Shown here: one piece after another, positions 1 through 64,000 of the stretch
Numbering within the stretch: position 1 is the first letter of the stretch
How the letters are laid out: each line of letters begins with the position of its first letter
Source: a bacterium
Lineage (GTDB): Bacteria > Patescibacteriota > Minisyncoccia > UBA6257 > JAGOQP01
DNA length: 64,000 bases
Direction: 5' to 3'
Assembly (NCBI GenBank): GCA_021814695.1
Contig: JAKAHY010000003.1
Coordinates: 20,692-84,691 of the forward strand
Notes under the pieces: model-generated
The model's database searches: none
The model's input: the letters and a program-made list of their open reading frames with translations, nothing else
Told to the model about the DNA's origin: nothing
Made by a program: the position numbers and the translations under genes

Positions 1-1997
1 CGCATTGCCAGGGGCTTGGAACAAAGCTTGAGATTGATTTGGATATTATTCTCGAGCCGACCTTATCGCTTGAAGCCGGCGCCATCAAGCCTCTTTTTTC
101 TTTGAGCCGAATGGCTCGGCGCGCATTGGGGGCCAACTGGCAGCATTTTGTGACAGAAACAATAGTCAGGGACCATGGTTATTCTCCCAAGACTAAATTC
201 GGGGATCTTTCCAAGGAGGTTCAGGATTTGATTCTTTACGGAAGCGGGGAAAATTATATTCAACTTCAAGACGGAGACTGGGAAGGAAAAACTCAGTTTG
301 AAGGAATTTTACCCAGATTGGAGAGGTTATACTACGAAACGGATTCGGATTTTATAAGGCAAGAACTCGGTAAATATATGCGCGAAGCAACTTGTCCGGT
401 TTGTCAGGGAGCCAGAGTAAAAAAAGAGTCGCTGGCGGTAAAAGTCGGGGGAAAAAACATCGCTGAAGTTGCCACGCTACCGGCCCAAAAACTTGTTAAT
501 TTTTGCCGTGCCGAAATATACAAGGGGATGTCCCAAAGCCAAAAATCGGTAGCCGAACCTATAATAAAAGAAATAATTACCAAAACTCAATTTCTCAATG
601 ATGTCGGTTTGGATTATATGACAATCAATCGTTCGGCAACGACGCTTTCGGTGGGTGAAAATCAACGCATTCGTTTGGCGACTCAGCTGGGGTCGGGGCT
701 TTCGGGAGTCATTTACGTTTTGGATGAGCCGACTATCGGTCTTCATCCGCAGGACACCGACAGGTTGATAAATACGTTAAAGACATTAAGAGACCTTCAA
801 AACACCGTTGTTGTTGTTGAACACGACGAAAGAGTTATCGCAGAATCGGATTGGGTGATAGAGATAGGTCCGGGAGCGGGAGAGGATGGGGGCAAGGTTG
901 TTTTTACCGGTACTCCCCAGGAACTTTTGAAATCAAAAACTTTGACCGGAATGTATTTATCGGGCAAAAAAACAACCGAATCCGGACTTGAAAAAAATCT
1001 GACCGACATCAAAGAAAAAGAATCCATTAAAATATTGGGAGCTTCCCAATTTAATCTTAAGGACGTCGATTTTAAGGTGCCGACAAAAAAGTTTGTCTGT
1101 GTTGCGGGAGTTTCGGGTTCGGGAAAAAGCACCTTGGTATTGGATGTATTTGCCAAAGCTCTGGAAAAAGAAGTTCTTAAATATCCGTCGGTACCGGGAG
1201 ATTACAAAAAACTTGAAGGCCAGGACAATATTAATAAGGTGATCGTTATAGACCAAAGCCCGATAGGAAGAACTCCGCGTTCCAATCCGGCCACATATAC
1301 CGGAATTTTTACTCCGATAAGATTGTTTTATTCCCATCTTGAGGAGGCGCAAATCCGCGGATATGGTCCGTCATATTTCAGTTTTAACGTTAAGCCTGGA
1401 AGGTGTGAAGCGTGCAGAGGCGAAGGATACAAAAAGGTAGAAATGTATTTTTTGCCGGATATGTACGTCGAGTGCGAGGTCTGTAAAGGAACCAGGTTTT
1501 CTCAGGAAGTTTTGGATGTTAAATATAAAGACAAGAGCATTGCCGATGTCTTAAATATGAGCGTCAAAGAAGCTTTGGGTTTTTTCGCATCATTCCCTCA
1601 GATTTCAGAAAAGATAAAAGTTCTAAACGAAATCGGTCTTGGATATATGAAACTGGGCCAACCGGCAACGACTTTGTCGGGAGGGGAAGCCCAAAGAATA
1701 AAATTAGCCGACGAGTTGGCTCGACGCTCGACGGGCAAAACTCTTTATGTTTTGGATGAGCCGACGGTGGGCTTGCATTTCGACGACGTTAAAAAACTTC
1801 TTTATATTTTGCGCTCGCTGGTGGTTAAAGGAAATACGGTTTTGGTAATTGAACACAACCTGGACGTATTGAAAGAGGCCGACTGGATTGTTGAGCTTGG
1901 TCCCGGGGGCGGAGAAAGCGGAGGTAAAATTGTTTTCGAGGGAACTCTGGACCAGATAAAAAAGAAAAAAACAACAACCGGAAAGTATTTGATATAA
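1..1997 (+). CDS. uvrA: Excinuclease ABC subunit A, C-terminal ~650 aa; gene continues upstream of the window (no stop in frame back to position 3)
   Basis: Two ABC ATPase modules are present. Signature motifs are LSVGENQRIRLATQL and LSGGEAQRIKLADEL. The Zn-finger CPVCQG...CEAC...CEVC and the Walker A GVSGSGKST are also present. Confidence 0.93.
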   Translation, partial: HCQGLGTKLEIDLDIILEPTLSLEAGAIKPLFSLSRMARRALGANWQHFVTETIVRDHGYSPKTKFGDLSKEVQDLILYGSGENYIQLQDGDWEGKTQFEGILPRLERLYYETDSDFIRQELGKYMREATCPVCQGARVKKESLAVKVGGKNIAEVATLPAQKLVNFCRAEIYKGMSQSQKSVAEPIIKEIITKTQFLNDVGLDYMTINRSATTLSVGENQRIRLATQLGSGLSGVIYVLDEPTIGLHPQDTDRLINTLKTLRDLQNTVVVVEHDERVIAESDWVIEIGPGAGEDGGKVVFTGTPQELLKSKTLTGMYLSGKKTTESGLEKNLTDIKEKESIKILGASQFNLKDVDFKVPTKKFVCVAGVSGSGKSTLVLDVFAKALEKEVLKYPSVPGDYKKLEGQDNINKVIVIDQSPIGRTPRSNPATYTGIFTPIRLFYSHLEEAQIRGYGPSYFSFNVKPGRCEACRGEGYKKVEMYFLPDMYVECEVCKGTRFSQEVLDVKYKDKSIADVLNMSVKEALGFFASFPQISEKIKVLNEIGLGYMKLGQPATTLSGGEAQRIKLADELARRSTGKTLYVLDEPTVGLHFDDVKKLLYILRSLVVKGNTVLVIEHNLDVLKEADWIVELGPGGGESGGKIVFEGTLDQIKKKKTTTGKYLI

Positions 1998-2071
1998 ATA
2001 GATATAAGATTGAGATAAAGTTGATATATTAAGAGAGGTTGTTGTGAAGTGAAGGTGTTTATAAAAAAGAA

Positions 2072-2100
2072 GGGGAGCAGCGCGAAGCTGCTCCCTTTTG
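2072..2100. terminator. Bidirectional intrinsic terminator between uvrA and the convergent high-GC gene
   Basis: Perfect hairpin GGGAGCAGC-GCGAA-GCTGCTCCC, flanked by a T-run on the + strand and an A-run (T-run on the - strand) upstream. Confidence 0.8.
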
Positions 2101-2148
2101 AGACTGGCACGAATGTTTCGGGTTCTTGGTGTTGCGCTAACCCGGAGG

Positions 2149-2607
2149 TTAGCTGAGGAGGTCGATGATGCCGTTCAGCTCGGCCGCCTCGCTGTTGAGC
2201 TTGACCGCTTCCATCTGGAGCTCGGTTGCCTTGGCGTCTGCCTTGCCCTTGGTTTCGTTGACCTTGTAGCTGATCCTGTTGTGGATGGCTGCGATCTTGG
2301 CCTCCAGCCTGGAGATCTTAGCCTCCATCTTGAGGATCATCCGGTCGATAACGTCGCGGGCGCTCGAGAGAACATTGCGCGCCGCATCGTTCAGAGCATG
2401 AGCGCCGCTGACCTTGGCCTCGCGCTCGGACCGGGCCTCGTCAAGAGCGACGAAGTTGATGCCGGCGGACTCCAGGAAGTCCTGGAGATCCTGGACGGCG
2501 TCCTGCGACGCCACCCGACCGCGCGCTTCCCACCGCGTGAGAAGCTTGCGCAGCTCCTCGAGTCCGTACTTCGCCTTGAAAAGGTGAGACAGGGTTGTGA
2601 TCTTCAC
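2149..2607 (-). CDS. Hypothetical alpha-helical / coiled-coil protein, 152 aa, GTG start. It sits in a ~60% GC island inside the AT-rich genome
   Basis: ORF with RBS AAGGGAG 7 nt upstream of GTG. Consensus promoter TTGACT-16-TATAAT (rc of 2710-2738). Terminator at 2072-2100. A/E/R/K-rich heptad-like sequence. Confidence 0.6.
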   Translation of the reverse strand: MKITTLSHLFKAKYGLEELRKLLTRWEARGRVASQDAVQDLQDFLESAGINFVALDEARSEREAKVSGAHALNDAARNVLSSARDVIDRMILKMEAKISRLEAKIAAIHNRISYKVNETKGKADAKATELQMEAVKLNSEAAELNGIIDLLS

Positions 2608-2738
2608 TGGCGACTCCCTTCGGTCCTTTGTGCCCCTTAGTTCTCCTCAAAACCAGAGATTGGGGCTGGTTTTCTTTTCGTGCCTTAGTGTACGATTATT
2701 ACGAATGAAATTATAAACTATTGTATAAAAAAGTCAAC

Positions 2739-2878
2739 CCCGCACCTTTGCTCAACTCAAGCTATCGCTTGAATTAGTATTTATAACCACCAAAGCTGTT
2801 GATTGTTTTAAATTGGGCCGATAGCTTCAGCTCTTACTATCAAAAATGGCCTATTATACAGTTGAGCAAAGGTGCGGG
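2739..2878. repeat. Inverted-repeat element: 18-bp perfect arms CCCGCACCTTTGCTCAAC / GTTGAGCAAAGGTGCGGG, plus an inner IR (AGCTATCG / CGATAGCT)
   Basis: Direct reading of the sequence. The element lies immediately upstream of the -35 of the 2149..2607 gene promoter and between two divergent genes. Confidence 0.75.
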
Positions 2879-2977
2879 ATTAACCCCATTAGAAGCAGAT
2901 ATGCGCTGCGAGCACTTGCAGACTCTATCTGGATAAAGCATCTTAAAAAAGCATCTATTTTGATATAATTTAAAATA

Positions 2978-3196
2978 ATGAAAATAACCGTGATTGCTAA
3001 AGTCGGAAAAAAAGAAGAAAAGATTATCAAATTAAATAACTTGTTGTTTGAAGTCTGGACAAAAATGCCCGCCAAGGAAAACAAGGCCAACGAAGATATT
3101 ATTCGCCAGCTGGCCCAATATTTTAAAATTCCCAAATCCCGAATCAGCCTTTATCTCGGCAGAACTCAAAAAGAAAAAGTTTTTGAAATAAAATAA
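2978..3196 (+). CDS. DUF167 / YggU-family small protein (72 aa)
   Basis: Size and pattern (VxVxAKxxKKEEKI, LxxxFxIPKSRISLYLGRTQKEK) fit UPF0235/DUF167. Followed by hairpin terminator AAAGACCATAATATGGTCTTT. Confidence 0.55.
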   Translation: MKITVIAKVGKKEEKIIKLNNLLFEVWTKMPAKENKANEDIIRQLAQYFKIPKSRISLYLGRTQKEKVFEIK

Positions 3197-3238
3197 AAGA
3201 CCATAATATGGTCTTTAAATTCCGATCTATTATCTCGA

Positions 3239-3457
3239 TTAGTTCTGGTCCGTCTTTCCGGAAAGTCTTTTCAATTTATTTTCCAATTGATACGTTTTTT
3301 CGGTAGCTACGGCCAGGATGTACATTCCGACAAATTCAATACCAAGCGACAAATTTATCAACGATTCGTGCTTACTCGTTGCAAATCCTACCATACCGAT
3401 TACAAGCAATATAACTCCCAATATGACCAATCTGATGATGCGAACCAATCCTATCAT
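3239..3457 (-). CDS. Small membrane protein, 72 aa, two predicted TM helices
   Basis: Hydrophobic ORF with RBS GGAGGT. Shares the convergent bidirectional terminator at 3197-3238. Confidence 0.5.
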   Translation of the reverse strand: MIGLVRIIRLVILGVILLVIGMVGFATSKHESLINLSLGIEFVGMYILAVATEKTYQLENKLKRLSGKTDQN

Positions 3458-3541
3458 TTGGGTACCTCCGAATTTCTACAAATAATATAAGCGGTTTTCT
3501 ATAAGCTGTCAATTTTATTTGATTATCGATTAAGCCCCCGA

Positions 3542-4255
3542 TTATTTTATGTGATGGAAAACATCGACAATAAGCCGATCGTCGGGAGTGATTGTTTTTT
3601 CGATGGCTTTAAAAATAACATCTGCCACCTGTTGAGGGGTGTGGTACGGTTTTTCTTTTGGAAAAAGCCCTTTAAACATTTTTGTATTGGTTGATCCCGG
3701 GCACACCGTCACAAAATTCATTTTCAGTTTTTTTAACTCCTCATTTAATCCCTGGGTAATATTAATAACAGCGGCTTTGGTCGCGGAGTAAACAGCAATT
3801 TCATCAACGCCATAAATTCCTGCTCCGGAAGCGATGTTGATAACAGTTTTCCCTTGGCAAGAATTTGATGTTTCGCATAGTTTTATAAATTCCTGCATGC
3901 AGATAAATACCCCTTTTACATTAACTCCTATTACAAAATCCCAATCCTTTTCGGTTGTTCTCAAAAAATCTTCTCTTTTTGCCACTCCGGCATTATTTAT
4001 TAAGATATCCAGAGAGCCGAACTTTTTTTCAGCCGCCTCCATTGCTTTTCTGACCTGATTTCGTTTTCGGACATCTCCCTTGGCCAATAATACTCGGCCA
4101 TTAAGATTTAACTCCTTCATCTCGGTTGTCTTTGGAATGTCGGGAGAATAGATAACAACGTTGTATCCTTTGGAGAGAAGCAAATGGGCCGTTGCTAGAC
4201 CGATTCCGGAAGCGCCTCCGGTAATAAAAGCGGTTTTGATCTTGGTGGTTGTCAT
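3542..4255 (-). CDS. Short-chain dehydrogenase/reductase (SDR) family oxidoreductase
   Basis: TGGASGIGLATA Rossmann motif, NNAG, and YSATK (YxxxK catalytic motif). Confidence 0.88.
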   Translation of the reverse strand: MTTTKIKTAFITGGASGIGLATAHLLLSKGYNVVIYSPDIPKTTEMKELNLNGRVLLAKGDVRKRNQVRKAMEAAEKKFGSLDILINNAGVAKREDFLRTTEKDWDFVIGVNVKGVFICMQEFIKLCETSNSCQGKTVINIASGAGIYGVDEIAVYSATKAAVINITQGLNEELKKLKMNFVTVCPGSTNTKMFKGLFPKEKPYHTPQQVADVIFKAIEKTITPDDRLIVDVFHHIK

Positions 4256-4279
4256 GATATTATTCAGTATATCACAGTT

Positions 4280-5332
4280 ATGAGTTACGGATTATTTCTC
4301 GCTACGCTGATAGTTGTTCTTGGGGCCGCATTTGTAGCGGCGTACTTTTTGTTCGGAAAAAAGAACAAGGGAGAGGAAAAGACCCAGGATTCCGCCTTTC
4401 TTATGCTTCAAAATCAACTGAACGAAATAACGCGGGTTATGGACAGCAAATTGGGGGAATCACAGAAGGCCACAGTCAGCCAATTCCAGGAAAGTGCCAA
4501 AATAATCCGGGACGTGACCGAAAAATTAACCAAACTGGACGAGACCAACAAACAAGTTATAAATTTTGCCGACCAACTCAAGAATTTGCAGGATATTTTG
4601 AAAAATCCGAAACAGCGGGGAATTTTGGGAGAGTATTATTTGGAAACGGTTTTAAAAAATGTTTTTGCGCCCGGGCAATATCAGATGCAGTATGAGTTCA
4701 AGGATGGAGTGATTGTGGATGCCGTGGTATTTGTAAAGGATAAGATAGTTCCGATTGACTCAAAATTTAGCTTGGAAAATTACAACAGAATTTTGGAAAG
4801 CCGCACCGACGACGAGCGGGAAAGATATGAATCGGCATTTATCAGCGATTTGAAAACAAGAATAGACGAGACTTCCAAATACGTAAAACCCGAAGAGGGT
4901 ACGATGGAGTTTGCTTTCATGTTTATACCTTCCGAGGCCGTCTATTATGATTTGCTGATAAATAAAGTAGGAGCGCTTAAGGCCAATACGAGGGATCTAA
5001 TCGAATATGCCGCTCAAAAGAAAGTTATGGTTGTTTCGCCAACGACATTTCTGGCTTATTTGCAGACGGTTCTCCAGGGCCTTAAAGCAATGCAGATAGA
5101 AGAATCGGCAAAGGAAATCAGAAAAAGAGTTGAGGATTTAGGCAAACATCTGACGGCGTTTGATTCGTATATGGGAAAACTCGCCGGCCATCTGAGCACT
5201 ACCGTAAACACTTTCAATACTGCCCACAAAGAGCTTGGAAAAATAGATAAAGACGTTCTCAAGATAACCGGAGATTCGGGCGGAATAGAAATTAAGCAGA
5301 TTGAAAAGCCGACACTGTTTGACGAAGAATAA
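4280..5332 (+). CDS. rmuC: DNA recombination protein RmuC (short paralog, 350 aa)
   Basis: N-terminal TM helix, coiled-coil region, and the RmuC core FMFIPSEAVYYDLL...VMVVSPTTFLAYLQTV. Confidence 0.8.
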   Translation: MSYGLFLATLIVVLGAAFVAAYFLFGKKNKGEEKTQDSAFLMLQNQLNEITRVMDSKLGESQKATVSQFQESAKIIRDVTEKLTKLDETNKQVINFADQLKNLQDILKNPKQRGILGEYYLETVLKNVFAPGQYQMQYEFKDGVIVDAVVFVKDKIVPIDSKFSLENYNRILESRTDDERERYESAFISDLKTRIDETSKYVKPEEGTMEFAFMFIPSEAVYYDLLINKVGALKANTRDLIEYAAQKKVMVVSPTTFLAYLQTVLQGLKAMQIEESAKEIRKRVEDLGKHLTAFDSYMGKLAGHLSTTVNTFNTAHKELGKIDKDVLKITGDSGGIEIKQIEKPTLFDEE

Positions 5333-5442
5333 AATATCCGCCTGGTAGGCGGATTTATTTTGGGTGCGTGGGGTTGACTTTCTTTCCGGCGCGACTAAAA
5401 TTGCTATACGAATCAACTTTATAAGTAAAATATTTAAGCGAT

Positions 5443-5730
5443 ATGAACTTAAAACCGCTCTCAAACCATATTCTCATCCAACCTTTGGAGGAAGAAAAAA
5501 CAACGAAGTCGGGATTGGTGTTGCCGGAAAACGCTTCGGAAAAACCGACGCGAGGTAAAATCATTGCCGTAGGTTCCGGAAAGAAAGACGAAAAGGGACA
5601 ATTAATTTCCATGACCGTAAAAGTCGGCGATATTGTTTTGTTCAAAAAATACGGCCCTGACGAAATAGAAATGGATGGGGTTAAGTATCTTATAGGAGAT
5701 GAGGATGATGTATTGGCAATAATCGAATAA
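5443..5730 (+). CDS. groES: Co-chaperonin GroES
   Basis: 95 aa. LKPLSNHILIQP...KSGLVLPE...GKIIAVGSG is the classic Cpn10 sequence. Confidence 0.95.
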   Translation: MNLKPLSNHILIQPLEEEKTTKSGLVLPENASEKPTRGKIIAVGSGKKDEKGQLISMTVKVGDIVLFKKYGPDEIEMDGVKYLIGDEDDVLAIIE

Positions 5731-5769
5731 ATAATTGGTGGTAATTAGTAAATAATAATTTTTTAAACT

Positions 5770-7410
5770 ATGGCTAAGCAAATACTTTTTAATGAAAAAG
5801 CTAGGGATGCTATAAAAAGAGGAATCGATAAATTGGCCGAAGCGGTCAAGATGACCTTGGGTCCCAGAGGAAGAGCGGTTGTTATTGAAAAGGGATACGG
5901 CGCTCCGCAGGTAACTTTCGATGGAGTGACGGTTGCAAAGGAGATTGAGCTCGAAGATAAGTATGAAAATCTCGGAGCCGAATTCATAAAGCAGGCAGCC
6001 GACAAGACAAACGACGTCGTAGGCGATGGAACGACAACGTCGGTTGTACTTGCTCATGCGATGATAAACGAAGGCGAGAGGCTTATTCGCGAGAAAGGAT
6101 TTAATGTGATTCAGCTTTCGGAGGCTCTCAAAAAAATGAGCACGGACGTTATTAAAGAGCTCGAATCTCAAAGAGAGGTAATAGCGGACGACAAAAAAAT
6201 AAAAGAAGTCGCCACCCTTTCGGCGAAAGACGAAGGCATCGGAGAAAAAATAGCCGAAGTGATGAAAAAGATGGGCAAAGAAGGAGTTGTCACGGTTGAA
6301 GATTCAAATGCTATCGGAATAGACCACGAAATGGTGGAAGGAATGCAATTTGATAGGGGATACATTTCTGCTTATATGGTAACCAACCCCGATAAGATGG
6401 AGGCGACCATCGAAGATCCTTATATTCTTGTGACCGATAAGAAAATTTCCGCAATAAACGAAATTGTTCCGCTTTTGGAGAAAGTGATAAAGACCGGAAA
6501 AAAAGAAATGGTAATTATCGCCGATGACGTTGATGGAGAGGCTTTGGCAACTCTGGTACTCAACAAGCTTCGCGGAATATTTACCGTACTGGCTCTTAAA
6601 GCTCCGGGATTTGGGGACAGAAAAAAAGAAATGCTTCAGGACATCTGTGTTGTCACGGGAGCCGAATTTATTTCCGAAGAAATGGGCAGAAAGCTTGAAA
6701 ATGTAGATGTCACCAATTTAGGAACAGCCCGAAGAGTGGTGTCCAATAAGGACAATACAACAATAGTAGACGGAAAAGGCGGCAAGGACGCGATCGAAAA
6801 GCGCATCGCTCAGATTCGTTCACAGTTACAGAAAACGGAATCCGATTTCGATAAAGAAAAACTTCAGGAACGCTTGGGAAAACTTTCCGGAGGCGTGGGA
6901 GTTATCAAAGTTGGAGCTCCGACCGAATCGGCCCAAAAAGAACTGAAACAAAGAGTTGAAGATGCCGTAGCTGCCACAAAGGCGGCCATGGAAGAGGGAA
7001 TAGTCCCCGGAGGAGGAATGGCTCTTTACAATGTTTCTGTTAAGGGAGTTAAGCTTGCCGATGGATTTGATAAACATGTTTCGGAAGCGGCCAACTCAAT
7101 CATTCAAAAAGCCCTTCAGTCTCCTTTAGAGGCGATAGCGATCAACAGCGGTGCCGATTATAAAGGTGTTGTCGAAAAACTCGGAAAAGAAAAAGGAGAC
7201 AATTCATGGTTCGGATATAATGCGATGACCGATGAAGTGGGAGATTTAAAAGAGGCCGGCATTATTGATCCGCTGAAAGTTACCAAAACTGCTTTTATAA
7301 ACGCTCTTTCGGTTGCCGGAAATTATCTGACAATTGGAGCGGCGGTTACCGACATTCCGGAAAAGAAAGAAGAACCCAAAGGGATGCCGCATATGCATGA
7401 TTATGAATAG
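5770..7410 (+). CDS. groEL: Chaperonin GroEL
   Basis: 546 aa. AKQILFNEKARDAIKRGIDKLAEAVKMTLGPRGR is near-consensus Cpn60. A terminator hairpin follows at 7437-7468. Confidence 0.97.
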   Translation: MAKQILFNEKARDAIKRGIDKLAEAVKMTLGPRGRAVVIEKGYGAPQVTFDGVTVAKEIELEDKYENLGAEFIKQAADKTNDVVGDGTTTSVVLAHAMINEGERLIREKGFNVIQLSEALKKMSTDVIKELESQREVIADDKKIKEVATLSAKDEGIGEKIAEVMKKMGKEGVVTVEDSNAIGIDHEMVEGMQFDRGYISAYMVTNPDKMEATIEDPYILVTDKKISAINEIVPLLEKVIKTGKKEMVIIADDVDGEALATLVLNKLRGIFTVLALKAPGFGDRKKEMLQDICVVTGAEFISEEMGRKLENVDVTNLGTARRVVSNKDNTTIVDGKGGKDAIEKRIAQIRSQLQKTESDFDKEKLQERLGKLSGGVGVIKVGAPTESAQKELKQRVEDAVAATKAAMEEGIVPGGGMALYNVSVKGVKLADGFDKHVSEAANSIIQKALQSPLEAIAINSGADYKGVVEKLGKEKGDNSWFGYNAMTDEVGDLKEAGIIDPLKVTKTAFINALSVAGNYLTIGAAVTDIPEKKEEPKGMPHMHDYE

Positions 7411-7555
7411 TAATCAGTAAATAGTAATTAATAAATAAAACGGGGGTGATAAACGCCCCCGTTTTTATGTAGAGTTTTTTCGCTAATTACTAATAACCGA
7501 TTACCATTTACTGATAACGGGCGTTTTGTTTTTTATGCGATTATGATACAATTGA

Positions 7556-8143
7556 TTGGTAATAATTAATAATAACAATATGGATATTCTTTCATCGTTG
7601 AACGTTCTCTGGATTCTTTTGGTTCTGATCGTGTTGGCGACCATTTTCATTTACAACGGCCTTATCCGTACTCGTACCCGGGTTAAAGAAGCCTGGTCCG
7701 ATATTGAGGTACAACTCAAACGGAGATATGACCTGATTCCTAACTTGGTAAGTACGGTCAAAGGATATGCGTCACACGAGCAGGGAGTATTTGAAGACGT
7801 AACCAATGCCCGGGCAAACGCTCTTTCTGCGGGCTCCAAAGACGAAAAAGCTCAGGCAGAAAATGCTCTTTCGGGAACTCTAAAATCGCTTTTTGCGGTT
7901 GCCGAAAATTACCCCGATCTTAAAGCCAATCAAAACTTTTTGGATCTTCAGAGCCAACTGACCGATACCGAAGATAAAATTCAGGCAGCGCGCAGATTCT
8001 ACAACAGCATCGTAATGGATTTGAACACGCGAGTTCAGACGTTTCCTACCAATTTTTTGGCAAGAATATTTGGCATCGGACAAGAAGAATTTTTCGGGGT
8101 CGAATCCGAGGCGGAAAAATCTCCTGTAGAAGTAAAATTTTAA
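7556..8143 (+). CDS. lemA: LemA family protein (the true start may be ATG at 7580, MDILSS...)
   Basis: N-terminal TM helix then the LemA helical domain (IRTRTRVKEAWSDIEVQLKRRYDLIPNLV). Confidence 0.85.
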   Translation: MVIINNNNMDILSSLNVLWILLVLIVLATIFIYNGLIRTRTRVKEAWSDIEVQLKRRYDLIPNLVSTVKGYASHEQGVFEDVTNARANALSAGSKDEKAQAENALSGTLKSLFAVAENYPDLKANQNFLDLQSQLTDTEDKIQAARRFYNSIVMDLNTRVQTFPTNFLARIFGIGQEEFFGVESEAEKSPVEVKF

Positions 8144-8147
8144 TAAA

Positions 8148-8387
8148 ATGTCTTGGCAATATTTAAGTGGTCAGTTTGGAATGAATGCATGGGCATTGGT
8201 GGTGCTTGTTATCTGGACTCTTTTCTGGAAAGGATGGGCTTTATGGAAGTCTGCCAGAAGGGGAGAAAAATATTGGTTTGCTGCTTTGCTTATAATCAAT
8301 CTCCTGGGACTCCTGGAAATGCTTTATATCTTTGTGATTACACCCTGGATTGATTCCAAGAAAAAGAAAGCGGAGGTTAAAGAATAA
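8148..8387 (+). CDS. Small Trp-rich membrane protein (79 aa) between lemA and htpX
   Basis: Two hydrophobic helices. Operon position. Confidence 0.5.
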   Translation: MSWQYLSGQFGMNAWALVVLVIWTLFWKGWALWKSARRGEKYWFAALLIINLLGLLEMLYIFVITPWIDSKKKKAEVKE

Positions 8388-8454
8388 TTGACGTTTAAAA
8401 TAGGTTGTGAGAAAATTGCTCCGCATATCAAGCGGAGTAATTTATTAAATACTT

Positions 8455-9360
8455 ATGTCTACTACAGCATATTCATTCCGGGATTCAAACATAAGAAAAA
8501 CATGGGCGATATTTACGCTGTTTTTGATAATTGTTATCGGAGTGGGATGGATAATTTCACTGGCTTATAATGATGCCTCGATTCTTTATTTTGCGGTTAT
8601 TTTCAGTTTGGTAATGAACCTGATTGCTTATTGGAAATCGGATTCAATCGCGCTCTCTTTGTCACGGGCTCATGAGGCTGATAAAAATACCAACAGAGAT
8701 TTATTTAATGTTGTAGAAAATCTATCTATCACTACCGGAATTCCGACGCCCAAGATTTATATTATTGAAGATTCTTCGGCAAATGCATTTGCTACAGGAA
8801 GAAATCCAAAACATGCTTCGATTGCGGTAACTACCGGATTGTTGCAAAGGCTTAATAAGACCGAGTTGGAAGGGGTTATCGCTCATGAGATGTCTCATGT
8901 AAAAAATTACGACATTCTCGTTTCTACTGTTGTGGTTGTTTTGGTCGGGTTTATCACGATTCTTACGGATTTTTTTATGAGAAGTTTGTGGTGGCGGGGG
9001 CGGGATAGCCGCGAAAACAATGGATCTATCTTTATGATAATCGGAATTGCTACCGCTATTCTGGCTCCAATACTGGCGACAATTATTCAGATGGCCATTT
9101 CCAGAAAAAGGGAATTTTTGGCCGATGCGTCCGGAGCGTTGATAACCCGATACCCGGAAGGGCTGGCTTCGGCTCTTGAAAAAATATCCTCCGATAGGCC
9201 TATGGCACATCCCCAAAATGCCACGGCTCATATGTTTTTTTCCAGTCCGTTTAAGGCGGATGCCGGAGGTCAGCAGAAAACTCCGTGGTTTGTAAAATTA
9301 TTTATGACCCACCCGCCCATAGAAGAGCGTATCAAGGCATTGAGGCAAATGTCTCAATAA
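8455..9360 (+). CDS. htpX: HtpX-like M48 zinc metalloprotease
   Basis: HEMSHVKNYD (HExxH) motif, multi-TM topology, and a C-terminal PPIEERI motif. Confidence 0.9.
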   Translation: MSTTAYSFRDSNIRKTWAIFTLFLIIVIGVGWIISLAYNDASILYFAVIFSLVMNLIAYWKSDSIALSLSRAHEADKNTNRDLFNVVENLSITTGIPTPKIYIIEDSSANAFATGRNPKHASIAVTTGLLQRLNKTELEGVIAHEMSHVKNYDILVSTVVVVLVGFITILTDFFMRSLWWRGRDSRENNGSIFMIIGIATAILAPILATIIQMAISRKREFLADASGALITRYPEGLASALEKISSDRPMAHPQNATAHMFFSSPFKADAGGQQKTPWFVKLFMTHPPIEERIKALRQMSQ

Positions 9361-9397
9361 TCTTGCTATTTATTGCCGTTGAATTTATAGTTTCATT

Positions 9398-9730
9398 ATG
9401 AAAGAACTTGCCGGTTCCGAGCGGGCGCCGATGCCCGAACGGGAAGCAATTCGAAAAGAATTGGAGGCGCTCATTCAGATTGAAAATAATCCTCACTTAA
9501 AATCGCTTAATATAAGCGAAATAGGTGATGAAGAAATAGAACTGTTTGGAAAATATCTGAAAGGCTCGCTTGGGGAAATTGAATTAAAAATCCGGATGGA
9601 AGCCATATCCAAAGAGCTTCATTCCAAAGGCATTGGCAGCGAAAAAATCCTTGACGACTCACGGATGAATCTTTTAGCATATCTTTTGAACAAAACAATT
9701 CTTTCAAAAGTTGAAAATAAGCAGAAATAA
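9398..9730 (+). CDS. Hypothetical protein (110 aa)
   Basis: ORF only. Confidence 0.4.
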   Translation: MKELAGSERAPMPEREAIRKELEALIQIENNPHLKSLNISEIGDEEIELFGKYLKGSLGEIELKIRMEAISKELHSKGIGSEKILDDSRMNLLAYLLNKTILSKVENKQK

Positions 9731-9736
9731 AATCAA

Positions 9737-9761
9737 AATCCCGCTTAAAGCGGAAGGGTGC
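9737..9761 (+). repeat. 25-nt exact copy of the sequence spanning the tRNA-Ser 5' flank plus its first 10 nt (AATCCCGCTTAAAGCGGAAGGGTGC). The second copy is at 9948-9972
   Basis: Direct repeat seen in the sequence. Followed by a ~140-nt GC-rich segment (9762-9900) with long-range complementarity (CTGAAGCT / AGCTTCAG). Confidence 0.8.
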
Positions 9762-9962
9762 CCGCCTTGCGCCACCGCTGAAGCTAAGGCGGCACGTGGT
9801 CGCAAACCTCTTTCGCGTAAAGCTTCAGAGGTCACGGAATGCTACGGCGGGCAGGCAAGAGTTAGAGATGGAGAGTTCGCATAGTGGTCTAGTGCGCAAG
9901 ATTGTTCCCGATTTATCTGAAATTTTAAAAATGAAGTTATAAATCGCAATCCCGCTTAAAGC

Positions 9963-10049
9963 GGAAGGGTGCAGGAGTGGTTTAACTGGTGGTCCTGGAA
10001 AGACCATGTGCCAGAAATGGCACCGCGAGTTCGAATCTCGCCCCTTCCG
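9963..10049 (+). tRNA. tRNA-Ser (anticodon GGA), type II with a long variable arm, no encoded CCA
   Basis: Manual fold. Acceptor GGAAGGG/CCCUUCC, D-stem CAG/CUG, anticodon stem UGGUC/GACCA with loop CUGGAAA, variable stem GUGCC/GGCAC, T-arm GCGAG-UUCGAAU-CUCGC, discriminator G. Confidence 0.85.
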
Positions 10050-10053
10050 CTTT

Positions 10054-10141
10054 GTGCGGGAGAAAGCGTGTGTGGGGTAAAACCCACCGAGAGTTCGAAT
10101 CTCTCACCCTCCGCCATGTACGGGAGAAAGCGCGTGTCCCG
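10054..10141 (+). repeat. tRNA-like fragments: a ~60-nt acceptor/T-arm minihelix (…GAGAGUUCGAAUCUCUCACCCUCCGCCA) and a truncated second copy of its 5' 25 nt (10117-10141)
   Basis: Similarity to the tRNA-Ser 3' half (GAGTTCGAATCTC…CCTCCGC). Direct repeat TGTGCGGGAGAAAGCGTGTGTGGGG / TGTACGGGAGAAAGCGCGTGTCCCG. Confidence 0.6.
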
Positions 10142-10156
10142 ATAAATTAAAATTGA

Positions 10157-10186
10157 GAATCCCTGCCTACCGGTAGGCAGGGATTC
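10157..10186. repeat. Perfect 30-nt palindrome GAATCCCTGCCTACCGGTAGGCAGGGATTC
   Basis: Direct reading. It lies at the distal end of the tRNA-fragment cluster. Confidence 0.8.
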
Positions 10187-10267
10187 TAAGGAGGAGCGAA
10201 GCGACCACGTGAGATTCCCTCATCTTACTCATGTGATTTTTTATTTCAAAATATTTAATGTTATAAT

Positions 10268-10597
10268 TTGCACATGGAATACAATAACATTACAACGGTA
10301 CTTGAGTTGCCGGGTAAAAAAATAGTTAAAAACTTCGGTTTAGTGAAGGGGATTACGGTGAGGTCAAGGTCAATTTTCGGAACGCTCGGGGGCGCGCTAC
10401 ATACTCTTGTCGGCGGAAATATTACTTTATTCACCAATCTGTGCGAAAAAACACGCCAGGAGTCTTTTGAGCTGATGGTTAAACACGCGGAGGAAATGGG
10501 AGCCAATGCGATTGTCGGAGTGCGTTACGACGCTAATGACGTTATGTCGGGAGTAACCGAAGTGCTTTGTTACGGAACGGCAGTTTTGGTTGAGTAA
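10268..10597 (+). CDS. YbjQ / UPF0145 (DUF74) family protein
   Basis: SIFGTLGGA...ESFELMVKHAEEMGANAIVGVRYD...GTAVLV matches the YbjQ family pattern. Confidence 0.75.
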   Translation: MHMEYNNITTVLELPGKKIVKNFGLVKGITVRSRSIFGTLGGALHTLVGGNITLFTNLCEKTRQESFELMVKHAEEMGANAIVGVRYDANDVMSGVTEVLCYGTAVLVE

Positions 10598-10731
10598 AAA
10601 ATTTAGCTTCCAAGAAATACCAAGAAGCCGGGAGTTTTTGATAAGAATAAAATAGCAACATTATAATTATATAGTTTCCTGCAGATAAAAACCGCTTTAA
10701 GCAAGGCGGTTTTTCTGGTAAGATAAATCCA

Positions 10732-11307
10732 ATGAAGAAAGAGAAATCGATTTTTATTAAGATACTTTTAATGGCGTTAGGCGTGTTTTTAATTGCGGGA
10801 GCGATGATATTTCTTAATATATTATCGGAAAATTACGTCACAACAATTCGCGATCTTCCCATGTATCTTGCTAATTATTTGTGGTTTTCTAAATCTTCGT
10901 CTCCACTTGAAATAATCAAGATGTCGGTTGATTCGCCCAATTCGCCTAATTTGACATATCCCTTTTCCGACACAAACATCAAAGTTGAATTGAAAAGTAA
11001 TACTTATGCATTTGTGAATGAATATTATTTTCAATTTTATCTGGACGGCGCTTATTATATGGATGGCGAAGGAATGCTCTCTCTTGCTCATGGCGATACA
11101 TATGAAGTGCCGCCTTCAACATTTGAGGCTGTTATTAGTAATATAGCCGAAGCTTGCAAATTCTCCGGCTTAAACGCTGGACAGCATAATCTTCTTTTAA
11201 AAGTCACTACGGACAAAAAAATATCATTAATGACGGATATGTCAGGGCCTACAGTTAGTGAAAAATCAATTCAATTCAATCTTGATAGCTCTTGTCAAAA
11301 AAAGTAG
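10732..11307 (+). CDS. Hypothetical membrane-anchored protein (191 aa)
   Basis: N-terminal TM helix, no recognisable domain. Confidence 0.45.
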   Translation: MKKEKSIFIKILLMALGVFLIAGAMIFLNILSENYVTTIRDLPMYLANYLWFSKSSSPLEIIKMSVDSPNSPNLTYPFSDTNIKVELKSNTYAFVNEYYFQFYLDGAYYMDGEGMLSLAHGDTYEVPPSTFEAVISNIAEACKFSGLNAGQHNLLLKVTTDKKISLMTDMSGPTVSEKSIQFNLDSSCQKK

Positions 11308-11333
11308 CATAAATAAGATTCACGTTTTGTAAT

Positions 11334-12029
11334 ATGTCTTTCGAAAAACCAAAACCAATACCCGAAGAAAACGAACTCCCTCTTAAGATTTCTAAATCAG
11401 AAGCATCTGCTCACCAAGGCAGGGAATCGGCTTTGACCGATATTAAACTTGAAGGCAAGGACCAAGCCTTTGCTTTAAAGGAGGTAAAGAAAGAAGAGTT
11501 TGCATCCATTGAGGAAATGAAAAAGAGCAAGGATTTTTACGACCATCTTAAAAGAATGCCGGGATTGGGAAAATTTGTTTTAAACACCAGTTTTTTCAGC
11601 GCGCGGGAAACCGCTCAGGAAAATCCTCACGCTTACAGAATCCAAAAACTTGTAGAGGGTAAAAGATTGGACGAGCTGAAAGACGAAGAGCTCTATTCCG
11701 ATCCGGAGCTTACAAAGCAGTTGCTTGATTTTGTTGACTCCGCCATCGAATCTCTTAAGAAAGCGAACGAAAGCAAAGAGGGCAGCCCCGATTTTTACGG
11801 GGACAAATTGGCGGCGATTTATCTGTACAATCCCAGATACAGCGGAAACATAATTATTGCCGATAAACCGGATGAAAATGGAAGAAGGATATTTTTAGTG
11901 GATACCAGCCGGCAAGTTCAGCAGGCGAGCAAAATAGGCGGTCTGTATCAAAAACACGTAGGAAGCCAACTGCAGATTATTCAGCTCGAGAGGTGGAAGA
12001 AAAAAATAGAAGAACGCCTGGCTAAATAA
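11334..12029 (+). CDS. Hypothetical protein (231 aa)
   Basis: ORF with plausible spacing. No confident family. Confidence 0.45.
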   Translation: MSFEKPKPIPEENELPLKISKSEASAHQGRESALTDIKLEGKDQAFALKEVKKEEFASIEEMKKSKDFYDHLKRMPGLGKFVLNTSFFSARETAQENPHAYRIQKLVEGKRLDELKDEELYSDPELTKQLLDFVDSAIESLKKANESKEGSPDFYGDKLAAIYLYNPRYSGNIIIADKPDENGRRIFLVDTSRQVQQASKIGGLYQKHVGSQLQIIQLERWKKKIEERLAK

Positions 12030-12054
12030 GAATTCGAACCGGCTACGTTGCGTA

Positions 12055-13380
12055 TTAGCCGCCGATTACAACTTTGGAAATTCCGAATATATTCCTGACC
12101 GAATAGTGGTCGGAAAAACTTATATCTTTTCCATTTGCGATATACGGGTCGCGCATAAGATATTTTCCTCTACTGCCACTGACCAGAACGACAAAATGGG
12201 TTCCTCCATAAGCCTTAAGCCCGATAACGACAGGGTTGCCGGTTGAAAGCGTTGAATCGATTGCGGCGGTTTTACGCGTCACACTCACGCCGTCGACGTT
12301 GATGGTATACAAAAGATATGCCGGATAATAGACGGCAAAATTATCCGGATTGGAATTTATCGTCACGGGAGTAACGTCCCGATAATTATAGTGAGTCATT
12401 ATCATCGCCATAGATGTAACCAGACATCCGTCGCTGGCAAGATTAAATTGCGTTCCGTTGAGAGCGTTGCTGCCCCAAGCCATATCCCGCTGATTGTAAT
12501 AGCAGCCCCAAGCATCGCAGACGGTTTGATTGGGGAGTAGTTTTGAACCGCCGGCATTTTTGACGAAATCCGAAAAACTTTTTACCTGAGCTTCTGCGGC
12601 GGCGAGTAATTTTTGGTAATTCGATTCCTGAGCCTTTGTGTCGGCAAGCAACTGGTTTTTGGATTGGACTGTTGCGGCCAGAGATTTTTGCTGAAGCGCC
12701 AGAGATTTATTTTGCGCCGTAAGTGTGGCCTGTTTTTCCCTGGATGCAGCCTGAGAATTGGTCAGATCAACTTTCTGCGCTTTGAGGGAGCTGATATTGT
12801 CTTGGATGTCGTTTTCCAGCTGGATGTTGGCGTTGATGTCGTCCCAAATCTGGGAAATGGTATCGGATGATAACATTTGCATAAGTAACGATTGCCCGTC
12901 GGCTATTTGAAGGTTTCTCAAATATGCCCCAAGCGTTGTTCTGTTTGTGGCGATTGTTTTTTCCGTATCCACTATTTTCCCTCCCAACTGTTTAATTTGC
13001 AGTTGAGTCGTGTTTATCTGGCGTTGAGTCACCGATATCTGTGCCTCCACTTTTTTTCGCTGCAAGTCGAGAGTGTTAATTGCGGCCTGAAGCGTTTTTT
13101 TATCCGCTCCTATCTGCTGAAGTTTTACCTGATATTGTGCAATTTGCAGATTTAGGGTGGCTATCTGCTGATTATCGGCATCAATTTGAGCCTGAAGAGA
13201 GTTTGAATCCGGCGTCGCTGTTGTGGTTGCTGCCTGAACTGCCATCGATCCCCAAACGATAATGACATAAATAAAAACGGCAGTAAAAAGCGTGGCGAAT
13301 GTTATTTTGCGTGTTATGTGTGAATTCATCAGAGTTAAACCTATTCTATTCATTTTTCCCGATATTGGATGCTTCGTCAA
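12055..13380 (-). CDS. PcsB-like secreted coiled-coil protein with a C-terminal papain-like (C39-like/CHAP-like) peptidase domain. Putative cell-wall hydrolase
   Basis: N-terminal TM/signal, ~200 aa of Q/L-rich heptads, and a C-terminal Cys...His pair (GCLVTSMAMIMTHY ... GGTHFVVLVSG). Confidence 0.6.
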   Translation of the reverse strand: MTKHPISGKMNRIGLTLMNSHITRKITFATLFTAVFIYVIIVWGSMAVQAATTTATPDSNSLQAQIDADNQQIATLNLQIAQYQVKLQQIGADKKTLQAAINTLDLQRKKVEAQISVTQRQINTTQLQIKQLGGKIVDTEKTIATNRTTLGAYLRNLQIADGQSLLMQMLSSDTISQIWDDINANIQLENDIQDNISSLKAQKVDLTNSQAASREKQATLTAQNKSLALQQKSLAATVQSKNQLLADTKAQESNYQKLLAAAEAQVKSFSDFVKNAGGSKLLPNQTVCDAWGCYYNQRDMAWGSNALNGTQFNLASDGCLVTSMAMIMTHYNYRDVTPVTINSNPDNFAVYYPAYLLYTINVDGVSVTRKTAAIDSTLSTGNPVVIGLKAYGGTHFVVLVSGSRGKYLMRDPYIANGKDISFSDHYSVRNIFGISKVVIGG

Positions 13381-13493
13381 ATGCTGTTTATTTATTTGAT
13401 TTTATTATTTGCACCAAAAACATAAAACCGCACGTATTATTACCTGTAGGGTTAGAAAAGCCATCTAACTCAAATAATTAATAATAAAAAATT

Positions 13494-14342
13494 ATGTTAA
13501 GAAAAAATTACGTTTCTTTGTTGGCAATATTAGGCGTAGCAATCGTTGTAGTTTTAATCGCGCCGATGGTGGCCCAAACTATGGGACTGGCAATGGGAAT
13601 TGCCTCGGTTACTCCGGTATTTGCCGAGACGACAAGTGCCAACAGCAATGTGCCTGTAGGACATTTTTATCGGGGAGAGGGTTCCGATAGGGAAAACGGA
13701 GCCAATATGAGACCCGCGGTCTTTGGAACGGTCTCGGCGGTAAATGGAAACATGATTACCGTTACCAGTAAGCTCAGATTTAGACGTAGCGGCAATAATG
13801 CCACGACCACCGCCGCCACTACTGCGACCTATACGGTTGATGCGAGCAAGGCTACCGTTACAAAAAACGGAGCAAGCTCATCGGTCGCAAATATTGCGGT
13901 CGGAGACATGATCATGGTTCAGGGAACCGTTAGCGGAACAAATGTTACCGCAACGGCAATCAGAGATAATGTTGTCCAGCGGGATTTTCAAAGAACGCAG
14001 CCAAACCCGATAATTCAGGGAAATGGCCAGCCGATAGTCAGCGGTAGCGTGACTGCGATCAACGGTAATACCATTACTATTACCAATAAGAGCAATGTCA
14101 CTTACACTATTGATGCTTCCGGCGCCACGGTTCAGAGCGGAAACTCAACCTCGACTCTTTCAAGCATAGTTACCGGCGATAATGTGATTGTCCAGGGTGC
14201 CGTAAACGGAACTTCGGTGACTGCGTCCTCAATTATCGTTCAGGGAAAGCCCGCCAATACGGCGTCTGAAGATTCATCCAGACCTCGATTGGGATTTCTT
14301 GGGGGAATATTCGGATTCTTCCAGCATTTATTTGGATTTTAA
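13494..14342 (+). CDS. Secreted protein with two tandem DUF5666-like beta domains
   Basis: Signal/TM, internal ~70-aa duplication (…INGNTITITNKSNVTYTIDASGATV…), Thr/Ala-rich. Confidence 0.6.
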   Translation: MLRKNYVSLLAILGVAIVVVLIAPMVAQTMGLAMGIASVTPVFAETTSANSNVPVGHFYRGEGSDRENGANMRPAVFGTVSAVNGNMITVTSKLRFRRSGNNATTTAATTATYTVDASKATVTKNGASSSVANIAVGDMIMVQGTVSGTNVTATAIRDNVVQRDFQRTQPNPIIQGNGQPIVSGSVTAINGNTITITNKSNVTYTIDASGATVQSGNSTSTLSSIVTGDNVIVQGAVNGTSVTASSIIVQGKPANTASEDSSRPRLGFLGGIFGFFQHLFGF

Positions 14343-14472
14343 TCATTGAAATTAATTGGATGTCAAAAACAGAAGGATTGTCGCCCTTCTGTTTTTTGCG
14401 GAAAGATAGGTCCCATTCTTTTCTGGTATAATTATTGACAGGAAAGGATAAAAACAAGTATCGTGCCAACCT

Positions 14473-15018
14473 ATGCAATCTGATGAGCAATTAGTCGGCT
14501 TATATCTGAAAGGGGAGGAACACTCGCTTGAGATTTTGATAGGCAGGCATGCCGGCCATGTTTTTAATTTTATACATCAGTACGTAAAGAACTCCGACCA
14601 AGCCGAGGATTTGACTCAGGAAACTTTCGTAAAGATTTGGAAAAACATAAAAAAGTTTGACGTTAAAAAAAGTTTTCGGATCTGGATGTTTCAGATTGCC
14701 CGCAACACGACCATAGATTTTTTAAGAAAGAAGAAGAACATAAATTTTTCCGAATTGGAAAAAAATGACGGGACCGAATTTGATGCCGTAGACGAATCCT
14801 TAAACCCCGAAGAAATTTTGGAGAGGAAATCATCCGAAGAGGCCGTAACAGGAGCGTTGGAAAAAATTTCGGACAAACACCGTTCGGTAATTACTCTTTA
14901 CTATCGCGAAGGATTTAATTTGAGGGAAATATCCGAAATTATGGATCAACCGTTGGATACCATCAAAAGCCGTCATCGCAGGGCTTTAGGGGAGCTTAAA
15001 AGATTGTTGTCCAAATGA
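14473..15018 (+). CDS. ECF-type RNA polymerase sigma-70 factor
   Basis: Region 2 (DLTQETFVKIWKN..., FRIWMFQIARNTTIDFLRKK) and region 4 (LREISEIMDQPLDTIKSRHRRALGELKRLL). Confidence 0.88.
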   Translation: MQSDEQLVGLYLKGEEHSLEILIGRHAGHVFNFIHQYVKNSDQAEDLTQETFVKIWKNIKKFDVKKSFRIWMFQIARNTTIDFLRKKKNINFSELEKNDGTEFDAVDESLNPEEILERKSSEEAVTGALEKISDKHRSVITLYYREGFNLREISEIMDQPLDTIKSRHRRALGELKRLLSK

Positions 15019-15062
15019 CGAAAATGCACCAAAATTATAAGATAATGCGTATATAACAGCGT

Positions 15063-15500
15063 ATGGAAAAACGGGAAAAAATTGAAAATATTCTTTCCGG
15101 ATCATTGATTCAGTCCCCGGAAGGGCTTTCGGATAAAATTATTTTGGCAATCAGCATCCGAGCCAAAAGATCCGCAAGAATCAGAGCGTATGTTTTTTCC
15201 GCCACCTCGTTTGCGTCGGCGGTTTTGTTGTATCTTACGGGTAAGATGGCCGTCTCCGAATTGTACAGGAGCGGCACCTCTCAAGTTTTCTCTCTCGTAT
15301 TTTCCGATTTTCAAACGGTTGTGAGTAATTTAAGCTCGTTTGTCCTGACTATCGCCGAATCGTTGCCGGTTTTGCCGATAGTATATGCAATCTCGAGCGC
15401 CGTTGCTCTTTTTGTCCTGTCGGCTTTTGCGATAAACAATATTAAAAAAACGGAGTCGATCAAAATAAATTTTTATAAAAATGGATACAAACATGCTTAA
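15063..15500 (+). CDS. Putative membrane anti-sigma factor (145 aa)
   Basis: Position directly after the ECF sigma gene. Hydrophobic segments. Confidence 0.45.
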   Translation: MEKREKIENILSGSLIQSPEGLSDKIILAISIRAKRSARIRAYVFSATSFASAVLLYLTGKMAVSELYRSGTSQVFSLVFSDFQTVVSNLSSFVLTIAESLPVLPIVYAISSAVALFVLSAFAINNIKKTESIKINFYKNGYKHA

Positions 15501-15984
15501 GTCGAAATGGTTTAGGATAGCGGTCTGCTCGGCATTGGGGCTTATTGTCCTTTTGCTGGTTTTTTTGTTGGGCGCGTATATAGGCGAAAAGAAAGCCGAG
15601 TTCGGATACCAGTGGGGACAAAATTACGGAAGATTTTTTGGCGAACCCAGAGTGGGATTCTTCAATAACGCCACCGGGAGCAGCATGCAGGGTCCGCAAG
15701 GGCCGATGGGAATGAATGCCTTCGGTAATGGAGGAGTTGTGTTGAAAGTCGACGGTTCCACGATGGCGATAAAAGGTAATGACAATATAGAAAAAGTTGT
15801 CGCTATCGATGCTCAAACTCTTATCCGGGAAGGAAACACCGCCGTTTCTTTGAGTGATGTCGAGCCCGGGGACCAAGTTGTAGTTATCGGTTCTCCCAAT
15901 AACAGCGGACAGATAATTGCCAGATTTATTCGCGTGTTTGAACGCCAAACTCAGCCGACTCCGACAAGCACTATCAATAAATAA
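15481..15984 (+). CDS. Secreted DUF5666-like domain protein
   Basis: Signal/TM plus the domain VLKVDGSTMAIKGN...GDQVVVIGSPNNSGQIIARFI. Confidence 0.55.
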   Translation: MDTNMLKSKWFRIAVCSALGLIVLLLVFLLGAYIGEKKAEFGYQWGQNYGRFFGEPRVGFFNNATGSSMQGPQGPMGMNAFGNGGVVLKVDGSTMAIKGNDNIEKVVAIDAQTLIREGNTAVSLSDVEPGDQVVVIGSPNNSGQIIARFIRVFERQTQPTPTSTINK

Positions 15985-16006
15985 TTAAATTAATTTCAAT
16001 AAAAAA

Positions 16007-17752
16007 ATGAGCTGGATAAAAAGCACCGCCGGTCTGGTTTGGAGTAAGGCAATAGCGCATAAATTTATAGCATTTATCATTATCGTCGCTGTTGTCGGCG
16101 GAGGATACTACGAATACAAACATTTAACTGCGGGAACGGTGACGACTCAGTATGTTACTTCGGCCGCGGAGAAAGGAACTCTTGTTGTTTCTGTTTCGGG
16201 AAGCGGCCAGGTTTCGGCTTCCAATCAGACCAATATTCAGGCGCAGGTGTCGGGAATAGTTTCCAGCGTTCCGGTAACCGATAACCAGAAAGTTAAAGCC
16301 GGACAAATCCTTGTGATCTTGGATACGACAAATGACGAAAGGGCTGTCCGCAATGCGCAATCCAGTTTGGAAAATGCGCAACTGGCATTACAAACTCTTT
16401 TACAGCCGCCAAGTACGTCTACATTGCTTCAATCCCAGCAATCAGTGGTTCAATCCCAGCAGTCTCTTCAGAACGGACAAAATAGTCTAGCTTCGGATTA
16501 TACGAGCGCTTACGCCGACGTCTCGAATGTTTTTATTGACCTTTCCGGGGTCATGGCCGGACTGAATAATGTTTTGTACAGTACGAGCATTAACAAAATT
16601 CAGGCCAATGTTGACGCGTACACAAATCTGATAGCCGATATCAATGCCAATGCCACTCAATATCATGACAGCGCCATATCCGGATATCAGGCAGCCTATG
16701 CCGCATACAATCAGGCTTTGGCGGATTATAAAAACTCGAGTATAAACTCCAGCACTTCAACAATAGAATCTTTACTCTCCGAAACATACGGTACGCTCAA
16801 AATAGTTTCTACCGCCAACAGCAATGTCAAAAATTTGCTGGACTTGGTCAACACAACTTTGCAGCAGCAGGGGAATTTAAAAATTCCGGCTCAGTTGAAT
16901 GTGGACGAAACGAGCATGCAGTCTTATATCTCGACGACAAATAATCATCTCCAGACAATTTTACAGATTCAAAATTCTATTCAATCCGATAAGCAGGCGA
17001 TAACCATCGGACAAATTTCGGTAAAACAAACAGCCGCAGCTCTTGAACAGCTTCAGAGCGGACCGACTCAGCTTCAGATTCAAACTCAGAAATTGTCGGT
17101 GACTCAGGCGCAAAATGCGCTCTCGGACGCAAAAGAAAATCTTAACAACGATTATGTTAGGGCTCCTTTTGACGGAATTATTACCGACATAACCGCCCGC
17201 GTGGGACAGCCGGCAAGTGGTACTCTGGCGGTTCTTGTCAGCAATGCTCAGCTGGCTCAGGCGACCCTCAACGAAGTGGACGTGGTTAATGTTAAAGTCG
17301 GCCAGCAGGCGACCGTGACTTTTGATGCTCTTCCGGATATGACGCTTACGGGAAAAGTATCCGAAGTTGATACTATAGGCACCGTTGTCCAGGGAGTTGT
17401 GAGTTATAACGTTCAGGTAGCGTTGGACGTTTCGAATGATCAAGTCAGGCCGGGGATGAGTGATACTTTGGCGATAATTACCAATGTAAAACAGGATGTT
17501 CTGCTTGTTCCCAATGCCGCAATCAGCACCAAGAGTGACGCCTCATATGTCCAGGTTTTGGGCGCGGATGGATTGCCGACACAGGTGGAAGTAACGACCG
17601 GATTGGCAAACGATACCCAAACCGAAATTCTTTCGGGAATTAATGAGGGAGACAAAGTCGTAACCAGAACAATTACATCAACCGCAACGACCCCGACAAC
17701 GCAATCTTCGGGCGGGTTGGGCGGAATTAGAATTCCGGGAATCGGGCGATAA
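16007..17752 (+). CDS. HlyD/MacA-family periplasmic adaptor (membrane fusion protein), with long coiled-coil
   Basis: N-terminal TM, lipoyl/biotinyl-like motifs (VSGIVSSVPVTDNQKVKAGQILVILD; YVRAPFDGIITDITARVGQ). Confidence 0.82.
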   Translation: MSWIKSTAGLVWSKAIAHKFIAFIIIVAVVGGGYYEYKHLTAGTVTTQYVTSAAEKGTLVVSVSGSGQVSASNQTNIQAQVSGIVSSVPVTDNQKVKAGQILVILDTTNDERAVRNAQSSLENAQLALQTLLQPPSTSTLLQSQQSVVQSQQSLQNGQNSLASDYTSAYADVSNVFIDLSGVMAGLNNVLYSTSINKIQANVDAYTNLIADINANATQYHDSAISGYQAAYAAYNQALADYKNSSINSSTSTIESLLSETYGTLKIVSTANSNVKNLLDLVNTTLQQQGNLKIPAQLNVDETSMQSYISTTNNHLQTILQIQNSIQSDKQAITIGQISVKQTAAALEQLQSGPTQLQIQTQKLSVTQAQNALSDAKENLNNDYVRAPFDGIITDITARVGQPASGTLAVLVSNAQLAQATLNEVDVVNVKVGQQATVTFDALPDMTLTGKVSEVDTIGTVVQGVVSYNVQVALDVSNDQVRPGMSDTLAIITNVKQDVLLVPNAAISTKSDASYVQVLGADGLPTQVEVTTGLANDTQTEILSGINEGDKVVTRTITSTATTPTTQSSGGLGGIRIPGIGR

Positions 17753-17756
17753 AAAT

Positions 17757-18473
17757 ATGATTGAACTTAAAGGCGTAAATAAAGTTTATAAAACCGGAGA
17801 CGTAGAAACGTGGGCCTTAAAAGATATTTCATTCAAAGTGAATGACGGAGAATTTATTTCCATTATGGGGCCTTCGGGTTCGGGAAAATCAACGCTGATG
17901 CACATCATCGGAGCGTTGGATACTCCCACAAGCGGCGAGTATCTTCTGGACGGCAAGGATGTTTCCAAAATGGCCGACGACGAGTTGGCCGATATCCGAA
18001 ACGATAAAATCGGATTTGTTTTTCAGCAGTTTAATCTTTTACCAAGAATCACGGTTTTTCGTAACGTTATGCTTCCGCTTATATATGCCGGGACTCCAAA
18101 AGAAGCGCGCGAAGAATCGGCGCGTAAAGCTTTGATTTCGGCCGCGTTGCCGGAAAATTGGTGGACTCATCATTCCAACCAGCTTTCGGGAGGACAGATG
18201 CAACGTGTGGCTATTGCCAGAGCATTGGTCAATAATCCGACGATAATTTTAGCCGATGAGCCGACGGGAAATTTGGATTCCAAAACCGGAGAAATAGTTT
18301 TAGGCACATTTCAGAAACTTCACGAACAGGGGCGCACAATAGTTTTGATTACCCACGAACTTTATGTTGCCGAACACGCCGAGAGAATCATTCACATTGT
18401 TGACGGCCAGGTAAAATCCGACAGCAAGAGCCATCCCCGAAGAAAAATATCAATGAAAGATTACAAAGATTAA
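17757..18473 (+). CDS. ABC transporter ATP-binding protein (MacB/LolD type)
   Basis: [36 protein letters not shown]. Confidence 0.93.
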
Positions 18474-18482
18474 CACCCAAAT

Positions 18483-19706
18483 ATGGAAATATCGGAATTA
18501 TTACAAGAAGCATTTTCAGCCGTGACGCTCAATAAGGCGCGCTCGGGTTTGACGATTTTGGGTATAGTCATCGGAATCGGTTCGGTTATTGCCATGATCT
18601 CCATCGGCCAGGGGGCTCAGGGTTCCATTACTTCAAGTATTCAATCTATCGGCTCCAATCTTATTTTGATTACGCCCGGATTTCAGCGGACTCCCGGAAG
18701 CCAGGTGAGCGCCGGCCGCGGGAGTGCCGAAACTTTGCGTCAGGAAGACGCCGACGCCATCGCCAACCAGGTATCAATGATACAAGCAGTTGCTCCCGAA
18801 ATAACCCGTCGCTATCAGATTACGGCATTGGGTAAAAACACGAATACCTCCGTTGTCGGAACCGTTTCCAGTTATCCGGAAGTAAGAAACATTCAGATAG
18901 ATTTGGGAAATTTTATTACCGACCAAAACGTAAAGGACGGTTCCAAAGTGGCCGTGCTGGGTCCGACTACCCGGGACGATCTTTTCGGTACCGGCGTGGA
19001 CCCAACGGGAAAAACCATCCGTATTAATAATATAAATTTCCAGGTGGTCGGAGTTACCGTAGCTAAAGGTGGAAGCGGATTTGGGAGCCAGGATGATATG
19101 ATATTTGTTCCGATTTCAACGGCTCAAAGATATTTGGAAGGGGATACTTATGTAACCACAATCAGCGTCGAGGCGCAGGATGCGCAATCGATGACTCAAG
19201 TTCAGGATCAGATAACCAGCCTGCTTTTGGAAAGGCATCATATTTCCGATCCGACTCTGGCGGATTTTCAGGTATTAAACCAAACCGATATTCTTTCGAC
19301 GGCATCGACCATTACCAATACCTTCACTATTCTCTTGGCTTCAATTGCAGGAATTTCTTTGATTGTCGGAGGTATCGGAATCATGAATATGATGCTCACA
19401 ACCGTTACCGAGAGAACGCGTGAAATAGGATTAAGAAAAGCCATCGGCGCCAAGAAGCGGGATATCAGCACTCAGTTTCTGATAGAGTCGGTGATGCTGA
19501 CTTTCTTGGGTGGTATAGTGGGAATTATATTAGGCTGGATGCTTTCAATGCTGGTAACTTATTTTGCGGGTATTACCACGAGTATTTCCTGGTGGTCAAT
19601 TCTGCTGGCATTTGGAGTGTCGGCCGGAATCGGAATCGTATTCGGATATTATCCGGCCCGTCGTGCGGCCTCTCTTAATCCGATAGAAGCTTTGAGATAC
19701 GAATAA
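18483..19706 (+). CDS. ABC transporter permease, MacB/FtsX family
   Basis: MacB_PCD-like periplasmic domain plus a C-terminal FtsX 4-TM segment. Confidence 0.88.
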   Translation: MEISELLQEAFSAVTLNKARSGLTILGIVIGIGSVIAMISIGQGAQGSITSSIQSIGSNLILITPGFQRTPGSQVSAGRGSAETLRQEDADAIANQVSMIQAVAPEITRRYQITALGKNTNTSVVGTVSSYPEVRNIQIDLGNFITDQNVKDGSKVAVLGPTTRDDLFGTGVDPTGKTIRINNINFQVVGVTVAKGGSGFGSQDDMIFVPISTAQRYLEGDTYVTTISVEAQDAQSMTQVQDQITSLLLERHHISDPTLADFQVLNQTDILSTASTITNTFTILLASIAGISLIVGGIGIMNMMLTTVTERTREIGLRKAIGAKKRDISTQFLIESVMLTFLGGIVGIILGWMLSMLVTYFAGITTSISWWSILLAFGVSAGIGIVFGYYPARRAASLNPIEALRYE

Positions 19707-19734
19707 TAAATATAAAAACAACTAAAATAAAAAA

Positions 19735-20178
19735 ATGAATAACAAAAAAGATATGAAAAAAATGTTGCCAATGGCAATAGTGGCAGTCGTCGCTTTGGTA
19801 GCGGGATATTTTGCGGGCGCGCATTTCGGTTCGGGCACTCAGCCTTCGAGCACAAGAAATTTCGGCAATTATCAGCAAGCCGGAGGCGCTGCTGCCGGTA
19901 GAAGAGTCGGAGCAGTCGGTGCGGGTTTTGTCCGCGGAAACATCATTTCCAAAAACGATACCAGCATAACCATCCAACAGCCGGACGGAAGTTCCAAAAT
20001 AATATTATTTTCCGCTTCTACGCCGGTTATGAAATCGGTAACGGGAAGCTCCACTGATCTATCCACGGGACAGGAAGCAACAGTCATCGGAACGACAAAT
20101 TCCGACGGCAGTGTAACGGCGCAATCGATTCAATTGGGACAACAAAGGCCGCAAATTCAAACTCAAACAAATCAATGA
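19735..20178 (+). CDS. Secreted DUF5666-like domain protein
   Basis: Signal/TM plus VRGNIISKNDTSITIQQPDGSS...GQEATVIGTTNSDGSVTAQSI. Confidence 0.55.
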   Translation: MNNKKDMKKMLPMAIVAVVALVAGYFAGAHFGSGTQPSSTRNFGNYQQAGGAAAGRRVGAVGAGFVRGNIISKNDTSITIQQPDGSSKIILFSASTPVMKSVTGSSTDLSTGQEATVIGTTNSDGSVTAQSIQLGQQRPQIQTQTNQ

Positions 20179-20594
20179 AAAAATACATAATCACTACGGT
20201 TTCGATTATCGCCGCCGTAGCATTGTTGGTGGTGGGTTATTTTGTCTTTGTAGGAATGTCTGGAAAAACAGTTTCCACAACTCCCGGAGCCAAACTTTCC
20301 GACCAACCTTACGCTAAATTCGCTTATTTAGTTTCGGGCGACACGTTAAGTCCCGAGGCTCAAACCGCACTTGCCGGATTTACCGTCCAAAAACAACCGG
20401 CGTCCGATGGGGGAACGGATATCACTTTAAAATCAACTCAGGCCGGCGGACAGGACCTGCAATATCATTTACAGAAAGGCCAGCAACTATATTTCGTTGA
20501 GACCAGTATGGGAGACGATCAGGGCAATCAGGAATATGGGATGTACGACGATAAAGGAGTGATAACGGATGCCAACGGATATATAGTTCAATAA
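20175..20594 (+). CDS. Hypothetical secreted protein (139 aa)
   Basis: N-terminal TM/signal. Start overlaps the upstream stop. Confidence 0.45.
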   Translation: MKKYIITTVSIIAAVALLVVGYFVFVGMSGKTVSTTPGAKLSDQPYAKFAYLVSGDTLSPEAQTALAGFTVQKQPASDGGTDITLKSTQAGGQDLQYHLQKGQQLYFVETSMGDDQGNQEYGMYDDKGVITDANGYIVQ

Positions 20595-20713
20595 GCGGTG
20601 GGGAAAATGGGGCTATGGCCTCATTTTTTATATCGGCAGCAGTAACAAAATAAAATAAACGATAAAAGCATTTGACAAACGAATAAAATAATGATATAAA
20701 AAACCTACTGGAG

Positions 20714-20932
20714 GTGTTCTTGAAAGACCAAGCTTCGTGTCCGCGACTCGCTCAGGCAGAACCGTCCACCGAAGGTGGCAAAGCGCTGATCGATTGCATC
20801 GGTCCGTCCGAGAAGTGCTCGGACTGTCCGCTCCGTGACAGCGACTGCCAGATCGCCTGGTTCGGGCAGGAGCCCGACAGGTTCAACAGTTTCCAGCGCC
20901 GTCGGGCGCTCAAGGATCTTCTGGGGGATTAG
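20714..20932 (+). CDS. High-GC small Cys-containing protein (~70 aa; GTG at 20714 or TTG at 20720)
   Basis: Promoter TTGACA-17-TATAAA, RBS GGAGG, terminator CCAGGCGTCGCCTGG plus T7. Five Cys (CPRL...C...C..C...C). Confidence 0.5.
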   Translation: MFLKDQASCPRLAQAEPSTEGGKALIDCIGPSEKCSDCPLRDSDCQIAWFGQEPDRFNSFQRRRALKDLLGD

Positions 20933-21043
20933 CTCTTTATATGTTATTTGTTCGTGCCAGGCGTCGCCTGGTATTTTTTTACGTTTTTTCTTGATTTTAA
21001 ATTTGTTTTGGCTAAACTACAGGCAGTTCTCATTGGAGGGGAA

Positions 21044-21298
21044 ATGTCGAGACCGACGAATACTAAAACGGTATCATTGAAAATCAGGCATCTTCTGATC
21101 TTTGTTATTATGGTCGGGTTGATTCCAACAATTATGATGATGGGAGTTTTGCTAGGAAGTTTCTATCTGGCGGAACTCTTGAAGTTGTATTTGCTGGCCC
21201 CGATTGGTGTTTTTCTGGGCTTGATGATTATTTTACCCGTATCATTTAAGGGGAATGATTTGTTTAGAAAGTGGTATCCGCAGTATTTTACCGACTGA
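21044..21298 (+). CDS. Small membrane protein (start chosen at the ATG after GGAGGGG; the ORF track starts at 20948)
   Basis: Two or three hydrophobic helices. Confidence 0.45.
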   Translation: MSRPTNTKTVSLKIRHLLIFVIMVGLIPTIMMMGVLLGSFYLAELLKLYLLAPIGVFLGLMIILPVSFKGNDLFRKWYPQYFTD

Positions 21299-21401
21299 AT
21301 TTTGGTCGGTTTTTTTGTGAACATAAATATGTGTCCGATAATTTGACTATTGTCTGAAATGATGTTTTTATACTGCCAGTACGCGAAAAAGGAGAACGAA
21401 G

Positions 21402-21926
21402 ATGAACTCTGACAATGGCAGTTTGGAGAATGTCGACGTATCTTCGTTTGCAACCAAAACCAAAAAGGGACTGTCCGTACTCGCTATTTTGGGGATTGTG
21501 GCAGTCGCTGTTGTGTGCCTGGTGTCGGTTTTTAAAGGCCGAGAAGATGCGAATGCGATGAATGAAAGGGTAGGCGCCGGGTTTTCTAAAGAGGAAATCG
21601 CCGGTATGGAAAAGACTGTTAATGCGGCAAAGTCCATCAACGTCGATGTTTTCAAGTTGATTGCCAAACTGAACGCAGAAGGCACAATCGTTCCGCCGTC
21701 TATGGCAGCAGCTGCGTTTGAGGCCGATAGGAGCCTCGACGGTGCAATCAGAGATTATATTGATGCTCTCCATCTGCAGATCCGTTGCATTGAAGATAAA
21801 AGTCTTACAAAAGATTCCATCAGCTCTGAAGCGGATGCCATTCGGGTAAGATTCAGAGGGCATTTTTATAGGGCGTCGTACATTTGGTATAGAATCGCAA
21901 TAGAGGCCAAAAGAATCGCCAGATAA
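21402..21926 (+). CDS. Hypothetical membrane-anchored protein (174 aa)
   Basis: RBS AAAAAGGAGAACGAAG-ATG. Terminator CCGGAGTTTATGCTCCGG plus T-run. Confidence 0.55.
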   Translation: MNSDNGSLENVDVSSFATKTKKGLSVLAILGIVAVAVVCLVSVFKGREDANAMNERVGAGFSKEEIAGMEKTVNAAKSINVDVFKLIAKLNAEGTIVPPSMAAAAFEADRSLDGAIRDYIDALHLQIRCIEDKSLTKDSISSEADAIRVRFRGHFYRASYIWYRIAIEAKRIAR

Positions 21927-21986
21927 CCGGAGTTTATGCTCCGGATTTTTTTATCCTTTTGTCGGCACGAAAGACAGTAAAAACAT

Positions 21987-22550
21987 TTATCTGATCCCCG
22001 TATCGCAGAAAATAGTTGTTGTGGCGTAAGAATCGGGGCCGACGGTTACTTGCGGATGGTCGCAACGGGGAAGATTGCTTTCTCCCGCTCCCAAAGTGTA
22101 GTCACCGGGAGGAAGTGATAGCGAGAATTTTCCATCGGCTCCGCTGTTGGTAAATGCTATGGCATGCACCGGATCGTTTGAGCGAAAAACCGCGACCATT
22201 GTTTGGTATGGTTTGTCGGCGCAGTTGGGGTCGGGCGGATTTTTTTGAACGGGGCAGGTCGGACCCAGCATCACAATTCCTTTTATTCCAGATTTGTAAG
22301 GCAGTATTCCTTGTGTGCCGGTTCCTTCTTGAGGGCTGGTTGTTGTAGTTGCAGTTGGGCAGGGAGTGAATTCGCAGTTGGGTCCTGTGCGGCCGACATA
22401 CGAACCGTCCGGACAAAGTTTAGCTTCCTGAGTGCAGGCAATTTGCGAAGGAATAGTTTGTATGGGGAGTGAATTGGAAAACAACCAATAGACACCTAAA
22501 GTGGCGGCAATGGAAATTAAAGCGAAGATAATTAAATTGGTTTTGCTCAT
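21987..22550 (-). CDS. Secreted Cys/Pro/Thr-rich hypothetical protein (187 aa)
   Basis: Signal peptide and paired cysteines. Confidence 0.5.
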   Translation of the reverse strand: MSKTNLIIFALISIAATLGVYWLFSNSLPIQTIPSQIACTQEAKLCPDGSYVGRTGPNCEFTPCPTATTTTSPQEGTGTQGILPYKSGIKGIVMLGPTCPVQKNPPDPNCADKPYQTMVAVFRSNDPVHAIAFTNSGADGKFSLSLPPGDYTLGAGESNLPRCDHPQVTVGPDSYATTTIFCDTGIR

Positions 22551-22645
22551 ATTTTTATTATCTTATATATAACTTTATTAGAAGTATACATAATTTTATC
22601 GGAAGTGGTTTAAAATTAACAGAGTAATATTTTTCAATTTATAAA

Positions 22646-22679
22646 ATCACGCATTTCGGCGATCGTCGAAATGCGTGAT
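22646..22679. promoter_or_regulatory. 13-bp perfect hairpin/palindrome ATCACGCATTTCG…CGAAATGCGTGAT between divergent genes
   Basis: Direct reading. Followed by GGGGTTGTTTTTTGGG on the + strand. Confidence 0.5.
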
Positions 22680-22741
22680 CGAGGGGTTGTTTTTTGGGAA
22701 ATTTTGTTTAGAATATCAGCAGTTCTTAATGGGAGGGTAAA

Positions 22742-23113
22742 ATGATGTCCCCTGAAAAGGAAAAAGCACTTGAAGATAAGTATCTGTTTTTTCGACCCGT
22801 CTGGGGAGTGGAATGCGGTGATGGCTGGTTTGGAATTATTGACGAGCTGTGCGCTAAACTTTCAAGGATGGATTTGAGTGGCGCAAGAATAGAATTTATC
22901 AAAGAAAAATTTGGTGGCATGAGAGTCGGACTTTCTCACGTCGGAGGGAAAAACTATGGAGACGCACTTTCTATTATTGAGTATGCCTACGATAGAAGCA
23001 TGGAGACATGCGAGGAATGCGGACGGCCCGGCATCTTGAGGGACATTAAGGGATGGTTTAAGACGTTGTGTGACGGATGTTTTGCCAAGACATTGAGTCG
23101 GTCGAATGAATGA
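22742..23113 (+). CDS. Hypothetical protein (123 aa) with a C-terminal CxxC…CxxC motif
   Basis: RBS GGGAGGG. CEECGRPG…CDGC. The stop overlaps the start of the next small ORF (ATGAATGA). Confidence 0.55.
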   Translation: MMSPEKEKALEDKYLFFRPVWGVECGDGWFGIIDELCAKLSRMDLSGARIEFIKEKFGGMRVGLSHVGGKNYGDALSIIEYAYDRSMETCEECGRPGILRDIKGWFKTLCDGCFAKTLSRSNE

Positions 23114-23255
23114 AATCAAAGTAGCAAATGCTATTTTACCGGAAGAGTTGAACCTCGCCGACGACGACAATTGTTGCCCGGCCTGGTCGGGACCAATTTC
23201 CGAATCACCGGATAAACCGATACGAGATGAATGTTGTGATGATGACGACGACTAA
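23106..23255 (+). CDS. 49-aa strongly acidic CC-motif peptide (MNEIKVANAILPEELNLADDDNCCPAWSGPISESPDKPIRDECCDDDDD), translationally coupled to 22742..23113
   Basis: ATG overlaps the upstream stop. Clean intrinsic terminator AAGACGACTTAAAGTCGTCTT plus T7 directly after. Below the ORF-track size cutoff. Confidence 0.45.
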   Translation: MNEIKVANAILPEELNLADDDNCCPAWSGPISESPDKPIRDECCDDDDD

Positions 23256-23338
23256 AACCAAAAGACGACTTAAAGTCGTCTTATTTTTTTATCTTGTTAA
23301 AAATAAAATTAAAATGCCATAAATGGCAGGGATTTTTT

Positions 23339-23580
23339 GTCACCCCTTTAATCGTAAAAGAGTGGCGCCAAAACTATTATATTTTTTATCTATGAAGAGA
23401 TGGTGGATATTTTGCTACTTTTTGGGTCGGCAAAAAGTAGCGCAAAAACCGACAGGCTTTTGCAAATCTTATAATTAATTTATTTCGTTTGGGCTTCTGT
23501 CCAAAACTCAACCTCATTACATTCGGGATTTAAACAGTTGGACAGATTGCTTTGCAACCGCCCTCACTCGCATAAATTAA
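23339..23580 (+). repeat. Repeat element copy 1 (hairpin CACCCCTTTA…AAAAGAGTGG followed by a ~200-nt conserved tail with CTGTCCAAAACTC…TTGGACAG)
   Basis: Alignable to 24705-24880 and partly to 49845-50040. Confidence 0.65.
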
Positions 23581-23730
23581 TTAGATAAGATTTTCGGCCT
23601 GGTGTTTCCCTTATGTCATTCCAGCGGACGCTGGAATCCAGTATTCATCTATAAGATTTCTGGCTCAGGCTTATAAAAAATAAAAAAAACAGCTTGGCAG
23701 ATGCCAAGCTTGATGAGGATGAAGAAGGGT

Positions 23731-24054
23731 TCAGTTTGTGTGAGGGGGCTTCTCAACGAAGCCGTTGTCTTCCGCCCAGGCACGGAAGTCCGGTCCGGCG
23801 ACCTGGACGATGTTCTTGATCTCGACGATGAAGATCGTGCGCGGTCGGTAGTCGGTCGGGTCGGTGAACGCCTCCAGCTCTTCTTTGCAGTAGGCGATAC
23901 CGGCGGCCGAGAACATCGGGTTCTGGAGCAGCACTACCGGCAGGCATCCGGAGGGGACGGCGTCCCACTCCAGCGTTTTTCCTGGCACCTCGGTCCCGTA
24001 TTCGACGAGGAAGGTCTCCTTACTCATGTTGCGCGGGTTGATGTAGTAGCCCAT
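23731..24054 (-). CDS. High-GC hypothetical protein (107 aa)
   Basis: Promoter TTGACT-17-TATTAT, RBS AAGGAG, terminator AAGCTTGGCATCTGCCAAGCT plus T-run. Confidence 0.55.
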   Translation of the reverse strand: MGYYINPRNMSKETFLVEYGTEVPGKTLEWDAVPSGCLPVVLLQNPMFSAAGIAYCKEELEAFTDPTDYRPRTIFIVEIKNIVQVAGPDFRAWAEDNGFVEKPPHTN

Positions 24055-24229
24055 TGCCCTCTCCTTTCTTTTCCTTATTTGAGTTAACAGCTAGTTAAAT
24101 AATAACATAATTAGTCAAATAAGTCAATAATTGAATATCAAATTCCTAATTACTAATGTCTAATTACTAACACACATAAGTAAAAAAAGTGGCCCATCTC
24201 CGAAGAGTTGGGCCGTTGGGTGCTGATTT

Positions 24230-24313
24230 CTACTTCCCGTTGGAAGAGTTGGCCTCCTCGATGAGGGGATCGAAGAAGCTGTTGAGTGCGTCGTCGAAGG
24301 TATCGAATTCCAT
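24230..24313 (-). CDS. 27-aa acidic peptide (MEFDTFDDALNSFFDPLIEEANSSNGK)
   Basis: Promoter TTGACA-16/17-TATACT, RBS AAAGGAGG 6 nt from ATG, intrinsic terminator GGCCCAACTC-TTCG-GAGATGGGCC plus T7. Confidence 0.45.
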   Translation of the reverse strand: MEFDTFDDALNSFFDPLIEEANSSNGK

Positions 24314-24704
24314 TTCCGGCCTCCTTTTGAAGTTCTAAACTGTTTAAAGTATAGCATAAAATTAAGATTTGTCAATAAGGTGTGATTAATTACTATTAAC
24401 TGTTTACTATTAACTGATTACTTGTTATCATTCAATTACAACTTAATAGAAGTTATCAAGAGTGGCGGGGAGGGAATTGGCCCCATGATCCGCCCAGCAA
24501 CTTGTCTTAGGTCTCGACGCTTAGGATAAAGTGCTAAATCCAATCCCCGAAGGCGTACTCGTCCTGAGCTCGCCGAAGGAGAGAGATAAGGTAGGTCGAT
24601 TTTTAATGCCTTTAAACTCTTTCCTTCTCGGGAGAGAGTTTTTCTTTGCCTCGTCGAAGCTTTAGCGAAGGCGGGTATTTATTATCCTTTCGGGCAATGG
24701 CTGT

Positions 24705-24880
24705 TTGCCACCCTTTTGACCGCAAAAGGGTGGCGTCTAAAACTCCCAGGCTTAACATATGCTTATAATTCAGTCGATTCGCGCTTCGCTCCTGTCCACA
24801 ACTCGCTTCGCTCAAACAAGTGGACAGCAAAACAGCTCGCGCTCATCTGACTGGATTAAATAAGCATATGTGGCCTGGCC
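24705..24880 (+). repeat. Repeat element copy 2 (hairpin CCACCCTTTTG-ACCG-CAAAAGGGTGG plus conserved tail CTGTCCACAACTC…GTGGACAG)
   Basis: Direct-orientation partner of copy 1. Compensatory changes preserve the stem. Confidence 0.65.
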
Positions 24881-24968
24881 GTTGAGAGTTATCACGGATA
24901 TCAAAAAATCCGTATAAATCCGTTACATCAGCATTAATCCGTGTAGTAATTAATATCTAACTAATAAC

Positions 24969-25172
24969 ATGATCATAAACGCAAACGATGAAAATAACAG
25001 AAAAGGTTTCATAATTGGAACCAGCGTGGCTCATCTGAAAAAATATAAAAAAACCGTAATACAAAGGGCGGTCGATAACGAACTCATTCCTATAAGTACT
25101 AAGGGAAAAACAAAAGAAGAGATTGTTAAAGAACTGATGAAACAAGCGAAACATATTATTGATCGCAATTAA
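24969..25172 (+). CDS. Hypothetical small basic protein (67 aa)
   Basis: ORF only. Confidence 0.35.
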   Translation: MIINANDENNRKGFIIGTSVAHLKKYKKTVIQRAVDNELIPISTKGKTKEEIVKELMKQAKHIIDRN

Positions 25173-25216
25173 TCTCAACTTCTATCCATTTATATCAACT
25201 AATATCTATTAACATC

Positions 25217-26182
25217 ATGCTTAACGAAAAAATAAGAACCTGCGAATACGTCTCCCCAAAACATCCAGATAAAATCTGTGACCAAATTGCCGATGCTATT
25301 CTGTCCGCTTATCTGAAAAAAGACAAAAAAGCGCGGGTGGCGGTGGAAGTTATGGGCGGGCACGGAGTGATAAATATATCGGGAGAAATAACCAGTAAAG
25401 CGAAAGGCATAAAAATACGAGATATAGTAGAGAAAGTGATATATGAGGGAACCGATATAGATAGAGATAGATTGAGATACGGTGGAGATAATATAAAAAA
25501 TAGAGATAAATTAAAACACAATAGATACAAAATCAATATAAACATTACTCATCAAAGCCCGTTTATTGCGCATGGAGTGGATACCGGCGGAGCGGGAGAT
25601 CAGGGAGTTATGGTCGGCTATGCCTGCAACGAGACCAAATCGCTGATGCCTCTGGAATACGAACTGGCCAAAAATTTGTGCCTGAATATTTACAAAAAAT
25701 ATCCTTATGACGGAAAAACTCAGGTAACTATAGACGGCAAAAAAGTTACGGCAGTTGTCGCCAGTTTTCAAAACACCAAAACTCCGGAATTGGAAAAATT
25801 GGTCAGGCGGCTCATAAAATCGGAAAAATATTTTATCAATCCTGCGGGGGAATGGCCGGTCGGAGGATTTGACGCCGACAGTGGGCTTTCGGGAAGAAAA
25901 ATTGTAGTTGATGCTTACGGACCAAACGTTCCGGTCGGAGGCGGAAGTTTTGCCGGCAAAGACCTGACTAAAGTAGACCGAAGCGGAGCGATGATGGCCC
26001 GAAAAATTGCCGTTGAGCTTCTAAAAAAGCACAAAGCCAAAGAGGTGCTGGTGAAACTGGCTTATGTAATTGGCGTACAACAGCCGGTAATGGCAGTGGC
26101 TTTAGCTGATGGAAAGTTGATTGAAGTAAAAGGCAGGGATTTGAGTACGAAGGGGATAGTGGAAACTTTGAGTTTTATCTGA
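25217..26182 (+). CDS. metK: S-adenosylmethionine synthetase, unusually short (321 aa), with a low-complexity insert encoded by GATA-rich DNA
   Basis: HPDKICDQIADA, GAGDQGVMVGYA, and GGGSFAGKDLTKVDRSGAMMARKIA are MetK motifs. Confidence 0.82.
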   Translation: MLNEKIRTCEYVSPKHPDKICDQIADAILSAYLKKDKKARVAVEVMGGHGVINISGEITSKAKGIKIRDIVEKVIYEGTDIDRDRLRYGGDNIKNRDKLKHNRYKININITHQSPFIAHGVDTGGAGDQGVMVGYACNETKSLMPLEYELAKNLCLNIYKKYPYDGKTQVTIDGKKVTAVVASFQNTKTPELEKLVRRLIKSEKYFINPAGEWPVGGFDADSGLSGRKIVVDAYGPNVPVGGGSFAGKDLTKVDRSGAMMARKIAVELLKKHKAKEVLVKLAYVIGVQQPVMAVALADGKLIEVKGRDLSTKGIVETLSFI

Positions 26183-26221
26183 AAAAGGCATAAAATATGA
26201 TCAATCGTATCTAAACTCAGC

Positions 26222-29200
26222 ATGCCCCAAAAGATCTCAGATTATATAACCGAGGTATCAGATAAATATAAAACTGGCCGTGCCGGAGAGCATGCTTATA
26301 GGCCCACTTTTGAAAAGCTCATTAAGTCGATAGATCCAAAACTTTCGATCATTAACGATCCGAAACGTACAGAACACGGAGCGCCTGATTTTATATTTGT
26401 AAGGGGAGACTTGATAGCGGGCTATGTTGAGACAAAAGATATAGATGAGGATCTTGATAAGACTGAAAAATCAGAACAGATAGAAAGATATTTAGGTTAT
26501 TCAAATCTAATTCTCACTAATTATCTCGAATTTCGTTTTTTTAGAAACGGAGAACATTATGGCGAGCATATTATTATAGGGAAGATAATTGACGGAGTCG
26601 TTAAAATTCAAGAAGATCAGATCAGTTCTTTGGAAGATGTTATTTTTGATTTTTTATCTGCTAAGCCAGAAGCTATAAAAAGTGGAATTCGTCTGGCAAA
26701 AATTATGGGAGGTAAGGCGCGCCGTATAAGAGATAGCGTAAAACAATTTCTGACTAAAGAATCGGAAGATAATCAAGAACTCTCGCGCGTTTACGAAACA
26801 ATAAAAAAACTTCTGGTTCACGATTTAACTTCCGAATCATTTGCGGATATGTACGCTCAGACTCTTGTTTATGGGCTTTTTGTGGCTCGTTATTATGACG
26901 AATCTCCGGATAATTTTACGCGTCAAGAAGCGCGTGATCTTATACCGGCATCAAATCCATTTCTGCGTCATTTCTTTGACCATATTGCTGGTCCGGATTT
27001 TGATAAACGATTAGCTTATATAGTAAATGAACTTTGTGAGGTTTTCTCGGTCGCGGATGTTCAAGTTCTCATGAGTCAGTATTTTAAGCAAGAGGATTTG
27101 TGGGGGAAGATACATAAAGGCCCTGATCCGGTTATCCATTTTTATGAGGATTTTTTAAAAGAATATGATTCTGAATTGCGTAAAAAAATGGGAGCATTTT
27201 ATACTCCATTACCAGTTGTAGATTTTATTGTCCGGTCAGTTGATTATCTCCTCAAAAAAGAGTTTAACTTATCCGGGGGCCTTGCTGATGCTACTAAGAC
27301 AGGGTTAGTGCACAAAGTTCAAATTCTTGATCCAGCCGTAGGGACGGGAACATTTATTAGTGAAATTATTCGTACTATCTATCAAAGTTTTTCTGGGCAA
27401 GAAGGACGTTGGCCGACTTATGTTTATCATGATCTTTTGCCTCGTTTACATGGCTTTGAATTAATGATGGCGCCTTACACCATTGCCCACCTTAAATTTA
27501 GTATGATGTTAAAGGAGACGGGTTTTAAACACTTTAACAATAGTAGGCTTGGTATCTATCTGACAAATTCTCTAGAGAATGGAGACGCTCAAGATAGTTT
27601 ATTTACAGGATTTGGTTTTGCCGAGAGTATTGCGGAGGAATCCAAAGAGGCGTCAAAAATCAAGAATGAAAAACCAATCATGGTTGTTGTTGGTAACCCG
27701 CCATATAGCATTAGCTCCTCGAATAAGGGTGAGTGGATTCTAAATCTTATTAAAGACTACAAAAAAGACTTGGGCGAAAGAAAAATTAATCTAGATGATG
27801 ACTATATAAAATTTATTCGTTTTGCAGAACATTTTATAGAAAAAAATGGAAGTGGTATTGTAGCTATGATAACCAATAATTCATTTATTGATGGAATTAC
27901 TCATCGTCAAATGAGGAAGCATTTATTGGAAACATTCGACAATGTTTATATTCTTAATTTGCACGGCAATTCTAAGAAAAAAGAAAAGTGTCCAGACGGT
28001 AGTAAAGATGAGAATGTTTTTGATATTCAACAAGGCGTATCTATTTCAATTTTTGTAAGAAAAGAAGGCAAAAAACAAGAATTAGGAAAAGTATTCCACT
28101 CTGAATTATACGGCAGACGTCAAGATAAGTTTGAGAAACTTAATTCTTTTGATTTAGAAAACATAAAATGGCAAAGACTTAATACCATAGAGCCTTATTA
28201 TTTCTTTATCCCAAAAGATTTTAGTTTGAGTGATTCTTATGATAACTTTTTCTCTATAACAGATCTGTTCAAAATTTATTCAGCAGGGATAAAAACTAAA
28301 GTTGATAACATATCAATAGACTTTGAAAGAGAATCACTCGGGAAAAGAGTTGAAGACATACTTACAAATAAATATTCATTGCAAGAAGTCATTAAAAAAT
28401 TTAGCTTGAATCCAAAAACTACCTGGGAATACAACAATGTTCTGAGGGCGAGTTTTAACGATAAAGTTTTGTCTTTCTATGATTATAGGCCGTTTGATAG
28501 AAGATTTATCTACTATGATAAAAATTTTCTTTCCAGAAGTAGATCGCAAGTAATGGATAATTTTTTTAATAAAGATAATATAGGCTTAGAAACTTCACGT
28601 ATGGGTGATTACATTTTTATTTCTAAAAATATTTCAGACGAGCATTTTGTTTCAGATAATTCATTTAAATTTCCACTTTATCTGTACCTAGATAATGGTC
28701 AGCAAATATCCAATCTTAAAAATGAGATCGTGGGAAAAATTACAGGAATTACTGGCAAAGCAGCTCCCATAGATATTCTTGATTATATTTATGCAGTCCT
28801 CCATTCGCCTAATTATAGAAAAAAATATGAGGAATTTTTAAAAATTGACTTCCCGCGGATACCATATCCAAAAGACAGAAAAACCTTTGAGAAATTAGTG
28901 AGTTTTGGAAAAGAGTTGAGAGAACTGCATCTTTTAGAATCTACAAAGCTTAAAAACTTTATCACGACATTTCCAGAATCAGAAAGTGATCTCGTTGAGT
29001 CAAAATATCCAAAATATAAGGATGGGAATGTTTATATAAATAGTACTCAATATTTTGGTAATGTTTCAGAAGTTATCTGGAATTTCTACATAGGAGGATA
29101 TCAACCTGCTCAAAAATGGCTTAAAGATCGCCAAGGCCGAAAACTTTCAAATGAAGACATTGAACACTATCAAAAGATGATTGTAGCTTTGATGGAGACA

Positions 29201-29242
29201 GACGGGGTTATAAAAGAAATTGATAAAATTTATGTTCAATAA
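26222..29242 (+). CDS. Type IIG restriction-modification enzyme (MmeI-like PD-(D/E)XK endonuclease fused to a gamma-class N6-adenine methyltransferase and a target-recognition region)
   Basis: N-terminal PD…ExK (APDFIF…GYVETKD), MTase motif I (ILDPAVGTGTF), motif IV (VVVGNPPYS). 1006 aa. Confidence 0.8.
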   Translation: MPQKISDYITEVSDKYKTGRAGEHAYRPTFEKLIKSIDPKLSIINDPKRTEHGAPDFIFVRGDLIAGYVETKDIDEDLDKTEKSEQIERYLGYSNLILTNYLEFRFFRNGEHYGEHIIIGKIIDGVVKIQEDQISSLEDVIFDFLSAKPEAIKSGIRLAKIMGGKARRIRDSVKQFLTKESEDNQELSRVYETIKKLLVHDLTSESFADMYAQTLVYGLFVARYYDESPDNFTRQEARDLIPASNPFLRHFFDHIAGPDFDKRLAYIVNELCEVFSVADVQVLMSQYFKQEDLWGKIHKGPDPVIHFYEDFLKEYDSELRKKMGAFYTPLPVVDFIVRSVDYLLKKEFNLSGGLADATKTGLVHKVQILDPAVGTGTFISEIIRTIYQSFSGQEGRWPTYVYHDLLPRLHGFELMMAPYTIAHLKFSMMLKETGFKHFNNSRLGIYLTNSLENGDAQDSLFTGFGFAESIAEESKEASKIKNEKPIMVVVGNPPYSISSSNKGEWILNLIKDYKKDLGERKINLDDDYIKFIRFAEHFIEKNGSGIVAMITNNSFIDGITHRQMRKHLLETFDNVYILNLHGNSKKKEKCPDGSKDENVFDIQQGVSISIFVRKEGKKQELGKVFHSELYGRRQDKFEKLNSFDLENIKWQRLNTIEPYYFFIPKDFSLSDSYDNFFSITDLFKIYSAGIKTKVDNISIDFERESLGKRVEDILTNKYSLQEVIKKFSLNPKTTWEYNNVLRASFNDKVLSFYDYRPFDRRFIYYDKNFLSRSRSQVMDNFFNKDNIGLETSRMGDYIFISKNISDEHFVSDNSFKFPLYLYLDNGQQISNLKNEIVGKITGITGKAAPIDILDYIYAVLHSPNYRKKYEEFLKIDFPRIPYPKDRKTFEKLVSFGKELRELHLLESTKLKNFITTFPESESDLVESKYPKYKDGNVYINSTQYFGNVSEVIWNFYIGGYQPAQKWLKDRQGRKLSNEDIEHYQKMIVALMETDGVIKEIDKIYVQ

Positions 29243-29294
29243 AATAAAAATAATATAAATTTTAAATAAGTTTTGATGATGGTACGATAATTTT

Positions 29295-31454
29295 ATGAAA
29301 AAAATACAATTAAAATTAGCAAATTGCTACGGAATTAAGAAATTAGAAAGAGATTTTGATTTTTCGAATAACGGTACTTATGTAATTTATGCTCCCAATG
29401 GAGTTATGAAAACTTCATTTGCGAAGACATTTAAAGACTTAAGTTTAGGATTAAATTCTAAAGATTTGATTTTTCCAGAAATAGAGACGATCCGTGAGAT
29501 TAATAAAGAGAACAATACTAATTTGTCTAAAGAGGAAGTTTTTGTTGTAGAGCCATATAATGAGGATTTTAATTCAGAAAAAATATCTACCCTTTTGGTT
29601 AATAAAGAATTGAAAGGCAGATATGATAAAATCCATTTAAAAATTGATGAAGAAAAGAGCGGGTTACTAAAAGAATTAAAAAACTTATCTGGATTTCGAG
29701 ATGATATCGAAGAAGAAATTTCTCAAGCTTTTACAAGTGAGGACGATAGATTATTTGATTCTCTAGAAAGGGTGGAAAAAGAAGTTATGGATATTTCAGA
29801 ACCTGTGTATTCTGATATTTCTTATAAAGAGATTTTCAATGAAAAGGTTCTAAATTTTCTGATGACTAAGGATTTCAAAGAAAAAATTGAGCAATATATT
29901 AAAAAATATGACGAATTAATTGAAAGTTCAAAATATTTTAAAAAAGGTATATTTAATCATAATAATGCATCAGTTATAGCCAAGAGTTTAGTAGATAATG
30001 GTTTCTTTAAAGCACAACATTCCATTTCTTTAAATACAAGAGAAAGTAAAAATGAAATTTACACCAAAGAAGAACTTGAAAAAGTCATTGATGAAGAAAA
30101 AAACGCTATATTGAATAACCCTGATTTGGTGAAAGTTTTTGAAGAGTTGGACAGCAAATTAAAAGCTAATAAAGAATTGCGTGATTTCAGAGATTATTTG
30201 TTAAATAATCCAAAAATTTTACCAGAACTGAAAAATCTTGATAGTTTTCGACAAAAATTATGGGTATCCTATTTTAAGAGTCAAAAAGATTTATACGAGA
30301 GTTTCTTAAAGGAATACCATTCTGGAAAAAGTGAATTGGACAAAATAATAGAACAAGCTAAAACAGAAGCAACGCACTGGATGGATGTGATAGACATCTT
30401 TAATGAAAGGTTTTCAGTTCCGTTTAAGCTTAGTATAAAAAATCAGGGTGATGTTATTTTAAAACGAGATGTTCCTAGTATCGCTTTTATATTTAAAGAT
30501 TCAAATGGCGAAGTTCCTGTAGAAAAATTAAATTTACTCCAAGTATTAAGTAGCGGAGAGAAACGTGCTCTGTATATCTTAAACATAATTTTTGAAGTTC
30601 AAGCAAGAAAAGAAGAAAATCAGGAAACCCTATTTATTATTGATGATATAGCAGATTCTTTTGACTATAAAAATAAATACGCGATTGTTGAATATTTGAA
30701 AGATATTTCGGAAGAAACAAATTTTTATCAAATAATTTTAACTCATAACTTCGATTTTTTTAGAACCGTTCAGAGCAGGTTTGTTCCTTATGATAATTGT
30801 TTAATGGTTGAAAAAACAACTGAAGAATTAAAAATAGTAAAAGCAGATTATATAAAAAATCCATTCAAATACTGGATGAATCATTTAGATGATGATAAAA
30901 AATTAATAGCATCAATTCCGTTTGTAAGAAATCTTATTGAATACACAAAAGACACAAACGATGATGATTTTTTGAAATTAACATCATTATTACACGTTAA
31001 ATCAAATTCCGATTCTATTTTTAAAAGCGATTTACAAAATATTTATAAAAGTATATTTCCTAACTTATCACTAACCTTAATAGGTAAAGATGAAAAGGTT
31101 ATTAATTTAATTTTTAATTTAGCAGATACCTGTTTAACTGCGACCGTAGGCATAAATCTAGAAAATAAGATTCTTCTTTCTATTGCTATTAGATTGGTAG
31201 CGGAAAAATTTATTTTAAGTAAGATAACTGATAAAAGTGAGATTGTCGGAAAACAAACAAGGAAACTTTTTGAAAGATTTAGAAATGAATTTAATAAAGA
31301 TAATTTTGAACAAGAAAATATTAAAATACTAGAGCAAGTTAATCTTATGACTCCAGAAAATATACACTTTAATTCATTTATGTATGAGCCTATTTTAGAT
31401 ATGTCGGATGATCATTTGAAAAACTTATATAACGAAGTGAAAAAATTAAAATAA
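29295..31454 (+). CDS. SMC/OLD-like ABC ATPase (719 aa) with a degenerate Walker A and a ~390-aa helical insert between Walker A and the signature motif
   Basis: The N-terminus follows the OLD/AAA_21 pattern (MKKIQLKLANCYGIKKLE…YAPNGVMKTSFAKT). Signature LSSGEKRALYIL, Walker B/D-loop LFIIDDIADSFD, H-loop ILTHN. Confidence 0.65.
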   Translation: MKKIQLKLANCYGIKKLERDFDFSNNGTYVIYAPNGVMKTSFAKTFKDLSLGLNSKDLIFPEIETIREINKENNTNLSKEEVFVVEPYNEDFNSEKISTLLVNKELKGRYDKIHLKIDEEKSGLLKELKNLSGFRDDIEEEISQAFTSEDDRLFDSLERVEKEVMDISEPVYSDISYKEIFNEKVLNFLMTKDFKEKIEQYIKKYDELIESSKYFKKGIFNHNNASVIAKSLVDNGFFKAQHSISLNTRESKNEIYTKEELEKVIDEEKNAILNNPDLVKVFEELDSKLKANKELRDFRDYLLNNPKILPELKNLDSFRQKLWVSYFKSQKDLYESFLKEYHSGKSELDKIIEQAKTEATHWMDVIDIFNERFSVPFKLSIKNQGDVILKRDVPSIAFIFKDSNGEVPVEKLNLLQVLSSGEKRALYILNIIFEVQARKEENQETLFIIDDIADSFDYKNKYAIVEYLKDISEETNFYQIILTHNFDFFRTVQSRFVPYDNCLMVEKTTEELKIVKADYIKNPFKYWMNHLDDDKKLIASIPFVRNLIEYTKDTNDDDFLKLTSLLHVKSNSDSIFKSDLQNIYKSIFPNLSLTLIGKDEKVINLIFNLADTCLTATVGINLENKILLSIAIRLVAEKFILSKITDKSEIVGKQTRKLFERFRNEFNKDNFEQENIKILEQVNLMTPENIHFNSFMYEPILDMSDDHLKNLYNEVKKLK

Positions 31455-31470
31455 ATAATTAAAAGATTTT

Positions 31471-32880
31471 ATGACCATAATGATTTTACTAATAATAAAT
31501 ACTTTTGGAATCGCTCTTTTGACATTTCTGTTTTTTAAGAATAAACAATCTGATAATGCCGGCCAAATAACAAAAGCTGTTGAGATTTTATTTGATAGAA
31601 TGGATAAGGCTTTTAAGGAAGAAATGTCTCTAAATAGAAAAGAGTCGGCAGACTCAGAAAAAAGATTACGCGAAGAAATTTCTAGCTCATTTAAGGGATT
31701 TGGAGATTCGCTTGATAAAAGAATGTCCGAACTTGCTAGTACTCAAAATAAGAATTTTGAAGGATTTTCTATAAAACTTACAGAATTAATTGATAAGAAT
31801 GATACAAAAATAGAAAAAGTCAGAGAAACAGTTGAAAGAAAGCTTGAAAATATACAAAAAGACAACGGCGAAAAATTAGAAATGATGAGGCAGACAGTAG
31901 ACGAGAAGCTCCAATCTACCTTAGAGAAGAGACTGGGAGAATCATTCAGGCAAGTAAGCGACAAACTGGATTCTGTCCATGTCGGGCTTGGAGAAATGAG
32001 AAATCTGGCGTCTGACGTTGGTGGTCTAAAAAAAGTTTTAACAAATGTAAAAACACGCGGTATCTGGGGTGAGGCACAACTGGGTGCTTTACTGGACCAG
32101 GTATTATCTCCGGAACAGTATGCAAGTAACGTTGCAGTTAAGCGTGATGGCAGAGAAAGAGTAGAATATGCTATCAAATTACCAGGCACTAAAGAAGACG
32201 GAAGTGATCCCGTGTGGTTGCCTATAGATTCAAAATTTCCTCAAGAAGATTATGATCGTCTAATTAGCGCATACGAACAAGCAGATGCCAATGCAATTGA
32301 TGTAGCGTCTAAACAACTGGAGCTTAGGATTCGCAATGAAGCCAAAAGTATCAACGAAAAATATATTGATCCACCCAATACAACAGATTTTGCCATATTA
32401 TTTTTACCATATGAAAGTTTATATGCAGAGGTTATTAGGCGCCCCGGTCTCTGCGAAACAATTCAAAGAAGCTACAGGGTTACAATAACGTGTCCGTCAA
32501 CATTGGGTGCTTTATTAACCAGTCTTCAAATGGGATTTAAAACTCTTGCTATACAAAAGAGATCAAGTGAAGTGTGGGAAGTGCTCGGAGCAGTAAAAAC
32601 GCAATTTGGTAAATTTTCTAACTTGCTCGAAAAAACTCAAAGACAATTGAAAACCGTAGCTGGTACAATTGAAGAAGCTACTAAAAAAACCAAGACAATT
32701 GAGGGTAAACTAAGAAAAGTACAACAATTACCAGAATCTTTATCAATTAAGGTACTAAAAGGAGTGGAAGAGTTGGAAAATAGCCAGGAGGATGCAGAAG
32801 GAATAGAAAAGACGTCAATTTCTGAGACGCAAGAAGATTTTTCAGATAAAGAGATTAGATCAGAAGACCTACCGTTTTAG
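31471..32880 (+). CDS. rmuC: DNA recombination protein RmuC, second full-length paralog (469 aa)
   Basis: TM helix, coiled coil, RmuC core DFAILFLPYESLYAEVIRRPGL…RVTITCPSTLGALLTSLQMGF. Confidence 0.85.
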   Translation: MTIMILLIINTFGIALLTFLFFKNKQSDNAGQITKAVEILFDRMDKAFKEEMSLNRKESADSEKRLREEISSSFKGFGDSLDKRMSELASTQNKNFEGFSIKLTELIDKNDTKIEKVRETVERKLENIQKDNGEKLEMMRQTVDEKLQSTLEKRLGESFRQVSDKLDSVHVGLGEMRNLASDVGGLKKVLTNVKTRGIWGEAQLGALLDQVLSPEQYASNVAVKRDGRERVEYAIKLPGTKEDGSDPVWLPIDSKFPQEDYDRLISAYEQADANAIDVASKQLELRIRNEAKSINEKYIDPPNTTDFAILFLPYESLYAEVIRRPGLCETIQRSYRVTITCPSTLGALLTSLQMGFKTLAIQKRSSEVWEVLGAVKTQFGKFSNLLEKTQRQLKTVAGTIEEATKKTKTIEGKLRKVQQLPESLSIKVLKGVEELENSQEDAEGIEKTSISETQEDFSDKEIRSEDLPF

Positions 32881-35800
32881 GTATCATTCTTCAATAAATC
32901 CTCCTCAAAACTTTTGATTCCGTTGAAGCCCATTTCTGCGTATTTTGATATGTCCGGAAAGTCGAGATTTATTATTTTCTTATAAACAATGCCTATTAAG
33001 GCCTTTAGGCGCTCAACTTCTTGCGGATCTATGTCCAGTGTTAGCCCAACGAGTTCTTTATGAAGGGGTTCTATAAAGCTTATAACTCCTTTATTTACCG
33101 TATATTTATTTCCGAATGCTTTGGAGTTTTCTATAAGGAGTTTATAGAATATTAACTGATTACGGTTGCGCCAGGCCTTAATTTTTGCGTACTGGTCGGT
33201 TGGGGACCAGCTATCTATTGGTTTTCCGGTTTTAAAATCCTCAACTATCATTTTGTTCCCTTCGATTTTTATTTTATCTATTCTTCCTGTTATGGGCGTT
33301 CCGTCTATAATTGCCCCCTCCTTTTTGAAATCAAATTCACTCTTATCGTCAATTGAAAAAGATTTCTTCTTCTGATTATAAAAGTTTTCAATTGCTTTCT
33401 GTCCTCTTTGCAGTAGGAGATCAAAATCCTTTTGGTTGAGCCGTCCGTTTTTTAGGGATTCTTCAAACCAAATTAACACCTCTTTAGTCGGAGGTAGTTT
33501 TTTATTATTTTTTAGGTAGTTGTATGTGCGTTTGATAGTTTCATGAGCGGCCGATCCAAGAATGCCACTTGGGGTCTTTGGTTCAGGAAATAAAAGCAGA
33601 TTTTTTTCAAAGAAAGTTGCTGGTCCGCCATCAACAACATTTAAGAAATTCTGTAAATGAGTAACGTTGAGTTTATAGTCGTCCAAAATTGGTTTTAAAA
33701 GCGCTTTTTCTTCGGCTACAAAAGGGGGAGTGTGCAACATATTTAATTGATCAACTAGCATCTCTTCCGGAACTCGATTAATATCTTTTATTTCAATAAA
33801 TTCTGGTTCAAAAGATTTTAAAGCACCTTCCGGGGATATAAATCCAAGGCGAGAAGATTCTTTTCCCTTGTTGTCATATTTATATGATGTCAGATATAAC
33901 AATCTTTTGGCTCTGGTGATGGCAACATAAAAAAGTCGGAGTTGATCATCTATATTGTCTCCTGCTGGGCTGATGGGTAAATTCGATGGCAGGGTTATAT
34001 TATTTCTACCTCGTCCGGTTCCGGCCCAGGAATCTTCCTGGCAATTTAAAACAAATACGGCTTCAAATTCCAATCCTTTGGCTTTGTGTGCGCTCATCAA
34101 TTGGACCGCTTCGTTGGAATTAATAAAAGGACTGGTGTTATTTATGGGGAGGTTGTTTTTTGTGTGGATGTCAAAAAATTCAATCATCTCTCCAATATTT
34201 ACTCTTTTACCACGTCTATATTCTCTTAGGGATTCAATAAATGATTTTAATGAAGATAGAAAATTTAAATAATCTGCTCTGTGTTTGGTAAATTTGTCCT
34301 TGTTAAAATAATAAGATCTAAATGGACTAAACATATCATTGCTACCCGCAGTTTCTTCCTCGGTTTTTTCATCTGAAAGGATTTGCTGGGGTCCACCAAT
34401 GAGCTCCTGGAGAACTTCTTCTGCCGTTGCGTAAGTTGCTAGTCCTCCCAAGTTAATGAAAAATTCCGCTATGTCACTTAGCTGTCCTCCTAATTCTTTC
34501 ATAACCATAAGCCACGGCTTGTTTTCTTTTATAGCCTTTATAGAAAGCTCCCAAATCATTGATCGTTTTATATTCCAGAACGGATAGTTTAATATCTCCG
34601 GTAAAAAGTTATCGGCATCGTCCGATTTTTTCATTATAGAGTCAACAAATTTGGCCATCGTGATAAGTTCCAAAATGTGCGGTTCCTGCAAAACATTTTG
34701 CTGGCGTTCGTAAGCAATTGGAATTTTAGCCATGTGGAAATAAGGAGCTAGAGATTCAAGGTCTTTATGTTCGCGAGCGATAACGGCAATTTCTTTGGGG
34801 GATATGCCTTGTTCAATCAATTTTTTTATTTCGGTTGTTATCCAATGATATTCTATTTCTTTGGAAGCAAATTCTTTTGAATGGATTTTTCCATCTTTTA
34901 TATTTTTATTACTGGCGATCAGCTCTTTTTTTAATTCTGGAAAGATATTTTCAAGACGATTAACACCTTTTTTAATTATAAGTTTTGCTGCGTCTAATAT
35001 GTCTTGAGTTGATCGATAATTTTCTTTAAGAACTATTAGCTCTGGTTTGCGGTATGTGTTTTGAAAACCGCTGACGTTGGTAATTTCTGCCCCCTGAAAT
35101 TTGAAAATTGCCTGGTCATCGTCTCCGACAACCATTATATTGGGTCTGCCTTCGTTGACAGGGTTATCAGTTAGAAGCTTCAATAACCTCATTTGGGCAT
35201 CATTGGTGTCTTGAAATTCATCCACAAGAATATATTGGTAGCGTTCCTGTAAGTCCAGTTTTACGTTTAAATTGTTTTCGAGCACGGAGATTGCGTCCAG
35301 GATCATATCGTCAAAATCATAATATTCGTTTTCTCTCAACTTCTTCATATATTTTTCGTATATGTCGGCTAACGCCTCCATCCTTTCGATGTTTAAAAGA
35401 TCGGTGATATGCCTGAATCCATCCTCGCCTTTTTCTGTCCATTCATTTTTCCATTCTGTTACTGGGGATGTTGCATTCAAATCCTCGGCGTTTTTGACGG
35501 CTTGGGCGAGTGAGTACGCTAGTGATTGAGCAAAAGGTCTAAAGAAGCCCGGTAATTTTTTAGATTTAAAAGCGCCGATCTCCTTGGCGGCTGAAATTGC
35601 GGCAGGATATAATTTTTTTGAGATCCTGTCATTAAAAACAGATTTGATTATTGGGTCTGCATGTTCTATTTCTTTTTTATTTTCGGCTAATATAGTTTTG
35701 AATTCATCCGGAGTAAGCCCGGCTTTTTTAAGATATTCGATCGCCTTTTTTGTTTTATATAAGTAAGTAAATTGACCATTGAACTCTGATCGCAGGGGAT

Positions 35801-36203
35801 TATCATATGGAAGTTCGGTAAATATTTTTTCTAATATTTCTGTCTGTGTTATCTGGTCAGCAGGAAGAAGAGTGGCGCCATTATAAAAATATTCCGGATA
35901 ATAATTTATTATTTCAACTCCAAAACTATGAAAAGTATGGATAGAAACTCTGTATGCGTCATGGCCGATAAGACCAGCTAATCGGTTGCGCATATTGAAT
36001 GCGGCGGCGTCGGTAAATGTTAAACACAATATATTTCCTGGGGAGGCGTCAGTATTTTTTAAAATATTAGCCACACGCAAGCTCAGAAGCTCGGTTTTTC
36101 CGGATCCCGGCCCGGCTATAACCATCACGGGGCCATCTATGGTATCAACGGCCTGTTTTTGTTGTTTATTTAAATTTTTAATCCTATCTTCAAATGTGCT
36201 CAT
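32877..36203 (-). CDS. UvrD/PcrA-like superfamily-1 helicase fused to a C-terminal RecB-family PD-(D/E)XK nuclease domain (1108 aa)
   Basis: Helicase motifs: AGPGSGKT, DEFQDTN, VGDDDQAIFKFQGA, NYRST. Nuclease motif: GRIDKIKIEGNKMIVEDFKTGK. Confidence 0.85.
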   Translation of the reverse strand: MSTFEDRIKNLNKQQKQAVDTIDGPVMVIAGPGSGKTELLSLRVANILKNTDASPGNILCLTFTDAAAFNMRNRLAGLIGHDAYRVSIHTFHSFGVEIINYYPEYFYNGATLLPADQITQTEILEKIFTELPYDNPLRSEFNGQFTYLYKTKKAIEYLKKAGLTPDEFKTILAENKKEIEHADPIIKSVFNDRISKKLYPAAISAAKEIGAFKSKKLPGFFRPFAQSLAYSLAQAVKNAEDLNATSPVTEWKNEWTEKGEDGFRHITDLLNIERMEALADIYEKYMKKLRENEYYDFDDMILDAISVLENNLNVKLDLQERYQYILVDEFQDTNDAQMRLLKLLTDNPVNEGRPNIMVVGDDDQAIFKFQGAEITNVSGFQNTYRKPELIVLKENYRSTQDILDAAKLIIKKGVNRLENIFPELKKELIASNKNIKDGKIHSKEFASKEIEYHWITTEIKKLIEQGISPKEIAVIAREHKDLESLAPYFHMAKIPIAYERQQNVLQEPHILELITMAKFVDSIMKKSDDADNFLPEILNYPFWNIKRSMIWELSIKAIKENKPWLMVMKELGGQLSDIAEFFINLGGLATYATAEEVLQELIGGPQQILSDEKTEEETAGSNDMFSPFRSYYFNKDKFTKHRADYLNFLSSLKSFIESLREYRRGKRVNIGEMIEFFDIHTKNNLPINNTSPFINSNEAVQLMSAHKAKGLEFEAVFVLNCQEDSWAGTGRGRNNITLPSNLPISPAGDNIDDQLRLFYVAITRAKRLLYLTSYKYDNKGKESSRLGFISPEGALKSFEPEFIEIKDINRVPEEMLVDQLNMLHTPPFVAEEKALLKPILDDYKLNVTHLQNFLNVVDGGPATFFEKNLLLFPEPKTPSGILGSAAHETIKRTYNYLKNNKKLPPTKEVLIWFEESLKNGRLNQKDFDLLLQRGQKAIENFYNQKKKSFSIDDKSEFDFKKEGAIIDGTPITGRIDKIKIEGNKMIVEDFKTGKPIDSWSPTDQYAKIKAWRNRNQLIFYKLLIENSKAFGNKYTVNKGVISFIEPLHKELVGLTLDIDPQEVERLKALIGIVYKKIINLDFPDISKYAEMGFNGIKSFEEDLLKNDT

Positions 36204-36422
36204 AGTTAAAACAATACTTCAAATTTTAGATCACGTCTATTGTGAGTATGATATAATAATACAAATGTTTCATCTGCCACCAAATTTTGCTTGGGAATTG
36301 ATAAAGAACATGGTCTTTGTTTGGTGGTTGCTAATTAAAGCATTCTGGCCGTTTTTGGTTTTATTAGCCCTTTTCTACGTTCTTGATTATTGGATTAGTA
36401 ATAAAAAAAGAAAAAATAAAAA

Positions 36423-36896
36423 ATGAATGATATTGAATTTTCTAGAGATTTAATAAAAGGTAAAATTGCGGAAGTCGTGTTTGAGCAAATGTTTAGATCC
36501 TCAGGGAAATATACGATACTGCATTCCGGTTACGAATATACACTTCCTGAACTTGCACAGTATCAGCATATAGCGGAAGTGAAAGCCGTTATCGAAAATA
36601 TAAGAAATGCTCCTGATTTTGTTTTAATATCTCAGGATAAAAAAGAAGTGCATTTAGTAGAGGTAAAATATCGTACACATAGACGTCCAAATGAATTAAA
36701 GGAAATCGCGGAGGATGTGTTAAAAATCTGGAATCCATGTTGGCTATTTGTTGCATCTCCAGACGGTTTCTTTTTTGAACCCTGTAATACTGTTGTAAAT
36801 AATAATGGTGAGATGGGATTGCTTTATTCAAAATGGGTCAACGAAGACATTCAGCGAGAATTTCTTAAATTATTGAACGAATTTGAAAAAAAATAA
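36423..36896 (+). CDS. Small PD-(D/E)XK nuclease-fold protein (YraN/UPF0102-like)
   Basis: GKIAEVVFE … APDFVLIS…VHLVEVKYR (E / PD / EVK). Confidence 0.55.
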   Translation: MNDIEFSRDLIKGKIAEVVFEQMFRSSGKYTILHSGYEYTLPELAQYQHIAEVKAVIENIRNAPDFVLISQDKKEVHLVEVKYRTHRRPNELKEIAEDVLKIWNPCWLFVASPDGFFFEPCNTVVNNNGEMGLLYSKWVNEDIQREFLKLLNEFEKK

Positions 36897-37149
36897 ACCC
36901 ATGAGCAAGGATGAAGAGTTGATATATGAAAATTGCCCCATATGTCTTAAAACGGGATTTGATGGGCACCTGGCTTATCTGGCAATATTGCATTACCAGA
37001 TTGAAGCCGGAAAAGAAGAAGGCGTCCCGATTGACAAGGTTTTCGATAAAACTCAGGCACTCAAGCATTCTATTAATAAAGAAAATGTGCATGAAAATAT
37101 CATCATTTCTCTGAGGCGGCTTGAAAAAATTGAAAAAAATAATAAATAA
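36883..37149 (+). CDS. Hypothetical small protein (88 aa; alternative start 36901)
   Basis: ORF overlapping the preceding stop. Terminator AATCCGCCCAAGGCGGATT plus T-run. Confidence 0.4.
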   Translation: MKKNKPMSKDEELIYENCPICLKTGFDGHLAYLAILHYQIEAGKEEGVPIDKVFDKTQALKHSINKENVHENIIISLRRLEKIEKNNK

Positions 37150-37247
37150 TCCGCCCAAGGCGGATTTTGTGTAGACAAATTGACGCTATAATCTTTTTAA
37201 TGTAGCTTGAATTCAGCAACTATATAAAACCAAAGGAGGGGCGACAG

Positions 37248-37703
37248 ATGCCTAAAAAAATCCAATGCTATCTAGCCGGTTCGTTTATTCCATTTGGAGG
37301 TTGCGAAGATTGGCGCGATTATGTTGAGTCGAATTGTCTGTGCGGAAAAATCTCATTTTATGATCCCAGATCAGATACTGAGCAGGAATCTATAGCATCT
37401 TTTACGTCTCAGGATTTGAAAGGGGTAGGGTCGAGTGATGTCATCTTCTGTTTTATGGATAAGAACGCGGGTGAGGTCGGATCTGCTGCAGAATGCGGAT
37501 TTGGCCTTGCTAAAAATCGGATGGTAATTCTTTGTATTGGGGAGGACGTTGACTTCCCTCATCCGTTTATGTTGGGGCTTGCGCGTCGAGTGATTATCGG
37601 ACTTGATGCCGGAATAGAATATCTCAAAGGTCTTGCTGATTATGGAATTGAGAATGAATTTGCTGTTGCCTACGATTTTTTGAAAGATAAGAGCCAAAAA
37701 TAA
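37248..37703 (+). CDS. Nucleoside 2-deoxyribosyltransferase-like (NDT/Rcl-fold) protein
   Basis: CYLAGSFIPFGG motif and flavodoxin-like layout. Near-identical terminator TTCCGCCCAAGGCGGATT plus T-run. Confidence 0.5.
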   Translation: MPKKIQCYLAGSFIPFGGCEDWRDYVESNCLCGKISFYDPRSDTEQESIASFTSQDLKGVGSSDVIFCFMDKNAGEVGSAAECGFGLAKNRMVILCIGEDVDFPHPFMLGLARRVIIGLDAGIEYLKGLADYGIENEFAVAYDFLKDKSQK

Positions 37704-37722
37704 TTCCGCCCAAGGCGGATTT

Positions 37723-37920
37723 TTGTTGTATAATAAACTCATGAGCAATAAATATCATAGCGGGGGAGCGAGTGCGGTCTACGGCCTGGGGTTTGTCGGC
37801 GCGGCTATATATTTCATCGGCCACGCGGCAACTTTCTGGCTGGGAGTTTTAGGCTTTCTTAAAGCCCTTGTCTGGCCGGCATACGTCGTCTACTACGCCC
37901 TCCAAGTTCTGGTAAAATAA
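37723..37920 (+). CDS. Small membrane protein (65 aa)
   Basis: Two hydrophobic helices. Confidence 0.4.
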   Translation: MLYNKLMSNKYHSGGASAVYGLGFVGAAIYFIGHAATFWLGVLGFLKALVWPAYVVYYALQVLVK

Positions 37921-37970
37921 TTCCATTACAGACATTCCAATCCCGATATATCGGGATTGGAATGTCGTAA

Positions 37971-38672
37971 GTGAAGAAAAATAAAAAAATGCGAACGGAT
38001 AAAAAAATATTTACAATCGTTCTGCTGGTTTTGGGATTGGCTTGGGCCGGAATCACCAGCGCCCATCAGCCCAGGATTGAATTTAATTCCAATCCGACAA
38101 TCGACAATCCCGTTCCAATTTCCAATCCGGGAGTTTCTCAGGCATTTTACGGCGATCTTAAGGGTAGTCCCCAGTACTACGAAATCAAACTTGATAGCCC
38201 TTTAGATTTTTATTTTGGTGTTTTGGTTCCGGATGTTCCGGGAATCGGGAAAAATGTTTCGGCCGGGCTTATCATAGAAAATTCGCCAAAAAGTTCGTAT
38301 GCCGCTTTTCTGGACGCCTCCAGGTCTGACTGGAATATATTTTACGAGGAATTTGCAGGAGATAATTATTTTTTTGGACCCGATACCACAATAAATCTTC
38401 CGGCGGGAAATTATCTGATCAAGGTATTTAATCCTGACAATGTCGGAAAATATGTTTTAGTTGTCGGAAAGGAAGAAGTCTTTCCTCCAAGTGAATGGCT
38501 GAGTGCGGCAATAAAATTGCCTTTGCTAAAAACCCAGTTTTTTGAAAAACCGATATGGTCGTTATGGGAAGGAAAAATCGGAAAATATCTGGTTATTGGG
38601 TATCTGATATTTATTATTCTGGTTATTGGCGCAATTTATCTAATTGTAAAAAAATTAGTTGCAAGAAAATGA
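37971..38672 (+). CDS. Secreted hypothetical protein with a C-terminal TM anchor (233 aa)
   Basis: Signal peptide plus C-terminal hydrophobic helix. Confidence 0.5.
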   Translation: MKKNKKMRTDKKIFTIVLLVLGLAWAGITSAHQPRIEFNSNPTIDNPVPISNPGVSQAFYGDLKGSPQYYEIKLDSPLDFYFGVLVPDVPGIGKNVSAGLIIENSPKSSYAAFLDASRSDWNIFYEEFAGDNYFFGPDTTINLPAGNYLIKVFNPDNVGKYVLVVGKEEVFPPSEWLSAAIKLPLLKTQFFEKPIWSLWEGKIGKYLVIGYLIFIILVIGAIYLIVKKLVARK

Positions 38673-39178
38673 AGCCAAAAACGGTCACGGTCAATGACAA
38701 AATGCAGAAAGGGTATAAATATACTCTAACCGAACCGGCCGGAAGAAATTTTGACCCGAGATTCAAGCCGGAGCTGACTCCAAAACAAATGCTTGAGTTG
38801 GGAGTCTTTGGCGGGAAATATATGACCGACTGCGGGAAAGAATTTCCCAAAAGCTGGTTTACGAGGGCAAAGCTTTCTCCCGAGCACCACGATGACTCTC
38901 TTAATTTTTTCCATAAGCACGCGAGCCAGCCGCTTAAAGTTTGGAGGGAAAAGTGATGGATTTATCCGATGGATCCTAGGGGTTGGTTTCAATGGTACTG
39001 CCGCTATTATATGGGGCGCAGAATTCCCGGAGAGGATGAGCGTCAGATAAAGCGTTGGCTGGCGATAAGGCGCCATATCGCGCAATTGAAAAAAAATTGC
39101 CGAAAAGGTGACCTTAAATGCCGGCCCGTCCAAAGGCAGGCGTTGCTCCATTGGGCGTACGACTCCCGCCGTTATTAA
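38669..39178 (+). pseudogene. Conserved hypothetical gene interrupted by a single in-frame TGA (38954-38956). The two halves (MKPKTV…VWREK / [14 protein letters not shown]…) are in the same frame
   Basis: Frame arithmetic (38954-38669=285). The ATG overlaps the upstream stop (ATGA). TGA is a genuine stop elsewhere in the window. Confidence 0.5.
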
Positions 39179-39215
39179 AATATCGACTCCGGTCGAATTT
39201 TGGTATAATGGATTT

Positions 39216-39776
39216 ATGAACAATACAAAATTTATAGCAATTCTTATCGTCGTGGCTTTGGTCGTTGTTGGGGTTTATATGCTTGAAAACAGAAACGCAA
39301 CAGCTCCCGTTGTTTCCATGTCCGGCCAGACCCAAACATCGTTTGACCCGATGAATGCCACTTATAATATAGATGGTAAAGCTTACGCGCTCGTCAACGG
39401 AGTATCGGAAGTAGAGGCCGCTCCCGGATCGGCGTCAAAAATAACCACCCGTTATTTTGGCAATCAGGCCAGCGGAGACCTTAACGGAGATGGAGTGCCC
39501 GATTATGGATTTTTGATTACCCAAGACGGGGGAGGCAGCGGAACTTTTTTCTATGCGGTTGCGGCGATAAAAACGTCTTCCGGATATCAAATGACAAACG
39601 CCTATATTTTGGGAGATAGGATTGCTCCTCAGACTACGGAAATTATGGGTCAGGAGTTGGTGGTAAATTATGCGGATAGAAATCCCGGTGAGCCGATGAC
39701 CGCCCAGCCATCTTTGGGAGTATCAAAATATTTTAAAGTTACGCCCGATAATCAGCTTTTAGAAATTACTCCGTAG
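39216..39776 (+). CDS. Secreted/membrane-anchored hypothetical protein (start at MNNTKF…; the ORF track extends to 39108)
   Basis: TATAAT 8 nt upstream of the ATG. Signal/TM helix. Confidence 0.5.
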   Translation: MNNTKFIAILIVVALVVVGVYMLENRNATAPVVSMSGQTQTSFDPMNATYNIDGKAYALVNGVSEVEAAPGSASKITTRYFGNQASGDLNGDGVPDYGFLITQDGGGSGTFFYAVAAIKTSSGYQMTNAYILGDRIAPQTTEIMGQELVVNYADRNPGEPMTAQPSLGVSKYFKVTPDNQLLEITP

Positions 39777-39807
39777 TTATTTTTGGCGATAGTTATATAA
39801 TAAACAT

Positions 39808-40110
39808 ATGAGAGGATTTATTAATTTTATTCGTGAACAGGGAGTTGTGGGCCTTGCGGTCGGATTTATTTTAGGCGGCGCGGTATCCAAAGTAGTCTCT
39901 GCCCTGATAACCGACATTATCAATCCGATTTTGGGATTAATTTTGGGATTGGCGGGGGATTTAAAAACAGCATCGTTTGGCATCGGTTCGGCACAGGTTA
40001 TGTATGGGGATCTTATCAGTGTGCTTATAGATTTTATCGTGATTGCGCTGGTTGTTTATTTCGGAGTCAAAGTCATAGGGCTCGACAGATTGGATAAGAA
40101 AAAGGAATAG
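39808..40110 (+). CDS. mscL: Large-conductance mechanosensitive channel MscL
   Basis: FIREQGVVGLAVGFILGGAVSKVVSALITDIINPILG matches the MscL TM1 region. 100 aa. Confidence 0.88.
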   Translation: MRGFINFIREQGVVGLAVGFILGGAVSKVVSALITDIINPILGLILGLAGDLKTASFGIGSAQVMYGDLISVLIDFIVIALVVYFGVKVIGLDRLDKKKE

Positions 40111-40240
40111 TAGCCGGTAATAAAAAGACCGGTTTTTTATATCCCGAATGTAATTGACTAAATTATTAAATAATGATATAATCTTTTTGTGAACTAAAGC
40201 AGTACTTTACAACAAAACCAAACCGGAAAGGAGGCGTCAG

Positions 40241-40855
40241 ATGAGCGCGGAGCTGTTTGGCCTTCTTTCGGGAGGCCTCGTGGTGGTGAGCATTATCCCA
40301 TACTCAATTCGGACGTATCAGAGGAAAGTTGCTCCGAGACTCACGAGTTGGGCGCTTTGGTCATCGATCGGACTCATTCTGCTCCTCACTTACAGAAGTT
40401 CGGGAGCGGAAGCAAACATCTGGCCGGCAGTTTTCGGATTTTTCAATCCGATGCTTATCGTGCTTATCATCATCATAAGACAGCGCGGTAAGTTGGAATG
40501 GCCGAACAATCTGGAGATTGCCTGCATCGTGATCAGCATGACATCTCTTGTCATGTGGGTCATGGCGCATGAGAACAAAGAGCTTTCGCAATATGCTCTA
40601 TACATGGCGATCGTCGCCGACATCTTCGCTTCGATTCCGACCATCGACTTTGTATGGAGGCATCCGGACGAAGATCGGCCGTTTGCTTGGGCGTTGTTTG
40701 CAATTGGATACGGACTCGCGTTCTTCGCGATTCCCGAATCCACATTTGCAAACTACATTTTGCCCGCCTACATGGTTACCGCTTCTCTCAACATCATGTT
40801 CCCGTTGGTTTTGTACAGGCTAAAGAAAAACATTCCACTCAAAGAGTGGATCTAG
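40241..40855 (+). CDS. Hypothetical polytopic membrane protein (204 aa), moderately GC-rich
   Basis: Promoter TTGACT-17-TGATATAAT, RBS AAAGGAGG. 6-7 TM helices. Confidence 0.55.
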   Translation: MSAELFGLLSGGLVVVSIIPYSIRTYQRKVAPRLTSWALWSSIGLILLLTYRSSGAEANIWPAVFGFFNPMLIVLIIIIRQRGKLEWPNNLEIACIVISMTSLVMWVMAHENKELSQYALYMAIVADIFASIPTIDFVWRHPDEDRPFAWALFAIGYGLAFFAIPESTFANYILPAYMVTASLNIMFPLVLYRLKKNIPLKEWI

Positions 40856-40950
40856 CCCCGCATAGAAGATTCTATTTCTCCTGCGGGGTTTTTGTTTTAA
40901 TTTTGCGATGATATAATAACCTTAGAACACAACACAAAAGGAGAGTGTTT

Positions 40951-41327
40951 ATGGGTAAAGGCCGAAAACTTAGCCTTAAGAAAGCCAAAGAGAATTTGGG
41001 CAAGGCGATGGAAGAAGGGGATCCGAAGAAAATCGCTGCCGCTGCCGCAAGAGTGATGCTGGCCGATCCCATGTCAAATAATGTTTTTTGTACGGCCTCG
41101 CTCTTTTACCGCTGCTTTCTAAATTGGTTAAGGACAAGCGATATGAGCCCTACGTTGACCATGTCATCAGGCCGATGATTTTGGCGGAAATGAAAGAGAT
41201 AAAAAAGAAGGTCGGCAAGCCTCTTCCAAGGCATTACAAGGAGATTGTCATTAAGTCATTTATGTACGCGCTCAGGAAACCGTTGCGGAAAAACAAAGCA
41301 CCTCAGGAATCAAATAAAGAAGAATAA
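40951..41327 (+). pseudogene. Small basic protein gene apparently split by a frameshift at a T6 homopolymer (41084-41089). Adding one T fuses the two ORFs into ~125 aa
   Basis: RBS AAAGGAGAG. The two ORFs (40945..41178, 41088..41327) are contiguous in shifted frames. Confidence 0.45.
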
Positions 41328-41474
41328 CCGGGAAAGCCCGGATTTTTTTATAAAGAATTGACTTAGGTATTTGCTTTAGATAGCGCTTTTTAATATTCAA
41401 AACCTTTTTGAGGGCTTTATTTAACCATAAAAAACGTCTATAATAGGGATTATAATAATAGTCTAATTTAATTA

Positions 41475-43040
41475 ATGAAAAACATTCTTTTCAAAGTGTG
41501 GGGGTTTGTAAAACGTCGATGGCTTTTGGTTTCTATTCTTGTGATTATTCTTTTGGTTGTCGTTCTCTTGTTTAGCAAGGGCAATGGCGCCATTTCAACG
41601 GTTGCCGTAACCAGAGGCTCGGTTGTTTCTTTGGTAAATATCACCGGACAAGTAAGGCCGCCACAAAGTTTGGATATGGCTTTCTTGCAGGGGGGAAGAA
41701 TAGCAAAAATATATGTTTCCGTGGGAGATAAGGTTTCAGCCGGACAAACTCTGGCTCATTTGGAGAACGCCGATCTTGTTGCTCAGGTGGCTCAAGCGGA
41801 GGCCAGCGTTAAATCGCAGCAGGCTCAATTGGACGAGCTTGTAAACGGAACGCGCCCCGAAACTTTGCAATCCAAAAAAGCCGAACTCGACCAGGCTAAA
41901 GCGCTTTTGGCCAGTTATCAGACCAATGCCATAAACGTTCTTAACGATGCTTATGCCAAATCGGATGATGCGGTGAGAAAACAAACCGACGGAATGTTTA
42001 ATAACGATAATTCAAATTATCCGACACTGACTTTTTCTTCCGGTGATGCCCAAGCCGTTATTGACGCTCAATCGCTCCGGGTAAGTGCCGGATCCGAATT
42101 AAGCAAATGGCAAACCGAGCTTTTGCAGCTGCAATCCGGATTCACCTCAGATTCCATAGACGCGGCGCTTGCCAGCGGACAAAACCATCTGACGGTTATC
42201 AGAAACTTTCTTCAAAGAGTTTCGGATGCGCTCGAAAGCCCCATAGGGATATCCGCCGCTACCGTCGATTCCTATAAACTTAACGTCAATACCGGACGCA
42301 CAAACGTAAATACCGCTTCAACCAACATTACCAGCCAACAGCAGTTGATTGTTTCCCAAAAATTATCCGTAGATAAAATCCAAAGCGACTACGATCTGCT
42401 CGTTGCCGGTTCGACCCCCGAACAAATTGCCTCCCAACAGGCGCAGGTTGATGAAGCCAAAGCAAACGCTCTATACCAGGAAGCCTTGTACGAAAAAACT
42501 TTAATCAGAGCTCCGTTTGACGGAACCGTTACAAGATTGCCGTTTAGGCAAGGAGATACGGTCACGATAAGCGACGCGGTGGTTTCTCTCGTGGGAACCG
42601 GAAAAATGCAGATTGAAGGAAGCGTTGCCGAGACCGATATATCCAGGGTAAAAATAGGGGAATCGGCTCAGGTGACGCTGGATGCTTATGGACCGAACGT
42701 TATTTTCGATGCCAAAGTTATAAAAATAGACCTTTCGGCAACGGCATTGGAAGGAGTCGCCACCTACAAGACAACTTTAGAATTCAATCAGATGGACTCT
42801 CGGATTTTACCGGGACTGACCGCCAACGTTGATATTCTTTCGGACAAACGGGATAACGTTTTGTACATTCCTACCCGTGACGTAGTGGAGCAAGAAGGAA
42901 AAAAATATGCCAATGTTCTTGTTAATGCCGAAGACAAGCAAACCAAGCAGGTTGAAATAACTACCGGCCTCAGGGGTTCGGACGGAAAAACCGAAATAAC
43001 TTCGGGGCTTAACGAAGGAGATTCGGTTGTGGCTGAATAA
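41475..43040 (+). CDS. HlyD/MacA-family periplasmic adaptor (second paralog)
   Basis: N-terminal TM, coiled coil, LIRAPFDGTVTRLPFRQGDTV. Confidence 0.82.
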   Translation: MKNILFKVWGFVKRRWLLVSILVIILLVVVLLFSKGNGAISTVAVTRGSVVSLVNITGQVRPPQSLDMAFLQGGRIAKIYVSVGDKVSAGQTLAHLENADLVAQVAQAEASVKSQQAQLDELVNGTRPETLQSKKAELDQAKALLASYQTNAINVLNDAYAKSDDAVRKQTDGMFNNDNSNYPTLTFSSGDAQAVIDAQSLRVSAGSELSKWQTELLQLQSGFTSDSIDAALASGQNHLTVIRNFLQRVSDALESPIGISAATVDSYKLNVNTGRTNVNTASTNITSQQQLIVSQKLSVDKIQSDYDLLVAGSTPEQIASQQAQVDEAKANALYQEALYEKTLIRAPFDGTVTRLPFRQGDTVTISDAVVSLVGTGKMQIEGSVAETDISRVKIGESAQVTLDAYGPNVIFDAKVIKIDLSATALEGVATYKTTLEFNQMDSRILPGLTANVDILSDKRDNVLYIPTRDVVEQEGKKYANVLVNAEDKQTKQVEITTGLRGSDGKTEITSGLNEGDSVVAE

Positions 43041-43049
43041 TTTCGCAGC

Positions 43050-43772
43050 ATGGAAAAGCTCATAGAGGTAAAAAATTTAACCAAAGTATACGAGGAGGGG
43101 GATTCCAAAACCTTTGCCGTAGACGATATTTCCCTGACCATCGACAGGGGAGAATTTGTTTCCATAGTCGGACCTTCCGGTTCCGGAAAATCGACCCTGA
43201 TGCATATTTTAGGATGCTTAGACAGGCCGACTTCGGGAAAATATTTTTTTAACGGCAAAGAGATTAATTCATATTCGGACGAGGAGCTTGCCAAAATCCG
43301 GAATAAGGAAATAGGGTTCGTGTTTCAGGCATTCAATCTTCTGCCGCGTTTATCGGTAATGGAAAACGTTATGATGCCGCTGGTGTATGCCGGAATTCCG
43401 GAGTCCAAGCGGTTGACACAATGCGAAAGAGCCGTGGATTTGGTCGGGCTTCATGACAGGGAAAAATATCAGACGGCAAAATTATCCGGCGGACAGAAAC
43501 AAAGAGTCGCCATTGCCAGAGCCATCGTAAACGAGCCGGCGATAATATTTGCCGACGAACCTACCGGAAACCTGGACTCAAAGTCCGGGGCGGTTGTTTT
43601 GGAATTTTTGCAGAAGCTTAATAAAGAGGGACACACGATAGTTATCGTTACCCACGAAACTTACGTAGCCGAATCCGCCAGAAGAATAATCTCTATAAAG
43701 GACGGTAAAATAGAAAGCGATATGAAAGTCGAACATCAGAGAATTGTTTCCAAAGACGCTTTAATAAAATAA
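43050..43772 (+). CDS. ABC transporter ATP-binding protein (MacB type, paralog)
   Basis: [36 protein letters not shown]. Confidence 0.93.
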   Translation: MEKLIEVKNLTKVYEEGDSKTFAVDDISLTIDRGEFVSIVGPSGSGKSTLMHILGCLDRPTSGKYFFNGKEINSYSDEELAKIRNKEIGFVFQAFNLLPRLSVMENVMMPLVYAGIPESKRLTQCERAVDLVGLHDREKYQTAKLSGGQKQRVAIARAIVNEPAIIFADEPTGNLDSKSGAVVLEFLQKLNKEGHTIVIVTHETYVAESARRIISIKDGKIESDMKVEHQRIVSKDALIK

Positions 43773-45014
43773 ATGAAAACCAAAGATACTCTAAAAATTG
43801 CAGTCGAAGGCCTGACTACGCATAAATCGCGTACGATGCTGACAATTCTGGGAATAGTTATCGGAATCGCTTCGATCATGCTTGTGATGTCCATCGGGCA
43901 AAGTGCCCAGAATCTGATATTGGGTCAGATACAAAGTTTCGGCCCGACTCTCGTGTCGGTGCACCCGGGACGCCGGCCCCAAAGCTTGGCGGGATTTACG
44001 GGAGTTCTTTTTAACGATTCGCTAAAACAGCGGGACGTTGATACGCTTGCCCAGAAAACAAACGTACCCGACGCGGTTCGTATCGCGCCTTACGTTTTTA
44101 CCAGCACTCCGGTTTCTTTCGGATCGGAATCGTATACAACTTTTGTCATGGGCAGTTCGCAGGATGTTTTTAATTCCTTCCATTTGGACGTAGCCCAGGG
44201 AGTCGCTCTTACGGACTCGGATGTCGCCTCAAGAAGCTCAGTGGCTGTTATCGGACAAAAATTGGCAAACGAACTGTTCGGCGCCAATAATCCGATAGGA
44301 CAAAACATAAAAGTCAAAAATAAAAATTTCAGAGTCATAGGGGTTCTTGCTCCAAAGGGACAGATGGTTTCTTTGAACTGGGATGAAATTGTCTTGACTC
44401 CTTATTCTTCTCTTCAGCAATATGTTTTGGGAATACATTATTTTAACGAAATTTCGGTTGAGGCCAGTTCTTTGGCGACCGTACCGACGGTGATTGCCGA
44501 CATAACCAGAGTTCTCAGGCAAAACCACAACATAACGGATCCGACAAAAGACGACTTTTATATTCAAACTCAGGAAGATGCGGCCAATACCGTCAGCTCC
44601 ATTACCGACATTCTTACATTACTGCTCACCTCCGTTGCCGCTATTTCGCTTGTAGTGGGCGGAATCGGAATTATGAATATAATGTTGGTTTCGGTTACCG
44701 AGCGAACCAGGGAAATCGGGTTGAGAAAATCTTTGGGAGCAACCGATAAAAATATACTTGTCCAATTTTTGACCGAGGCCATTATGCTGACTCTTGCGGG
44801 CGGAATAATCGGAATTATTTTAGGTACGTCTTTAGGACTCGCGATAACTTATATGATAGATAAATTCGGCGGCCTTTCGTTTCCGTATTCGTTTTCTCTT
44901 TCGGGAGCGATATTGGGCGTTATAGTTTCGAGCGTCATCGGATTGGCTTTCGGAATATTTCCGGCAAGGCAGGCATCCCAAAAGAGCCCGATTGAGGCTT
45001 TGCGTTACGAATAG
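43773..45014 (+). CDS. ABC transporter permease, MacB/FtsX family (paralog)
   Basis: Domain architecture as in 18483..19706. Confidence 0.88.
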   Translation: MKTKDTLKIAVEGLTTHKSRTMLTILGIVIGIASIMLVMSIGQSAQNLILGQIQSFGPTLVSVHPGRRPQSLAGFTGVLFNDSLKQRDVDTLAQKTNVPDAVRIAPYVFTSTPVSFGSESYTTFVMGSSQDVFNSFHLDVAQGVALTDSDVASRSSVAVIGQKLANELFGANNPIGQNIKVKNKNFRVIGVLAPKGQMVSLNWDEIVLTPYSSLQQYVLGIHYFNEISVEASSLATVPTVIADITRVLRQNHNITDPTKDDFYIQTQEDAANTVSSITDILTLLLTSVAAISLVVGGIGIMNIMLVSVTERTREIGLRKSLGATDKNILVQFLTEAIMLTLAGGIIGIILGTSLGLAITYMIDKFGGLSFPYSFSLSGAILGVIVSSVIGLAFGIFPARQASQKSPIEALRYE

Positions 45015-45034
45015 AAACTCCGTTTTTTGTTATC

Positions 45035-45185
45035 CACAGCCATTATTGACGCTGTATATTGATAAGGTACAATAAGAGAGCATAAAGCAATTTATTCCAA
45101 TCGTTGCTTATGTTCGCCAAGGGCGAATCGGTTTCTTGGTGTGAGGCCTTGAAATCAAAAAGTAAGGATTGGGCTTCAAGGTCCC
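45035..45185 (+). promoter_or_regulatory. Promoter TTGACG-17-TACAAT followed by a ~110-nt structured leader ending in an intrinsic terminator (CCCCTCCG-TTTG-CGGAGGGG plus T-run), immediately upstream of the ITPase gene
   Basis: Direct reading of the hairpins. Geometry typical of riboswitch / attenuator leaders. Confidence 0.5.
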
Positions 45186-45191
45186 CTCCGT

Positions 45192-45785
45192 TTGCGGAGG
45201 GGATTTTGTGTATATGGAGAATTATTATCGGCTTATGATATAATCGCGTTTATGTTATCTATAGCAGTCGGAACAACTTCCGAACAAAAAATAGGATATC
45301 TCAAGGAAGTATTAAAGGAGCTCAATATTGATGCTCAAATTTTTCCGTGCGAGGTAAAAAGCTTGGTTTCCGAACAGCCGTTGACTTCGCAGGAAACAAA
45401 AGAGGGCTCAATTAACCGCGCCCGGCACGCATTCGAGCTGACAAAAGAATCGAGAAAGTCCGTTGATTTTGCAATCGGAATCGAGGTCGGATACGAAATA
45501 AACGAAAAGGGAAATTACGAAATATTTTGCTGGACTTCGGTTATTGACGGGAAAGGAGACACTATATCGGGGCAATCGAGTAATTTTTTGATGCCCAATT
45601 TATTTCAGAAAGTAATCAAAGAAGACAAATATGTTTATCATTATCTTGATGAATATATGGCGAGCCACAATGACGTCGTAGAAAAAGCAGTCGGAGAAAT
45701 GATCCGCAACAGAAAGCCGTTTATAGTGGATGCCACAAGAAAAGCTCTCATGTACCATCTGAAGAAAGAAGATTTTAAACAATAA
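45192..45785 (+). CDS. YjjX-family non-canonical purine NTP pyrophosphatase (ITPase/XTPase). The likely true start is ATG 45252
   Basis: SEQPLTSQETKEGSINRARHAF … GIEVGY … DGKG … RKPFIVDATR. Compare E. coli YjjX: EQPFGSEETRAGARNR. Confidence 0.7.
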   Translation: MRRGFCVYGELLSAYDIIAFMLSIAVGTTSEQKIGYLKEVLKELNIDAQIFPCEVKSLVSEQPLTSQETKEGSINRARHAFELTKESRKSVDFAIGIEVGYEINEKGNYEIFCWTSVIDGKGDTISGQSSNFLMPNLFQKVIKEDKYVYHYLDEYMASHNDVVEKAVGEMIRNRKPFIVDATRKALMYHLKKEDFKQ

Positions 45786-45795
45786 TCAAAAACAG

Positions 45796-46728
45796 ATGAA
45801 AAAAGCGGTTAAAATTATTTTTTTGATTGCCGTTGTGGGGGTTGCCGGATACGCGTTCCGCAACCAATTGGAATTTGTCGTTTCGAGATTTAAAACCCAA
45901 TTTTTACCCTGCCAGCAGCCGATAACATATTCCATCGGTTCTTTTGATTCGCGGTTCGGCATTACAAAGGAAAACTTTCTCACAGACGTGAATAAAGCGG
46001 TTCAGATATGGGACAAGCCGGTTAACAGGCAATTATTCGAATATTCTCCCACGGGAAGTTTGAAGATTAATCTTATTTATGATTATCGTCAGGAGGCTAC
46101 AAACAAACTTCAGCAATTGGGTATAGTCGTGGATAACACCAATAGCTCATATGACGCAATCAAAACAAGATACGACACGATGATGGCCGACTATCAGCAG
46201 AAGAAATCGGCATTGGATGTTCGCATCGCATCTTTTCAAAGCCAGCAAGACGCGTACAACGCGGAAGTCAGTTCGTGGAATAAAAAAGGAGGAGCGCCGG
46301 AAAATATTTACAATCAGCTCAATCAGCAAAAAGCTTCCCTGGATGCGGAAGTTGTCGCCATAAATCAGGAGGAGTCGGTTCTGAATGCGGAGGCGACAAA
46401 CATCAATGCTTTGATTGTCGCATTAAATCAACTGATTAACGAATTAAATCTGAACATTTCCCAATATAATGCCGTAGGCGGACAACAAGGGGGAGAATTT
46501 GAAGAGGGGAGTTTTCAAAGCGGTCCGGCAGGTGAATCGATTGATGTCTATGAATTTAGCAGTCAGGATAAACTCATCAGGGTATTGGCGCATGAACTTG
46601 GGCACGCGTTGGGTCTTAATCACGTTAATGATCCTAAAGCGATCATGTACAGATTAAATTATTCAACCAACGAAAGTTTATCGACCGCGGATCTGGCGGC
46701 GTTAAAATCATTGTGCGGTATAAAATAG
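45796..46728 (+). CDS. Secreted metzincin-type zinc metalloprotease with coiled-coil region
   Basis: HELGHALGLNH (HExxHxxGxxH) plus Met-turn AIMY. N-terminal signal/TM. Confidence 0.75.
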   Translation: MKKAVKIIFLIAVVGVAGYAFRNQLEFVVSRFKTQFLPCQQPITYSIGSFDSRFGITKENFLTDVNKAVQIWDKPVNRQLFEYSPTGSLKINLIYDYRQEATNKLQQLGIVVDNTNSSYDAIKTRYDTMMADYQQKKSALDVRIASFQSQQDAYNAEVSSWNKKGGAPENIYNQLNQQKASLDAEVVAINQEESVLNAEATNINALIVALNQLINELNLNISQYNAVGGQQGGEFEEGSFQSGPAGESIDVYEFSSQDKLIRVLAHELGHALGLNHVNDPKAIMYRLNYSTNESLSTADLAALKSLCGIK

Positions 46729-46755
46729 TGCGCTTATTCCGGATTCTTGTGTGTA

Positions 46756-46784
46756 TTGACAATTATATTTATATATGATATACT
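46756..46784 (+). promoter_or_regulatory. Consensus sigma70 promoter TTGACA-17-(TGa)TATACT driving the GC-rich RNA
   Basis: Direct reading. Confidence 0.65.
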
Positions 46785-46790
46785 AACATC

Positions 46791-47121
46791 GTTGTACACT
46801 TAATAATGTCTAAGGTGTGTTCGGGGAGGCGCATATCGCGACGAAGCGTAATGTGCCAAACCGGACACCTCCAAAGGCGCTTCGAGCGCCAGACAGTGGA
46901 CCGATGGTCCACACGGGGCGGCTAGTGCTGCTCCACGAGTCCGGCCGTCAAGAATCGGTAATATCCGGCGGCATCAAGCGGATCAACCCGAAAACCACGG
47001 CTCGACTCCAAACACCCGGGGTAGCGCCCATGCATGCCAACCGCGGCTAAGTCCGCAACCGGCTCATAGGGTAATGCGCCCCACTCCAACAACAGGACGT
47101 TTCTTCGGAAACGTCCTTTTT
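46791..47121 (+). ncRNA. Candidate structured ncRNA (~330 nt, ~60% GC) with paired 5'/3' ends (GGCGCAU/AUGCGCC) and an intrinsic terminator. Identity unresolved
   Basis: Promoter plus terminator (GGACGTTTC-TTCG-GAAACGTCC-TTTTT) on the + strand. No credible ORF. Confidence 0.5.
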
Positions 47122-47186
47122 CATTTACCTTTATTTGGCAATTAGTTCTATAATTAAGATATTAGAATTAACCTGTTTAATTTAAT

Positions 47187-47480
47187 ATGACTCCACAACA
47201 ATTAAGGGAAAAACTGGCCAAAGGAGAAAAGGTTAAGATACTCGATGTCCGTGAGCGCGAAGAATATGAGCAGGGAGATAAAATAGAAGGGGCCGAAAAT
47301 ATGCCTATGGGCAGGGTTTTTGTAGAAGCTCAAAAAGGAACATTGCCGAAAGATGAGCATATAGTGACCGTATGCAAAACCGGAGGCAGGTGTGAAATTG
47401 TCGCCCGCGAACTCAAAAACAAGGGTTATAATATAGAGCATCTTGAGGGAGGAATAGATGAGTGGAAAAAACAAAATTAA
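47187..47480 (+). CDS. Single-domain rhodanese-like sulfurtransferase
   Basis: Active-site loop CKTGGRC. 97 aa. Confidence 0.82.
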   Translation: MTPQQLREKLAKGEKVKILDVREREEYEQGDKIEGAENMPMGRVFVEAQKGTLPKDEHIVTVCKTGGRCEIVARELKNKGYNIEHLEGGIDEWKKQN

Positions 47481-47540
47481 GATACAGATAGAAATAAGTT
47501 AATACAAAATAAATTGTCGGGTTTGTGATATAATTTACCT

Positions 47541-47720
47541 ATGAAGAACAAATTTGAAGGAATTTTTGAAATAATTGCGGCACTTATAGTTCTGTTTTCT
47601 TCGATGTGGGATCCGAAAATTTCGATTGTTTTGTCAGTCTCCGCACTGATTATTTTTGGTGTCATTAAATTATTGACCGGCGAAAAAAATAAAAAGTCGC
47701 AGCCGGAAATTAATAACTAA
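47541..47720 (+). CDS. Possible small membrane protein (59 aa), below the ORF-track cutoff
   Basis: Hydrophobic ORF after a TATAAT-like box. The annotated antisense ORF 47477..47665 looks less plausible. Confidence 0.3.
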   Translation: MKNKFEGIFEIIAALIVLFSSMWDPKISIVLSVSALIIFGVIKLLTGEKNKKSQPEINN

Positions 47721-47728
47721 AATAAAAT

Positions 47729-48133
47729 ATGAAAGGTTTTGTAGATAATATAGAGAAGCTTTCATTGGAGAATGAAAACTTCCGCAAAGTTTTGTACACC
47801 GCAAAAAACAGCCAATTAGTGGTGATGAGTCTGTTGCCGGGAGAAGAAATCGGAATGGAGGTCCATCACTTGGATCAATTTATAAGAGTCGAATCCGGAC
47901 AGGGGAAGGCTATTTTGGATGGAGTTGAGCATGATATAAGCGACGGATTTGCCGTAGTTGTCCCGGCCGGGACAAATCACAACATCATCAACACCTCTCA
48001 AGCGGAAAAGATGAAGTTGTATACCGTTTACTCTCCTCCGAATCACAAAGACGGAAAAATACACGTTACCAAAGCGGATGCCGAGGCCGACGAAGGCGAG
48101 CACTTTGAGGGCGTGACAACCGAACAAATGTAA
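47729..48133 (+). CDS. Cupin-domain protein
   Basis: Cupin motifs G(x)5HxH…(MEVHHLDQFIRVESGQG) and PAGTNHNIIN. Confidence 0.75.
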   Translation: MKGFVDNIEKLSLENENFRKVLYTAKNSQLVVMSLLPGEEIGMEVHHLDQFIRVESGQGKAILDGVEHDISDGFAVVVPAGTNHNIINTSQAEKMKLYTVYSPPNHKDGKIHVTKADAEADEGEHFEGVTTEQM

Positions 48134-48141
48134 ATCAATTT

Positions 48142-48669
48142 ATGAACAAAAAGATTTTTGTAATCAGGGGATTGCTCCGATTGGCTTTGGGATGGATATT
48201 CTTGTGGGCATTTTTGGATAAGCTTTTCGGGCTCGGATTCTCTACGGCAAAAAGTTCTTCCTGGATTGCCGGCGGTTCTCCGACTCTCGGTTTTTTAAAA
48301 AATGCCGTTACCGGACCGTTGGCCGGTTTTTATCACGGAATAGCCGGAAATCCCATTGTTGATTGGTTGTTTATGCTCGGGCTTTTGGCGGTAGGACTGC
48401 TTCTTATGCTTGGGGTTGCCATTCGTTTTGCCAGCGCTATCGGAATAGCCATGTTGGCTTTAATGTATTCGGCTCTCTTATTGCCGACAACCAATCCGTT
48501 TTTGGATGAACACCTGATTTACATTCTGATTCTGGCGGCTTTGTACATAAGCGAACCCGGAGAATTTTTAGGACTCGGAAAGTGGTGGAAAAATTACGTG
48601 TTTGCAAAAAAATTCTATATTTGCGGCAATGCGGAAAGTGAGCCGACATCGGGAGCTGTAAACCAATAA
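48142..48669 (+). CDS. DoxX-family membrane protein
   Basis: 4-TM topology and a DoxX-like N-terminus (RLALGWIFLWAFLDKLFG). Confidence 0.65.
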   Translation: MNKKIFVIRGLLRLALGWIFLWAFLDKLFGLGFSTAKSSSWIAGGSPTLGFLKNAVTGPLAGFYHGIAGNPIVDWLFMLGLLAVGLLLMLGVAIRFASAIGIAMLALMYSALLLPTTNPFLDEHLIYILILAALYISEPGEFLGLGKWWKNYVFAKKFYICGNAESEPTSGAVNQ

Positions 48670-48672
48670 ACA

Positions 48673-49785
48673 ATGAAATTCGTCATCTTTATGATACCTG
48701 GGCTGGCTTTTATTGCGGCGGCAAGCTGGCTGATTTATCTTTCAATTGTAAAGTGTTTTTCGATTCAGGCACTCTCGGGGAAGTTGATTGTGGCGGTAGT
48801 ATTGTTTTCCATTATTTTTGGATTCTTTGTAATGTCGGCTATCTCGCGGGCTTATGAAAGTCCGCTGATAAAATATCTTTATCTGATATTTGCCGTGCTG
48901 GTGGGGGTAACGATTTTTGCGTTTTTTGCATCGGTTATCGGATGGATTGTAATAGGCCTTGCAAAGTTGTCGGGAATATCAGCCACGCCTCATATTGTAA
49001 TGATCATAATGATGATCCTGGCGATTATTTTTTCGGGATATAACATCTGGAACGCTTATAATCTGAAAGTAACCGACATTAACGTTCCAATCAGAAACCT
49101 TCCGGATTATTGGAAAGGCAAGACGATAGTCCAGATTTCGGATGTCCATCTGGGGAATGTCCACGGGGTAGCGTTTTTAAATAAGATAGTGGATATGGCC
49201 AACGCCCAAAAACCGGACATTATTGCCATTACCGGAGATTTGTTCGACGGAATGGACGGAGATTTGGCGCCTTTTATCGGTCCGCTCAACAGGCTAAAGG
49301 CCAACGACGGAATCTTTTATATCAGCGGAAATCACGAATTATATCTTGGGCTCGATAAAGCTCTGGCGGTAATTAACCAAACAAAGATTCGGTTTATTGA
49401 TAATAAAATAGTTGATGATAACGGGCTTCAGATAATCGGAATTGGATACGGCCAGGATATGGTGGCACAGGATATCAGAAAAATAATTACTTCAAATCCG
49501 GATTACAATGCGTCTATGCCCAGCGTCCTTTTGTATCACATTCCGCTTCCCAGCCAGATTGAAGTGGCTAAAGAAATGGGAATAGGGCTTTATCTGGCCG
49601 GCCATACTCATGTGGGACAGATGTTTCCGTTCGATTTCATAACCCACATAGTTTATAAGGGATACGATTATGGCATTCATCGGGAAGGGGATTTCACCGA
49701 ATATACATCAAGCGGGGCCGGTACTTGGGGCCCGCCGATGAGAAGCGGAAATACTCCAGAGATTGTTGTCGTTCATTTGCAATAA
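48673..49785 (+). CDS. Membrane-anchored calcineurin-like metallophosphoesterase
   Basis: N-terminal TM helices. ISDVHLG, TGDLFDG, GNHE motifs. Confidence 0.85.
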   Translation: MKFVIFMIPGLAFIAAASWLIYLSIVKCFSIQALSGKLIVAVVLFSIIFGFFVMSAISRAYESPLIKYLYLIFAVLVGVTIFAFFASVIGWIVIGLAKLSGISATPHIVMIIMMILAIIFSGYNIWNAYNLKVTDINVPIRNLPDYWKGKTIVQISDVHLGNVHGVAFLNKIVDMANAQKPDIIAITGDLFDGMDGDLAPFIGPLNRLKANDGIFYISGNHELYLGLDKALAVINQTKIRFIDNKIVDDNGLQIIGIGYGQDMVAQDIRKIITSNPDYNASMPSVLLYHIPLPSQIEVAKEMGIGLYLAGHTHVGQMFPFDFITHIVYKGYDYGIHREGDFTEYTSSGAGTWGPPMRSGNTPEIVVVHLQ

Positions 49786-49844
49786 GTTTTTTATTGCTTT
49801 TAATCATAAACAAATGCTGCCAAAGTCGGCAGCTATTTTTATCA

Positions 49845-50040
49845 CCCTTTGTTCCGGCAAAGGGTGATACCTAAACCGGCAAGTTTTATATATTCTCTCA
49901 ATTAAATCAAAACAAATATTTCGCTTTATCTTGAACTCGTCCTCACTTTGTTCGGACTCAAACAATCAAGACAATTCTCACTTTTTATGAAAAGTGAAAA
50001 ATCGCTTATATTTGCTTGATTTAATTATGCTCGCATATAT
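49845..50040 (+). repeat. Repeat element copy 3 (hairpin TCACCCTTTG-TTCCGG-CAAAGGGTGA plus a partly conserved tail), directly upstream of the 50.2 kb RNA promoter
   Basis: Similarity to the hairpins at 23341 and 24714 and to the flanking …CTAAAAC… tail. Confidence 0.55.
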
Positions 50041-50181
50041 AACTTGATTGATAAGATGAGAGAGCAGAAACCAGTTTTTTAATACAAAAAAGCGCCTAAT
50101 TTTTCGGCGCATCACCTTTCACAATCAAAGATCGTTCGTTGCAATTCAAAAAGAGGCCATATTTGCCGATTCTTGTAAGGC

Positions 50182-50209
50182 TTGACAAATATATTCATTA
50201 TGCTATAAT
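50182..50209 (+). promoter_or_regulatory. Consensus sigma70 promoter TTGACA-16-TATAAT
   Basis: Direct reading. Confidence 0.7.
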
Positions 50210-50216
50210 GCACTCG

Positions 50217-50993
50217 TATTGAAAATCAAATAAAAGGAGGGAGGTGAGTGGAGGCGCAAAAAAGCGCCAGCGTCCGAAACAACAACCGCTACTCGTCGAC
50301 CGCTAACCGACATCGTGTCGGTTCTCAGGGCCCGGACCGAAATCTTGCCCGTGGCCAGAGCCGATTATGACTACTGACCAATTGGTCAGAGTCAATCATG
50401 GCTTTTGGCCCAAGGCGGGGATTTGCGGCAAAGGGGTCCCGAACGCGGTAGTAAAGTCCATGGAGGGCACAATGCTTTAGACTAAGGCCTAAGGCCCAAT
50501 CCGACGACAGACGATCCGCCGAGCCTCCAAGCGCGCAAGGGGTGCGCGCTACTACATAAATGACCCCACGGAAAAAAACGTGAGCGGAGGAAAACACCGG
50601 ACCACCATCTGGCACAGAGTAAAGGACTCTGGATAGCCGGCAAACCGCCGCGCCCCAAGTTAAGACGACGAAGCGGCACAGGGGCGTGGCACGAGAGACG
50701 ACGGAGGAGCCACGAATGCATACACTCCGTAGACTCAACTCATAGAGGGATGAAGCGGCGCCTCTATGAGTAGCTGTCCGAACCCGGGAACGACAGGTTT
50801 CCCAGGGCGTGACGCCGCCGGTTAGGGAGAAGACGGAGCGCTCTCCCGCGTAAAAAATGCTCCAAAAGTACTTTGTGCCCCGGGGATAAATGGGCCAAAC
50901 CCTGGGTGGAACAGGCCTCGTAAGCGCGACCGCGTAAGTGTCCCGCAACCGGGAGCGTCCAGCAAGCAGTACGGACGCTCCTTTTTCTTTTTT
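50217..50993 (+). ncRNA. Candidate large structured ncRNA (~770 nt, ~62% GC) bounded by a consensus promoter and an intrinsic terminator (GGAGCGTCC…GGACGCTCC plus T-run). Identity unresolved
   Basis: Sharp GC jump relative to the flanks. Many internal stems, e.g. CUCAUAGAGG…CCUCUAUGAG. All + strand frames are closed (the track shows no + strand ORF of 60 aa or more). The only long ORF (50325..50948, minus) is antisense to the promoter and terminator and is composition-driven. Confidence 0.55.
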
Positions 50994-51034
50994 AAATATT
51001 CACTAATATTTTTTTATAATGATATAATTAGCTT

Positions 51035-51526
51035 ATGAGGAAATTGAGCTACATTATTATTCCGCTGATTGCTTTGGCTACCGCTTTATCCGGAGGATGG
51101 TTTACCGGAAAGGGAATGAGTTGGTATAAAACAATAAATCTTCCCGATTGGACTCCGCCGGGAAGCGTTATAGGATTTGTTTGGACGGTTATTTTTATAT
51201 TGACGGCAATTTCCGCGATTATCGTTTGGAATAAATCCGAAAGGACAAAAAAATTCAAATGGGTCGTGGCTCTTTTTATAGTTAACATTTTTCTTAATGT
51301 CGGATGGAGCTTGGTATTTTTCTTTCAGCATCAGATCGGAGCGGCCGTTATGGATGCGTTTGCTCTCTGGCTCTCGGTGCTTCTTTTGATTCTTTATATG
51401 CGCATAATGGCTCATCAACAGGGAAAGATGGCGCTGTATTGGGCTTACATCGCATTGCTGCCGTATTTGATTTGGACAACTTTTGCCACATATCTGACCT
51501 ATGCCGTGTGGTTGTTAAACAAATAA
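51035..51526 (+). CDS. TspO/MBR family tryptophan-rich sensory protein
   Basis: 5-TM, Trp-rich (WFTGKGMSWYKTINLPDWTPP…). Confidence 0.85.
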   Translation: MRKLSYIIIPLIALATALSGGWFTGKGMSWYKTINLPDWTPPGSVIGFVWTVIFILTAISAIIVWNKSERTKKFKWVVALFIVNIFLNVGWSLVFFFQHQIGAAVMDAFALWLSVLLLILYMRIMAHQQGKMALYWAYIALLPYLIWTTFATYLTYAVWLLNK

Positions 51527-51531
51527 AATTT

Positions 51532-51879
51532 ATGCTTAAACTCAAACGCGCATACGAACCAGCCCAAAGAGGAGACGGCTTTAGGGTTCTTGTGGATCGT
51601 CTTTGGCCCAGAGGAGTTAGTAAAGCAAAAGCTAAATTTGACTTGTGGCTTAAGGATGTAGGGCCAAGCACTCAGTTGAGAAAGTGGTTTGGCCACGATC
51701 CGAAACGATGGAAGGGGTTCGTTTCTCGGTATAATAAGGAATTGAAATCGAAAGTAGACGATTTTAAAATGCTTAAGGCTAAATCCAAAAGGGGAACCGT
51801 GACTTTGATATATGGTGCCAGGGACAGGGAGCATAATGAGGCATTGGTTATAAAAAAGAAAGTCGAAAAAATGAAATAA
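51532..51879 (+). CDS. DUF488 family protein
   Basis: YEPAQRGDGFRVLVDRLWPRGVSKAKAKFDLWLKDVGPSTQLRKWF fits the DUF488 pattern. Confidence 0.7.
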   Translation: MLKLKRAYEPAQRGDGFRVLVDRLWPRGVSKAKAKFDLWLKDVGPSTQLRKWFGHDPKRWKGFVSRYNKELKSKVDDFKMLKAKSKRGTVTLIYGARDREHNEALVIKKKVEKMK

Positions 51880-51912
51880 AATAATTGTTGGACGGAATAT
51901 TAACGGGTACAA

Positions 51913-52740
51913 TTGATAAAAATGCTAAAGGAGCAGCACTCAAAACACAACAAGCATTTCAATATTATTTATCCGGCATCCACGGTACAAAAGCTGTATT
52001 CTATTTTTGTGACTCCGGTTATAGTCTTGGCGGTTATTTGGGTACTGATAAAAACATTTTCTTTATTTCCCGGAATTCCCAAAGTGGTTGACTATGAAAT
52101 AGTGGCAAAAGCATTCGGATATACCTTTTGGAGACTTTTAGTGGCATATGTTTTGGCGTTGATAGCATCCGTGCCGCTTGCGTTATGGGCAAACAAGAGC
52201 GATACAGCCGAAAGAATTTTATTACCGACGTTTGATATCATCCAGTCGATTCCGGTTCTGGCTTTTTTTCCGATAGTAATTGCGGTTTTCATACAATTTG
52301 GGATGTACAACGGAGCGGCGATATTCATACTTTTTCTGGCAATGCTCTGGAATATGGTTTTTAGTCTTATCGGGGGGCTAAGGTCAATTCCGGCCGATAT
52401 CAAATCCGCGGCTAGAGTTTTTGGCATAACCAAACTCTCTTATCTTAAAAAAATCCTGCTCCCGGCAAGCGTTCCTTATCTTGTTACCGGATCGCTTTTG
52501 GCGTGGGCTCAAGGGTGGAATATTATAATTGTCGCCGAAGTTTTACATACCTATATTCCCGGAGGTACCGCTTCCCAGGACCTTTTTGGAATCGGAAGTA
52601 TGCTGGTAAATGCGGCCGCCGGTTCCCAACAGGAGCTTTTTGTCGCGGCGATTGTGGCGATGGTTATCGGAATTGGGCTGATTAACTTTTTTGTTTGGCA
52701 AAAATTATTACACTATGCAGAACGATTCAAATTTGAATGA
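51913..52740 (+). CDS. ABC transporter permease (NitT/TauT / BPD_transp_1 type)
   Basis: 6-TM topology with the EAA-like loop AARVFGITKLSYLKKILLPASVPY. Confidence 0.85.
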   Translation: MIKMLKEQHSKHNKHFNIIYPASTVQKLYSIFVTPVIVLAVIWVLIKTFSLFPGIPKVVDYEIVAKAFGYTFWRLLVAYVLALIASVPLALWANKSDTAERILLPTFDIIQSIPVLAFFPIVIAVFIQFGMYNGAAIFILFLAMLWNMVFSLIGGLRSIPADIKSAARVFGITKLSYLKKILLPASVPYLVTGSLLAWAQGWNIIIVAEVLHTYIPGGTASQDLFGIGSMLVNAAAGSQQELFVAAIVAMVIGIGLINFFVWQKLLHYAERFKFE

Positions 52741-53443
52741 CATTATAGTTTTTGAAAACGTTTCAAAAACATATCAGCCGCAAAATGATGTTGGAATAAA
52801 AAACGTCAGCTTTTCGGTTCACAAAGGAGAATTTTTATGCCTTATCGGCCCTTCGGGTTGCGGTAAATCGACGGTTCTTAAAATAATTACAGGGCTTGAA
52901 AAAGAAACCTCCGGAAAAGTAATCAAGCCGGAGAAAGTCTCTATGGTATTTCAAAACGGGGCGCTTTTTCCTTGGCTAACCGTTTATGAAAATGTCGCCA
53001 TTGCTCTCCAATCCGAAAATGTCCCCAAGGAAAATATCCAAAAAATGGCGATGAAGCATATCGAGATGATGGGTTTGGGGGAATTTACGAATAAATACCC
53101 CAGGGAACTTTCCGGAGGGCAGCGCCAAAGAGTTGGGATTGCCAGGGCGCTGGCGGTTGATCCGGCGGTGTTGTTATTGGACGAACCATTCTCGGCGTTG
53201 GATGCCAAGACGACCGATGAACTTCACCGGGACATACTTAAAGTATGGGCGGAAACAAAAAAGACCATAATAATGGTTTCTCATTTGATAGAAGAATCGG
53301 CAGCTCTGGCCGATAGAGTGTTGTTGATGAAAGACCAGACTATCGATTATGAATTTAAAATTACACTTCCTCATCCGCGCCACGAACAAGCAGCCGATTT
53401 TTTGAAGTTGATTAACGAGATTCGCAGGAGATTTTTTAGGTAA
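52715..53443 (+). CDS. ABC transporter ATP-binding protein (NitT/TauT type; the ORF-track start is 52691)
   Basis: GPSGCGKST, LSGGQRQRVGIARAL, LLLDEPFSALD. Confidence 0.92.
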   Translation: MQNDSNLNDIIVFENVSKTYQPQNDVGIKNVSFSVHKGEFLCLIGPSGCGKSTVLKIITGLEKETSGKVIKPEKVSMVFQNGALFPWLTVYENVAIALQSENVPKENIQKMAMKHIEMMGLGEFTNKYPRELSGGQRQRVGIARALAVDPAVLLLDEPFSALDAKTTDELHRDILKVWAETKKTIIMVSHLIEESAALADRVLLMKDQTIDYEFKITLPHPRHEQAADFLKLINEIRRRFFR

Positions 53444-53980
53444 TTAACCCAAAAGCCGTGAGGCGGCGACTATAATTGCTATGATAAGGATTTGGCTGGT
53501 CACCCCTAAAACGAGGTGATTTTTAATTTCGTATTTTGTGTGGACCCATCGGTGAAATTTTTGAAGAGAGCGAAACGGCTCTATTTTAAGTTTCCAATAT
53601 ACAAACTGAAGGGCGTCGGGAAGCATTCCTCCAAGAGCTCCTAAAATTAAAATAGAAGCCTGATAATCGGACTTGGGGCTAAACAGCCAGACACTCAGGG
53701 CTATCCCAGCCGCAAAATCAATAAATATTTTTGAAATATCTATAATGAATTTTTTTCCAAAAACCATATCTCCGTTAAGCGGGTCGGAAGGATTGTTTTC
53801 GTGTGAAAGCAGTCTGTAGTTCCAATGGGGAATGGCATCCAATACGAAGTGACTTAAAAAAGCGGCAATGAATGCTGCTGCCGGATTTGAAGGAAAAAGT
53901 CTTGCCGCCGCCGCTCCGGCGATGGCGTGAGTCATTAATATCATTGAGTAAAGTATATCGCCCAAATATCTGGCAATCAA
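53444..53980 (-). CDS. Hypothetical membrane protein, possibly a YdjM-like membrane-bound metal-dependent hydrolase
   Basis: Hydrophobic segments with conserved His (FLSHFVLDAIPHWNY). Confidence 0.45.
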   Translation of the reverse strand: MIARYLGDILYSMILMTHAIAGAAAARLFPSNPAAAFIAAFLSHFVLDAIPHWNYRLLSHENNPSDPLNGDMVFGKKFIIDISKIFIDFAAGIALSVWLFSPKSDYQASILILGALGGMLPDALQFVYWKLKIEPFRSLQKFHRWVHTKYEIKNHLVLGVTSQILIIAIIVAASRLLG

Positions 53981-54006
53981 GAAGATTAGTTATTATAATT
54001 GATTAA

Positions 54007-54549
54007 ATGGAAGGTTATACTATCGCTCTGGGAACTATTTCCGAACGCGAGTTGGAATATCTGAACGAAATTTTAAACGAACTGAATATAAATTCTTTTG
54101 TAGTATCCGTTGAGGCCGACAGCCTAGTTTCAAATCAACCGATTTCATCGGACGAAACCAAAAAAGGATCTTTAAACAGGGCGCGTCATGCATTCCGCAT
54201 AGCCAAAGAACATGGCGAGGGCCAAATTTTAGGCGTTGGAATCGAAGTGGGATACGATAAAAATCGATTCGGCCGATACGAGGTTTTATCTTGGGCATCT
54301 ATTGTGGACGGCAAAGGAAAAGAAATTTCCAAAAAATCGCATTCGTTTCAAATCCCTCTTTTTTTCAACCACGCACTGGAGTCGGGAGAGCATATTTCCG
54401 ATTATGTGGATGAGTATGTCAGTAAAAGAAAGACCGGAGAAGAAAAAATAGTGGCCCATCTTATAAACAACCGGCGCCCGTTTATTGTAGGCGCAACCAG
54501 GGCCGCCTTTGTCCATTATTTACTGGATAAAAAAACTTCCAATAAATGA
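54007..54549 (+). CDS. YjjX-family ITPase/XTPase (second paralog)
   Basis: SNQPISSDETKKGSLNRARHAF…GIEVGY…DGKG…RRPFIVGATR. Paralogous to 45192..45785. Confidence 0.72.
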   Translation: MEGYTIALGTISERELEYLNEILNELNINSFVVSVEADSLVSNQPISSDETKKGSLNRARHAFRIAKEHGEGQILGVGIEVGYDKNRFGRYEVLSWASIVDGKGKEISKKSHSFQIPLFFNHALESGEHISDYVDEYVSKRKTGEEKIVAHLINNRRPFIVGATRAAFVHYLLDKKTSNK

Positions 54550-54556
54550 GAGTCGG

Positions 54557-55588
54557 CTATTGAGTGCTGGATGGGCTGCTTGTCGAGTAATCCGAACGAT
54601 AAGTGCTGAATCCGTTCCATAAAGCCCATCCGGTACATCCGGCATCGGTGCAGGCTCTTATTTGAGCATCTATATCCTGCGGAGTGTAATCCATAAGTTT
54701 CCAGGGAGAAATAGATTCAATGTTGAATGCCTGAATCCACGAACGCAGGCTCGCTATTCTTTTCGGGTCGTCTTTTACTTTTGCCCAACCGGCAGTAAGA
54801 GCTTGAAACACGGTTTGATAAGGTTCGGTTCCCGGATGTTTTATCCCGAAAGTTCCCAGAGCCCAATGCGATGGGTAGGGCATCGGCATTATATAATCAA
54901 AATTCTGGGCAGCGTCTTCCAGGCTTTGGCCGATTCCGGCTTCGGGATTGATAAATGTTGTTCCGAAAATATCGGCCGAAATGGGAAATCCATATTTTTG
55001 CCTTACTTCTTTATTAAGAAACTCAAAGAAAGCCTGAATCGTGGGACGTCTTTGTTCGATGGGGGTTTGGCTTTGAGCTTCGGTCGGACCGCCGTAACGG
55101 ACATAGTCGTAATTGATTTCGTCAAAACCCAAATCGTAAGCGGATTTTGAAGTAGTGGCTATCTGGTCCCAACGCTCTCTGGAAGCCGGATCATACCAGG
55201 ATTTTTCTCCGTTTTTGAAAGCCACAATTCTGCCTATGAGATAAATGTTTTTATCGTGCAATCCCGACAGAATTCCTTTTACCTTTTCGTTATTTATGTC
55301 AAAAAGTCCGGATCCGTCGGAACGGACATCTATTACGAGCGAATTGAATTCATTCTTCTCCAAATTCGATATAACCTCCTGTAATTTTTTAGGGGATTCA
55401 AAGGAGTAGAAGGTAACATACAAAGCTTTGACTACGGCCGGCGTTGCAATATGAATAACCTTAATTTCTTTTACGACCGGTTGTTCTGTCGGGGTGGTTG
55501 CCGAAAGATTAATGGTATTGTGAACAGTAAAAAAAGCCGTTCCGGCCAGAATGAAAACCGCGGCAATTGTGGCATATAACTTAAACAT
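54557..55588 (-). CDS. Secreted putative glycoside hydrolase-like TIM-barrel protein (GHL/DUF4015-like)
   Basis: Signal/TM. Weak family resemblance only. Confidence 0.45.
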   Translation of the reverse strand: MFKLYATIAAVFILAGTAFFTVHNTINLSATTPTEQPVVKEIKVIHIATPAVVKALYVTFYSFESPKKLQEVISNLEKNEFNSLVIDVRSDGSGLFDINNEKVKGILSGLHDKNIYLIGRIVAFKNGEKSWYDPASRERWDQIATTSKSAYDLGFDEINYDYVRYGGPTEAQSQTPIEQRRPTIQAFFEFLNKEVRQKYGFPISADIFGTTFINPEAGIGQSLEDAAQNFDYIMPMPYPSHWALGTFGIKHPGTEPYQTVFQALTAGWAKVKDDPKRIASLRSWIQAFNIESISPWKLMDYTPQDIDAQIRACTDAGCTGWALWNGFSTYRSDYSTSSPSSTQ

Positions 55589-55794
55589 GCTTTAGATAGA
55601 TATTACCACGTGTTTTTTACTTTACAAACCCCACACCTTTTCTCAGCTCGAGCGAAGCTCGAAAAAAAACAAAGTTTTATAATTTGTTTACCAATAAACT
55701 TTATTTGGCAGTCATCAAAAACAGAGGATTTATGATATTGGCTTAGATAAGGTGCGGGGTAAACCCCCCGCGCAAAAAGTGATATAATACAATT

Positions 55795-55962
55795 ATGGAA
55801 AAAAGGACGTGTAAAAAATGTCACGGTCCGGCCGACGAATATATTTGCGAAAGATGCGGCCACGTGATGAAAGATTGCGACCCCAAGCACGAATGCGGAA
55901 TGGAGAATTGCCATCCTCGCTGTACCCAGTGCGGAAAGTCGGAAGAAAATTGCTCGTGCTAA
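55795..55962 (+). CDS. 55-aa Cys-rich protein (12 Cys; CxxC…CxxC…C…C…C…CxxC…CxC), apparently leaderless
   Basis: Extended -10 TGaTATAAT (55780-55788), ATG 7 nt downstream. Below the ORF-track cutoff. Frame verified by hand. Confidence 0.45.
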   Translation: MEKRTCKKCHGPADEYICERCGHVMKDCDPKHECGMENCHPRCTQCGKSEENCSC

Positions 55963-56023
55963 GTAGTCGTATTGTGTCCGCTTAATGGCGGGCAGGGTTT
56001 ATTTTTGCCTTTTAAATTAATAT

Positions 56024-57070
56024 ATGAAAAATAAAGAATTGTTCATATCCTCTGAAGGAGAAACGAAAAAGGGCCCAAAGGAATATTTAGTGGATGAAAT
56101 TATGGCCGATAACGGAGTTTTTGACGACAGCTCTTACGATCTGGTAGTAAAATTTGCCAATGGCCAAAAACTTAATCCGGAAAGAACGGAAAAGGCCAGG
56201 GCAATAATTAGCGAATGGTGGCTTAACAAGTATGGATTTCCATTTGAACTAAAAACGGAGAGAGAAGAGGTATTGAGAAGAAAATACGGCCCCAGCAAGG
56301 AAATGCGCGATTCGGTTTTATTACAAGAGGAGTTGCTTAACGCCATAAAAGAACAGGATAAGGATAAGATTCAGAAATTAAAAATAAAGTACACAAAAGA
56401 ATTCCCCGATCAGTTGGAAGGCGTTGAGGTTCTTTTTGCCTTGCCTGAACTTCTTAAAAAAACCAAAAGTTTTAACAATCATGAAAAAGGAGTGAAATAC
56501 ACTCCCGAAACTTTCAGGGATTTATGTGAAAGCCAATTTCTTGTTACGCATTTTATTTTACTAAACAGTGGCGACAAACCGTTTCTGAGTCAGTTTTGGC
56601 AGGTTATGGAATTTATCGCCGAAAGAGACGGAACCAAACACGAACTCAACATAATAAGAAGAGGCATTGTAAGCCAGGTTTCGGTTGACCTGATTCTCAA
56701 GGAGTTGGGGATGGCTCCACAACTTTCTCATCCAAGAGAGGACGCTTTTGAAAAGACCGATATGTGGATTGAAAATAAAACCCGGGTTCAGGTTAAGGGA
56801 AGTGAATATATTTCGGAGCCGGCCATAATCAGTACGGATGAAGTGGTTTTTCCCGGAGTAGTCACAAAAGAACCCAATCAAGAGACTTATTTTAATTCCA
56901 AATTTTCCTATGAAACGGCACAATTTAGGGCAAAAATAAAAAAAATAAATCCCAAATCAGAGGGAATATTCTTTGTGATCCCGACTCATATGATAGATTT
57001 CGTTACCGGCCAGCCGGACGAAAAGCTTGTGGATTTTTTCAGGAAAAAAATGGAAGAAAGAAAAAAATAA
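56024..57070 (+). CDS. Hypothetical protein (348 aa)
   Basis: ORF only. Confidence 0.5.
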   Translation: MKNKELFISSEGETKKGPKEYLVDEIMADNGVFDDSSYDLVVKFANGQKLNPERTEKARAIISEWWLNKYGFPFELKTEREEVLRRKYGPSKEMRDSVLLQEELLNAIKEQDKDKIQKLKIKYTKEFPDQLEGVEVLFALPELLKKTKSFNNHEKGVKYTPETFRDLCESQFLVTHFILLNSGDKPFLSQFWQVMEFIAERDGTKHELNIIRRGIVSQVSVDLILKELGMAPQLSHPREDAFEKTDMWIENKTRVQVKGSEYISEPAIISTDEVVFPGVVTKEPNQETYFNSKFSYETAQFRAKIKKINPKSEGIFFVIPTHMIDFVTGQPDEKLVDFFRKKMEERKK

Positions 57071-57092
57071 TCCCCCCGGTTGGGGAGTTTTA

Positions 57093-57779
57093 TTATCCGT
57101 CGATCCCGAGAAACTTCAGATCGCGGAAAAGATTCTTTCGGAGATCAAAATATCTCTCGTTGATATCCTTGGGTTTTTCGTTCAAGCTGATAACCACCAA
57201 TTCGTCCCAGGTATGGAACGAACAGGGAAATGGAGTGGTCACGTTTTTTACAACAACGGCGTTGATCACCATTCCGGTATTCTTGATAATATAATCCCTG
57301 TGGATTCCGTCCATAATCACAAGGTCGGCCCCATGTTGTTCAATAATCGGTGGAATATAAAGCGCCATACACTTGCGTTCGTTCTCGTCGCGTCCGAAAG
57401 CAAAGAATGCTCCCAGTTCGCCAAGTCCGCCGGTAATCATAAACTCGTCGAAAATATCGGTTACGCTTTCCAGTAGGTAAACGTAATTTTCCCGGTAAGC
57501 GAATTTCTGGCCGATTTTCAGCAATCGGGGGTCAAGCTTAAGCATTTCAATCTCGTTATCGGCAAATACTGGCTGCCCGTCGAGCGTGGTAATCCGGCTT
57601 ATGAAATAGGCCAGCGTGTTTCTGCGCATAGGAACGATTGATTCTACTTCTTTCATATCCCTGAGAGGCAAAATAACCTGTACGGTATTGAGGTTTGGCA
57701 ATCTTAGGCCGTGATTGAACCGGTCGGGTGAAAAACGCGTCCAAAAGTCATCCGCGGGGATTTCCCATTCGGGCCTCAT
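57093..57779 (-). CDS. Hypothetical protein (228 aa)
   Basis: ORF only. Confidence 0.5.
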   Translation of the reverse strand: MRPEWEIPADDFWTRFSPDRFNHGLRLPNLNTVQVILPLRDMKEVESIVPMRRNTLAYFISRITTLDGQPVFADNEIEMLKLDPRLLKIGQKFAYRENYVYLLESVTDIFDEFMITGGLGELGAFFAFGRDENERKCMALYIPPIIEQHGADLVIMDGIHRDYIIKNTGMVINAVVVKNVTTPFPCSFHTWDELVVISLNEKPKDINERYFDLRKNLFRDLKFLGIDG

Positions 57780-57849
57780 TTTTTAGGCTCCTTTTTTTTG
57801 AATCGTGCTTGGGGTATTATAGTAATGAAAAATTCATCAGTCAAAGAGC

Positions 57850-58407
57850 ATGAAAATAGGATTCGATTTGGACGGAGTAATAATAGACCATACCGACAGC
57901 AAACTGATTCTCGCCAAAAGGCTGGGTTATGATTTGACGCCACAACAAACCGCTTCCGACGAAATTCAAAAAATAATTCCTTCCGAAATCCTTTCCAATA
58001 TTAGAAGTGCCATTTATGACGATGCCGATATAGCGATGTTGGCAAACTTAATGACGGGAGCGGTTGAATCTTTGGATAGCCTAAAAAAATCTTTTGTGCC
58101 GATATTTCTGGTATCTCGAAGGCATAATCCAAATGTACCCATAGATTTTATGAAAGCCAAAGGATTGTGGCCGGAATACTTTAACGCAGAAAACTCCTTT
58201 TTTGTGGCGACGGTTGCGGAAAAAAATTCAAAAGCAAAAGAAATCGGAGTAACCCATTTTTTGGACGACGAAATGAATGTCATAGAAGTTTTGAAAGATG
58301 TTCCGAACAGATTTTATTTTGACAGATTCAATTTATGCGGAGACGGCGACGGATACACCAGAGTTGTTTCCTGGGAAGATTTTTTGAAAAAAGTTTATGG
58401 TTACTAA
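57850..58407 (+). CDS. HAD-superfamily hydrolase (5'(3')-nucleotidase-like)
   Basis: Motif I FDLDGVI. C-terminal FLDDE. Confidence 0.65.
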   Translation: MKIGFDLDGVIIDHTDSKLILAKRLGYDLTPQQTASDEIQKIIPSEILSNIRSAIYDDADIAMLANLMTGAVESLDSLKKSFVPIFLVSRRHNPNVPIDFMKAKGLWPEYFNAENSFFVATVAEKNSKAKEIGVTHFLDDEMNVIEVLKDVPNRFYFDRFNLCGDGDGYTRVVSWEDFLKKVYGY

Positions 58408-58663
58408 TTTTAGGACAAGAGTTTTTGATATAGTCTCCAAAATAAAAAAGGGCCAAACTTTGTCGTACAAAAGCGTTGCGGAAATGGCGGGAAGCCCTAA
58501 GGCTTATCGGGCCGTAGGGAATATACTCCATAGCAATCACAATCCGAAAATTCCGTGCCACAGGGTAATTTGCTCGAATGGAGATATCGGAGGATATAAC
58601 AGAGGAACAAAAAGAAAGGCGATAATGCTTAAAAAAGAAGGGACTACAAAATTTAAACAATAA
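58397..58663 (+). CDS. Methylated-DNA-protein-cysteine methyltransferase DNA-binding/active-site domain protein (MGMT C-domain only, 88 aa)
   Basis: PCHRVI active-site motif, plus FRTRVFD … AYRAVGNILHSN. Confidence 0.8.
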   Translation: MVTNFRTRVFDIVSKIKKGQTLSYKSVAEMAGSPKAYRAVGNILHSNHNPKIPCHRVICSNGDIGGYNRGTKRKAIMLKKEGTTKFKQ

Positions 58664-58690
58664 ATTAATTAATCTCCAATTATCCGAAAT

Positions 58691-59851
58691 ATGCACATAT
58701 TGAATTTTTTGAGGCGTTATAGGGATAAATTTGACGATCCCGCAAGGCACCTTTTACGGATAGAAATAAATTCAAAATATCTTAAGGATAATATCGCCAG
58801 ATTTAAAACGCTTTATCCTCACCATCATTTGGCGGCGGTGCTTAAGAGTAATGCCTATGGCCACGGCCTTAAGGAAGTCGGCAGGTTTTTGGATAGGCAA
58901 AAAGAGGTGGAATGTTTTGTCGTGGACAGCATTATAGAAGCGCAAACTTTACGCGATGTGGGAACGCACAAACCGATAATTGTTTTGGGGTATGTCCCCA
59001 GAGTAGCGCTAAAATCGCTTAAAAAAATAAAACAAGTTATATTTGTCGTTAATTCCGTGGAGCAGGCGGAATTGATGCAGGCGACGATAAATTTCAGGCT
59101 GGAGGTGCATCTTAAAGTCGATACCGGAATGAACCGCCAGGGGATAGCCCTTAGCGAACTGACTCACGTAATAGACGTGCTTAAATCCAATAAAAAAATT
59201 ACCATTGCGGGCATGATGTCTCATTTAGCCGATGCCGACGGCCCTACGGGTCTGGCCACTCAGGAGCAAATAGGAAAATGGAAAATAGCTTTACAAAACT
59301 ACAAGAGAGCGATACCGGAGAGCCGGAATCATATTTTTCATTTTGCGGCAACTGCCGGGGCCAGATATCTTTCTACGGCCGAAAGTAATCTTGTTCGTGC
59401 CGGAATCGGGCTTTACGGTTTTGATACGACTCAGGATAAGCAGCTCAAGGTAAGGCCGGTGCTTTCGTTTTGGTCAAAAATAGTAAATCTTAAAGAAATA
59501 AAAGCGGGGGAAAAAATCGGATACAACTTTACTTTTACGGCGCCTAAAGATATGAAAATTGCCGTTCTTCCCTGCGGTTACTATGAGGGAATTCCCAGGG
59601 CGTTGAGCAATAACGGATTTTTCTATTACAAGGGAACGCCCCTAAAAATTTTGGGGAGAATAAGTATGAATTTAACCGTAGTGGATGTTACCGATGTGAG
59701 CGAACCGCTTCACCTTGAAGACGAGGTGGAAATATATTCGGCAAATCCGGAGCAACCGAATTCTGTGGAGAATATCGCAAAACTTTGTGATACGATTCCT
59801 TACGAAATTTTAGTCCGATTGGCGCCTACGATAAGAAGGGTGATCAAATAA
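58691..59851 (+). CDS. alr: Alanine racemase
   Basis: PLP-lysine motif AVLKSNAYGHG. Length 386 aa. C-terminal beta domain. Confidence 0.85.
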   Translation: MHILNFLRRYRDKFDDPARHLLRIEINSKYLKDNIARFKTLYPHHHLAAVLKSNAYGHGLKEVGRFLDRQKEVECFVVDSIIEAQTLRDVGTHKPIIVLGYVPRVALKSLKKIKQVIFVVNSVEQAELMQATINFRLEVHLKVDTGMNRQGIALSELTHVIDVLKSNKKITIAGMMSHLADADGPTGLATQEQIGKWKIALQNYKRAIPESRNHIFHFAATAGARYLSTAESNLVRAGIGLYGFDTTQDKQLKVRPVLSFWSKIVNLKEIKAGEKIGYNFTFTAPKDMKIAVLPCGYYEGIPRALSNNGFFYYKGTPLKILGRISMNLTVVDVTDVSEPLHLEDEVEIYSANPEQPNSVENIAKLCDTIPYEILVRLAPTIRRVIK

Positions 59852-59927
59852 TCATAAATAATAGTACGGCTATCCTTTGTACCGATTTGCGTTTATACTG
59901 CGTACAACATATTAAATAGATGTATTT

Positions 59928-61652
59928 ATGTCCGATCCCATACAGGAAATAAAAGATAAATTGGATATTGCCGATGTTATCAGGGAATATATTCCCTTAA
60001 TGCCGGCAGGAAAAAATTTGAGAGCCGTGTGTCCGTTTCATAAAGAGAGGACGCCGTCTTTTATAGTTTCTCCCGACAGACAGACATGGCATTGTTTCGG
60101 GTCCTGTAACGAAGGAGGGGATGTTATCAGTTTTGTGATGAAGTATGAGCACGTAGAATTTTATGAGGCTCTGCAAATGCTTGCCCAAAAAGCGGGAATA
60201 GAACTTCGAAGAATAAGCCCGTCCAGCCAAAAAGAATTCGGAATTCTTTACGACATAAATTCCGCCGCAAAAGATTATTTTGTCCAGCAAAGAAACGATG
60301 AACAAGCGGCAAAATACATTTCTTCCAGAGGACTTAAAAACGAAACGCTTGATGATTTTGAAATCGGATACGCGCCCCAAAGCATTGATGGTCTGATAAT
60401 CAATCTTGTAAACGCCGGATATGATGTTGCCGATGTTGAACGTGCGGGACTCGCTTTCAAAACCGAAAGGAAAACTTATATGGACAGATTCCGCGGGAGG
60501 ATTATGTTTCCGATTTACAATACTTTCGGTAAGGTAGTCGGATTTTCAGGACGCATCCTGCCGGAGCTGGATACGGGCGAAATGGGGAAATATGTCAATT
60601 CTCCCGAAACTCCTATTTTCAATAAATCCAGGATTCTTTACGGGCTTCACAGAACAAAACAGAATATCCGGGAAGAAAAAACAGCTTTTCTGGTTGAGGG
60701 CCAGATGGATTTTTTGATGCTTTATCAGGACGGGGTAAAAAATTGCGTTGCGACATCGGGAACTGCTCTTACGCAGCATCATCTGGAAGTGCTTAAAAAG
60801 ATTGCCGAAAAAATTATAGTCGCCTTTGACAGCGATGACGCCGGAATGATAGCCGCGGAACGTGCCATAGATATGGCTCACGCAATAGATTTAAACGTCG
60901 GGGTGTTTCTCTTAAACGACGCCAAGGACGCCGCCGAATACATCCAAAAAAATCCGGGCAAGATAAAACATCTTATAGATTCCGGCTCAATGAGCGCTTT
61001 AGATTTCTATTTCAAGCGGTATATTGATAATTCTGCCGAAGGGGATATGAAAAATAAAACCAGGCATGTTTTGGAAAAAATTCTCCATATTTACAGCCCT
61101 ATGGAACAGAGCCGATGGATAAAAAAAATTGCAGAAAAAATAGGACTTCCCGAATCATCTTTATCCGATGAGCTTAGACTGCTCAAATCCAAGCACCCTC
61201 CAAAAGCGTCTTCGGATACTGGCCAGGCATTAAAAAATGCCGATGAGCCGCCGCTTAAGACCAGAGCCGATAAAGTAGCAATGGAGATAATTTTAATGTC
61301 TCTTTTGGACGAAAGTGAATTACCCAAACTCGAAGACTTTAAGGCATTTTTCCCGGAACGATTTTGTAAGGTTATAGATTTTTTGCAGGGCGTTCAGGTG
61401 GATGATGAGGAAGCAAAAGCATTGGCTCGATTTGCAGAACTGAAATCATCATTGCGTTATGGAGATTTTGATATGGAAAAAGTGCCTTTTGAAATAAACG
61501 TGCTTCTTAAGGAGTTAAAAAAAGAATTTTATAAGGAAAGAAAGGACGTTCTTATGGAGCAGATAAAGAAAGCGGAAAAAGACGGAGATGAAACCAGATC
61601 CTCACAGTTATTGCGGGAATTTGACGAATTGGCAAAATTAGTGAATAATTAG
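59928..61652 (+). CDS. dnaG: DNA primase
   Basis: CHC2 zinc finger CPFHKERTPSF…HCFGSC, TOPRIM (EGQMDFL), DnaB-interaction C-terminus. Confidence 0.93.
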   Translation: MSDPIQEIKDKLDIADVIREYIPLMPAGKNLRAVCPFHKERTPSFIVSPDRQTWHCFGSCNEGGDVISFVMKYEHVEFYEALQMLAQKAGIELRRISPSSQKEFGILYDINSAAKDYFVQQRNDEQAAKYISSRGLKNETLDDFEIGYAPQSIDGLIINLVNAGYDVADVERAGLAFKTERKTYMDRFRGRIMFPIYNTFGKVVGFSGRILPELDTGEMGKYVNSPETPIFNKSRILYGLHRTKQNIREEKTAFLVEGQMDFLMLYQDGVKNCVATSGTALTQHHLEVLKKIAEKIIVAFDSDDAGMIAAERAIDMAHAIDLNVGVFLLNDAKDAAEYIQKNPGKIKHLIDSGSMSALDFYFKRYIDNSAEGDMKNKTRHVLEKILHIYSPMEQSRWIKKIAEKIGLPESSLSDELRLLKSKHPPKASSDTGQALKNADEPPLKTRADKVAMEIILMSLLDESELPKLEDFKAFFPERFCKVIDFLQGVQVDDEEAKALARFAELKSSLRYGDFDMEKVPFEINVLLKELKKEFYKERKDVLMEQIKKAEKDGDETRSSQLLREFDELAKLVNN

Positions 61653-61680
61653 GGTAATTATAGCCATTTAACCAAAGCCT

Positions 61681-62916
61681 ATGGCAAAAAAACCATCTTC
61701 AAAAAAGAAGGCGAATAAAAAGTCGCCAAAGCGTTCTGTTAAACACGTAAAGAAGTCGGTTAAAATTTCCAAAAAAGTCCACAAGAAAGCAGTCAAGAAG
61801 ACAAAGGGGGCAAAGAAGACATCAAAACAATCAAAGAAAAAAACTGTTTTTGATGAAAATCTTATTAACGAACTTGTCACCCGCGGAAAAGGAAGGGGAT
61901 TTGTTACCGACACCGAAATTTTGACTATCTTCCCGAACATCGAAAACGATGTTGATTTTCTGGAGCAAATATATTCCCAGCTCGAACAGCACAATATAAA
62001 AGTTATTGAAGTCAGCCAGTTAATAGATACGCCCGAGACGGCCAAGCCGGTATCGCCCAAAGAAATAAGTTCTTTGGAAGCAACCGAACTTCCCGATGCC
62101 GTTCAGTTATATCTTAAAACTATCGGAAGAACAGCTCTCTTAACGGGACAGGAAGAAAAGGATTTAGCCAAGCGTTCAGAACGGGGAGACGAAGAGGCCC
62201 GCCACAGACTGATTCAGGCAAACTTGCGTCTGGTGGTTTCCATTGCTAAGCACTACGTAAATCGAAGCACAAATCTTGGAATTTTGGATTTGATTCAGGA
62301 GGGAAATATTGGACTTTCTAGAGCGGTTGATAAATTCGATTACCGGAAAGGATTCAAATTTTCAACTTACGCTACTTGGTGGATTCGCCAGGCGATTACC
62401 CGCGCGTTAGCCGATCAGTCGCGCACCATCCGCATTCCGGTGCATATGGTGGAAACGATTTCAAAATATACTCAAATCAGAAGGCGTCTGGCACAGGAAT
62501 TGGGAAGAGAGCCGCTGGCTGAAGAAATTGCTATAGAAATGGGAATCTCGGTGGATAAAATCCGCCATATTCAGGAAATTTCACAGGAAGTTTTATCGCT
62601 TGAATCTCCCGTTGGAGAAGATGAGGACAACTCCACTCTGGCCGAATTCATAAAAGACGAAAAAGGATTGGCTCCCGACCAGGTTACTGCCCATTCGTTG
62701 CTTAAAGAAAAAATAGAAGAAATTATGAATGATTTGGCGCCCCGCGAAAGGGAAATTATCGGAATGCGTTTCGGACTTGAAGACGGAGTGACACACACTC
62801 TTGAAGAAGTCGGACAGAAGTTCGGAGTTACCCGCGAGCGTATCAGGCAGATTGAAGCCAAGGCGCTTGAGAAAATGCGTGAGCACGAAAAATCAAAAGC
62901 GTTGGAGGAATATTAA
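61681..62916 (+). CDS. rpoD: RNA polymerase primary sigma factor with a Lys-rich N-terminal extension
   Basis: Region 2.4 ([27 protein letters not shown]) and region 4.2 ([24 protein letters not shown]). dnaG-rpoD operon order. Confidence 0.95.
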
Positions 62917-63059
62917 AAAGAGGGTATAGGGGTTAGGGTAAGGGGCAAAGTATATAAAAAAATAAAACCAAAGGCCGTCTCATCCGAGGCGGTTTTTGGC
63001 TGTTTGACAAAATATGCGGAGGGGGGGGATAATTAAAGTAATAATTAACAAATAAAAGT

Positions 63060-63494
63060 ATGAGGTTTGAACAATATAAACCAAGCCAAGAAGAAATAAA
63101 GAAAGCTGAGAAAGCAATGACTATCAATCAAGATTTGGCGTCACTTCTAAGGCATAACAAAAAAGAATTTGAAGAACATGTTCAAGAATGGAAGGTTACA
63201 AGAAATGAGAATGGGAGCACTGATGTGAGTGGTATTATTGATGGAACTAAAATACAACTTCACGGGGAGCGATATAAAGGAGGTAATACTATTGGAACTT
63301 ATTGGTCTGGAAAAGTAGGTGTGGGTGGAAGAATGGTAGAGATATCAGAAAATGATGCTATGCATCTATTTGATAAATATAATACAAATAGCGAGGCCGC
63401 TGAAGAACTTCCCGAATATGAAGCTAAAGCCAAAAAGGATATTGAAGAAATGAAATCTGCTAATGAAATTGTAGATAAATTATTGGGCAGATAA
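63060..63494 (+). CDS. Hypothetical protein (144 aa)
   Basis: ORF followed by terminator AAAACCGCCTGTTATGGGCGGTTTT. Confidence 0.45.
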   Translation: MRFEQYKPSQEEIKKAEKAMTINQDLASLLRHNKKEFEEHVQEWKVTRNENGSTDVSGIIDGTKIQLHGERYKGGNTIGTYWSGKVGVGGRMVEISENDAMHLFDKYNTNSEAAEELPEYEAKAKKDIEEMKSANEIVDKLLGR

Positions 63495-63598
63495 CTATTT
63501 AGAATTATCTTTCAATAAAACAAAAAACCGCCTGTTATGGGCGGTTTTGATTTTTGCGTCATAAAAGTATAGAATTCATCTATACTTTTTCGTTTACG

Positions 63599-64000
63599 AT
63601 GTTTTTAGAACTGAGAAAAAAATTTTTTGAATTCTGGAAAGAAAGAGGTCATGCGGTTGTAAAATCGTCGTCTTTGGTGCCCGACGATCCGTCGGTGCTT
63701 TTGACGACAGCAGGGATGCAGCAGTTCAAAAGATATTACACGGGCGAACTTAATGCTCAATCGGATTTCGGTTCGTCCCGCACTACCTCAATCCAAAAAT
63801 GTTTTCGGACTTCCGATATAGAAGAAGTGGGCGACGATACTCACCTGACGTTTTTTGAGATGTTGGGGAATTTTTCATTTGGTCCGGTAAAAAGCGACGA
63901 TCCCAAGGACACAAATGGGAATGGTGGGTATTTCAAAAAAGCGGCTATTGTTTGGGCGTATGAATTTTTGACCAATATTCTGGAAATAGCTCCCGAAAGA
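63599..64000 (+). CDS. alaS: Alanine-tRNA ligase, N-terminal part (continues beyond the window)
   Basis: [11 protein letters not shown] motif and class-II aaRS N-terminus. Confidence 0.85.

Follow-up and report, generated by a model that had tools for sequence, protein, structure and literature searches.

The stretch of DNA analysed here (the window, 64 kb), part of a Paceibacteria-like MAG of the Patescibacteria, contains a single tRNA gene, which ARAGORN calls as a tRNA-Ser(GGA) at 9963-10050. Rfam recovers the same gene as a member of family RF00005 (9963-10049, 50 bits versus a threshold of 29), and it has the cloverleaf, the class II variable arm, the GGA anticodon and the G73 expected of a tRNA of this kind. 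An earlier reading made from the letters alone (the sequence-only reading) had placed an intact tRNA-Ser(GGA) at this locus, and both programs confirm it. Judged by its sequence, this copy, on the forward strand at 9963-10049, is the predicted working tRNA-Ser(GGA) gene of the window; its nearest relatives are not found in the surrounding DNA but are the inner tRNAs of similar arrangements elsewhere.

The intact gene is enclosed by the two parts of an older one. The 5' part (9870-9904, forward strand; nt 1-34 of the tRNA) matches the 5' halves of tRNA-Ser(GGA) genes of many relatives in nhmmer searches and ends in the target trinucleotide TTG (9902-9904), and the 3' part (10062-10113, forward strand; nt 35-73) is a 72% repeat of the 3' part of the inner tRNA and matches without a difference the same part of the intact cargo tRNA at another locus, L194. 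When the two parts are joined, ARAGORN calls a tRNA-Ser(GGA). The older gene is cut between nucleotides 34 and 35 of its anticodon loop (TTG|GAAA) by an insert of 157 nt (9905-10061), in which TTCC, a first hairpin, CAATCC, a CGC-leader, the intact tRNA, a trailer-GCG, and GGA follow one another in that order.

All parts of the insert lie on the forward strand. Its left arm (9905-9962), a motif conserved in at least 120 metagenome contigs, starts with TTCC (9905-9908) and continues with hairpin 1 (9909-9946; foot CGATTT/AAATCG), which is supported by compensatory changes and by a minimum free energy (MFE) far below that of shuffled sequences across the family, the CAATCC linker (9947-9952), and the 5' strand of hairpin 2 with the tRNA leader, CGCTTAAAGC (9953-9962). 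The right end (10049-10061), GCTTTGTGCGGGA, is the 3' strand of hairpin 2, and its last bases are GGA. Because the leader (9950-9962) is complementary to this trailer, the acceptor stem of the inner tRNA is lengthened to about 20 bp; the resulting 20-nt inverted repeat is 90% complementary, and hairpin 2 folds as single-stranded DNA with a z-score of -7.5. Neither the 5' part at 9870-9904 nor the pairing of leader and trailer had been noticed in the sequence-only reading.

Downstream, the 64-nt unit 9998-10061 has a second copy (10062-10125, 72% identical) and, from 10126, a third one that is shortened. The sequence-only reading had seen these fragments of tRNA 3' halves, which are indeed present as the 72% repeat and the truncated third copy, and had taken them for minihelices or integration scars; they are instead the 3' parts that were displaced as one tRNA gene after another was split, and the 5' parts that match them are found upstream. 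The 3' part of the outer tRNA is followed by GCCATGTACGGGA (10113-10125, forward strand), which fits the family consensus for the right end of the element, GCCATGTGCGGGA, a position which shows that an earlier copy had once carried the outer tRNA as its cargo. Beyond it lies GAAAGCGCGTGTCCCG (10126-10141, forward strand), which lines up in register with 9998 and 10062; it is the truncated start, from nt 35 on, of the 3' part of a tRNA-Ser(GGA) that is older still. The old right end and the further 3' fragment show that there was at least one older round of insertion. An assembly artefact is ruled out by the 100% identity of the region in contigs of separate assemblies and samples, e.g. DAIENI010000001.1 (GCA_027341185.1) and a dozen other contigs.

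Copies of the element in relatives and metagenomes

Loci from 80 representative species were fetched via the neighbouring M48 peptidase gene, the homologues of which are named Patescibacteria, Wolfebacteria or Paceibacterota. A tRNA-Ser(GGA) gene lies downstream of the peptidase in about 60 of the 80 loci, and the same insert occurs at the same place in five (L011, L043, L056, L065, and L082). Metagenome contigs were scanned with the 25-base pattern TTGTTCCCGAWTT-N15-45-AARTCGCAATCC, which includes TTG and the foot of hairpin 1; without TTG, the core of the element can be written as CCCGATTT-N-AAATCGCAATCC. The pattern is present in at least 120 metagenome contigs, and the matches listed, together with the other loci, yield at least 109 distinct copies of the element. 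Among the matches listed, the inserts are 57-170 nt long and lack an ORF; 87 copies have an inner tRNA, and the other 22 are minis (57-72 nt) that carry no cargo and have hairpin 2 shortened to CCCGC-NNN-GCGGG. The right end of each copy was set by complementarity, as running ARAGORN over all possible splice ends is too permissive. The element has no match in Rfam 15, and full-text literature searches turned up no description of it. Viral contigs hold no match to the pattern, and a phage origin was rejected on that ground.

Among the matches listed, the split gene and the inner gene always belong to the same isoacceptor and have the same orientation. The split lies at TTG|GAAA in tRNA-Ser-GGA, at TTG|CTAA in Ser-GCU, at TTG|CGGA in Arg-GCG, and at CTTG|AAA, i.e. 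35/36, in Ser-UGA, and in tRNA-Cys-GCA the element sits on the opposite strand, at TTTTG|CAGAC. In 61 of 66 copies among the matches listed, the bases that follow the right end are exactly the loop bases missing from the anticodon of the cargo, and exact excision in silico gives back an anticodon loop of 7 nt in the same number of copies. Nested copies, as in the window, were found at L127, L096, and L176. Furthermore, minis also occur in spacers outside tRNA genes, for instance upstream of a triosephosphate isomerase-like ORF at L204, and the same subtypes of hairpin 1 are paired with different cargos.

TTG precedes all 109 copies among the matches listed, but this is part of the scan pattern. 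When TTG was not required, 15 credible copies were found, seven of which follow TTG compared with about 1 in 64 expected by chance, and the others follow ATG, CTG, GTT, TTA, CGG or ATA. The element may insert preferentially after TTG. No two near-identical copies were found at different sites of one genome, so that recent transposition is not demonstrated.

Hairpins, junctions, and the fate of the split gene

Hairpin 1 varies in sequence and length while its fold is constant. Its MFE is below the shuffle mean in 106 of the 109 copies among the matches listed (mean of -12 to -17 kcal/mol, as against -6 for shuffled cores), and outside the foot, which is fixed by the pattern, compensatory changes occur in all six of six pairs. 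For hairpin 2, 94% of cells across the family are paired and 8 of 13 pairs show compensatory changes, a level reached by none of 500 shuffles; the right end having been located by means of the outer six pairs, an unbiased test is limited to the inner seven. No pairing of leader and trailer is seen in uninterrupted tRNA-Ser genes, which assigns the stem of hairpin 2 to the element rather than to the tRNA. The cargo begins at tRNA nucleotide 1 and stops at the discriminator, or at CCA in some copies.

The wobble pairs of hairpin 2 are biased in a way that follows the strand of the element. G:T exceeds A:C by 47 to 7 in sense copies and by 7 to 1 in antisense copies, and in either orientation of the tRNA the excess of G:T is found on the strand of the element itself. 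This bias would fit subterminal hairpins that function as single-stranded DNA.

At the window locus the junctions are CTTG|TTCC and GGGA|GAAA, which share no bases, and there is no junction repeat or target duplication at any junction of the 109 copies among the matches listed. The lack of shared bases excludes recombination by a tyrosine or serine integrase as well as the duplication left by DDE-type enzymes, and a DDE transposon or MITE was rejected for want of a target-site duplication at any junction. The sole terminal symmetry of the element is TCCCG/CGGGA. Read off the sequence, the CAA of the conserved linker could pair with the target TTG, and the 5' TCC with the terminal GGA, which may point to recognition of a guide type.

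After exact excision in silico, the outer tRNAs are callable in 20 of 71 cases among the matches listed and not callable in the other 51, and three or fewer of the five pairs of the outer anticodon stem remain in 30 of 59. The outer tRNA of the window (9870-9904 plus 10062-10113) shares 97% identity with the L194 inner tRNA, from which it differs at only three positions, each of them helix-breaking (G5A in the acceptor stem and two changes in the anticodon stem). It is the previous gene of the locus, itself an earlier cargo, and is now decaying. The inner tRNAs have a different history, as they are only 0.65-0.79 identical to their own outer tRNAs but 0.85-1.0 identical to inner relatives elsewhere (among the matches listed); for the window the corresponding values are 0.66, and 0.85-0.88 to the inner tRNAs of other loci. 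By sequence identity, then, the cargo is an imported foreign allele and not a local duplicate. The anticodon loop of the window's cargo, CTGGAAA, is without the TTG target, and loss of TTG would make a cargo immune to a further insertion. As a general rule such immunity was rejected, as only 11 of 79 cargos among the matches listed have lost TTG.

Origin of the nested locus

We put at about 65% the probability that the locus is a nested ('Russian doll') stack from a family of small, non-autonomous, hairpin-dependent insertion elements of Patescibacteria. On this reading the element (5'-TTCC, hairpin 1, CAATCC, hairpin 2, GGA-3') lands directly 3' of TTG in an anticodon loop and splits the tRNA gene into a 5' and a 3' part, with no target base duplicated or shared, and the tip of hairpin 2 brings in a complete tRNA gene of the same isoacceptor, so that the imported copy takes over. 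It would move as DNA, in the form of a folded single strand like IS200/IS605-type or REP-type elements, with the moving enzyme presumably supplied in trans. Probably only insertions into cognate tRNA genes survive or are possible. Such insertions would be the only ones to persist because they alone leave a working tRNA copy, non-cognate hits in single-copy tRNA genes being lethal; alternatively, the specificity may come from homing via the half-tRNA flanks. The sequence-only reading had seen in the locus the scar of repeated site-specific integration and excision. Of this, the repeated entry of mobile DNA at a specific site of a tRNA gene is borne out by the present account, but scars of an integrase do not fit junctions that lie in the anticodon loop rather than at the 3' end and share no core.

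The closest counterparts are the transposase-less derivatives of IS200/IS605 elements (PATEs) and the REP/REPIN sequences mobilised by RAYT, HUH enzymes of the Y1 type. Like these, the element is small and non-autonomous, with imperfect hairpins near both ends and strand-specific folding, and as with IS200/IS605 it has no target duplication and no long terminal inverted repeats; it may also resemble them in inserting with a fixed orientation directly after a short specific sequence, here mostly TTG. The target of IS608 is TTAC and that of ISDra2 is TTGAT. Unlike PATEs and REPINs, the element has no Y1 transposase or RAYT found for it, its right-end hairpin closes one base from the end and differs from the left one, it bears a whole tRNA gene in a hairpin tip, and its targets are the loops of tRNA genes. 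The carriage of a complete replacement for the split tRNA gene is apparently an unusual and undescribed trait.

The search for an enzyme covered both the window and its relatives. No Pfam family of transposases, recombinases or homing endonucleases is represented among the window's 64 ORFs, in agreement with the earlier remark that no integrase is present, nor is there a Y1 HUH transposase (TnpA or RAYT) among them. In 1.4 Mb of loci, tblastn found no IS200-like TnpA, in what is a weak test. Guilt-by-association clustering of 2028 ORFs around the elements brought up genes for GIY-YIG proteins and large serine recombinases; as both also occur at tRNA-Ser loci that lack the element, neither is tied to it, and the window has neither. 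The strongly conserved, covarying 57-nt core points to an enzyme that would recognise folded DNA or RNA and cut hairpin loops, and such an enzyme may be of use as a site-specific tool.

If the stack is read in this way, the element illustrates a route by which a selfish element could enter single-copy essential genes of very small genomes, namely by carrying a working spare of its target. It would also explain the fragmentary and duplicated tRNA pieces that annotation pipelines face in Patescibacteria. Inner tRNAs only 65-79% identical to the genes that they replaced imply a horizontal replacement of tRNA alleles, and the nested relics would be a readable history of invasion at one locus.

Several observations count against the model: no enzyme was found in the sequences searched, only seven of the 15 copies found without requiring TTG follow it, no two near-identical copies were found at different sites of one genome, and 9730-9869 lies outside the simple nesting. 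The model also leaves unexplained how cognate cargo comes to lie at the tip of hairpin 2 for five tRNAs that share the same arms. A bolder and more tentative reading, which we regard as less likely than not, is that the element represents an unrecognised mobile class, in which a hairpin cassette guided to TTG in tRNA loops replaces the essential gene that it destroys with a foreign allele, the arms perhaps guiding a single-strand nuclease/ligase that acts in trans or an RNA-guided enzyme. Were this so, the tRNA genes of Patescibacteria would be horizontally overwritten one after another, and the relics would be successive invasions.

Less probable still, though it would account for the cognate cargo, is homing. 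Here the element and its cargo would pass from one allele of a tRNA gene to another and to no other site, the half-tRNA flanks being the place of recombination. This would be triggered by a double-strand break from a nuclease acting in trans (e.g. a small GIY-YIG protein, of a kind common at these loci) or simply by DNA uptake, and the arms would serve mainly to destroy the nuclease site. The precedent is the intronless homing of free-standing GIY-YIG endonucleases, the Seg proteins of phage T4, of which SegB lies in the T4 tRNA gene cluster (PMC2330249), where a selfish cassette likewise swaps a sensitive for a resistant allele. Cargo and target are always cognate among the matches listed, and the cargo tRNAs are foreign alleles, as homing would have it. 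GIY-YIG genes (PF01541) are found beside or inside tRNA-Ser copies at L088, L107, L137, and L169, and at the tRNA-Ser of genome loci L008, L015, L018, L028, and L046, bordered by a duplication of 13-15 nt from the tRNA 5' end, a pattern also seen in intronless homing; at L088, L107, and L137 the GIY-YIG reading frames run into the duplicated 5' end (…GGVA/GGFA). These genes, however, accompany tRNA-Ser loci with and without the element and are missing from the window, and the element itself differs from intronless homing cassettes in having no ORF, in occurring also where no GIY-YIG gene is nearby, and in its conserved structured ends. The extreme conservation and covariation of the arms exceed what disruption of a site would need. 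Minis in DNA outside tRNA genes and hairpin-1 subtypes shared between different cargos require movement between unrelated sites, and we consider homing unlikely.

A new type of bacterial tRNA intron, in which the insert with its embedded tRNA is removed at the RNA level and both tRNAs function, is improbable. Introns do interrupt anticodon loops (34/35 or 35/36), both as group I introns, which are common in tRNA genes of the same phylum, Patescibacteria (PMC13011429), and in Archaea, where split and intron-bearing tRNA genes have been linked to mobile elements (PMC3293823) and the disruption of a tRNA is thus tied to a mobile element, as here. Excision in silico does give a 7-nt loop with the right anticodon, 20 of 71 outer tRNAs are callable among the matches listed, and the termini (TCCCG...CGGGA) are nearly symmetric, so that a structure-specific enzyme might act in either orientation. 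Against this, among the matches listed the anticodon stem is broken in half of the outer tRNAs and 51 of 71 outer tRNAs cannot be called, the outer tRNA of the window has three helix-breaking changes, and splicing of the outer tRNA would make a cognate cargo superfluous. In the Cys cases the wobble bias tracks the strand of the element and not that of the tRNA. The insert lacks a group I core and is too small for a group I intron, has no Rfam match, and forms no bulge-helix-bulge, its junction being by inspection a symmetric 3x3 internal loop. The outer gene of the element decays rather than being spliced, and the known introns contain no embedded cognate tRNA.

The sequence-only reading had itself named a single larger functional RNA as the finding that would tell against it. 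The same arrangement does recur in relatives, and covariation is seen there, yet it is confined to the hairpins of the element and the split outer tRNA decays, which argues against a spliced as well as a permuted tRNA. Several specific RNAs were also rejected. A group I intron is built on a conserved catalytic core, with U as the last base of the 5' exon and G as the last base of the intron, whereas here the exon ends in G and the insert in A, the minis are 57 nt long, and no Rfam match was found with E-values up to 10. A tmRNA or two-piece tmRNA, an idea prompted by an outer RNA of about 365 nt with a T-arm and CCA, is not found by ARAGORN, and there is no G3:U70, no plausible tag reading frame, and a variable arm of the Ser type. 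Selenocysteine tRNA, RNase P, SRP, 6S, Y-RNA-like RNAs, and known self-cleaving ribozymes have no Rfam match with E-values up to 10.

Scars of the attL/attR type from integration and excision of a genomic island are very improbable. Prophages, ICEs, and islands also target tRNA genes, often in the region of the anticodon loop, and restore a working gene, and large serine recombinases (PF00239 + PF07508 + PF13408) adjoin the tRNA-Ser locus at L011, L105, L112, L174, and others, with the coding sequence of their C-terminus running antisense to the tRNA, so that the site is also used by integrating elements there. Such islands, however, carry only the 3' part of the tRNA, have an identical att core at both junctions, and encode an integrase, whereas the element carries a complete gene, displaces both old halves, has no shared core, and is 57-170 nt long without an ORF. 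No core of 6-8 bp and no dinucleotide is common to CTTG|TTCC and GGGA|GAAA or to the junctions of the 109 copies among the matches listed, displaced 5' and 3' parts around a complete inner gene are not a product of att recombination, and the window has no recombinase.

Sequences flanking the nested genes

The left side of the locus (9730-9869) lies outside the simple nesting and calls for an extra rearrangement. The end of the left arm is present here as an additional, degenerate copy, AAATCaaAATCC and then the 5' strand of hairpin 2, CGCTTAAAGC (9730-9751, forward strand; a repeat of sequence within 9941-9972), which runs into the first 10 nt of a tRNA-Ser of the cargo type, GGAAGGGTGC (9752-9761, forward strand), identical to 9963-9972 and cut at the D-arm. 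The duplication noticed in the sequence-only reading as a repeated 5' segment is thus present and extends to 32 nt (9730-9761 and 9941-9972) at 94% identity, with an exact 23-mer, TCCCGCTTAAAGCGGAAGGGTGC, at 9739 and 9950 for which no match is expected in shuffled sequences.

At the D-arm position of the truncated copy follows a GC-rich insert, CCGCC...GGCGGG (9762-9851), and then CAGGC with a decayed remainder up to 9869 (9762-9869, forward strand). The complementarity within the insert that had been described is real (9764-9785 with 9821-9842; GCCCGCC with GGCGGGC), but the segment folds no better than shuffled sequences (z = +0.65 and -0.63). Its ends resemble the CCCCG...CGGGG|CAGGC hairpin inserts in the D-loops of tRNA fragments at L137, L182, L190, and L127, and on this resemblance 9762-9851 is probably another small hairpin insert rather than an RNA gene, although its assignment to that family is tentative; the whole of 9730-9869 is a further truncated copy that was struck by the GC-rich insert. 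The proposal that 9762-9900 is an independent small RNA gene with a duplicated tRNA promoter is hardly credible, despite a G+C content of 0.63 in an AT-rich spacer and a weak promoter-like match at 9711-9739. It has no Rfam match and, beyond the first 32 nt, no homologue among about 200 related loci, it shows no excess folding energy, and its last 35 nt are the 5' part of a tRNA.

Downstream of the nested genes lies a perfect palindrome (10156-10187, no strand assigned; fold z = -6.0), of 32 nt rather than the 30 nt first reported. Its core belongs to a separate family of small palindromic repeats, CCTGCCTRCCGGYAGGCAGG, found 20 times in 1.39 Mb of related loci and in several cases inside the D- or T-loops of tRNA fragments; the palindrome is a small repeat unrelated to the element that splits the tRNA gene. 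The further hairpin and T-run that had been noted next to it are also present (10206-10245, forward strand): 8 bp form between 10206-10213 and 10228-10235, followed by T residues at 10237-10242, and this is the predicted and probable transcription end of the cluster. A scan with a consensus terminator had missed it because its loop is 14 nt long.

GIY-YIG and serine recombinase genes at tRNA-Ser loci

Genes for small GIY-YIG nucleases (PF01541, ~85-95 aa) directly adjoin or lie within the tRNA-Ser genes of relatives, at the fetched relative loci L088, L107, L137 and L169 and the genome loci L008, L015, L018, L028 and L046. A duplication of 13-15 nt from the tRNA 5' end flanks these genes, and the reading frames of the listed L088, L107 and L137 ORFs enter the tRNA 5' end (…GGVA/GGFA). 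The L088 cassette also carries a complete tRNA-Ser flanked by inverted repeats.

The tRNA clusters of relatives are also adjoined by genes for large serine recombinases (Resolvase, Recombinase and Zn ribbon domains), found at L011:5828-6613, L105:3475-5062, L112:910-2416 and L174:380-1952. The final ~30 codons of these recombinases are antisense to the tRNA-Ser gene, and therefore this tRNA-Ser also serves larger elements as an attachment site.

Inserts and palindromes in other tRNA loops

Relatives of the hairpin element, the small insert (TTCC, hairpin 1, the linker CAATCC, hairpin 2, GGA) that splits the tRNA gene in its anticodon loop, also lie in the D-loop and T-loop of tRNAs, at L174:~3561 (minus), L151:4208, L163:241 (minus) and L138:5398 (minus). 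They are inserted 3' of GCATA in the D-loop and 3' of GGTT in the T-loop, and their start is altered to TTAC or CCCC and their linker to CAAC or CAGT.

The palindrome at window 10156-10187 contains the 20-nt palindrome CCTGCCTRCCGGYAGGCAGG, a repeat family of these genomes with 20 copies in the 1.39 Mb of fetched DNA (among others at L098:6121, L142:1865, L179:3442 and L145:6907), several of which sit within D- or T-loops of tRNA fragments in the fetched loci. Shortly 3' of the window palindrome, at 10196 and within GAGCGAAGCGA, lies GCGAAGC, a DNA mini-hairpin known for its unusual stability; the same motif is ~25-fold enriched at hairpin-1 tips, where it is present in about 7-12 loci.

Long-range complement and assembly of the repeat cluster

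A perfect 11-nt complement, CACGTGGTCGC at window 9793-9803 and GCGACCACGTG at 10201-10211, connects the GC-rich insert (9762-9851) with the stretch ahead of the terminal hairpin; the chance of this is roughly 0.07, and no role for it came to light. In GCA_027423305.1 (L002 and L006), another MAG of the window's species, contigs break at the positions corresponding to 9873 and 9897, both within the repeat cluster, showing that its nested repeats defeat short-read assembly.

Other features of the window

An S-adenosylmethionine synthetase ORF (25217-26182) is preceded by a SAM-I riboswitch (24450-24592, 49 bits), the gap being about 600 nt under ATG-only start calling. The cluster at 26222-36203, which encodes a Type ISP restriction-modification enzyme, an SMC-like ATPase, RmuC and a UvrD/PD-(D/E)XK helicase-nuclease, has the look of a defence or repair cluster; a second RmuC is encoded at 4280-5332. 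Two paralogous HlyD/ABC ATPase/MacB-FtsX export operons occupy 16007-19706 and 41475-45014.

Follow-up and report, generated by a model that had tools for sequence, protein, structure and literature searches.

The window, that is, the whole 64,000-nucleotide stretch of DNA analyzed here, contains a small stand-alone gene whose product is an orphan Cys4 protein. On balance, the reading favored here is that 20720-20932 is a genuine monocistronic gene, running from a near-consensus sigma-70 promoter to an intrinsic terminator, and that its product is a small cytoplasmic Cys4 protein that would bind a metal (Zn or Fe-S) and possibly act as a metal- or redox-dependent adaptor or regulator. Such a gene is an ordinary kind of object. 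What it adds is one more small-protein family that is conserved, lacks annotation and bears a clear Cys4 signature, from uncultured bacteria about which little is known. Small proteins like this one often prove to be regulators or adaptors. If Fe-S binding is true, the protein could be among the few recognizable redox sensors in these reduced genomes.

The promoter, ribosome-binding site, TTG-started reading frame and terminator can be read from the sequence as a self-contained unit at 20672-20981 of the forward strand (Table 1). Sites of the pattern TTGACA-N16-18-TAWAAW occur twice in the 64 kb, where 0.23 would be expected by chance. The automated promoter scan overlooked the site at 20672-20700 because it needs a T at the last position of the -10 element. 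The stretch of DNA upstream of the -35 element, 20640-20671, is AT-rich. Transcription from this promoter would give a very short leader of approximately 13 nt with a strong Shine-Dalgarno box. An alternative GTG start at 20714 overlaps that box, and in the alignment the L002 homologue has its ATG opposite the TTG at 20720; the TTG is therefore taken as the start. Downstream of the stop codon, GUGCCAGGC-GUC-GCCUGGUAU at 20954-20974 forms the terminator hairpin, which is followed by U7. Its folding energy is -13.8 kcal/mol (z = -3.9), and none of 200 shuffled sequences was as stable. Judging from its promoter and ribosome-binding signals, the gene is probably strongly transcribed. The TTGACA-17-TATAAA promoter, GGAGG box, TTG start and T7 terminator listed in the preliminary description are all present in the sequence. 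Of the two starts that it allowed, GTG or TTG, the TTG is retained and the GTG is set aside as part of the Shine-Dalgarno box; the span to 20940 that it gave takes in the gene, and the terminator falls just past that end.

Table 1. Positions of the Cys4 gene, its signals and the other GC-rich islands in the window
Feature	Position	Strand	Description
Sigma-70-type promoter	20672..20700	+	-35 TTGACA at 20672-20677, 17-nt spacer, extended -10 TGaTATAAA at 20692-20700
-10 hexamer TATAAA	20695-20700	+	Preceded by TG at 20692-20693, making an extended -10
Shine-Dalgarno box GGAGG	20710-20714	+	5 nt before the start codon
CDS	20720..20932	+	70 aa, MKDQASCPRLAQAEPSTEGGKALIDCIGPSEKCSDCPLRDSDCQIAWFGQEPDRFNSFQRRRALKDLLGD; TTG start at 20720, TAG stop at 20930-20932
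Intrinsic terminator	20954..20981	+	9-bp GC-rich stem, 3-nt loop, T7; terminator scan and fold
Coding-like ORF	2149-2607	-	GC3 0.84-0.85
Coding-like ORF	23731-24054	-	GC3 0.83-0.84
Coding-like ORF	24230-24313	-	GC3 0.81-0.82
Non-coding island	46795-47120		No convincing ORF; fold z = -6.4 against shuffles
Non-coding island	50216-50986		GC flat across codon positions; fold z = -4.6 against shuffles

Homologues of the 70-aa protein are few. A word-indexed search of 5.8 billion proteins returned the identical protein (P0001) and two homologues, and two more came from HMMER run exhaustively on 1.84 billion representatives with a three-sequence profile; a second profile search retrieved nothing further. 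Only five related protein clusters, P0001 and the homologues P0002-P0005, are known among the 5.8 billion proteins. One extra locus, nearly identical to P0004, was obtained from a metagenome scan. The five family sequences measure 63-72 aa and share 37-68% identity with the window protein. No relatives were detected in 185,579 species-representative genomes, scanned once with the single protein and once with the profile, or in viral contigs, phage genomes and plasmids. Locus L001 belongs to an NCBI metagenome-assembled genome (GCA_021833485.1), whereas L002, L004, L005 and L006 come from ENA and JGI metagenomes and L003 is a Logan assembly identical to the window; one homologue originates from groundwater of a legacy waste-trench site (ENA project PRJEB14718). 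Flanking genes common to all loci and the window share 65-82% DNA identity, so that one narrow clade is represented. Judging from gene content (DUF5666 and numerous orphan proteins with membrane anchors), this clade may have a Patescibacteria-like affiliation. In the collections searched, the Cys4 family is restricted to this narrow clade of uncultured bacteria.

The signals around the gene were conserved together with it. The promoter pattern TTGACA-17-TG-n-TATAA[AT] is kept in L001, L002, L004 and L005, and a Shine-Dalgarno box, GGAGG or AGGAGG, is kept in all homologous loci. In L002, an equal terminator hairpin (CCAGGCGATGCCTGG followed by T7) is located downstream of the gene. The cassette occupies three genomic positions, one in the window, one in L001 and one shared by L002, L004, L005 and L006. 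In the window, a HlyD/ABC/MacB-FtsX operon lies upstream at 16007-19706. The gene had been placed downstream of an efflux operon; the operon is real, but two genes of small membrane-anchored proteins (19735-20594) intervene between it and the Cys4 gene. In L002, L004, L005 and L006, the cassette comes immediately after a terminator-ended small-RNA-like element that is conserved and has its window homologue at 45030-45215; this element itself follows a HlyD/ABC/MacB operon. Rhodanese and cupin genes lie downstream of the cassette in L004 and L006; the window encodes a rhodanese at 47187-47480 and a cupin at about 47721-48111. The window counterpart of this slot holds ITPase-like and metzincin-like genes instead, and the window cassette is found 24 kb away from it, after a paralogous HlyD/ABC/MacB operon and the two small membrane-protein genes. 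In L001, the cassette is flanked by homologues of window 22738-23288 and 23377-23509. Conservation of the promoter-RBS-gene block while the flanks differ implies that it is a self-contained unit. Linkage of the Cys4 gene to an efflux operon is frequent, but not obligatory.

The product is a 7.8-kDa protein without any hydrophobic segment, signal peptide or membrane segment, and members of the family are hydrophilic and acidic to neutral (GRAVY -0.4 to -0.8, pI 4.5-7.6). It had been introduced as a five-cysteine protein, and five cysteines are indeed present (C7, C26, C33, C36 and C43); C7, however, is not conserved, and only the other four are kept in homologues, where they are invariant down to 37-40% identity. 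These four form the core C26-x6-C33-x2-C36-x6-C43, which in the family alignment reads C-x6/7-C-x2-C-x6-C. Other invariant residues include A22, G28, S30, R61, L64 and L68. The core carries the signatures CIGxS and CxxCP[LF], followed by an aromatic residue. The N-terminal part of approximately 20 residues is variable, and a C-terminal amphipathic helix (approximately residues 56-67, F-x-RR-x-ALKDLLGD) is kept.

Four invariant cysteines at fixed spacing in a soluble protein of 60-70 residues are most simply accounted for by a single metal centre. In such a protein, the four cysteines would ligate one Zn2+ ion or Fe-S cluster, folding of the small domain would depend on this centre, and the C-terminal helix would then contact a partner, so that the protein would serve as a small adaptor or regulator responding to metal or redox state. 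That it binds a metal, resides in the cytoplasm and has a regulatory role is inferred from the sequences. The search results do not back any function: no family match was obtained in Pfam, which was searched with all five members, or in NCBIfam and PHROGs; a PDB sequence profile search gave chance matches only (ribosomal protein S12, E ~1); and nothing supporting a function for the family was found in the literature. FhuF_C, the one Pfam family to come up, did so below threshold (E = 0.24; 11.7 bits, cut-off 20.5) over 9 residues, and was rejected. AlphaFold2 models, built on a shallow alignment, are of low confidence, which also counts against the metal-centre reading. The model of the window protein is unusable (pLDDT 48), and that of P0004 (pLDDT 61) has short helices in the region of the cysteines and a long one at the C-terminus; Foldseek of the latter against the PDB retrieved nothing below E = 4.9.

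The frame at 20720-20932 is protein-coding and under purifying selection. In all five loci, frame +1 is free of stops, and each of the other five frames is interrupted in two loci or more. Substitutions in the aligned DNA gather at third positions, and the indels are multiples of three. By the Nei-Gojobori method, dN/dS is 0.27 for window and L001 (dN 0.32, dS 1.18), 0.29 for window and L002 (0.32, 1.11) and 0.21 for L004 and L005 (0.34, 1.60); these are the three closest pairs in a family of only five clusters, so that few sequences underlie the conservation statistics. The stand-alone gene for a Cys-rich protein of approximately 70 aa proposed in the preliminary description is thereby borne out: it is monocistronic, it has homologues, and the proposed frame alone is open throughout them. 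The contrary proposal, that the locus is a GC-rich small RNA and that the open frame is a by-product of composition, is hardly credible. GC-rich DNA does leave several frames open (antisense frame -1 runs across the region without a stop in the window and L002, although it is interrupted in the other three loci), and two other GC-rich islands of the window resemble structured RNAs. Against it, besides the frame conservation, the low dN/dS and the indels by threes, the invariant residues are cysteines at fixed spacing, and a strong Shine-Dalgarno box stands at the right distance from the start. Moreover, the transcript is not unusually structured, with a fold z of -1.58 compared with -6.4 and -4.6 for the RNA-like islands, and an RNA-structure reading of the locus was rejected on that value. 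Rfam 15 gave no match at gathering thresholds over the whole window, and only noise of E > 1 at E <= 10 over 20500-21100.

The window contains other GC-rich islands, and these are not all of one kind. Three GC3-rich ORFs (Table 1) are coding-like and accompanied by promoter-like and terminator-like signals; none of them has family matches, and a GC3-rich ORF of 107 aa had no tblastn match in phages or plasmids. At least two islands, 46795-47120 and 50216-50986, lack a coding signature and are probably structured non-coding RNAs, and the only other perfect TTGACA-type promoter of the window drives the latter. The recurring pattern of short, GC-rich genes with consensus signals that had been described earlier is real, but it does not make one uniform class, as coding-like ORFs are mixed with RNA-like islands. 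The window offers a clean example of how GC-rich small ORFs can be told from structured RNAs in an AT-rich genome, with coding shown by frame conservation, dN/dS and expected versus observed GC3, and RNA by the fold z-score.

The GC content of the Cys4 ORF is 0.61-0.62, somewhat below the figure of approximately 65% first reported, with 0.62, 0.49 and 0.72 at the three codon positions; that of the window is 0.415 and that of typical genes 0.42-0.47. The protein was recoded 5000 times with the codon usage of 34 ordinary window ORFs. The expected GC was 0.518 +/- 0.021 and the observed value 0.618; for GC3, the expectation was 0.48 +/- 0.057 and the observed value, 0.71, was reached in none of the 5000 simulations. 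GC3 is therefore far above the prediction from the codon usage of the genome. About half of the GC excess stems from amino-acid composition (Ala, Gly, Pro, Arg, Asp and Cys) and about half from synonymous choice. Relatives have a smaller GC3 excess (L001 0.63, L004 0.59, L002 0.55) or none (L005 0.46). For GroEL, also encoded in the window, GC3 is an unremarkable 0.42, so the excess of the Cys4 gene is not the ordinary high-expression codon bias of this genome. As for the earlier suggestion of very high expression, it is the signals of the gene, and not its GC3, that hint at it.

Lateral acquisition of the GC-rich cassette, the other earlier suggestion, would explain both the odd composition and a position unlike that in most relatives, and it is unlikely. 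The GC3 deviation agrees with it, as do the further GC3-rich small ORFs of the window and the difference between the window locus and that of L002, L004, L005 and L006, whose slot, taken as ancestral, is occupied by other genes in the window. All known homologues, however, come from close relatives with similar flanks, and the promoter, the ribosome-binding site and, in L002, the terminator were conserved alongside the gene. No candidate high-GC donor was found among the 185,579 species-representative genomes, phages, plasmids and viral contigs, and amino-acid composition alone accounts for about half of the excess. Since orthologues with the same regulatory signals occur in the relatives and nowhere else, a distant high-GC donor is improbable; at most, the cassette would have been transferred within the clade from a somewhat GC-richer relative. 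Synonymous GC enrichment is common to several strongly promoted small genes, and it may stem from selection acting on properties of the mRNA or from cassettes being exchanged between members of the clade.

The four cysteines could also make two disulfides in an exported peptide rather than hold a metal. By this account, the gene encodes a Cys-rich bacteriocin, signalling peptide or RiPP precursor, the leader of which is cut after Gly-Gly 19-20, and the disulfide-bonded or cross-linked core is pumped out by the HlyD/ABC/MacB-type exporter. We regard it as quite improbable. In its favor, the window gene follows a HlyD/ABC/MacB-FtsX operon, and its L004 and L006 counterparts follow the paralogous one. 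The protein varies at its N-terminus and is conserved in its C-terminal part; the window protein, P0002 and P0005 have GG ahead of the core; and a Peptidase_C39_2-like protein is encoded 7 kb away (12055-13380). With a small independent reading frame close to an ABC exporter, an N-terminus that varies, a conserved Cys-rich C-terminal part and GG in three of five members, the family resembles the precursors of double-glycine-leader and RiPP systems. Several observations, however, argue against an exported peptide. GG is replaced by ND in P0003 and by NG in P0004; the neighboring transporters, of MacB type, have no C39 peptidase domain; and no radical-SAM, LanM, YcaO or other maturase gene was present in any locus. 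In relatives, the separately transcribed, terminator-ended small-RNA-like element stands between operon and gene, and in L001 the gene adjoins no transporter. The product, being acidic to neutral and very hydrophilic with a charged helix at its end, is also unlike pore-forming bacteriocins. Compared with double-glycine-leader and RiPP systems, the C39-peptidase ABC transporter and the maturase are missing, GG is not conserved and linkage to the pump is not universal; membership among such precursors was rejected on the partial occurrence of GG and on loci without C39 domain or maturase.

Within the metal-centre reading, a special case was considered, namely that the protein is a distant WhiB-like (Wbl) protein carrying [4Fe-4S] on its four cysteines and sensing redox state or NO while bound to the principal sigma factor; RpoD is encoded at window 61681-62916. 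In the Wbl family, the cysteines are spaced C-X(14-30)-C-X2-C-X5-C, and a G[V/I]WGG turn follows the last of them. A WhiB1-centred profile was assembled from database proteins carrying PF02467 and a phage WhiB. In hhalign, C33-x2-C36-P...C43 and AWFG were paired with C-x2-C-P-V...C and VWGG of WhiB at a score of 20.8 (P = 0.0023), a P-value that is uncorrected for the thousands of possible families, the comparison having been picked after the motif was noticed. None of 300 column-shuffled family profiles reached this score (maximum 19.9), and an R-R-x-A-L-K stretch occurs downstream in both families. The hhalign probability, however, was only 12.5%, and PF02467 was matched by none of the five members in hmmscan of Pfam even at E <= 10. 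The first cysteine lies 6-7 residues upstream of CxxC, compared with 27 in the aligned WhiB1 set (C9...C37-x2-C40-x5-C46), and the last spacing is x6 here and x5 in WhiB1. The GVWGG turn is not kept, the family reading AWFG, AWFG, AYLG, VWEA and VWET. Foldseek of the P0004 model retrieved no Wbl structure, and a weak tblastn match (E = 4) in Gordonia phage Jumbo, labelled WhiB, proved to be a hypothetical gene beside whiB, not whiB itself. Membership in the Wbl family was rejected on PF02467, the Cys spacings and the turn, and a distant Wbl origin appears very unlikely.

Among known systems, small Cys4 zinc proteins, such as zinc ribbons and the C4-type fingers of DksA, NrdR and YacG, are similar to the present family in size, in their four cysteines and in their hydrophilic cytoplasmic character. 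They contain two CxxC knuckles 10-20 residues apart, whereas here a single CxxC (C33-x2-C36) is accompanied by single cysteines at -7/-8 and +7. With one knuckle and no match to the zinc-ribbon Pfam models, the classical Cys4 zinc ribbon or C4 finger was rejected, and the single knuckle also weighs against the metal-centre reading in its classical zinc-ribbon form. A ferredoxin-type 4Fe-4S protein was likewise rejected, as the CxxCxxCxxxCP motif is absent and no Fer4 match was obtained. Wbl proteins (PF02467) belong to Actinobacteria and actinophages and the present hosts are uncultured AT-rich bacteria; the C-terminus is basic in Wbl proteins and acidic (DLLGD) in this family. A very distant, miniaturized relative or functional analogue of WhiB-like Fe-S proteins outside Actinobacteria, in AT-rich uncultured bacteria that may be Patescibacteria, has only a very slim chance of being true; it would sense redox state or NO through a [4Fe-4S] cluster on its four cysteines, dock on the housekeeping sigma factor and be expressed from a self-contained, relocatable promoter-gene cassette. 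The likeness itself consists of a small cytoplasmic protein (60-110 aa in Wbl) with four cysteines, a C-x2-C-P followed by a further cysteine, an aromatic-Gly element and, after it, a helix rich in Arg (RRxALK).

The HlyD / ABC ATPase / MacB-FtsX operon is present in two copies, paralogous to each other, within the same 64-kb window. In the window genome, the gene of the orphan four-cysteine protein (20720-20932, plus strand) is located downstream of the first copy. In relatives it lies 3' of the operon that corresponds to the second copy, immediately after the counterpart of a conserved non-coding element. The features considered here are collected in the following table.

Features of the window, with positions and strand
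Feature	Position	Strand	Properties
Small ORF	2149-2607	-	GC3 0.85
tRNA-Ser(GGA)	9963-10050	+	within region 9737-10135
Palindromic repeat TCCCTGCCTACCGGTAGGCAGGGA	10157-10186		part of ~180-nt element
HlyD / ABC ATPase / MacB-FtsX operon, first copy	16007-19706		
Small ORF	23731-24054	-	GC3 0.84
Small ORF	24230-24313	-	GC3 0.81
SAM-I riboswitch	24450-24592	+	49.2 bits, above gathering threshold
Low-GC island (0.27-0.37)	26222-32880	+	encodes a 1006-aa type ISP restriction-modification enzyme, plus two other large ORFs
Small ORF	40241-40855	+	GC3 0.63
HlyD / ABC ATPase / MacB-FtsX operon, second copy	41475-45014		
Conserved non-coding element	45030-45215	+	directly 3' of second operon
GC-rich (~0.6) unit, ~325 nt	46756-47120	+	promoter TTGACA...TATACT; strong terminator
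GC-rich (0.59) unit, ~770 nt	50182-50986	+	perfect promoter TTGACA-16-TATAAT; terminator at end

The conserved element consists, in order, of a DnaA-box-like sequence (TTATCCACAG), a TTGACn-17-TAnAAT promoter, a transcript of ~135 nt and an intrinsic terminator. It shares 66-80% identity with its counterparts in four loci of close relatives (L002, L004, L005 and L006), and this conservation exceeds that of the adjacent genes. From 4 sequences, RNAalifold predicts a three-way structure in which 8 pairs covary, and no match was found in Rfam. This element is a candidate small RNA.

Two GC-rich transcription units are located further downstream. The ~325-nt unit lies upstream of a rhodanese gene (47187-47480) and contains no convincing ORF. 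Its minimum free energy is -143 kcal/mol, versus -107 +/- 5.7 for shuffled sequences (z = -6.4), and a shorter GC-rich counterpart occupies the matching position in L004 and L006. No match to this unit was found in Rfam, and it is regarded as a candidate structured RNA. The promoter of the ~770-nt unit is the only perfect one in the window besides that of the four-cysteine gene. The long minus-strand ORF of this unit looks non-coding because its GC content is flat over the three codon positions (GC1/2/3 = 0.59/0.59/0.58). The fold z-score, which compares predicted folding energy with that of shuffled sequences, is -4.6, and a core of ~150 nt (roughly 50500-50650) is kept in L006 (4600-4800). 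Rfam gave no match even at E <= 10; the unit is possibly a large non-coding RNA.

In all four small ORFs listed, GC3 is far above the prediction from window codon usage (0/5000 simulations each, in which the protein was recoded with the codon usage of ordinary window ORFs), and GC2 is normal. Consensus-like promoters and terminators can be read in the flanks of 23731-24054 and 24230-24313. None of the four has a match in Pfam, NCBIfam or PHROG, and tblastn of the 107-aa GC3-rich ORF against phages and plasmids also gave none.

The sequence upstream of the tRNA-Ser(GGA) gene (aatcccgcttaaagcggaagggtgc) occurs a second time ahead of the gene, and this extra copy runs into a GC-rich non-tRNA stretch (9756-9911). 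On the 3' side, two partial copies of a tRNA 3' end (GAGTTCGAATCTC...) are found. These duplications look like scars of integration at a tRNA gene. The ~180-nt element carrying the palindromic repeat has two copies in L001 (1537-1716 and 2873-3064), and it also matches window positions 24704-24753. It may be a MITE-like repeat; the window and L001 differ by rearrangement in this region.

The low-GC island is probably an acquired defence island. The SAM-I riboswitch is followed by a terminator-like hairpin; the next ORFs on the plus strand that reach 60 aa are one of 67 aa, starting only at 24969, and one of 321 aa, starting at 25217.

Follow-up and report, generated by a model that had tools for sequence, protein, structure and literature searches.

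TraR/DksA proteins (TIGR02419, zf-dskA_traR) are small, acidic C4 zinc-finger proteins carried on phages and conjugative plasmids, and their function is defined by a coiled coil with an acidic tip (RNA polymerase secondary channel). Lar/RalR proteins (PF14354, NF007260) are small, prophage-borne zinc-ribbon proteins of restriction alleviation. Small acidic phage inhibitors and DNA mimics are exemplified by T7 Ocr and gp5.9, and the known DNA mimics are folded proteins with ordered carboxylate arrays. Phage morons are accessory genes of prophages, each with an autonomous promoter and terminator, and in the classical moron the deviating composition extends over the whole unit. We compared these systems with a group of four very small genes in the window, by which we mean the whole stretch of 64,000 nucleotides that was analyzed (contig JAKAHY010000003.1 of a bacterium of the Patescibacteriota).

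On re-examination, all four ORFs lay where an earlier note on this DNA had placed them (22742–24313), and the signals that it described were all located: the overlap of stop and start codons, both near-consensus promoters, the ribosome-binding sites, and three terminators. That the four tiny genes are real is all but certain. Together they make up a variable islet of mobile-element-type genes for small acidic proteins (pI 4.0–5.5 for all products), arranged in three separate transcription units, namely a two-gene operon for a 123-aa and a 49-aa product, a monocistronic gene for a 107-aa protein, and a 27-aa ORF (Table 1). The earlier note had reasoned that the signals would be fortuitous if the peptides were not conserved or if homologs carried stop codons; homologs and purifying selection were found instead, and the ORFs are genuine genes. 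None of the four proteins had a significant match in Pfam, PHROGs, NCBIfam, or PADLOC, and none matched a catalytic family there. Literature searches returned nothing on the family motifs or the assembly accession, and scans of genomes and metagenomes for close relatives found distant ones only, the window's own genome being absent from the scanned sets.

Table 1. Positions of the features of the islet in the window
Feature	Position	Strand	Description
123-aa gene, upstream region	22687-22741	+	conserved blocks in five-locus alignment
123-aa acidic protein	22742-23113	+	pI 5.5; GDGW and KEKFGG(L/M)R motifs; C-terminal CxxC-x16-CxxC zinc ribbon
49-aa very acidic peptide	23106-23255	+	net charge -12.5; translationally coupled to 123-aa gene
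Intrinsic terminator closing the 123/49 operon	23262-23282	bidirectional	9-bp stem, then ATTTTTTTAT
Structured intergenic repeat, copy e1	23328-23622	+	nhmmer E=1e-51
107-aa gene, intrinsic terminator	23691-23710	-	8-bp stem with 5 GC pairs, then T8 run
107-aa acidic protein	23731-24054	-	'MGYYINP...LPV.LVDNG.FTAAGIAYS' family; GC3 0.83
107-aa gene, sigma-70 promoter, near-consensus	24099-24127	-	TTGACT-17-TATTAT, 10/12, with TG
27-aa ORF, intrinsic terminator	24182-24214	-	GGCCCAaCUC-UUCG-GAGaUGGGCC, then U7 run; read by eye
27-aa acidic ORF	24230-24313	-	MEFDTFDDALNSFFDPLIEEANSSNGK; GC3 0.82; one ortholog
27-aa ORF, sigma-70 promoter, near-consensus	24348-24375	-	TTGACA-16-TATACT, 11/12, with TG

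The claim that the genes are strongly signalled was borne out for the 107-aa and 27-aa genes, both of which are GC-rich and, as had been described, carry a near-consensus promoter, a ribosome-binding site, and a terminator each; their Shine-Dalgarno sequences are GGAGAGGG at about 24058–24065 and AAGGAGG, correctly spaced, at about 24320–24326. For the operon it needs correction. The 123-aa gene has a Shine-Dalgarno sequence (GGGAGGG, 22731–22737) and a conserved leader (CAGTTCTTA), but its promoter, with a −35-like TTGTTT (22687–22692), a 16-nt spacer, and a −10-like TAGAAT (22709–22714), is a modest 8/12 match that lies below the promoter-scan threshold and yet is conserved. No good Shine-Dalgarno sequence precedes the 49-aa ORF itself, which depends on coupling; its ATG overlaps the 123-aa stop (ATGAATGA, an overlap of 8 nt). 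Ten terminator-like sites occur in the region, against 2.4 ± 1.4 in shuffled sequences. The clean terminator described after the 49-aa peptide is one of the features recovered, while that of the 27-aa ORF, whose 9-bp stem is capped by a UUCG loop, was missed by the automated scan because of one stem mismatch.

The 123-aa protein, which ends in CEECGRPG...CDGC as had been noted, contains six cysteines and fits the motifs of an uncurated family that combines GDGW and KEKFGGLR with a C4 ribbon. A profile search (E ≤ 1e-3) gathered 13,619 cluster representatives of this family, which is present on at least 529 IMG/VR stretches, 36 plasmids, and huge phages. Invariant residues in a 62-member alignment are G28, W29, C90, C93, G94, and C110, and the positions K54-E55-K56-x-G58-x-L60-R61 (KEKFGGLR) are kept in at least 90% of the members, with Met at the L60 position in the window protein; members of the family use either Cys or His as the fourth ligand of the ribbon. 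Five close homologs share 66–82% identity with the window protein, and the dN/dS of the gene is 0.12–0.18. Searches of the curated libraries with the 62 members, and likewise with multi-domain members, gave nothing significant. A DNA ligase and an exonuclease are encoded nearby in one phage subgroup only.

The closest sequence-level match of the 123-aa protein is the DksA/TraR ribbon, CExCG...x16...LCxxC, found in a PDB profile search (DksA, E=0.08; TraR, E=0.09; YbiI, E=0.22); PDB sequence searches yielded weak zinc-ribbon matches only. In addition, 1 of the 62 family members matches TIGR02419 (E=9e-4), another matches the PHROG 'DksA-like', and one plasmid copy is annotated as TraR/DksA. However, the window protein itself has no match at E ≤ 1 to zf-dskA_traR or TIGR02419, and TraR/DksA proteins have no counterpart to the GDGW/KEKFGGLR N-terminal core. 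The AlphaFold model of the 123-aa protein is weak (pLDDT 65), with helices at 4–13, 29–41, and 72–87 and no evident coiled-coil hairpin; the element that defines DksA/TraR function was not detected in a model that is too weak for the fold to be judged. We detected no RRE/PqqD-like domain and no Pfam or NCBIfam match beyond weak zinc-ribbon ones. Matches to Lar/RalR are also weak (RalR, E=0.076 with the window protein; Lar_restr_allev, E=0.003 with family member P0188), and a Type IIG restriction-modification gene lies near the islet; these scores are far under the curated cut-offs and cover the ribbon alone.

The 107-aa protein also belongs to an uncurated family, with at least 257 homologs, which occurs in 48 IMG/VR loci and in phage-like gene arrays. 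In a 109-member alignment of this 90–105-aa family, K12 and N45 never vary, and another 16 positions are kept in at least 90%; its motifs are an N-terminal MGYY(I/V)NP followed by SKE.FL, LPV.L(V)DNG.FTAAGIAY, and D.RP. The window protein carries the family positions, with Q-N-P in place of D-N-G. The dN/dS of the gene is 0.12–0.26, and the AlphaFold model is confident (pLDDT 91.8, pTM 0.83) and predicts an alpha/beta fold, for which no structural neighbor was found. We found no recurrent neighbor, characterized member, or solved structure for either the 107-aa or the 123-aa family. The two larger proteins are not novel; both belong to large phage-/plasmid-associated families.

Source samples that carry the locus include SRR13300764 and SRR13299515. 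Public gene calls on long contigs list an antisense 128-aa ORF (23701–24087, plus strand) and not the 107-aa gene. We rejected this ORF as a real gene or dual-coding partner; only a subset of the GC3-rich copies, and no copy below GC3 0.6, keeps it fully open. The alternative that the GC-rich block is an RNA was ruled out, since its codons show periodicity, homologous proteins exist, and the fold is predicted with confidence. GC3 is 0.83 in the 107-aa gene, 0.82 in the 27-aa ORF, and 0.84 in a 55-aa ortholog of the latter at locus L002 of a relative, against a window mean of 0.44 (SD 0.08). The high GC3 ends sharply at the boundaries of the coding sequences and the promoters are AT-rich, and simple recent transfer therefore explains the anomaly poorly. 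Translational selection for C-ending codons was also rejected as its cause, because G-ending codons are equally enriched and the GC3 of GroEL is ordinary.

In their autonomous promoters, strong ribosome-binding sites, and terminators, the 107-aa and 27-aa genes resemble phage morons, as does a 152-aa gene elsewhere in the window (2149–2607), which has its own near-consensus promoter, strong ribosome-binding site, and terminator. A composition foreign to the genome and the presence or absence of the 107-aa cassette between relatives are further likenesses. The differences are that the islet lies outside a recognizable prophage and that its GC anomaly is confined to coding sequence, in contrast to the whole-unit anomaly of a classical moron.

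The 49-aa peptide is as extremely acidic as had been claimed. Homologs directly follow the 123-aa gene in three relatives (L001, L002, and L174), and no frame but that of the 49-aa peptide is open throughout the four loci. The dN/dS of 0.16–0.23 indicates that the peptide gene is a real gene under purifying selection; its dN/dS and that of the 123-aa gene are similar (0.16 vs 0.18). Five peptide sequences were compared, P0281 being the fifth. They share a core, P.E(V/L/I)N(L/I).DD..C(C/F)P.W, and a poly-Asp C-terminus separated by a variable, Pro/Ser-rich middle, and carry charges of −12 to −14 over 44–49 residues. The paired cysteines pointed out earlier are present in the window peptide but are not conserved in its homologs, among which a single Cys is invariant: the first CC occurs beside acidic residues in four of the five sequences and is CF in L174, and three of the four others lack the second, C-terminal CC. 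The charge, small size, and phage-associated context recall the DNA mimics; unlike those folded proteins, the peptide appears largely disordered and has a single short motif that is conserved.

The peptide is limited to the closest relatives. It is missing after intact 123-aa genes in L003 and L007, where the operon terminator is kept directly after the 123-aa stop, and after those of about 100 distant family loci, so that the pair did not behave as an obligate two-gene unit. A Rosetta-stone search found no member of the 123-aa family that ends in a fused copy of the acidic peptide. Furthermore, L002 lacks the 107-aa cassette and is the only locus with a counterpart of the 27-aa ORF, and gene order is altered in L001, whereas the 123-aa gene and the peptide remain neighbors in four loci amid rearranged flanks. 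Judging from these sequences, the islet genes come and go independently between relatives. The four genes are accordingly not the single small-protein module that had been suggested, as parts are missing independently in L002, L003, and L007.

The islet is bounded by a conserved secreted-protein gene on one side and by a SAM-riboswitch/metK locus on the other. The latter borders a defense island, and the genes after metK encode the Type IIG restriction-modification enzyme, PDC-S46, RmuC, and a UvrD-nuclease. The site is a variable hot spot next to metK, and the cluster is a loose set of small acidic phage/plasmid-type proteins in a variable spot adjoining the defense island. The genes on either side are cellular ones (metK and genes for a secreted protein, an exporter, and a sigma factor) or belong to defense, and among them no integrase or phage structural gene was seen.

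Contrary to the statement that nothing else is encoded in the 1.9 kb, a structured repeat of about 200–290 nt lies outside all four genes, at about 23328–23622. The copy consists of an extra short hairpin (23328–23375) and a full element (23402–23622). Compensatory changes affect 27 of the 63 predicted pairs among five copies. The repeat matched no Rfam family, and on viral contigs it gave chance-level pattern matches only. This covarying repeat and the restriction of GC3 of 0.82–0.84 to coding sequences are unexplained at the locus.

How far the small ORFs are translated has a bearing on the smallest of them in particular. For the 49-aa and 107-aa ORFs, absence of translation was ruled out by selection on the former and by the homologs and confident fold of the latter. 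The 27-aa ORF is a plausible, thinly supported gene. Its L002 counterpart encodes 55 aa and differs by an in-frame indel of 84 nt, and no homologs of the 27/55-aa products were found in the protein collection, viral contigs, or GenBank phages beyond this single ortholog. That some small ORFs are untranslated, with the 27-aa ORF in particular serving as a small-RNA body or being what is left of a decaying 55-aa gene, is unlikely but carries appreciable weight: the ORF is half as long as its counterpart, protein collections do not contain it, it has one ortholog and a dN/dS of 0.44 on 27 codons, and its promoter and leader (79% identical in L002; terminator, 90%) are conserved as much as the ORF itself. 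Against this stand the well-placed AAGGAGG, the high GC3 of both copies with clear codon-position periodicity in the 27-aa ORF, and an indel of exactly 84 nt that leaves both protein ends and the stop codon intact. The operon has been open to other readings. A toxin-antitoxin-like or self-contained pair, in which the 123-aa protein and the peptide neutralize each other in plasmid/phage addiction or abortive infection, would fit the overlapping stop and start, the common terminator, the very acidic small partner, the mobility of the pair relative to its flanks, and the ties of the 123-aa family to mobile elements with a defense island nearby. We nevertheless regard it as improbable; the family is overwhelmingly solitary, with no acidic partner in about 100 other loci and intact genes without the peptide in L003 and L007, no toxin or antitoxin was matched in Pfam, NCBIfam, or PADLOC, and a disordered poly-Asp peptide of 44–49 aa is unlike known toxins.

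The two proposals made for the pair by the earlier note fared less well still. Metal handling, in which cysteines of the peptide and the 123-aa protein bind or transfer metal (as a metallochaperone or at a shared zinc or iron-sulfur site), could draw on the six cysteines and C4 ribbon of the 123-aa protein, with its Cys/His fourth ligand, and on the CC next to acidic residues in most peptides. It is weakened, and in our estimation very unlikely, by the want of a conserved metal-ligand set in the peptide, with its single invariant Cys and unconserved second CC; moreover, no conserved metal transporter or regulator is nearby, and nowhere in the 123-aa family does the zinc ribbon need the peptide to be complete. 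A RiPP system, with the 49-aa product as a precursor modified by a distant enzyme and the 123-aa protein as its chaperone, fails and deserves almost no credence. A small Cys-containing peptide with a coupled partner gene and an HlyD/ABC/MacB exporter 3–7 kb upstream speak for it, but in L001 the exporter and the pair are not in synteny. As the earlier note had itself observed, no modification enzyme is nearby: neither Pfam scans of the ORFs between about 12 and 40 kb in the window, which cover some 10 kb around the islet, nor precomputed Pfam matches for the 12-kb L001 locus revealed a radical SAM, YcaO, LanB/C/M, or any different maturase. The 123-aa protein matches no RRE/PqqD domain and its family has thousands of occurrences that lack such a peptide, while the peptide has no conserved Cys core, its conserved N-terminal motif and poly-Asp tail not being a leader-and-core layout. 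The cluster is therefore not a peptide-natural-product or metal-chaperone module and represents no new biosynthetic or metal-handling system. A further reading treats the 123-aa protein and the peptide as an undescribed two-component phage-host effector, for example a nucleic-acid-mimicking tail on a zinc-ribbon adaptor, and, separately, the three genes that combine a strong promoter, bounding terminators, and GC3 of 0.82–0.84 in a genome of 41.5% GC as the mark of a selected regime of small-protein expression (for example, shielding of mRNA from AU-directed cleavage) and not as recent transfer; we consider this combination rather unlikely.

The explanation that we favor, with slightly more confidence than doubt, is a variable islet of three units that holds moron-like captured genes for probable non-enzymatic, protein-binding modulators in phage-host conflict. 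The islet genes would behave as phage morons do, being accessory, equipped with their own promoters and terminators, and captured from phages or plasmids; 'moron' is used as an analogy because the contig looks cellular and not like a prophage. Their products would most likely be small protein-binding modulators and not enzymes. The zinc-ribbon protein of 123 aa would bind a partner macromolecule, and in this lineage the disordered acidic peptide is predicted to dock on it through N(L/I).DD..C.P.W, with the poly-Asp tail as a putative regulatory or nucleic-acid-mimicking appendage.

The locus also points to an annotation error, in that genes of very high GC3 in an AT-leaning genome are called on the wrong strand or missed in public records. 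Beyond this genome, it brings to light two abundant mobile-element families that curated libraries do not cover, that of the 123-aa protein (at least 13,619 representatives) and that of the 107-aa protein (at least 257 members). Both families are candidates for curation and for anti-defense or host-takeover screens.

The four small ORFs beside metK that the earlier note had described were all recovered, with promoters and terminators, and are organized in three transcription units (see the table). The ATG of the 49-aa ORF overlaps the upstream TGA of the 123-aa gene by 8 nt (ATGAATGA), and a consensus scan placed the two best promoters of the region directly upstream of the two minus-strand genes. 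The region contains 10 terminator-like sites compared with 2.4 ± 1.4 in shuffled sequences; the one past the 27-aa stop was read by eye, because a stem mismatch caused the scan to miss it. For the 123-aa gene, a strong Shine-Dalgarno sequence (GGGAGGG) is paired with a modest promoter (TTGTTT-16-TAGAAT) that is kept in five loci. A 34-nt near-perfect palindrome (ATCACGCATTTCGGCGA/TCGTCGAAATGCGTGAT) in the divergent promoter region upstream of this gene, shared with L002 and L007 and absent from L001 and L003 (all loci of relatives or homologs), may act as an operator or form a hairpin in the leader.

Features of the small-gene region and of related loci (window positions unless a locus is named)
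Feature	Position	Strand	Details
123-aa ORF	22742-23113	+	present
49-aa ORF	23106-23255	+	present
107-aa ORF	23731-24054	-	present
27-aa ORF	24230-24313	-	present
Promoter, 27-aa gene	24375-24348	-	TTGACA-16-TATACT, 11/12, with TG; consensus scan
Promoter, 107-aa gene	24127-24099	-	TTGACT-17-TATTAT, 10/12, with TG; consensus scan
Terminator past 49-aa stop	23262-23282		scan
Terminator past 107-aa stop	23710-23691	-	scan
Terminator past 27-aa stop	24214-24182	-	9-bp stem, UUCG loop, U7 run; read from sequence
Palindrome	22646-22679
Antisense ORF, 128 aa	23701-24087	+
Structured repeat, window copies	23402-23622; 24695-24897; 49829-49993	+
Structured repeat, copies elsewhere	L001 11230-11442; L002 801-1028; L007 825-1046
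SAM riboswitch with terminator	24450-24641	+	RF00162, 49 bits
67-aa ORF	24969-25172
metK	25217-26182	+	321 aa, short
Defence island	26222-36203		low GC
152-aa ORF	2149-2607	-	coiled-coil-like, GC3 0.84; unit spans 2073-2737
Promoter, 152-aa ORF	2737-2710	-	11/12
Terminator, 152-aa ORF	2095-2073	-	strong
GC-rich islands	50221-51000; 20701-20970		GC 0.57-0.58
207-aa ORF	50325-50948	-	GC1, GC2, GC3 all ~0.58
107-aa family, phage copies	L004 1619-1903; L005 8001-8285; L015 7001-7309		L005 beside NAD-dependent DNA ligase and PARP; L015 beside NADAR

By DNA comparison of the loci, we found that the four genes are a mosaic, not one module. L002 carries the 123-aa gene, the peptide, a structured repeat and a 55-aa ORF without the 107-aa cassette; L006 and L007 combine the repeat and the 123-aa gene with a 107-aa homolog and lack both the peptide and the 27/55-aa gene; in L003, metK is followed directly by the 123-aa gene alone; and in L001 the 123-aa/peptide pair lies in a different neighbourhood. 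Because gene content varies in this way, the single small-protein module proposed earlier is not upheld. Common to the compared loci is the proximity to metK, which in the window is directly followed by a defence island. PADLOC matches identify a Type IIG restriction-modification enzyme there (E = 1.5e-281) and, at full length, the candidate defence gene PDC-S46 (E = 5e-282); RmuC and a UvrD/PD-(D/E)XK helicase-nuclease are also encoded. Upstream of the cluster are an ECF sigma factor, DUF5666 proteins and an HlyD/ABC/MacB exporter. The distance of ~575 nt between the SAM riboswitch and metK is unusual, and the gap holds the second window copy of the repeat (e2) and the 67-aa ORF.

This repeat, ~200 nt long, combines a 12-bp hairpin with a long hairpin of imperfect pairing. 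It occupies ~23328-23622 within the cluster, so that the statement that nothing else is encoded there does not hold. It lies at orthologous places in L001, L002 and L006/L007, and its predicted folding is much stronger than that of shuffled sequence (z = -9.0). When five copies are compared, 27 of the 63 predicted pairs show compensatory changes. A search of Rfam gave no matching family, and no viral copies were found; it may be a candidate ncRNA, a MITE-like element or a recombination site.

The 123-aa protein has five close relatives (66-82% identity), and a profile built from them retrieved 13,619 proteins at E ≤ 1e-3 from 1.84 billion representatives, of which 3,547 reach E ≤ 1e-10. In a 62-member alignment, the family architecture comprises ECGDGW, a helix ending in LC, (Q/I)VKEKFGGLRFY, AE..S and CExCG..G-x-GW..TLCxxC, with G28, W29, C90, C93, G94 and C110 invariant and the fourth zinc ligand a Cys, or in some members a His. 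Pfam, PHROGs, NCBIfam and PADLOC contain no model for the family, no solved structure was found for any member, and the nearest proteins by sequence are the zinc ribbons of DksA, TraR and YbiI (E ~0.08-0.2). Mobile elements carry it in large numbers: IMG/VR has at least 529 confirmed stretches, and it is also encoded by huge-phage genomes, two cultured phages and 36 plasmids from many phyla, the plasmid copies being almost all annotated as 'hypothetical protein'. Against its orthologs, the window gene has a dN/dS of 0.12-0.18.

At the position of the 49-aa peptide, L002 (47 aa; the protein P0281 is a close variant), L001 and L174 also have an ORF after the 123-aa homolog. From the upstream stop to the terminator, only the peptide frame is free of stops throughout the four loci, and each of the other two frames has 1-5 stops. 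Purifying selection on the peptide is clear, with dN/dS of 0.23 between the window and L002 (pS 0.62, pN 0.24) and of 0.16 between L001 and L174, for which the upstream 123-aa gene gives 0.18. The kept parts are P.E(V/L/I)N(L/I).DD..C(C/F)P.W and a poly-Asp C-terminus around a variable, Pro- and Ser-rich middle, and the net charge is -11.5 to -14.4. The paired cysteines emphasized earlier proved less constant: one Cys is invariant, L174 has CF for CC, and the C-terminal CC is confined to the window. The gene and peptide stay adjacent while their flanks differ: in L001 the pair has a Fic gene on one side and the 3' end of a secreted-protein gene on the other, and in the window it adjoins the 5' end of that gene. 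L003 and L007 are without the peptide, and there the 123-aa stop is immediately succeeded by a terminator. In ~100 distant loci the family gene was not followed by any similar acidic peptide with Cys, and in no family member is the peptide a fused tail. Selection, the open frame and adjacency in four loci, together with absence elsewhere, thus identify the peptide as a genuine accessory partner of the 123-aa gene, confined to this lineage.

A profile search with the 107-aa protein retrieved 257 proteins at E ≤ 1e-3, almost all 85-110 aa long; no Pfam domain was present in any of them. Conservation begins at Met1 (MGYY(I/V)NP..SKE.FL...LPV.LVDNG.FTAAGIAYS..EL.AF..P.D.RP(K/R)), and AlphaFold with 109 sequences gave a confident alpha/beta model (pLDDT 91.8, pTM 0.83). 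The family is phage-borne, with 48 IMG/VR loci by one search pattern (contigs of 5.6 to 279 kb), and also has stand-alone copies in cellular contexts; GenBank phages gave no match. Its members occur in runs of small genes on one strand, in some cases next to DNA ligase, PARP, NADAR or RNA ligase, and clustering revealed no neighbour recurring in more than 6 of 51 loci. The phage copies in L004, L005 and L015 have NAD- or ADP-ribose-related neighbours. In L007 (648-749 against 425-727), the 100-aa homolog P0011 is apparently frameshifted near its C-terminus, the conserved ...DNGFVEKPP... ending being readable in a different frame.

The GC anomaly reported earlier was confirmed and located in coding sequences. 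GC3 is 0.83 in the 107-aa gene, 0.82 in the 27-aa gene and 0.84 in the L002 55-aa ORF, compared with a mean of 0.44 (SD 0.08, maximum 0.63) for 62 long window ORFs, and the enrichment ends at coding-sequence boundaries. The 107-aa, 27-aa and 152-aa genes of the window combine a GC3 of 0.82-0.84 with near-consensus promoters and strong terminators; the 152-aa ORF has no Pfam match. The enrichment extends to codons ending in C and to those ending in G (0.90 and 0.83 versus 0.41 and 0.35 in the background), and the GC3 of GroEL is ordinary. In phage contigs, the GC3 of the 107-aa family follows the flanking GC; the copies far above it are all cellular (window, L007, L008). Two further GC-rich islands have no Rfam match at the gathering threshold; one holds a Cys-rich 72-aa ORF called in public annotation (20701-20970), and the 207-aa ORF in the other may be non-coding because it lacks codon-position periodicity.

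In the long-contig records GCA_027341185.1 (contig DAIENI010000001.1, to which the window was assigned) and GCA_027423275.1 and in some Logan contigs, the antisense 128-aa ORF replaces the 107-aa gene. Among 52 family members surveyed, this frame spans the gene in 9 of 17 copies with GC3 ≥ 0.6 and is broken in every copy below 0.6; we thus rejected it as a real gene and regard it as a shadow ORF, open only in some GC3-rich copies. The 49-aa and 27-aa ORFs are absent from the gene calls of public long-contig records, and only some short Logan contigs have the small genes called correctly. These miscalls were probably caused by the atypical GC3-rich codon usage.

The 27-aa ORF is the least secure of the four genes. 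Its sole available counterpart is the L002 55-aa ORF, which occupies the corresponding position and shares its promoter, leader and terminator, and no additional homologs were found. The two differ by an internal indel of 84 nt, which is hence in-frame, and both ends are kept across it (N-terminal ME..TFD....L..FFDP(L/I)I and C-terminal EA..SN.K), as is the high GC3 in both genomes. The dN/dS of 0.44 comes from just 27 codons, and the ORF might not be translated at all; we consider that it probably is.

The earlier note was right that these are real small genes, and its reading of them as a RiPP or metal-chaperone module is not sustained: the cluster is neither, nor is it a single functional unit. 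Gain and loss have affected its units separately, in a variable stretch next to a defence island. Among the products, two are members of large families associated with phages and plasmids, and one is an acidic peptide that is coupled, specific to the lineage and under selection. The small genes would be captured accessory genes of mobile-element origin, their products most likely small binding proteins in phage-host conflict; in this lineage, the acidic peptide would dock on the zinc-ribbon protein or provide it with a charged appendage.

Confidence in such a binding or docking role in phage-host conflict is low, and the coupling of the 123-aa protein to its peptide admits other, less likely readings. 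The two might form a toxin-antitoxin-like pair, or a metal-handling pair of a zinc-ribbon protein and a peptide with one invariant Cys. They might also be a RiPP pair, as the earlier note had suggested, but no maturase was found within ~10 kb of the cluster. The parts of the cluster are new members of uncharacterised, widespread mobile-element protein families, joined in this lineage by a specific peptide partner.

Follow-up and report, generated by a model that had tools for sequence, protein, structure and literature searches.

A small, lineage-restricted family of structured repeats behind intrinsic terminators in a Patescibacteria genome, possibly acting as RNA

Two directly oriented copies of a hairpin-headed repeat flank an island of very small genes in a stretch of 64,000 nucleotides of a patescibacterial contig (JAKAHY010000003.1, positions 20,692 to 84,691, hereafter the window), and a third copy is found elsewhere in the same stretch. 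What are these copies: traces of the integration of a cassette, mobile DNA in their own right, or genes for a structured RNA? The genomes of Patescibacteria are very small and poor in mobile elements, few regulatory RNAs have been described in them, and to our knowledge almost nothing is known about their RNA biology. A search of the literature for such repeats or for structured RNAs in this group returned nothing specific. That the element is junk in so small a genome is unlikely, since several diverged copies have been kept, its complex fold has been compensated and its conservation equals that of the best adjacent coding segments. If it is an RNA, it would represent a new structured class for Patescibacteria, with a conserved loop of a size suited to a protein or a ligand. 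If it acts at the DNA level, it would indicate a terminator-targeting mobilisation system so far undescribed in these bacteria.

A family of non-coding repeats

This genome, from the candidate phyla radiation, contains a family of non-coding repeats of ca. 170 to 210 nt. There are three full copies in ca. 80 kb, and they are 46 to 56% identical. All coordinates below are those of the window.

23305..23339, + strand: terminator-like hairpin TGCCATAAATGGCA followed by GGGATTTTTTG (terminator scan), directly 5' of copy 1
23340..23375, + strand: copy 1a, a solo degenerate head (sequence, fold and partial nhmmer match)
23414..23601, + strand: copy 1b, complete (covariance model 157.8 bits; model R2 107 bits, E 6.5e-32)
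24707..24878, + strand: copy 2, complete (MFE -80.6 kcal/mol, z -11.4; model R2 127.8 bits, E 2.2e-38)
49816..49840, + strand: bidirectional terminator of the metallophosphoesterase gene (both-strand scan), directly 5' of copy 3
49841..50046, + strand: copy 3, complete (model R2 87.8 bits, E 6.4e-26), with a positional ortholog in the relative L034

Copy 1a is a hairpin (TCACCCCTTT/AAAGAGTGG, 23340-23367) with two 1x1 mismatches and the linker GCCAAAAC; nhmmer matches it to profile positions 3-44 only, and no rod of its own lies downstream. In copy 1b, the head GCTACTTTTTG-GGTCGG-CAAAAAGTAGC (23414-23441) and the linker GCAAAAA are followed by CCGAC (23449-23453), complementary to the loop GTCGG, and by the rod (23453-23601), which contains an inner stem (CTGTCCAA, 23497-23504, with TTGGACAG, 23538-23545), AACTC at 23505-23509 and the side hairpin TTGC-TTT-GCAA. 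The earlier note on this DNA took the hairpin at 23414-23441 for an analogous one carried by an 80-nt insertion in copy 1. It is instead the cognate head of the copy 1b rod, given its correct spacing, its loop complementarity and the presence of the same type of head in the relative L004 (91% over 35 nt). Copy 2 has the head GCCACCCTTTTG-ACCG-CAAAAGGGTGGC, the linker GTCTAAAAC and the rod CCAGGC...GGCCTGG, with the inner stem at 24792-24799 and 24820-24827, AACTC at 24800-24804 and TCAAACAA at 24812-24819; it has neither the side hairpin nor the complementarity between loop and linker, and it sits within the metK leader, between the terminator of the SAM riboswitch and a 67-aa ORF. A 35-aa ORF across its rod was discarded as not conserved (stop after 13 codons in copy L004d, no ATG in copy 1b). 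Copy 3 has the head ATCACCCTTTG-TTCCGG-CAAAGGGTGAT, the linker ACCTAAA, a CCGG complementary to the loop CCGG, the rod CAAGTT...AACTTG, AACTC at 49934-49938, CTCAAACA at 49957-49964 and an enlarged side hairpin (CTCACTTTT-TATG-AAAAGTGA). The terminator before it (GCTGCC-AAAGTC-GGCAGC followed by TATTTTT) is conserved in L034. Copy 3 does not abut the promoter of the downstream RNA, as had been thought: it ends at 50046, ca. 135 nt from the -35 box at 50182, and it is present in a relative that lacks this RNA.

In pairwise BLASTN the window copies do not match each other significantly (E of 2.8, no match and E of 9.0). The copy L004d bridges them, matching copy 2 at an E of 3e-21 and copy 3 at 1e-13, and all three were recovered at full length (E from 2e-38 to 6e-26) by model R2, a covariance model built on four non-window relatives only and hence independent of the window copies. 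Over 110 kb, the only matches of this model were these three and the ortholog in L034. Because L004d links the copies and R2 recovers precisely these three, their homology is secure despite the null pairwise BLASTN. The pattern CACCCTTT-N(2-14)-AAAGGGTG is found at two places in the window and in none of 100 shuffles.

Outside this set the family is scarce. Model R1, run over the window, the relatives and 16 kb of extra flanking genome, detected no further or more divergent copies. Proteins of the window are encoded on 13 to 15 contigs of close strains. A head-based pattern had eight matches in genome contigs, all of them chance by nhmmer, and by this pattern the family is absent from the GTDB species representatives. 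Of two patterns run against viral contigs, one retrieved a single unrelated phage sequence, present in four samples, and the other nothing. BLASTN of L004d against phage and plasmid collections gave no match. The metagenome scan returned 12 loci, four of them true, and these four are one orthologous locus in related strains. The element was not found in relatives with a metK 69 to 76% identical or a phosphoesterase 61 to 62% identical, nor in ca. 117 kb from more distant relatives. With Rfam 15, no family reached the gathering threshold for the element, the SAM riboswitch being the sole match in the window, and permissive scans across the three copies yielded only chance-level, sub-threshold matches. 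The best reading is that the family is small and lineage-restricted.

Fold and covariation

A full unit consists, in this order, of a T-run, a head hairpin of 11 to 12 bp, an A-rich linker of 6 to 8 nt ending in AAAC, 4 to 5 nt complementary to the head loop and a long hairpin, the rod. The earlier note had described the units as a hairpin with a CTAAA(A)C linker and the motif CTGTCCA(A/C)AACTC...(T/G)TGGACAG. These parts are all present where it placed them; the units themselves are longer, the head being followed by an imperfect hairpin of ca. 135 to 165 nt (fold z-scores from -4.8 to -11.4). This rod has a basal helix of ca. 30 bp, a three-way junction with a variable side hairpin, and an apical arm in which the conserved unpaired AACTC (AACUC) and CTCAAACA (CUCAAACA as RNA) flank a variable hairpin.

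The fold has been kept through compensatory substitutions, and the structural part of the earlier proposal, a family with covarying stems, is strongly supported. Eight sequences (43 to 93% identical, ca. five independent lineages) were aligned, the alignment being fitted to the structure; 93.0% of their 440 pair cells are paired, vs 81.6% after shuffling, and changes on both sides occur in 30 of the 64 pairs, a figure reached by none of 500 shuffles. Slid controls were 31 to 46% paired. The candidate pseudoknot pairings between head loop and linker end are GTCGG/CCGAC, GCTGG/CCAGC, CCGG/CCGG and GTCA/TGAC, and three of the four pseudoknot pairs covary. The unpaired motifs include columns (AAAC, AACT and AAACA) that are identical in all eight sequences, with variable stems around them. 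The side and apical hairpins are variable or expandable among copies, which is what permissive sites of a folded molecule should show.

Conservation of copy 3

The ortholog of copy 3 lies at the same position in L034 (2920-3131) and is 90% identical over 213 nt. The gene beside it is 78% identical overall and 52% at 4-fold sites, a difference that points to purifying selection on the sequence of at least this copy. Scored in 60-nt windows, the 3.2 kb of synteny with L034 has the element among its best-conserved parts. The 23 differences between both versions correspond to a rate of change of 7% in paired columns and 16% in unpaired ones, and the changes in paired columns are, with one exception, compensatory, repairing or wobble. 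Given a compensated fold and a conservation in a relative far above that of silent codon sites, the element is probably functional.

Genomic context and strand

At all six independent loci the element is located directly after an intrinsic terminator, in the same orientation as the upstream gene. Every copy is preceded by (GG)..T-run..G/A, and the right flanks have no motif in common. No sigma-70-like promoter was found for any copy on either strand, and near-consensus promoters do occur elsewhere in this genome. As each copy lies past a terminator, transcription of the + strand would depend on read-through.

The pairing itself gives mixed indications about the strand. In the + strand cells there are 23 G.U, 15 A.C (which are G.U on the - strand) and 16 other mismatches. 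The MFE is slightly lower on the - strand in seven of seven sequences (for copy 3, -68.2 vs -53.4 kcal/mol), and it is only in the - strand direction that copies 1 and 3 lead into a terminator-like hairpin. A U.G wobble at columns 46-234 is conserved in six of seven sequences, and there is a series C-G <-> U.G <-> U-A on the + strand; both give some support to the + strand.

A structured element proposed to work as one folded strand

The explanation that we prefer, tentatively, is a lineage-restricted structured non-coding element that would work as one folded strand, probably RNA and most likely that of the + strand. The more specific version, a new class of structured non-coding RNA in one lineage of Patescibacteria (ca. 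190 nt, a pseudoknot cap, a three-way-junction rod, an AACUC/CUCAAACA loop, few diverged and selected paralogs, a post-terminator location and no recognisable promoter), is possible, and we hold it with somewhat less confidence. The RNA would most likely be produced by read-through from the upstream gene, and each time the riboswitch permits transcription, copy 2 and the broken copy of L004 must be included in the leader transcript of metK. On the + strand, the head loop and the nucleotides after the linker may form an H-type pseudoknot with a loop 1 of 1 to 2 nt and an A-rich loop 3. A host factor could then bind or process the element at its pseudoknot and conserved internal loop, and the structure might, for example, insulate or stabilise transcription units at their ends.

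New copies might arise by rare duplication or transposition into post-terminator sites. Individual copies can decay, as illustrated by the solo head of copy 1a and by a rod that palindromes interrupt, and copies exchange segments: copy 2 is a mosaic of a 34-nt run identical to L004d and an apical part like that of copy 1b. The site orthologous to that of copy 1 is empty in L004 and copy 3 is kept in L034, two genomes whose divergence prevents a clean comparison of empty sites. The absence from distant relatives, the decayed copies and the empty L004 site are equally consistent with a selfish repeat or a functional RNA.

Comparison with known systems

Several families of bacterial repeats (ERIC/IRU, Correia/NEMIS, RUP, BOX and the CIR of Caulobacter) are intergenic, 100 to 200 nt long and cotranscribed with their neighbours, and their transcripts form long stem-loops; ERIC has an orientation-dependent effect on mRNA stability, and CIR has linker-joined arms (PMC2229807). 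Our element is like the ERIC/Correia type in its length (170 to 210 nt), its long hairpin and the location of copy 2 inside a leader transcript. Members of those families end in inverted repeats, are flanked by TA target duplications and occur as tens to hundreds of similar copies; unlike them, the element has an extra head with a candidate pseudoknot, a three-way junction, asymmetric loop motifs and a selected ortholog. As for features of MITEs, the rod does end in inverted repeats (CAGGC(T)/(G)GCCTG, in copy 3 CAAGTT/AACTTG), with complementarity that spans the whole rod and leaves the head outside, a comparison of both flanks in five independent copies revealed no target-site duplication, and there are three full copies in ca. 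80 kb rather than many similar ones.

The element also has a likeness to the attC sites of integrons, which are diverse in sequence, fold as single-stranded DNA into a conserved imperfect hairpin with unpaired features, and stand at the 3' end of genes in a single orientation. The attC boxes R'' (RYYYAAC) and R' (GTTRRRY) are not conserved, copy 2 alone having a GCTTAAC without a GTT partner, and no intI or integrase domain was found among the ORFs scanned in the 64-kb window, which has no cassette array; with core sites, intI and array all missing, this identity was rejected. Pseudoknot RNAs of H-type (preQ1-I/II, SAM-II/V) likewise have a loop that pairs 3' of an A-rich linker, and a short loop 1. 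In contrast to these aptamers, the element has a much longer stem 1 (11 to 12 bp) and a rod of 135 to 165 nt after the pseudoknot, has no Rfam match and is not consistently upstream of one class of genes.

Alternative explanations

The strongest alternative is non-autonomous mobile DNA, in which folded single-stranded DNA would be read by an enzyme encoded elsewhere, either of the HUH type, as for IS200/IS605 and REP/RAYT, or a tyrosine recombinase, as for the attC of integrons, and would insert after terminator hairpins, the structure being selected for mobilisation and not for a function in the host. An HUH enzyme reads its site as a hairpin, a single-stranded linker and a short base-paired "guide", and the layout of the element resembles this. 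No gene for a Y1 HUH transposase (IS200/IS605, REP/RAYT) lies in the ca. 80 kb of the 335-kb contig that the analysis covered. The family is lineage-restricted and its position varies (after metK in L004, before metK in the window), the copy 1 site is empty in L004, a solo head and an interrupted copy occur, copies are mosaic (copy 2 joins the L004d run to the copy 1b apical part), no promoter was found and the strands lack a wobble asymmetry, all of which would fit this explanation. So would the uniform orientation after terminators, since group IIC introns are reported to sit directly behind intrinsic terminator motifs and to point the same way as the gene before them (PMC1702495). That location is a shared feature; the element has ca. 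190 nt vs at least 700 nt, and a group II intron was rejected, there being no domain V/VI, no intron-encoded protein and no Intron_gpII or group-II-D1D4 match in Rfam at E<=10. A retron msr-msd was likewise rejected, with no RT domain in the neighbouring ORFs. Against mobile DNA, the Pfam scan of ca. 40 window ORFs found no transposase, integrase or reverse transcriptase, no target-site duplication was seen, and the copies are few (three in ca. 80 kb) and, at 46 to 56% identity within the genome, indicate no recent burst. An ortholog 90% identical next to silent sites at 52% would be unexpected for an inert insertion. On balance, we regard mobile DNA as unlikely, if the most serious competitor to the structured RNA.

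It is improbable that the copies are independent genes for small RNAs on the - strand, each running through rod, pseudoknot and head and ending at a bidirectional terminator. The lower MFE on that strand in all seven sequences (-68.2 vs -53.4 kcal/mol in copy 3), the several + strand A.C mismatches that turn into G.U, and the terminator-like hairpin with a T-run directly after copies 1 and 3 would agree with such genes; yet no rod has a promoter in its right flank, these flanks have no motif in common, and copy 2 and L004d have no - strand terminator. In addition, conservation of the U.G at columns 46-234 would on that strand mean conservation of a C.A mismatch, and loop 3 of the pseudoknot would have to cross a stem of 4 to 5 bp with 0 to 1 nt, which H-type geometry suggests to be sterically unfavourable.

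Functionless palindromic DNA, with arms kept complementary by quasi-palindrome template switching or gene conversion, is more improbable still. This lineage does make perfect GC-rich palindromes (the L020 insert CCTGCCTGCCGGCAGGCAGG, CCCGACTAGTCGGG in L022, and also GTCATTCCAGCG..CGCTGGAATCCAG), and G.T and A.C mismatches are nearly equal in frequency. However, the conserved internal-loop motifs are asymmetric and not palindromic, the loop-linker pairs covary while interleaved with the head, and the orthologous copy is 90% identical vs 52% at silent sites.

Least credible of all is the original suggestion that copies 1 and 2 are direct repeats left by the integration of a mobile cassette of 1.35 kb, the mini-gene island. 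The two copies are indeed directly oriented around 23602-24706, the enclosed small ORFs are GC-rich relative to their surroundings and a strain (L003) that is otherwise 99.9% identical has a different sequence to the left of 24423, but the bracketing copies are 56% identical, unlike duplicates of an attachment site, the sole strain-level breakpoint (24422/24423, in L003) is at no repeat copy and ca. 285 nt from copy 2, no recombinase was found by Pfam among the ca. 40 window ORFs, and neither copy 3 nor the copies of L004, L026 and L034 enclose anything comparable. Moreover, metK is controlled by a SAM-I riboswitch and a terminator that lie within the bracketed 1.1 kb; these are core regulation and not cargo, so that excision would delete the control region of metK. 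The element also serves as a warning that the direct repeats around this island should not be read as scars of integration. The presence of copy 2 after the riboswitch accounts for the odd gap of 625 nt between the SAM riboswitch and metK.

The repeat family and its architecture

The hairpins and motifs described in the earlier note were found in the window sequence, where CACCCTTT-N(2-14)-AAAGGGTG occurs twice, against 0 occurrences in 100 shuffles. The three copies are as follows.

23340-23601, + strand: copy 1, a solo head (1a, 23340-23375) and a complete unit (1b, 23414-23601)
24707-24878, + strand: copy 2
49841-50046, + strand: copy 3

Their pairwise identity is only 46-56%, and BLASTN among them gave no significant similarity. 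A copy at positions 11048-11242 of L004, a related metagenome contig (copy L004d), is similar to copies 2 and 3, with E-values of 3e-21 and 1e-13, respectively. A covariance model trained on four non-window sequences only (R2) recovered exactly the three window copies at full length (E 2e-38, 6.5e-32 and 6.4e-26) plus one ortholog, and nothing else in the 110 kb searched. Judging from these matches, the three copies are homologous despite their non-significant mutual BLASTN. The repeat family is real, restricted to one lineage and found after terminators. No Rfam 15 family matched the copies, and searches of phage and plasmid collections gave no match to the element.

Complete units extend beyond what the earlier note described: the head and A-rich linker are followed by an imperfect hairpin (rod) of 135-165 nt. 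Single-sequence fold z-scores were -11.4 for copy 2, -4.8 for the copy 1 region and -5.8 for copy 3. In the structural alignment, a T-run precedes a head stem of 11-12 bp with a 4-6-nt loop and a linker ending in AAAC; after exactly 3 nt, CARGYTT starts a basal helix of ~30 bp with small bulges, which leads to a junction. The apical arm consists of an 8-bp stem, an unpaired AACTC, a variable hairpin and an unpaired (C)TCAAACA. A side hairpin, usually TTGC-TTY-GCAA, sits at the junction's 3' side; copy 2 lacks it, copy 3 has an enlarged form, and the copy on L020, a related contig, has an extra 20-nt perfect palindrome near it. The copy 1 hairpin at 23414-23441, formerly taken as part of an insertion, is indeed present, but as the true head of the 1b rod, with canonical spacing and loop complementarity. 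The hairpin at 23340-23367, in which two positions are mismatched and which no rod follows, is a solo head. The GCTAC-type head of copy 1 is also found in L004 (91% identity over 35 nt).

Conservation of the fold

Pair statistics were obtained from a model-fitted alignment of seven sequences (~5 independent lineages). Standard pairs fill 93.0% of 440 pair cells, versus 81.6% after partner shuffling and 31-46% when partners were slid by 1-3 columns, and 30 of 64 pairs have changes on both sides, reached by 0 of 500 shuffles, covariation figures that are limited by the small number of sequences and by an alignment fitted to the structure. As far as structure is concerned, they support the other proposal of the earlier note, that of a family with covarying stems. 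Entire helices have been swapped, as in the apical stem, where L004 has TTTTATTT/AAATAAAA in place of the CTGTCCAC/GTGGACAG of the window copies. Pair counts like these in the rod could also come from a palindromic DNA repeat, which would produce neither the conserved asymmetric loop nor the interleaved pairs between head loop and linker. In these pairs, four head-loop columns are complementary to the tetranucleotide that follows AAAC (GTCGG/CCGAC, GCTGG/CCAGC, CCGG/CCGG and GTCA/TGAC); three of the four pairs covary, and the pairing is missing in copy 2 only. On the + strand the predicted layout is that of a classical H-type candidate pseudoknot, in which loop 1 spans 1-2 nt and loop 3, rich in A, 6-7 nt.

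Genomic context and distribution

At all six independent loci (copies 1, 2 and 3, the last together with its ortholog on the related contig L034; L004 downstream and upstream of metK; and the L026 group), the element lies directly 3' of a hairpin and T-run resembling an intrinsic terminator, or of a T-run at the least, in the same orientation as the upstream gene, and the downstream gene is co-directional or convergent. Group IIC introns are a precedent for such a post-terminator location (PMC1702495). The surroundings of copies 1 and 2 are the following.

23731-24054, - strand: GC-rich 107-aa ORF, near-consensus promoter, no Pfam match
24237-24314, - strand: GC-rich 25-aa ORF, near-consensus promoter
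24127-24099 and 24375-24348 (TTGACA-16-TATACT): promoters of these two ORFs
24450-24641: SAM-I riboswitch (49.2 bits) and terminator, 625 nt upstream of metK
24969-26182: metK, short (321 aa)
26222-36203: defence island, ~28% GC (Type ISP restriction-modification enzyme, SMC-like ATPase, RmuC, UvrD/PD-(D/E)XK helicase-nuclease)

Copy 2 sits between the riboswitch with its terminator and a 67-aa ORF followed by metK; this ORF, within the metK leader, has no Pfam match. In L004 (metK 83% identical), there is a full copy 3' of metK and a broken one between riboswitch and metK, made of a GCTAC head and the 3' half of the rod and interrupted by two REP-like palindromes; the riboswitch-to-metK distance that holds it is far shorter than in the window. 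The L004 site orthologous to copy 1 is empty. Relatives whose metK is 69-76% identical, or phosphoesterase 61-62% identical, had no copy in ~117 kb, ~16 kb of extra flanking genome added none, and scans of sequence collections added a single locus, shared by three related strains. The copies are mosaic; in copy 2, a run of 34 nt is identical to L004d, whereas the apical stem is that of copy 1b.

Short GC-rich palindromes act as separate mini-insertions (window 23615-23641; L004 9780-9925; the L020 and L022 copies). GTCATTCCAGCGGACGCTGGAATCCAG was found at one site in the window and at two in L004. The element copies of L020 and L022, nearly identical in other respects, contain the perfect palindromes CCTGCCTGCCGGCAGGCAGG and CCCGACTAGTCGGG, respectively.

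Copies 1 and 2 had been proposed to bracket a mobile islet, a reading that is not supported: the copies are 56% identical, the metK control region lies inside, and a strain breakpoint is located elsewhere. The segment between 1b and 2 contains a REP-like palindrome, the two small ORFs with their promoters, the metK promoter and the SAM riboswitch with its terminator, so recombination between these copies would delete the metK control region. L003, from a 99.9%-identical strain, diverges at 24422/24423, a point within the promoter region rather than at a repeat; this is a recent rearrangement adjoining the metK promoter. The 99.9% identity holds to the right of 24423; to the left, the 3' end of a radical-SAM/SPASM-like ORF replaces the mini-gene island (L003 1-663).

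Purifying selection on copy 3

The positional ortholog of copy 3 (L034 2920-3131) lies on a contig that encodes a metallophosphoesterase with 82% identity to that of the window. The two elements are 90% identical over 213 nt, versus 78% for the adjoining gene overall and 52% at its 4-fold-degenerate third positions. When the 3.2 kb of synteny are divided into 60-nt windows, those of the element rank among the highest, at 0.90, 0.97, 0.80 and 0.95. The 23 differences changed 7% of paired and 16% of unpaired columns; the paired changes comprise one compensatory C-G to U-A, three mismatch repairs, one wobble, two that keep an existing mismatch and one terminal A-U to A.C. This comparison points to clear purifying selection on copy 3.

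The closest elements in kind are structured intergenic repeats of the ERIC, CIR or BOX type (PMC2229807), from which this one differs in its predicted pseudoknot-capped head and three-way junction, its conserved asymmetric loop motifs, its low copy number and the clear purifying selection on one copy.

Synteny with L034 stops at 50125, before the following segment.

50182-50985: GC-rich segment of ~740 nt, with a perfect TTGACA-16-TATAAT promoter and a terminator-like hairpin at its end

It has no Rfam match and is absent at the orthologous locus in both L034 and L035. Because L034, which has the copy 3 ortholog, lacks both segment and promoter, copy 3 is not tied to this RNA. A 207-aa ORF on the - strand overlaps the segment.

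RNA or DNA element

An RNA made from the + strand would fit the predicted pseudoknot geometry, the U.G conserved at alignment columns 46-234, the C-G/U.G/U-A series and the place of copy 2 within a leader transcript. Against this, no promoter was found on either strand, terminators precede the element, A.C cells (15) are about as frequent as G.U cells (23), and every sequence folds slightly better as the - strand. A mobile DNA element that depends on its structure, with precedents in attC sites and IS200/IS605 or REP ends, would explain equally well the restriction to one lineage, the decayed copies and the variable positions. That the ortholog of copy 3 is still 90% identical speaks for a present-day role in the host, at least of this copy. 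Transposase, integrase and reverse transcriptase domains were not found among ~40 scanned window ORFs.

Other features of the window

The host is a Patescibacteria (candidate phyla radiation) MAG. Genes in the window are predominantly on the + strand, with housekeeping functions such as GroEL, DnaG, RpoD, alanine racemase and ABC transporters, and the 28% GC defence island is 3' of metK. At the same post-metK place, L004 has other defence genes (RadC, DUF3800, a methyltransferase and GmrSD) and L029 a Type III restriction-modification system.

7406-7520, 24130-24165, 24385-24420 and 24940-24960 (L004 6590-6650 and 9930-9990): clusters of AT-rich motifs (TAATTACTAAT or GTCTAAT-like)

These clusters recur 5' of genes in the window genome and its relative. 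Another structured intergenic element, unrelated to the head-and-rod family, is found at 2739-2878 (fold z-score -6.1), with an 18-bp closing stem and 25-nt arms that are 92% complementary and 102 nt apart. Finally, the region 9730-10125 contains tRNA-Ser-like repeats, two in tandem (9998-10061 and 10062-10125, 72% identical) and a pair at 9730-9761 and 9941-9972 (94% identical), in which ARAGORN called a single tRNA-Ser at 9963-10050.
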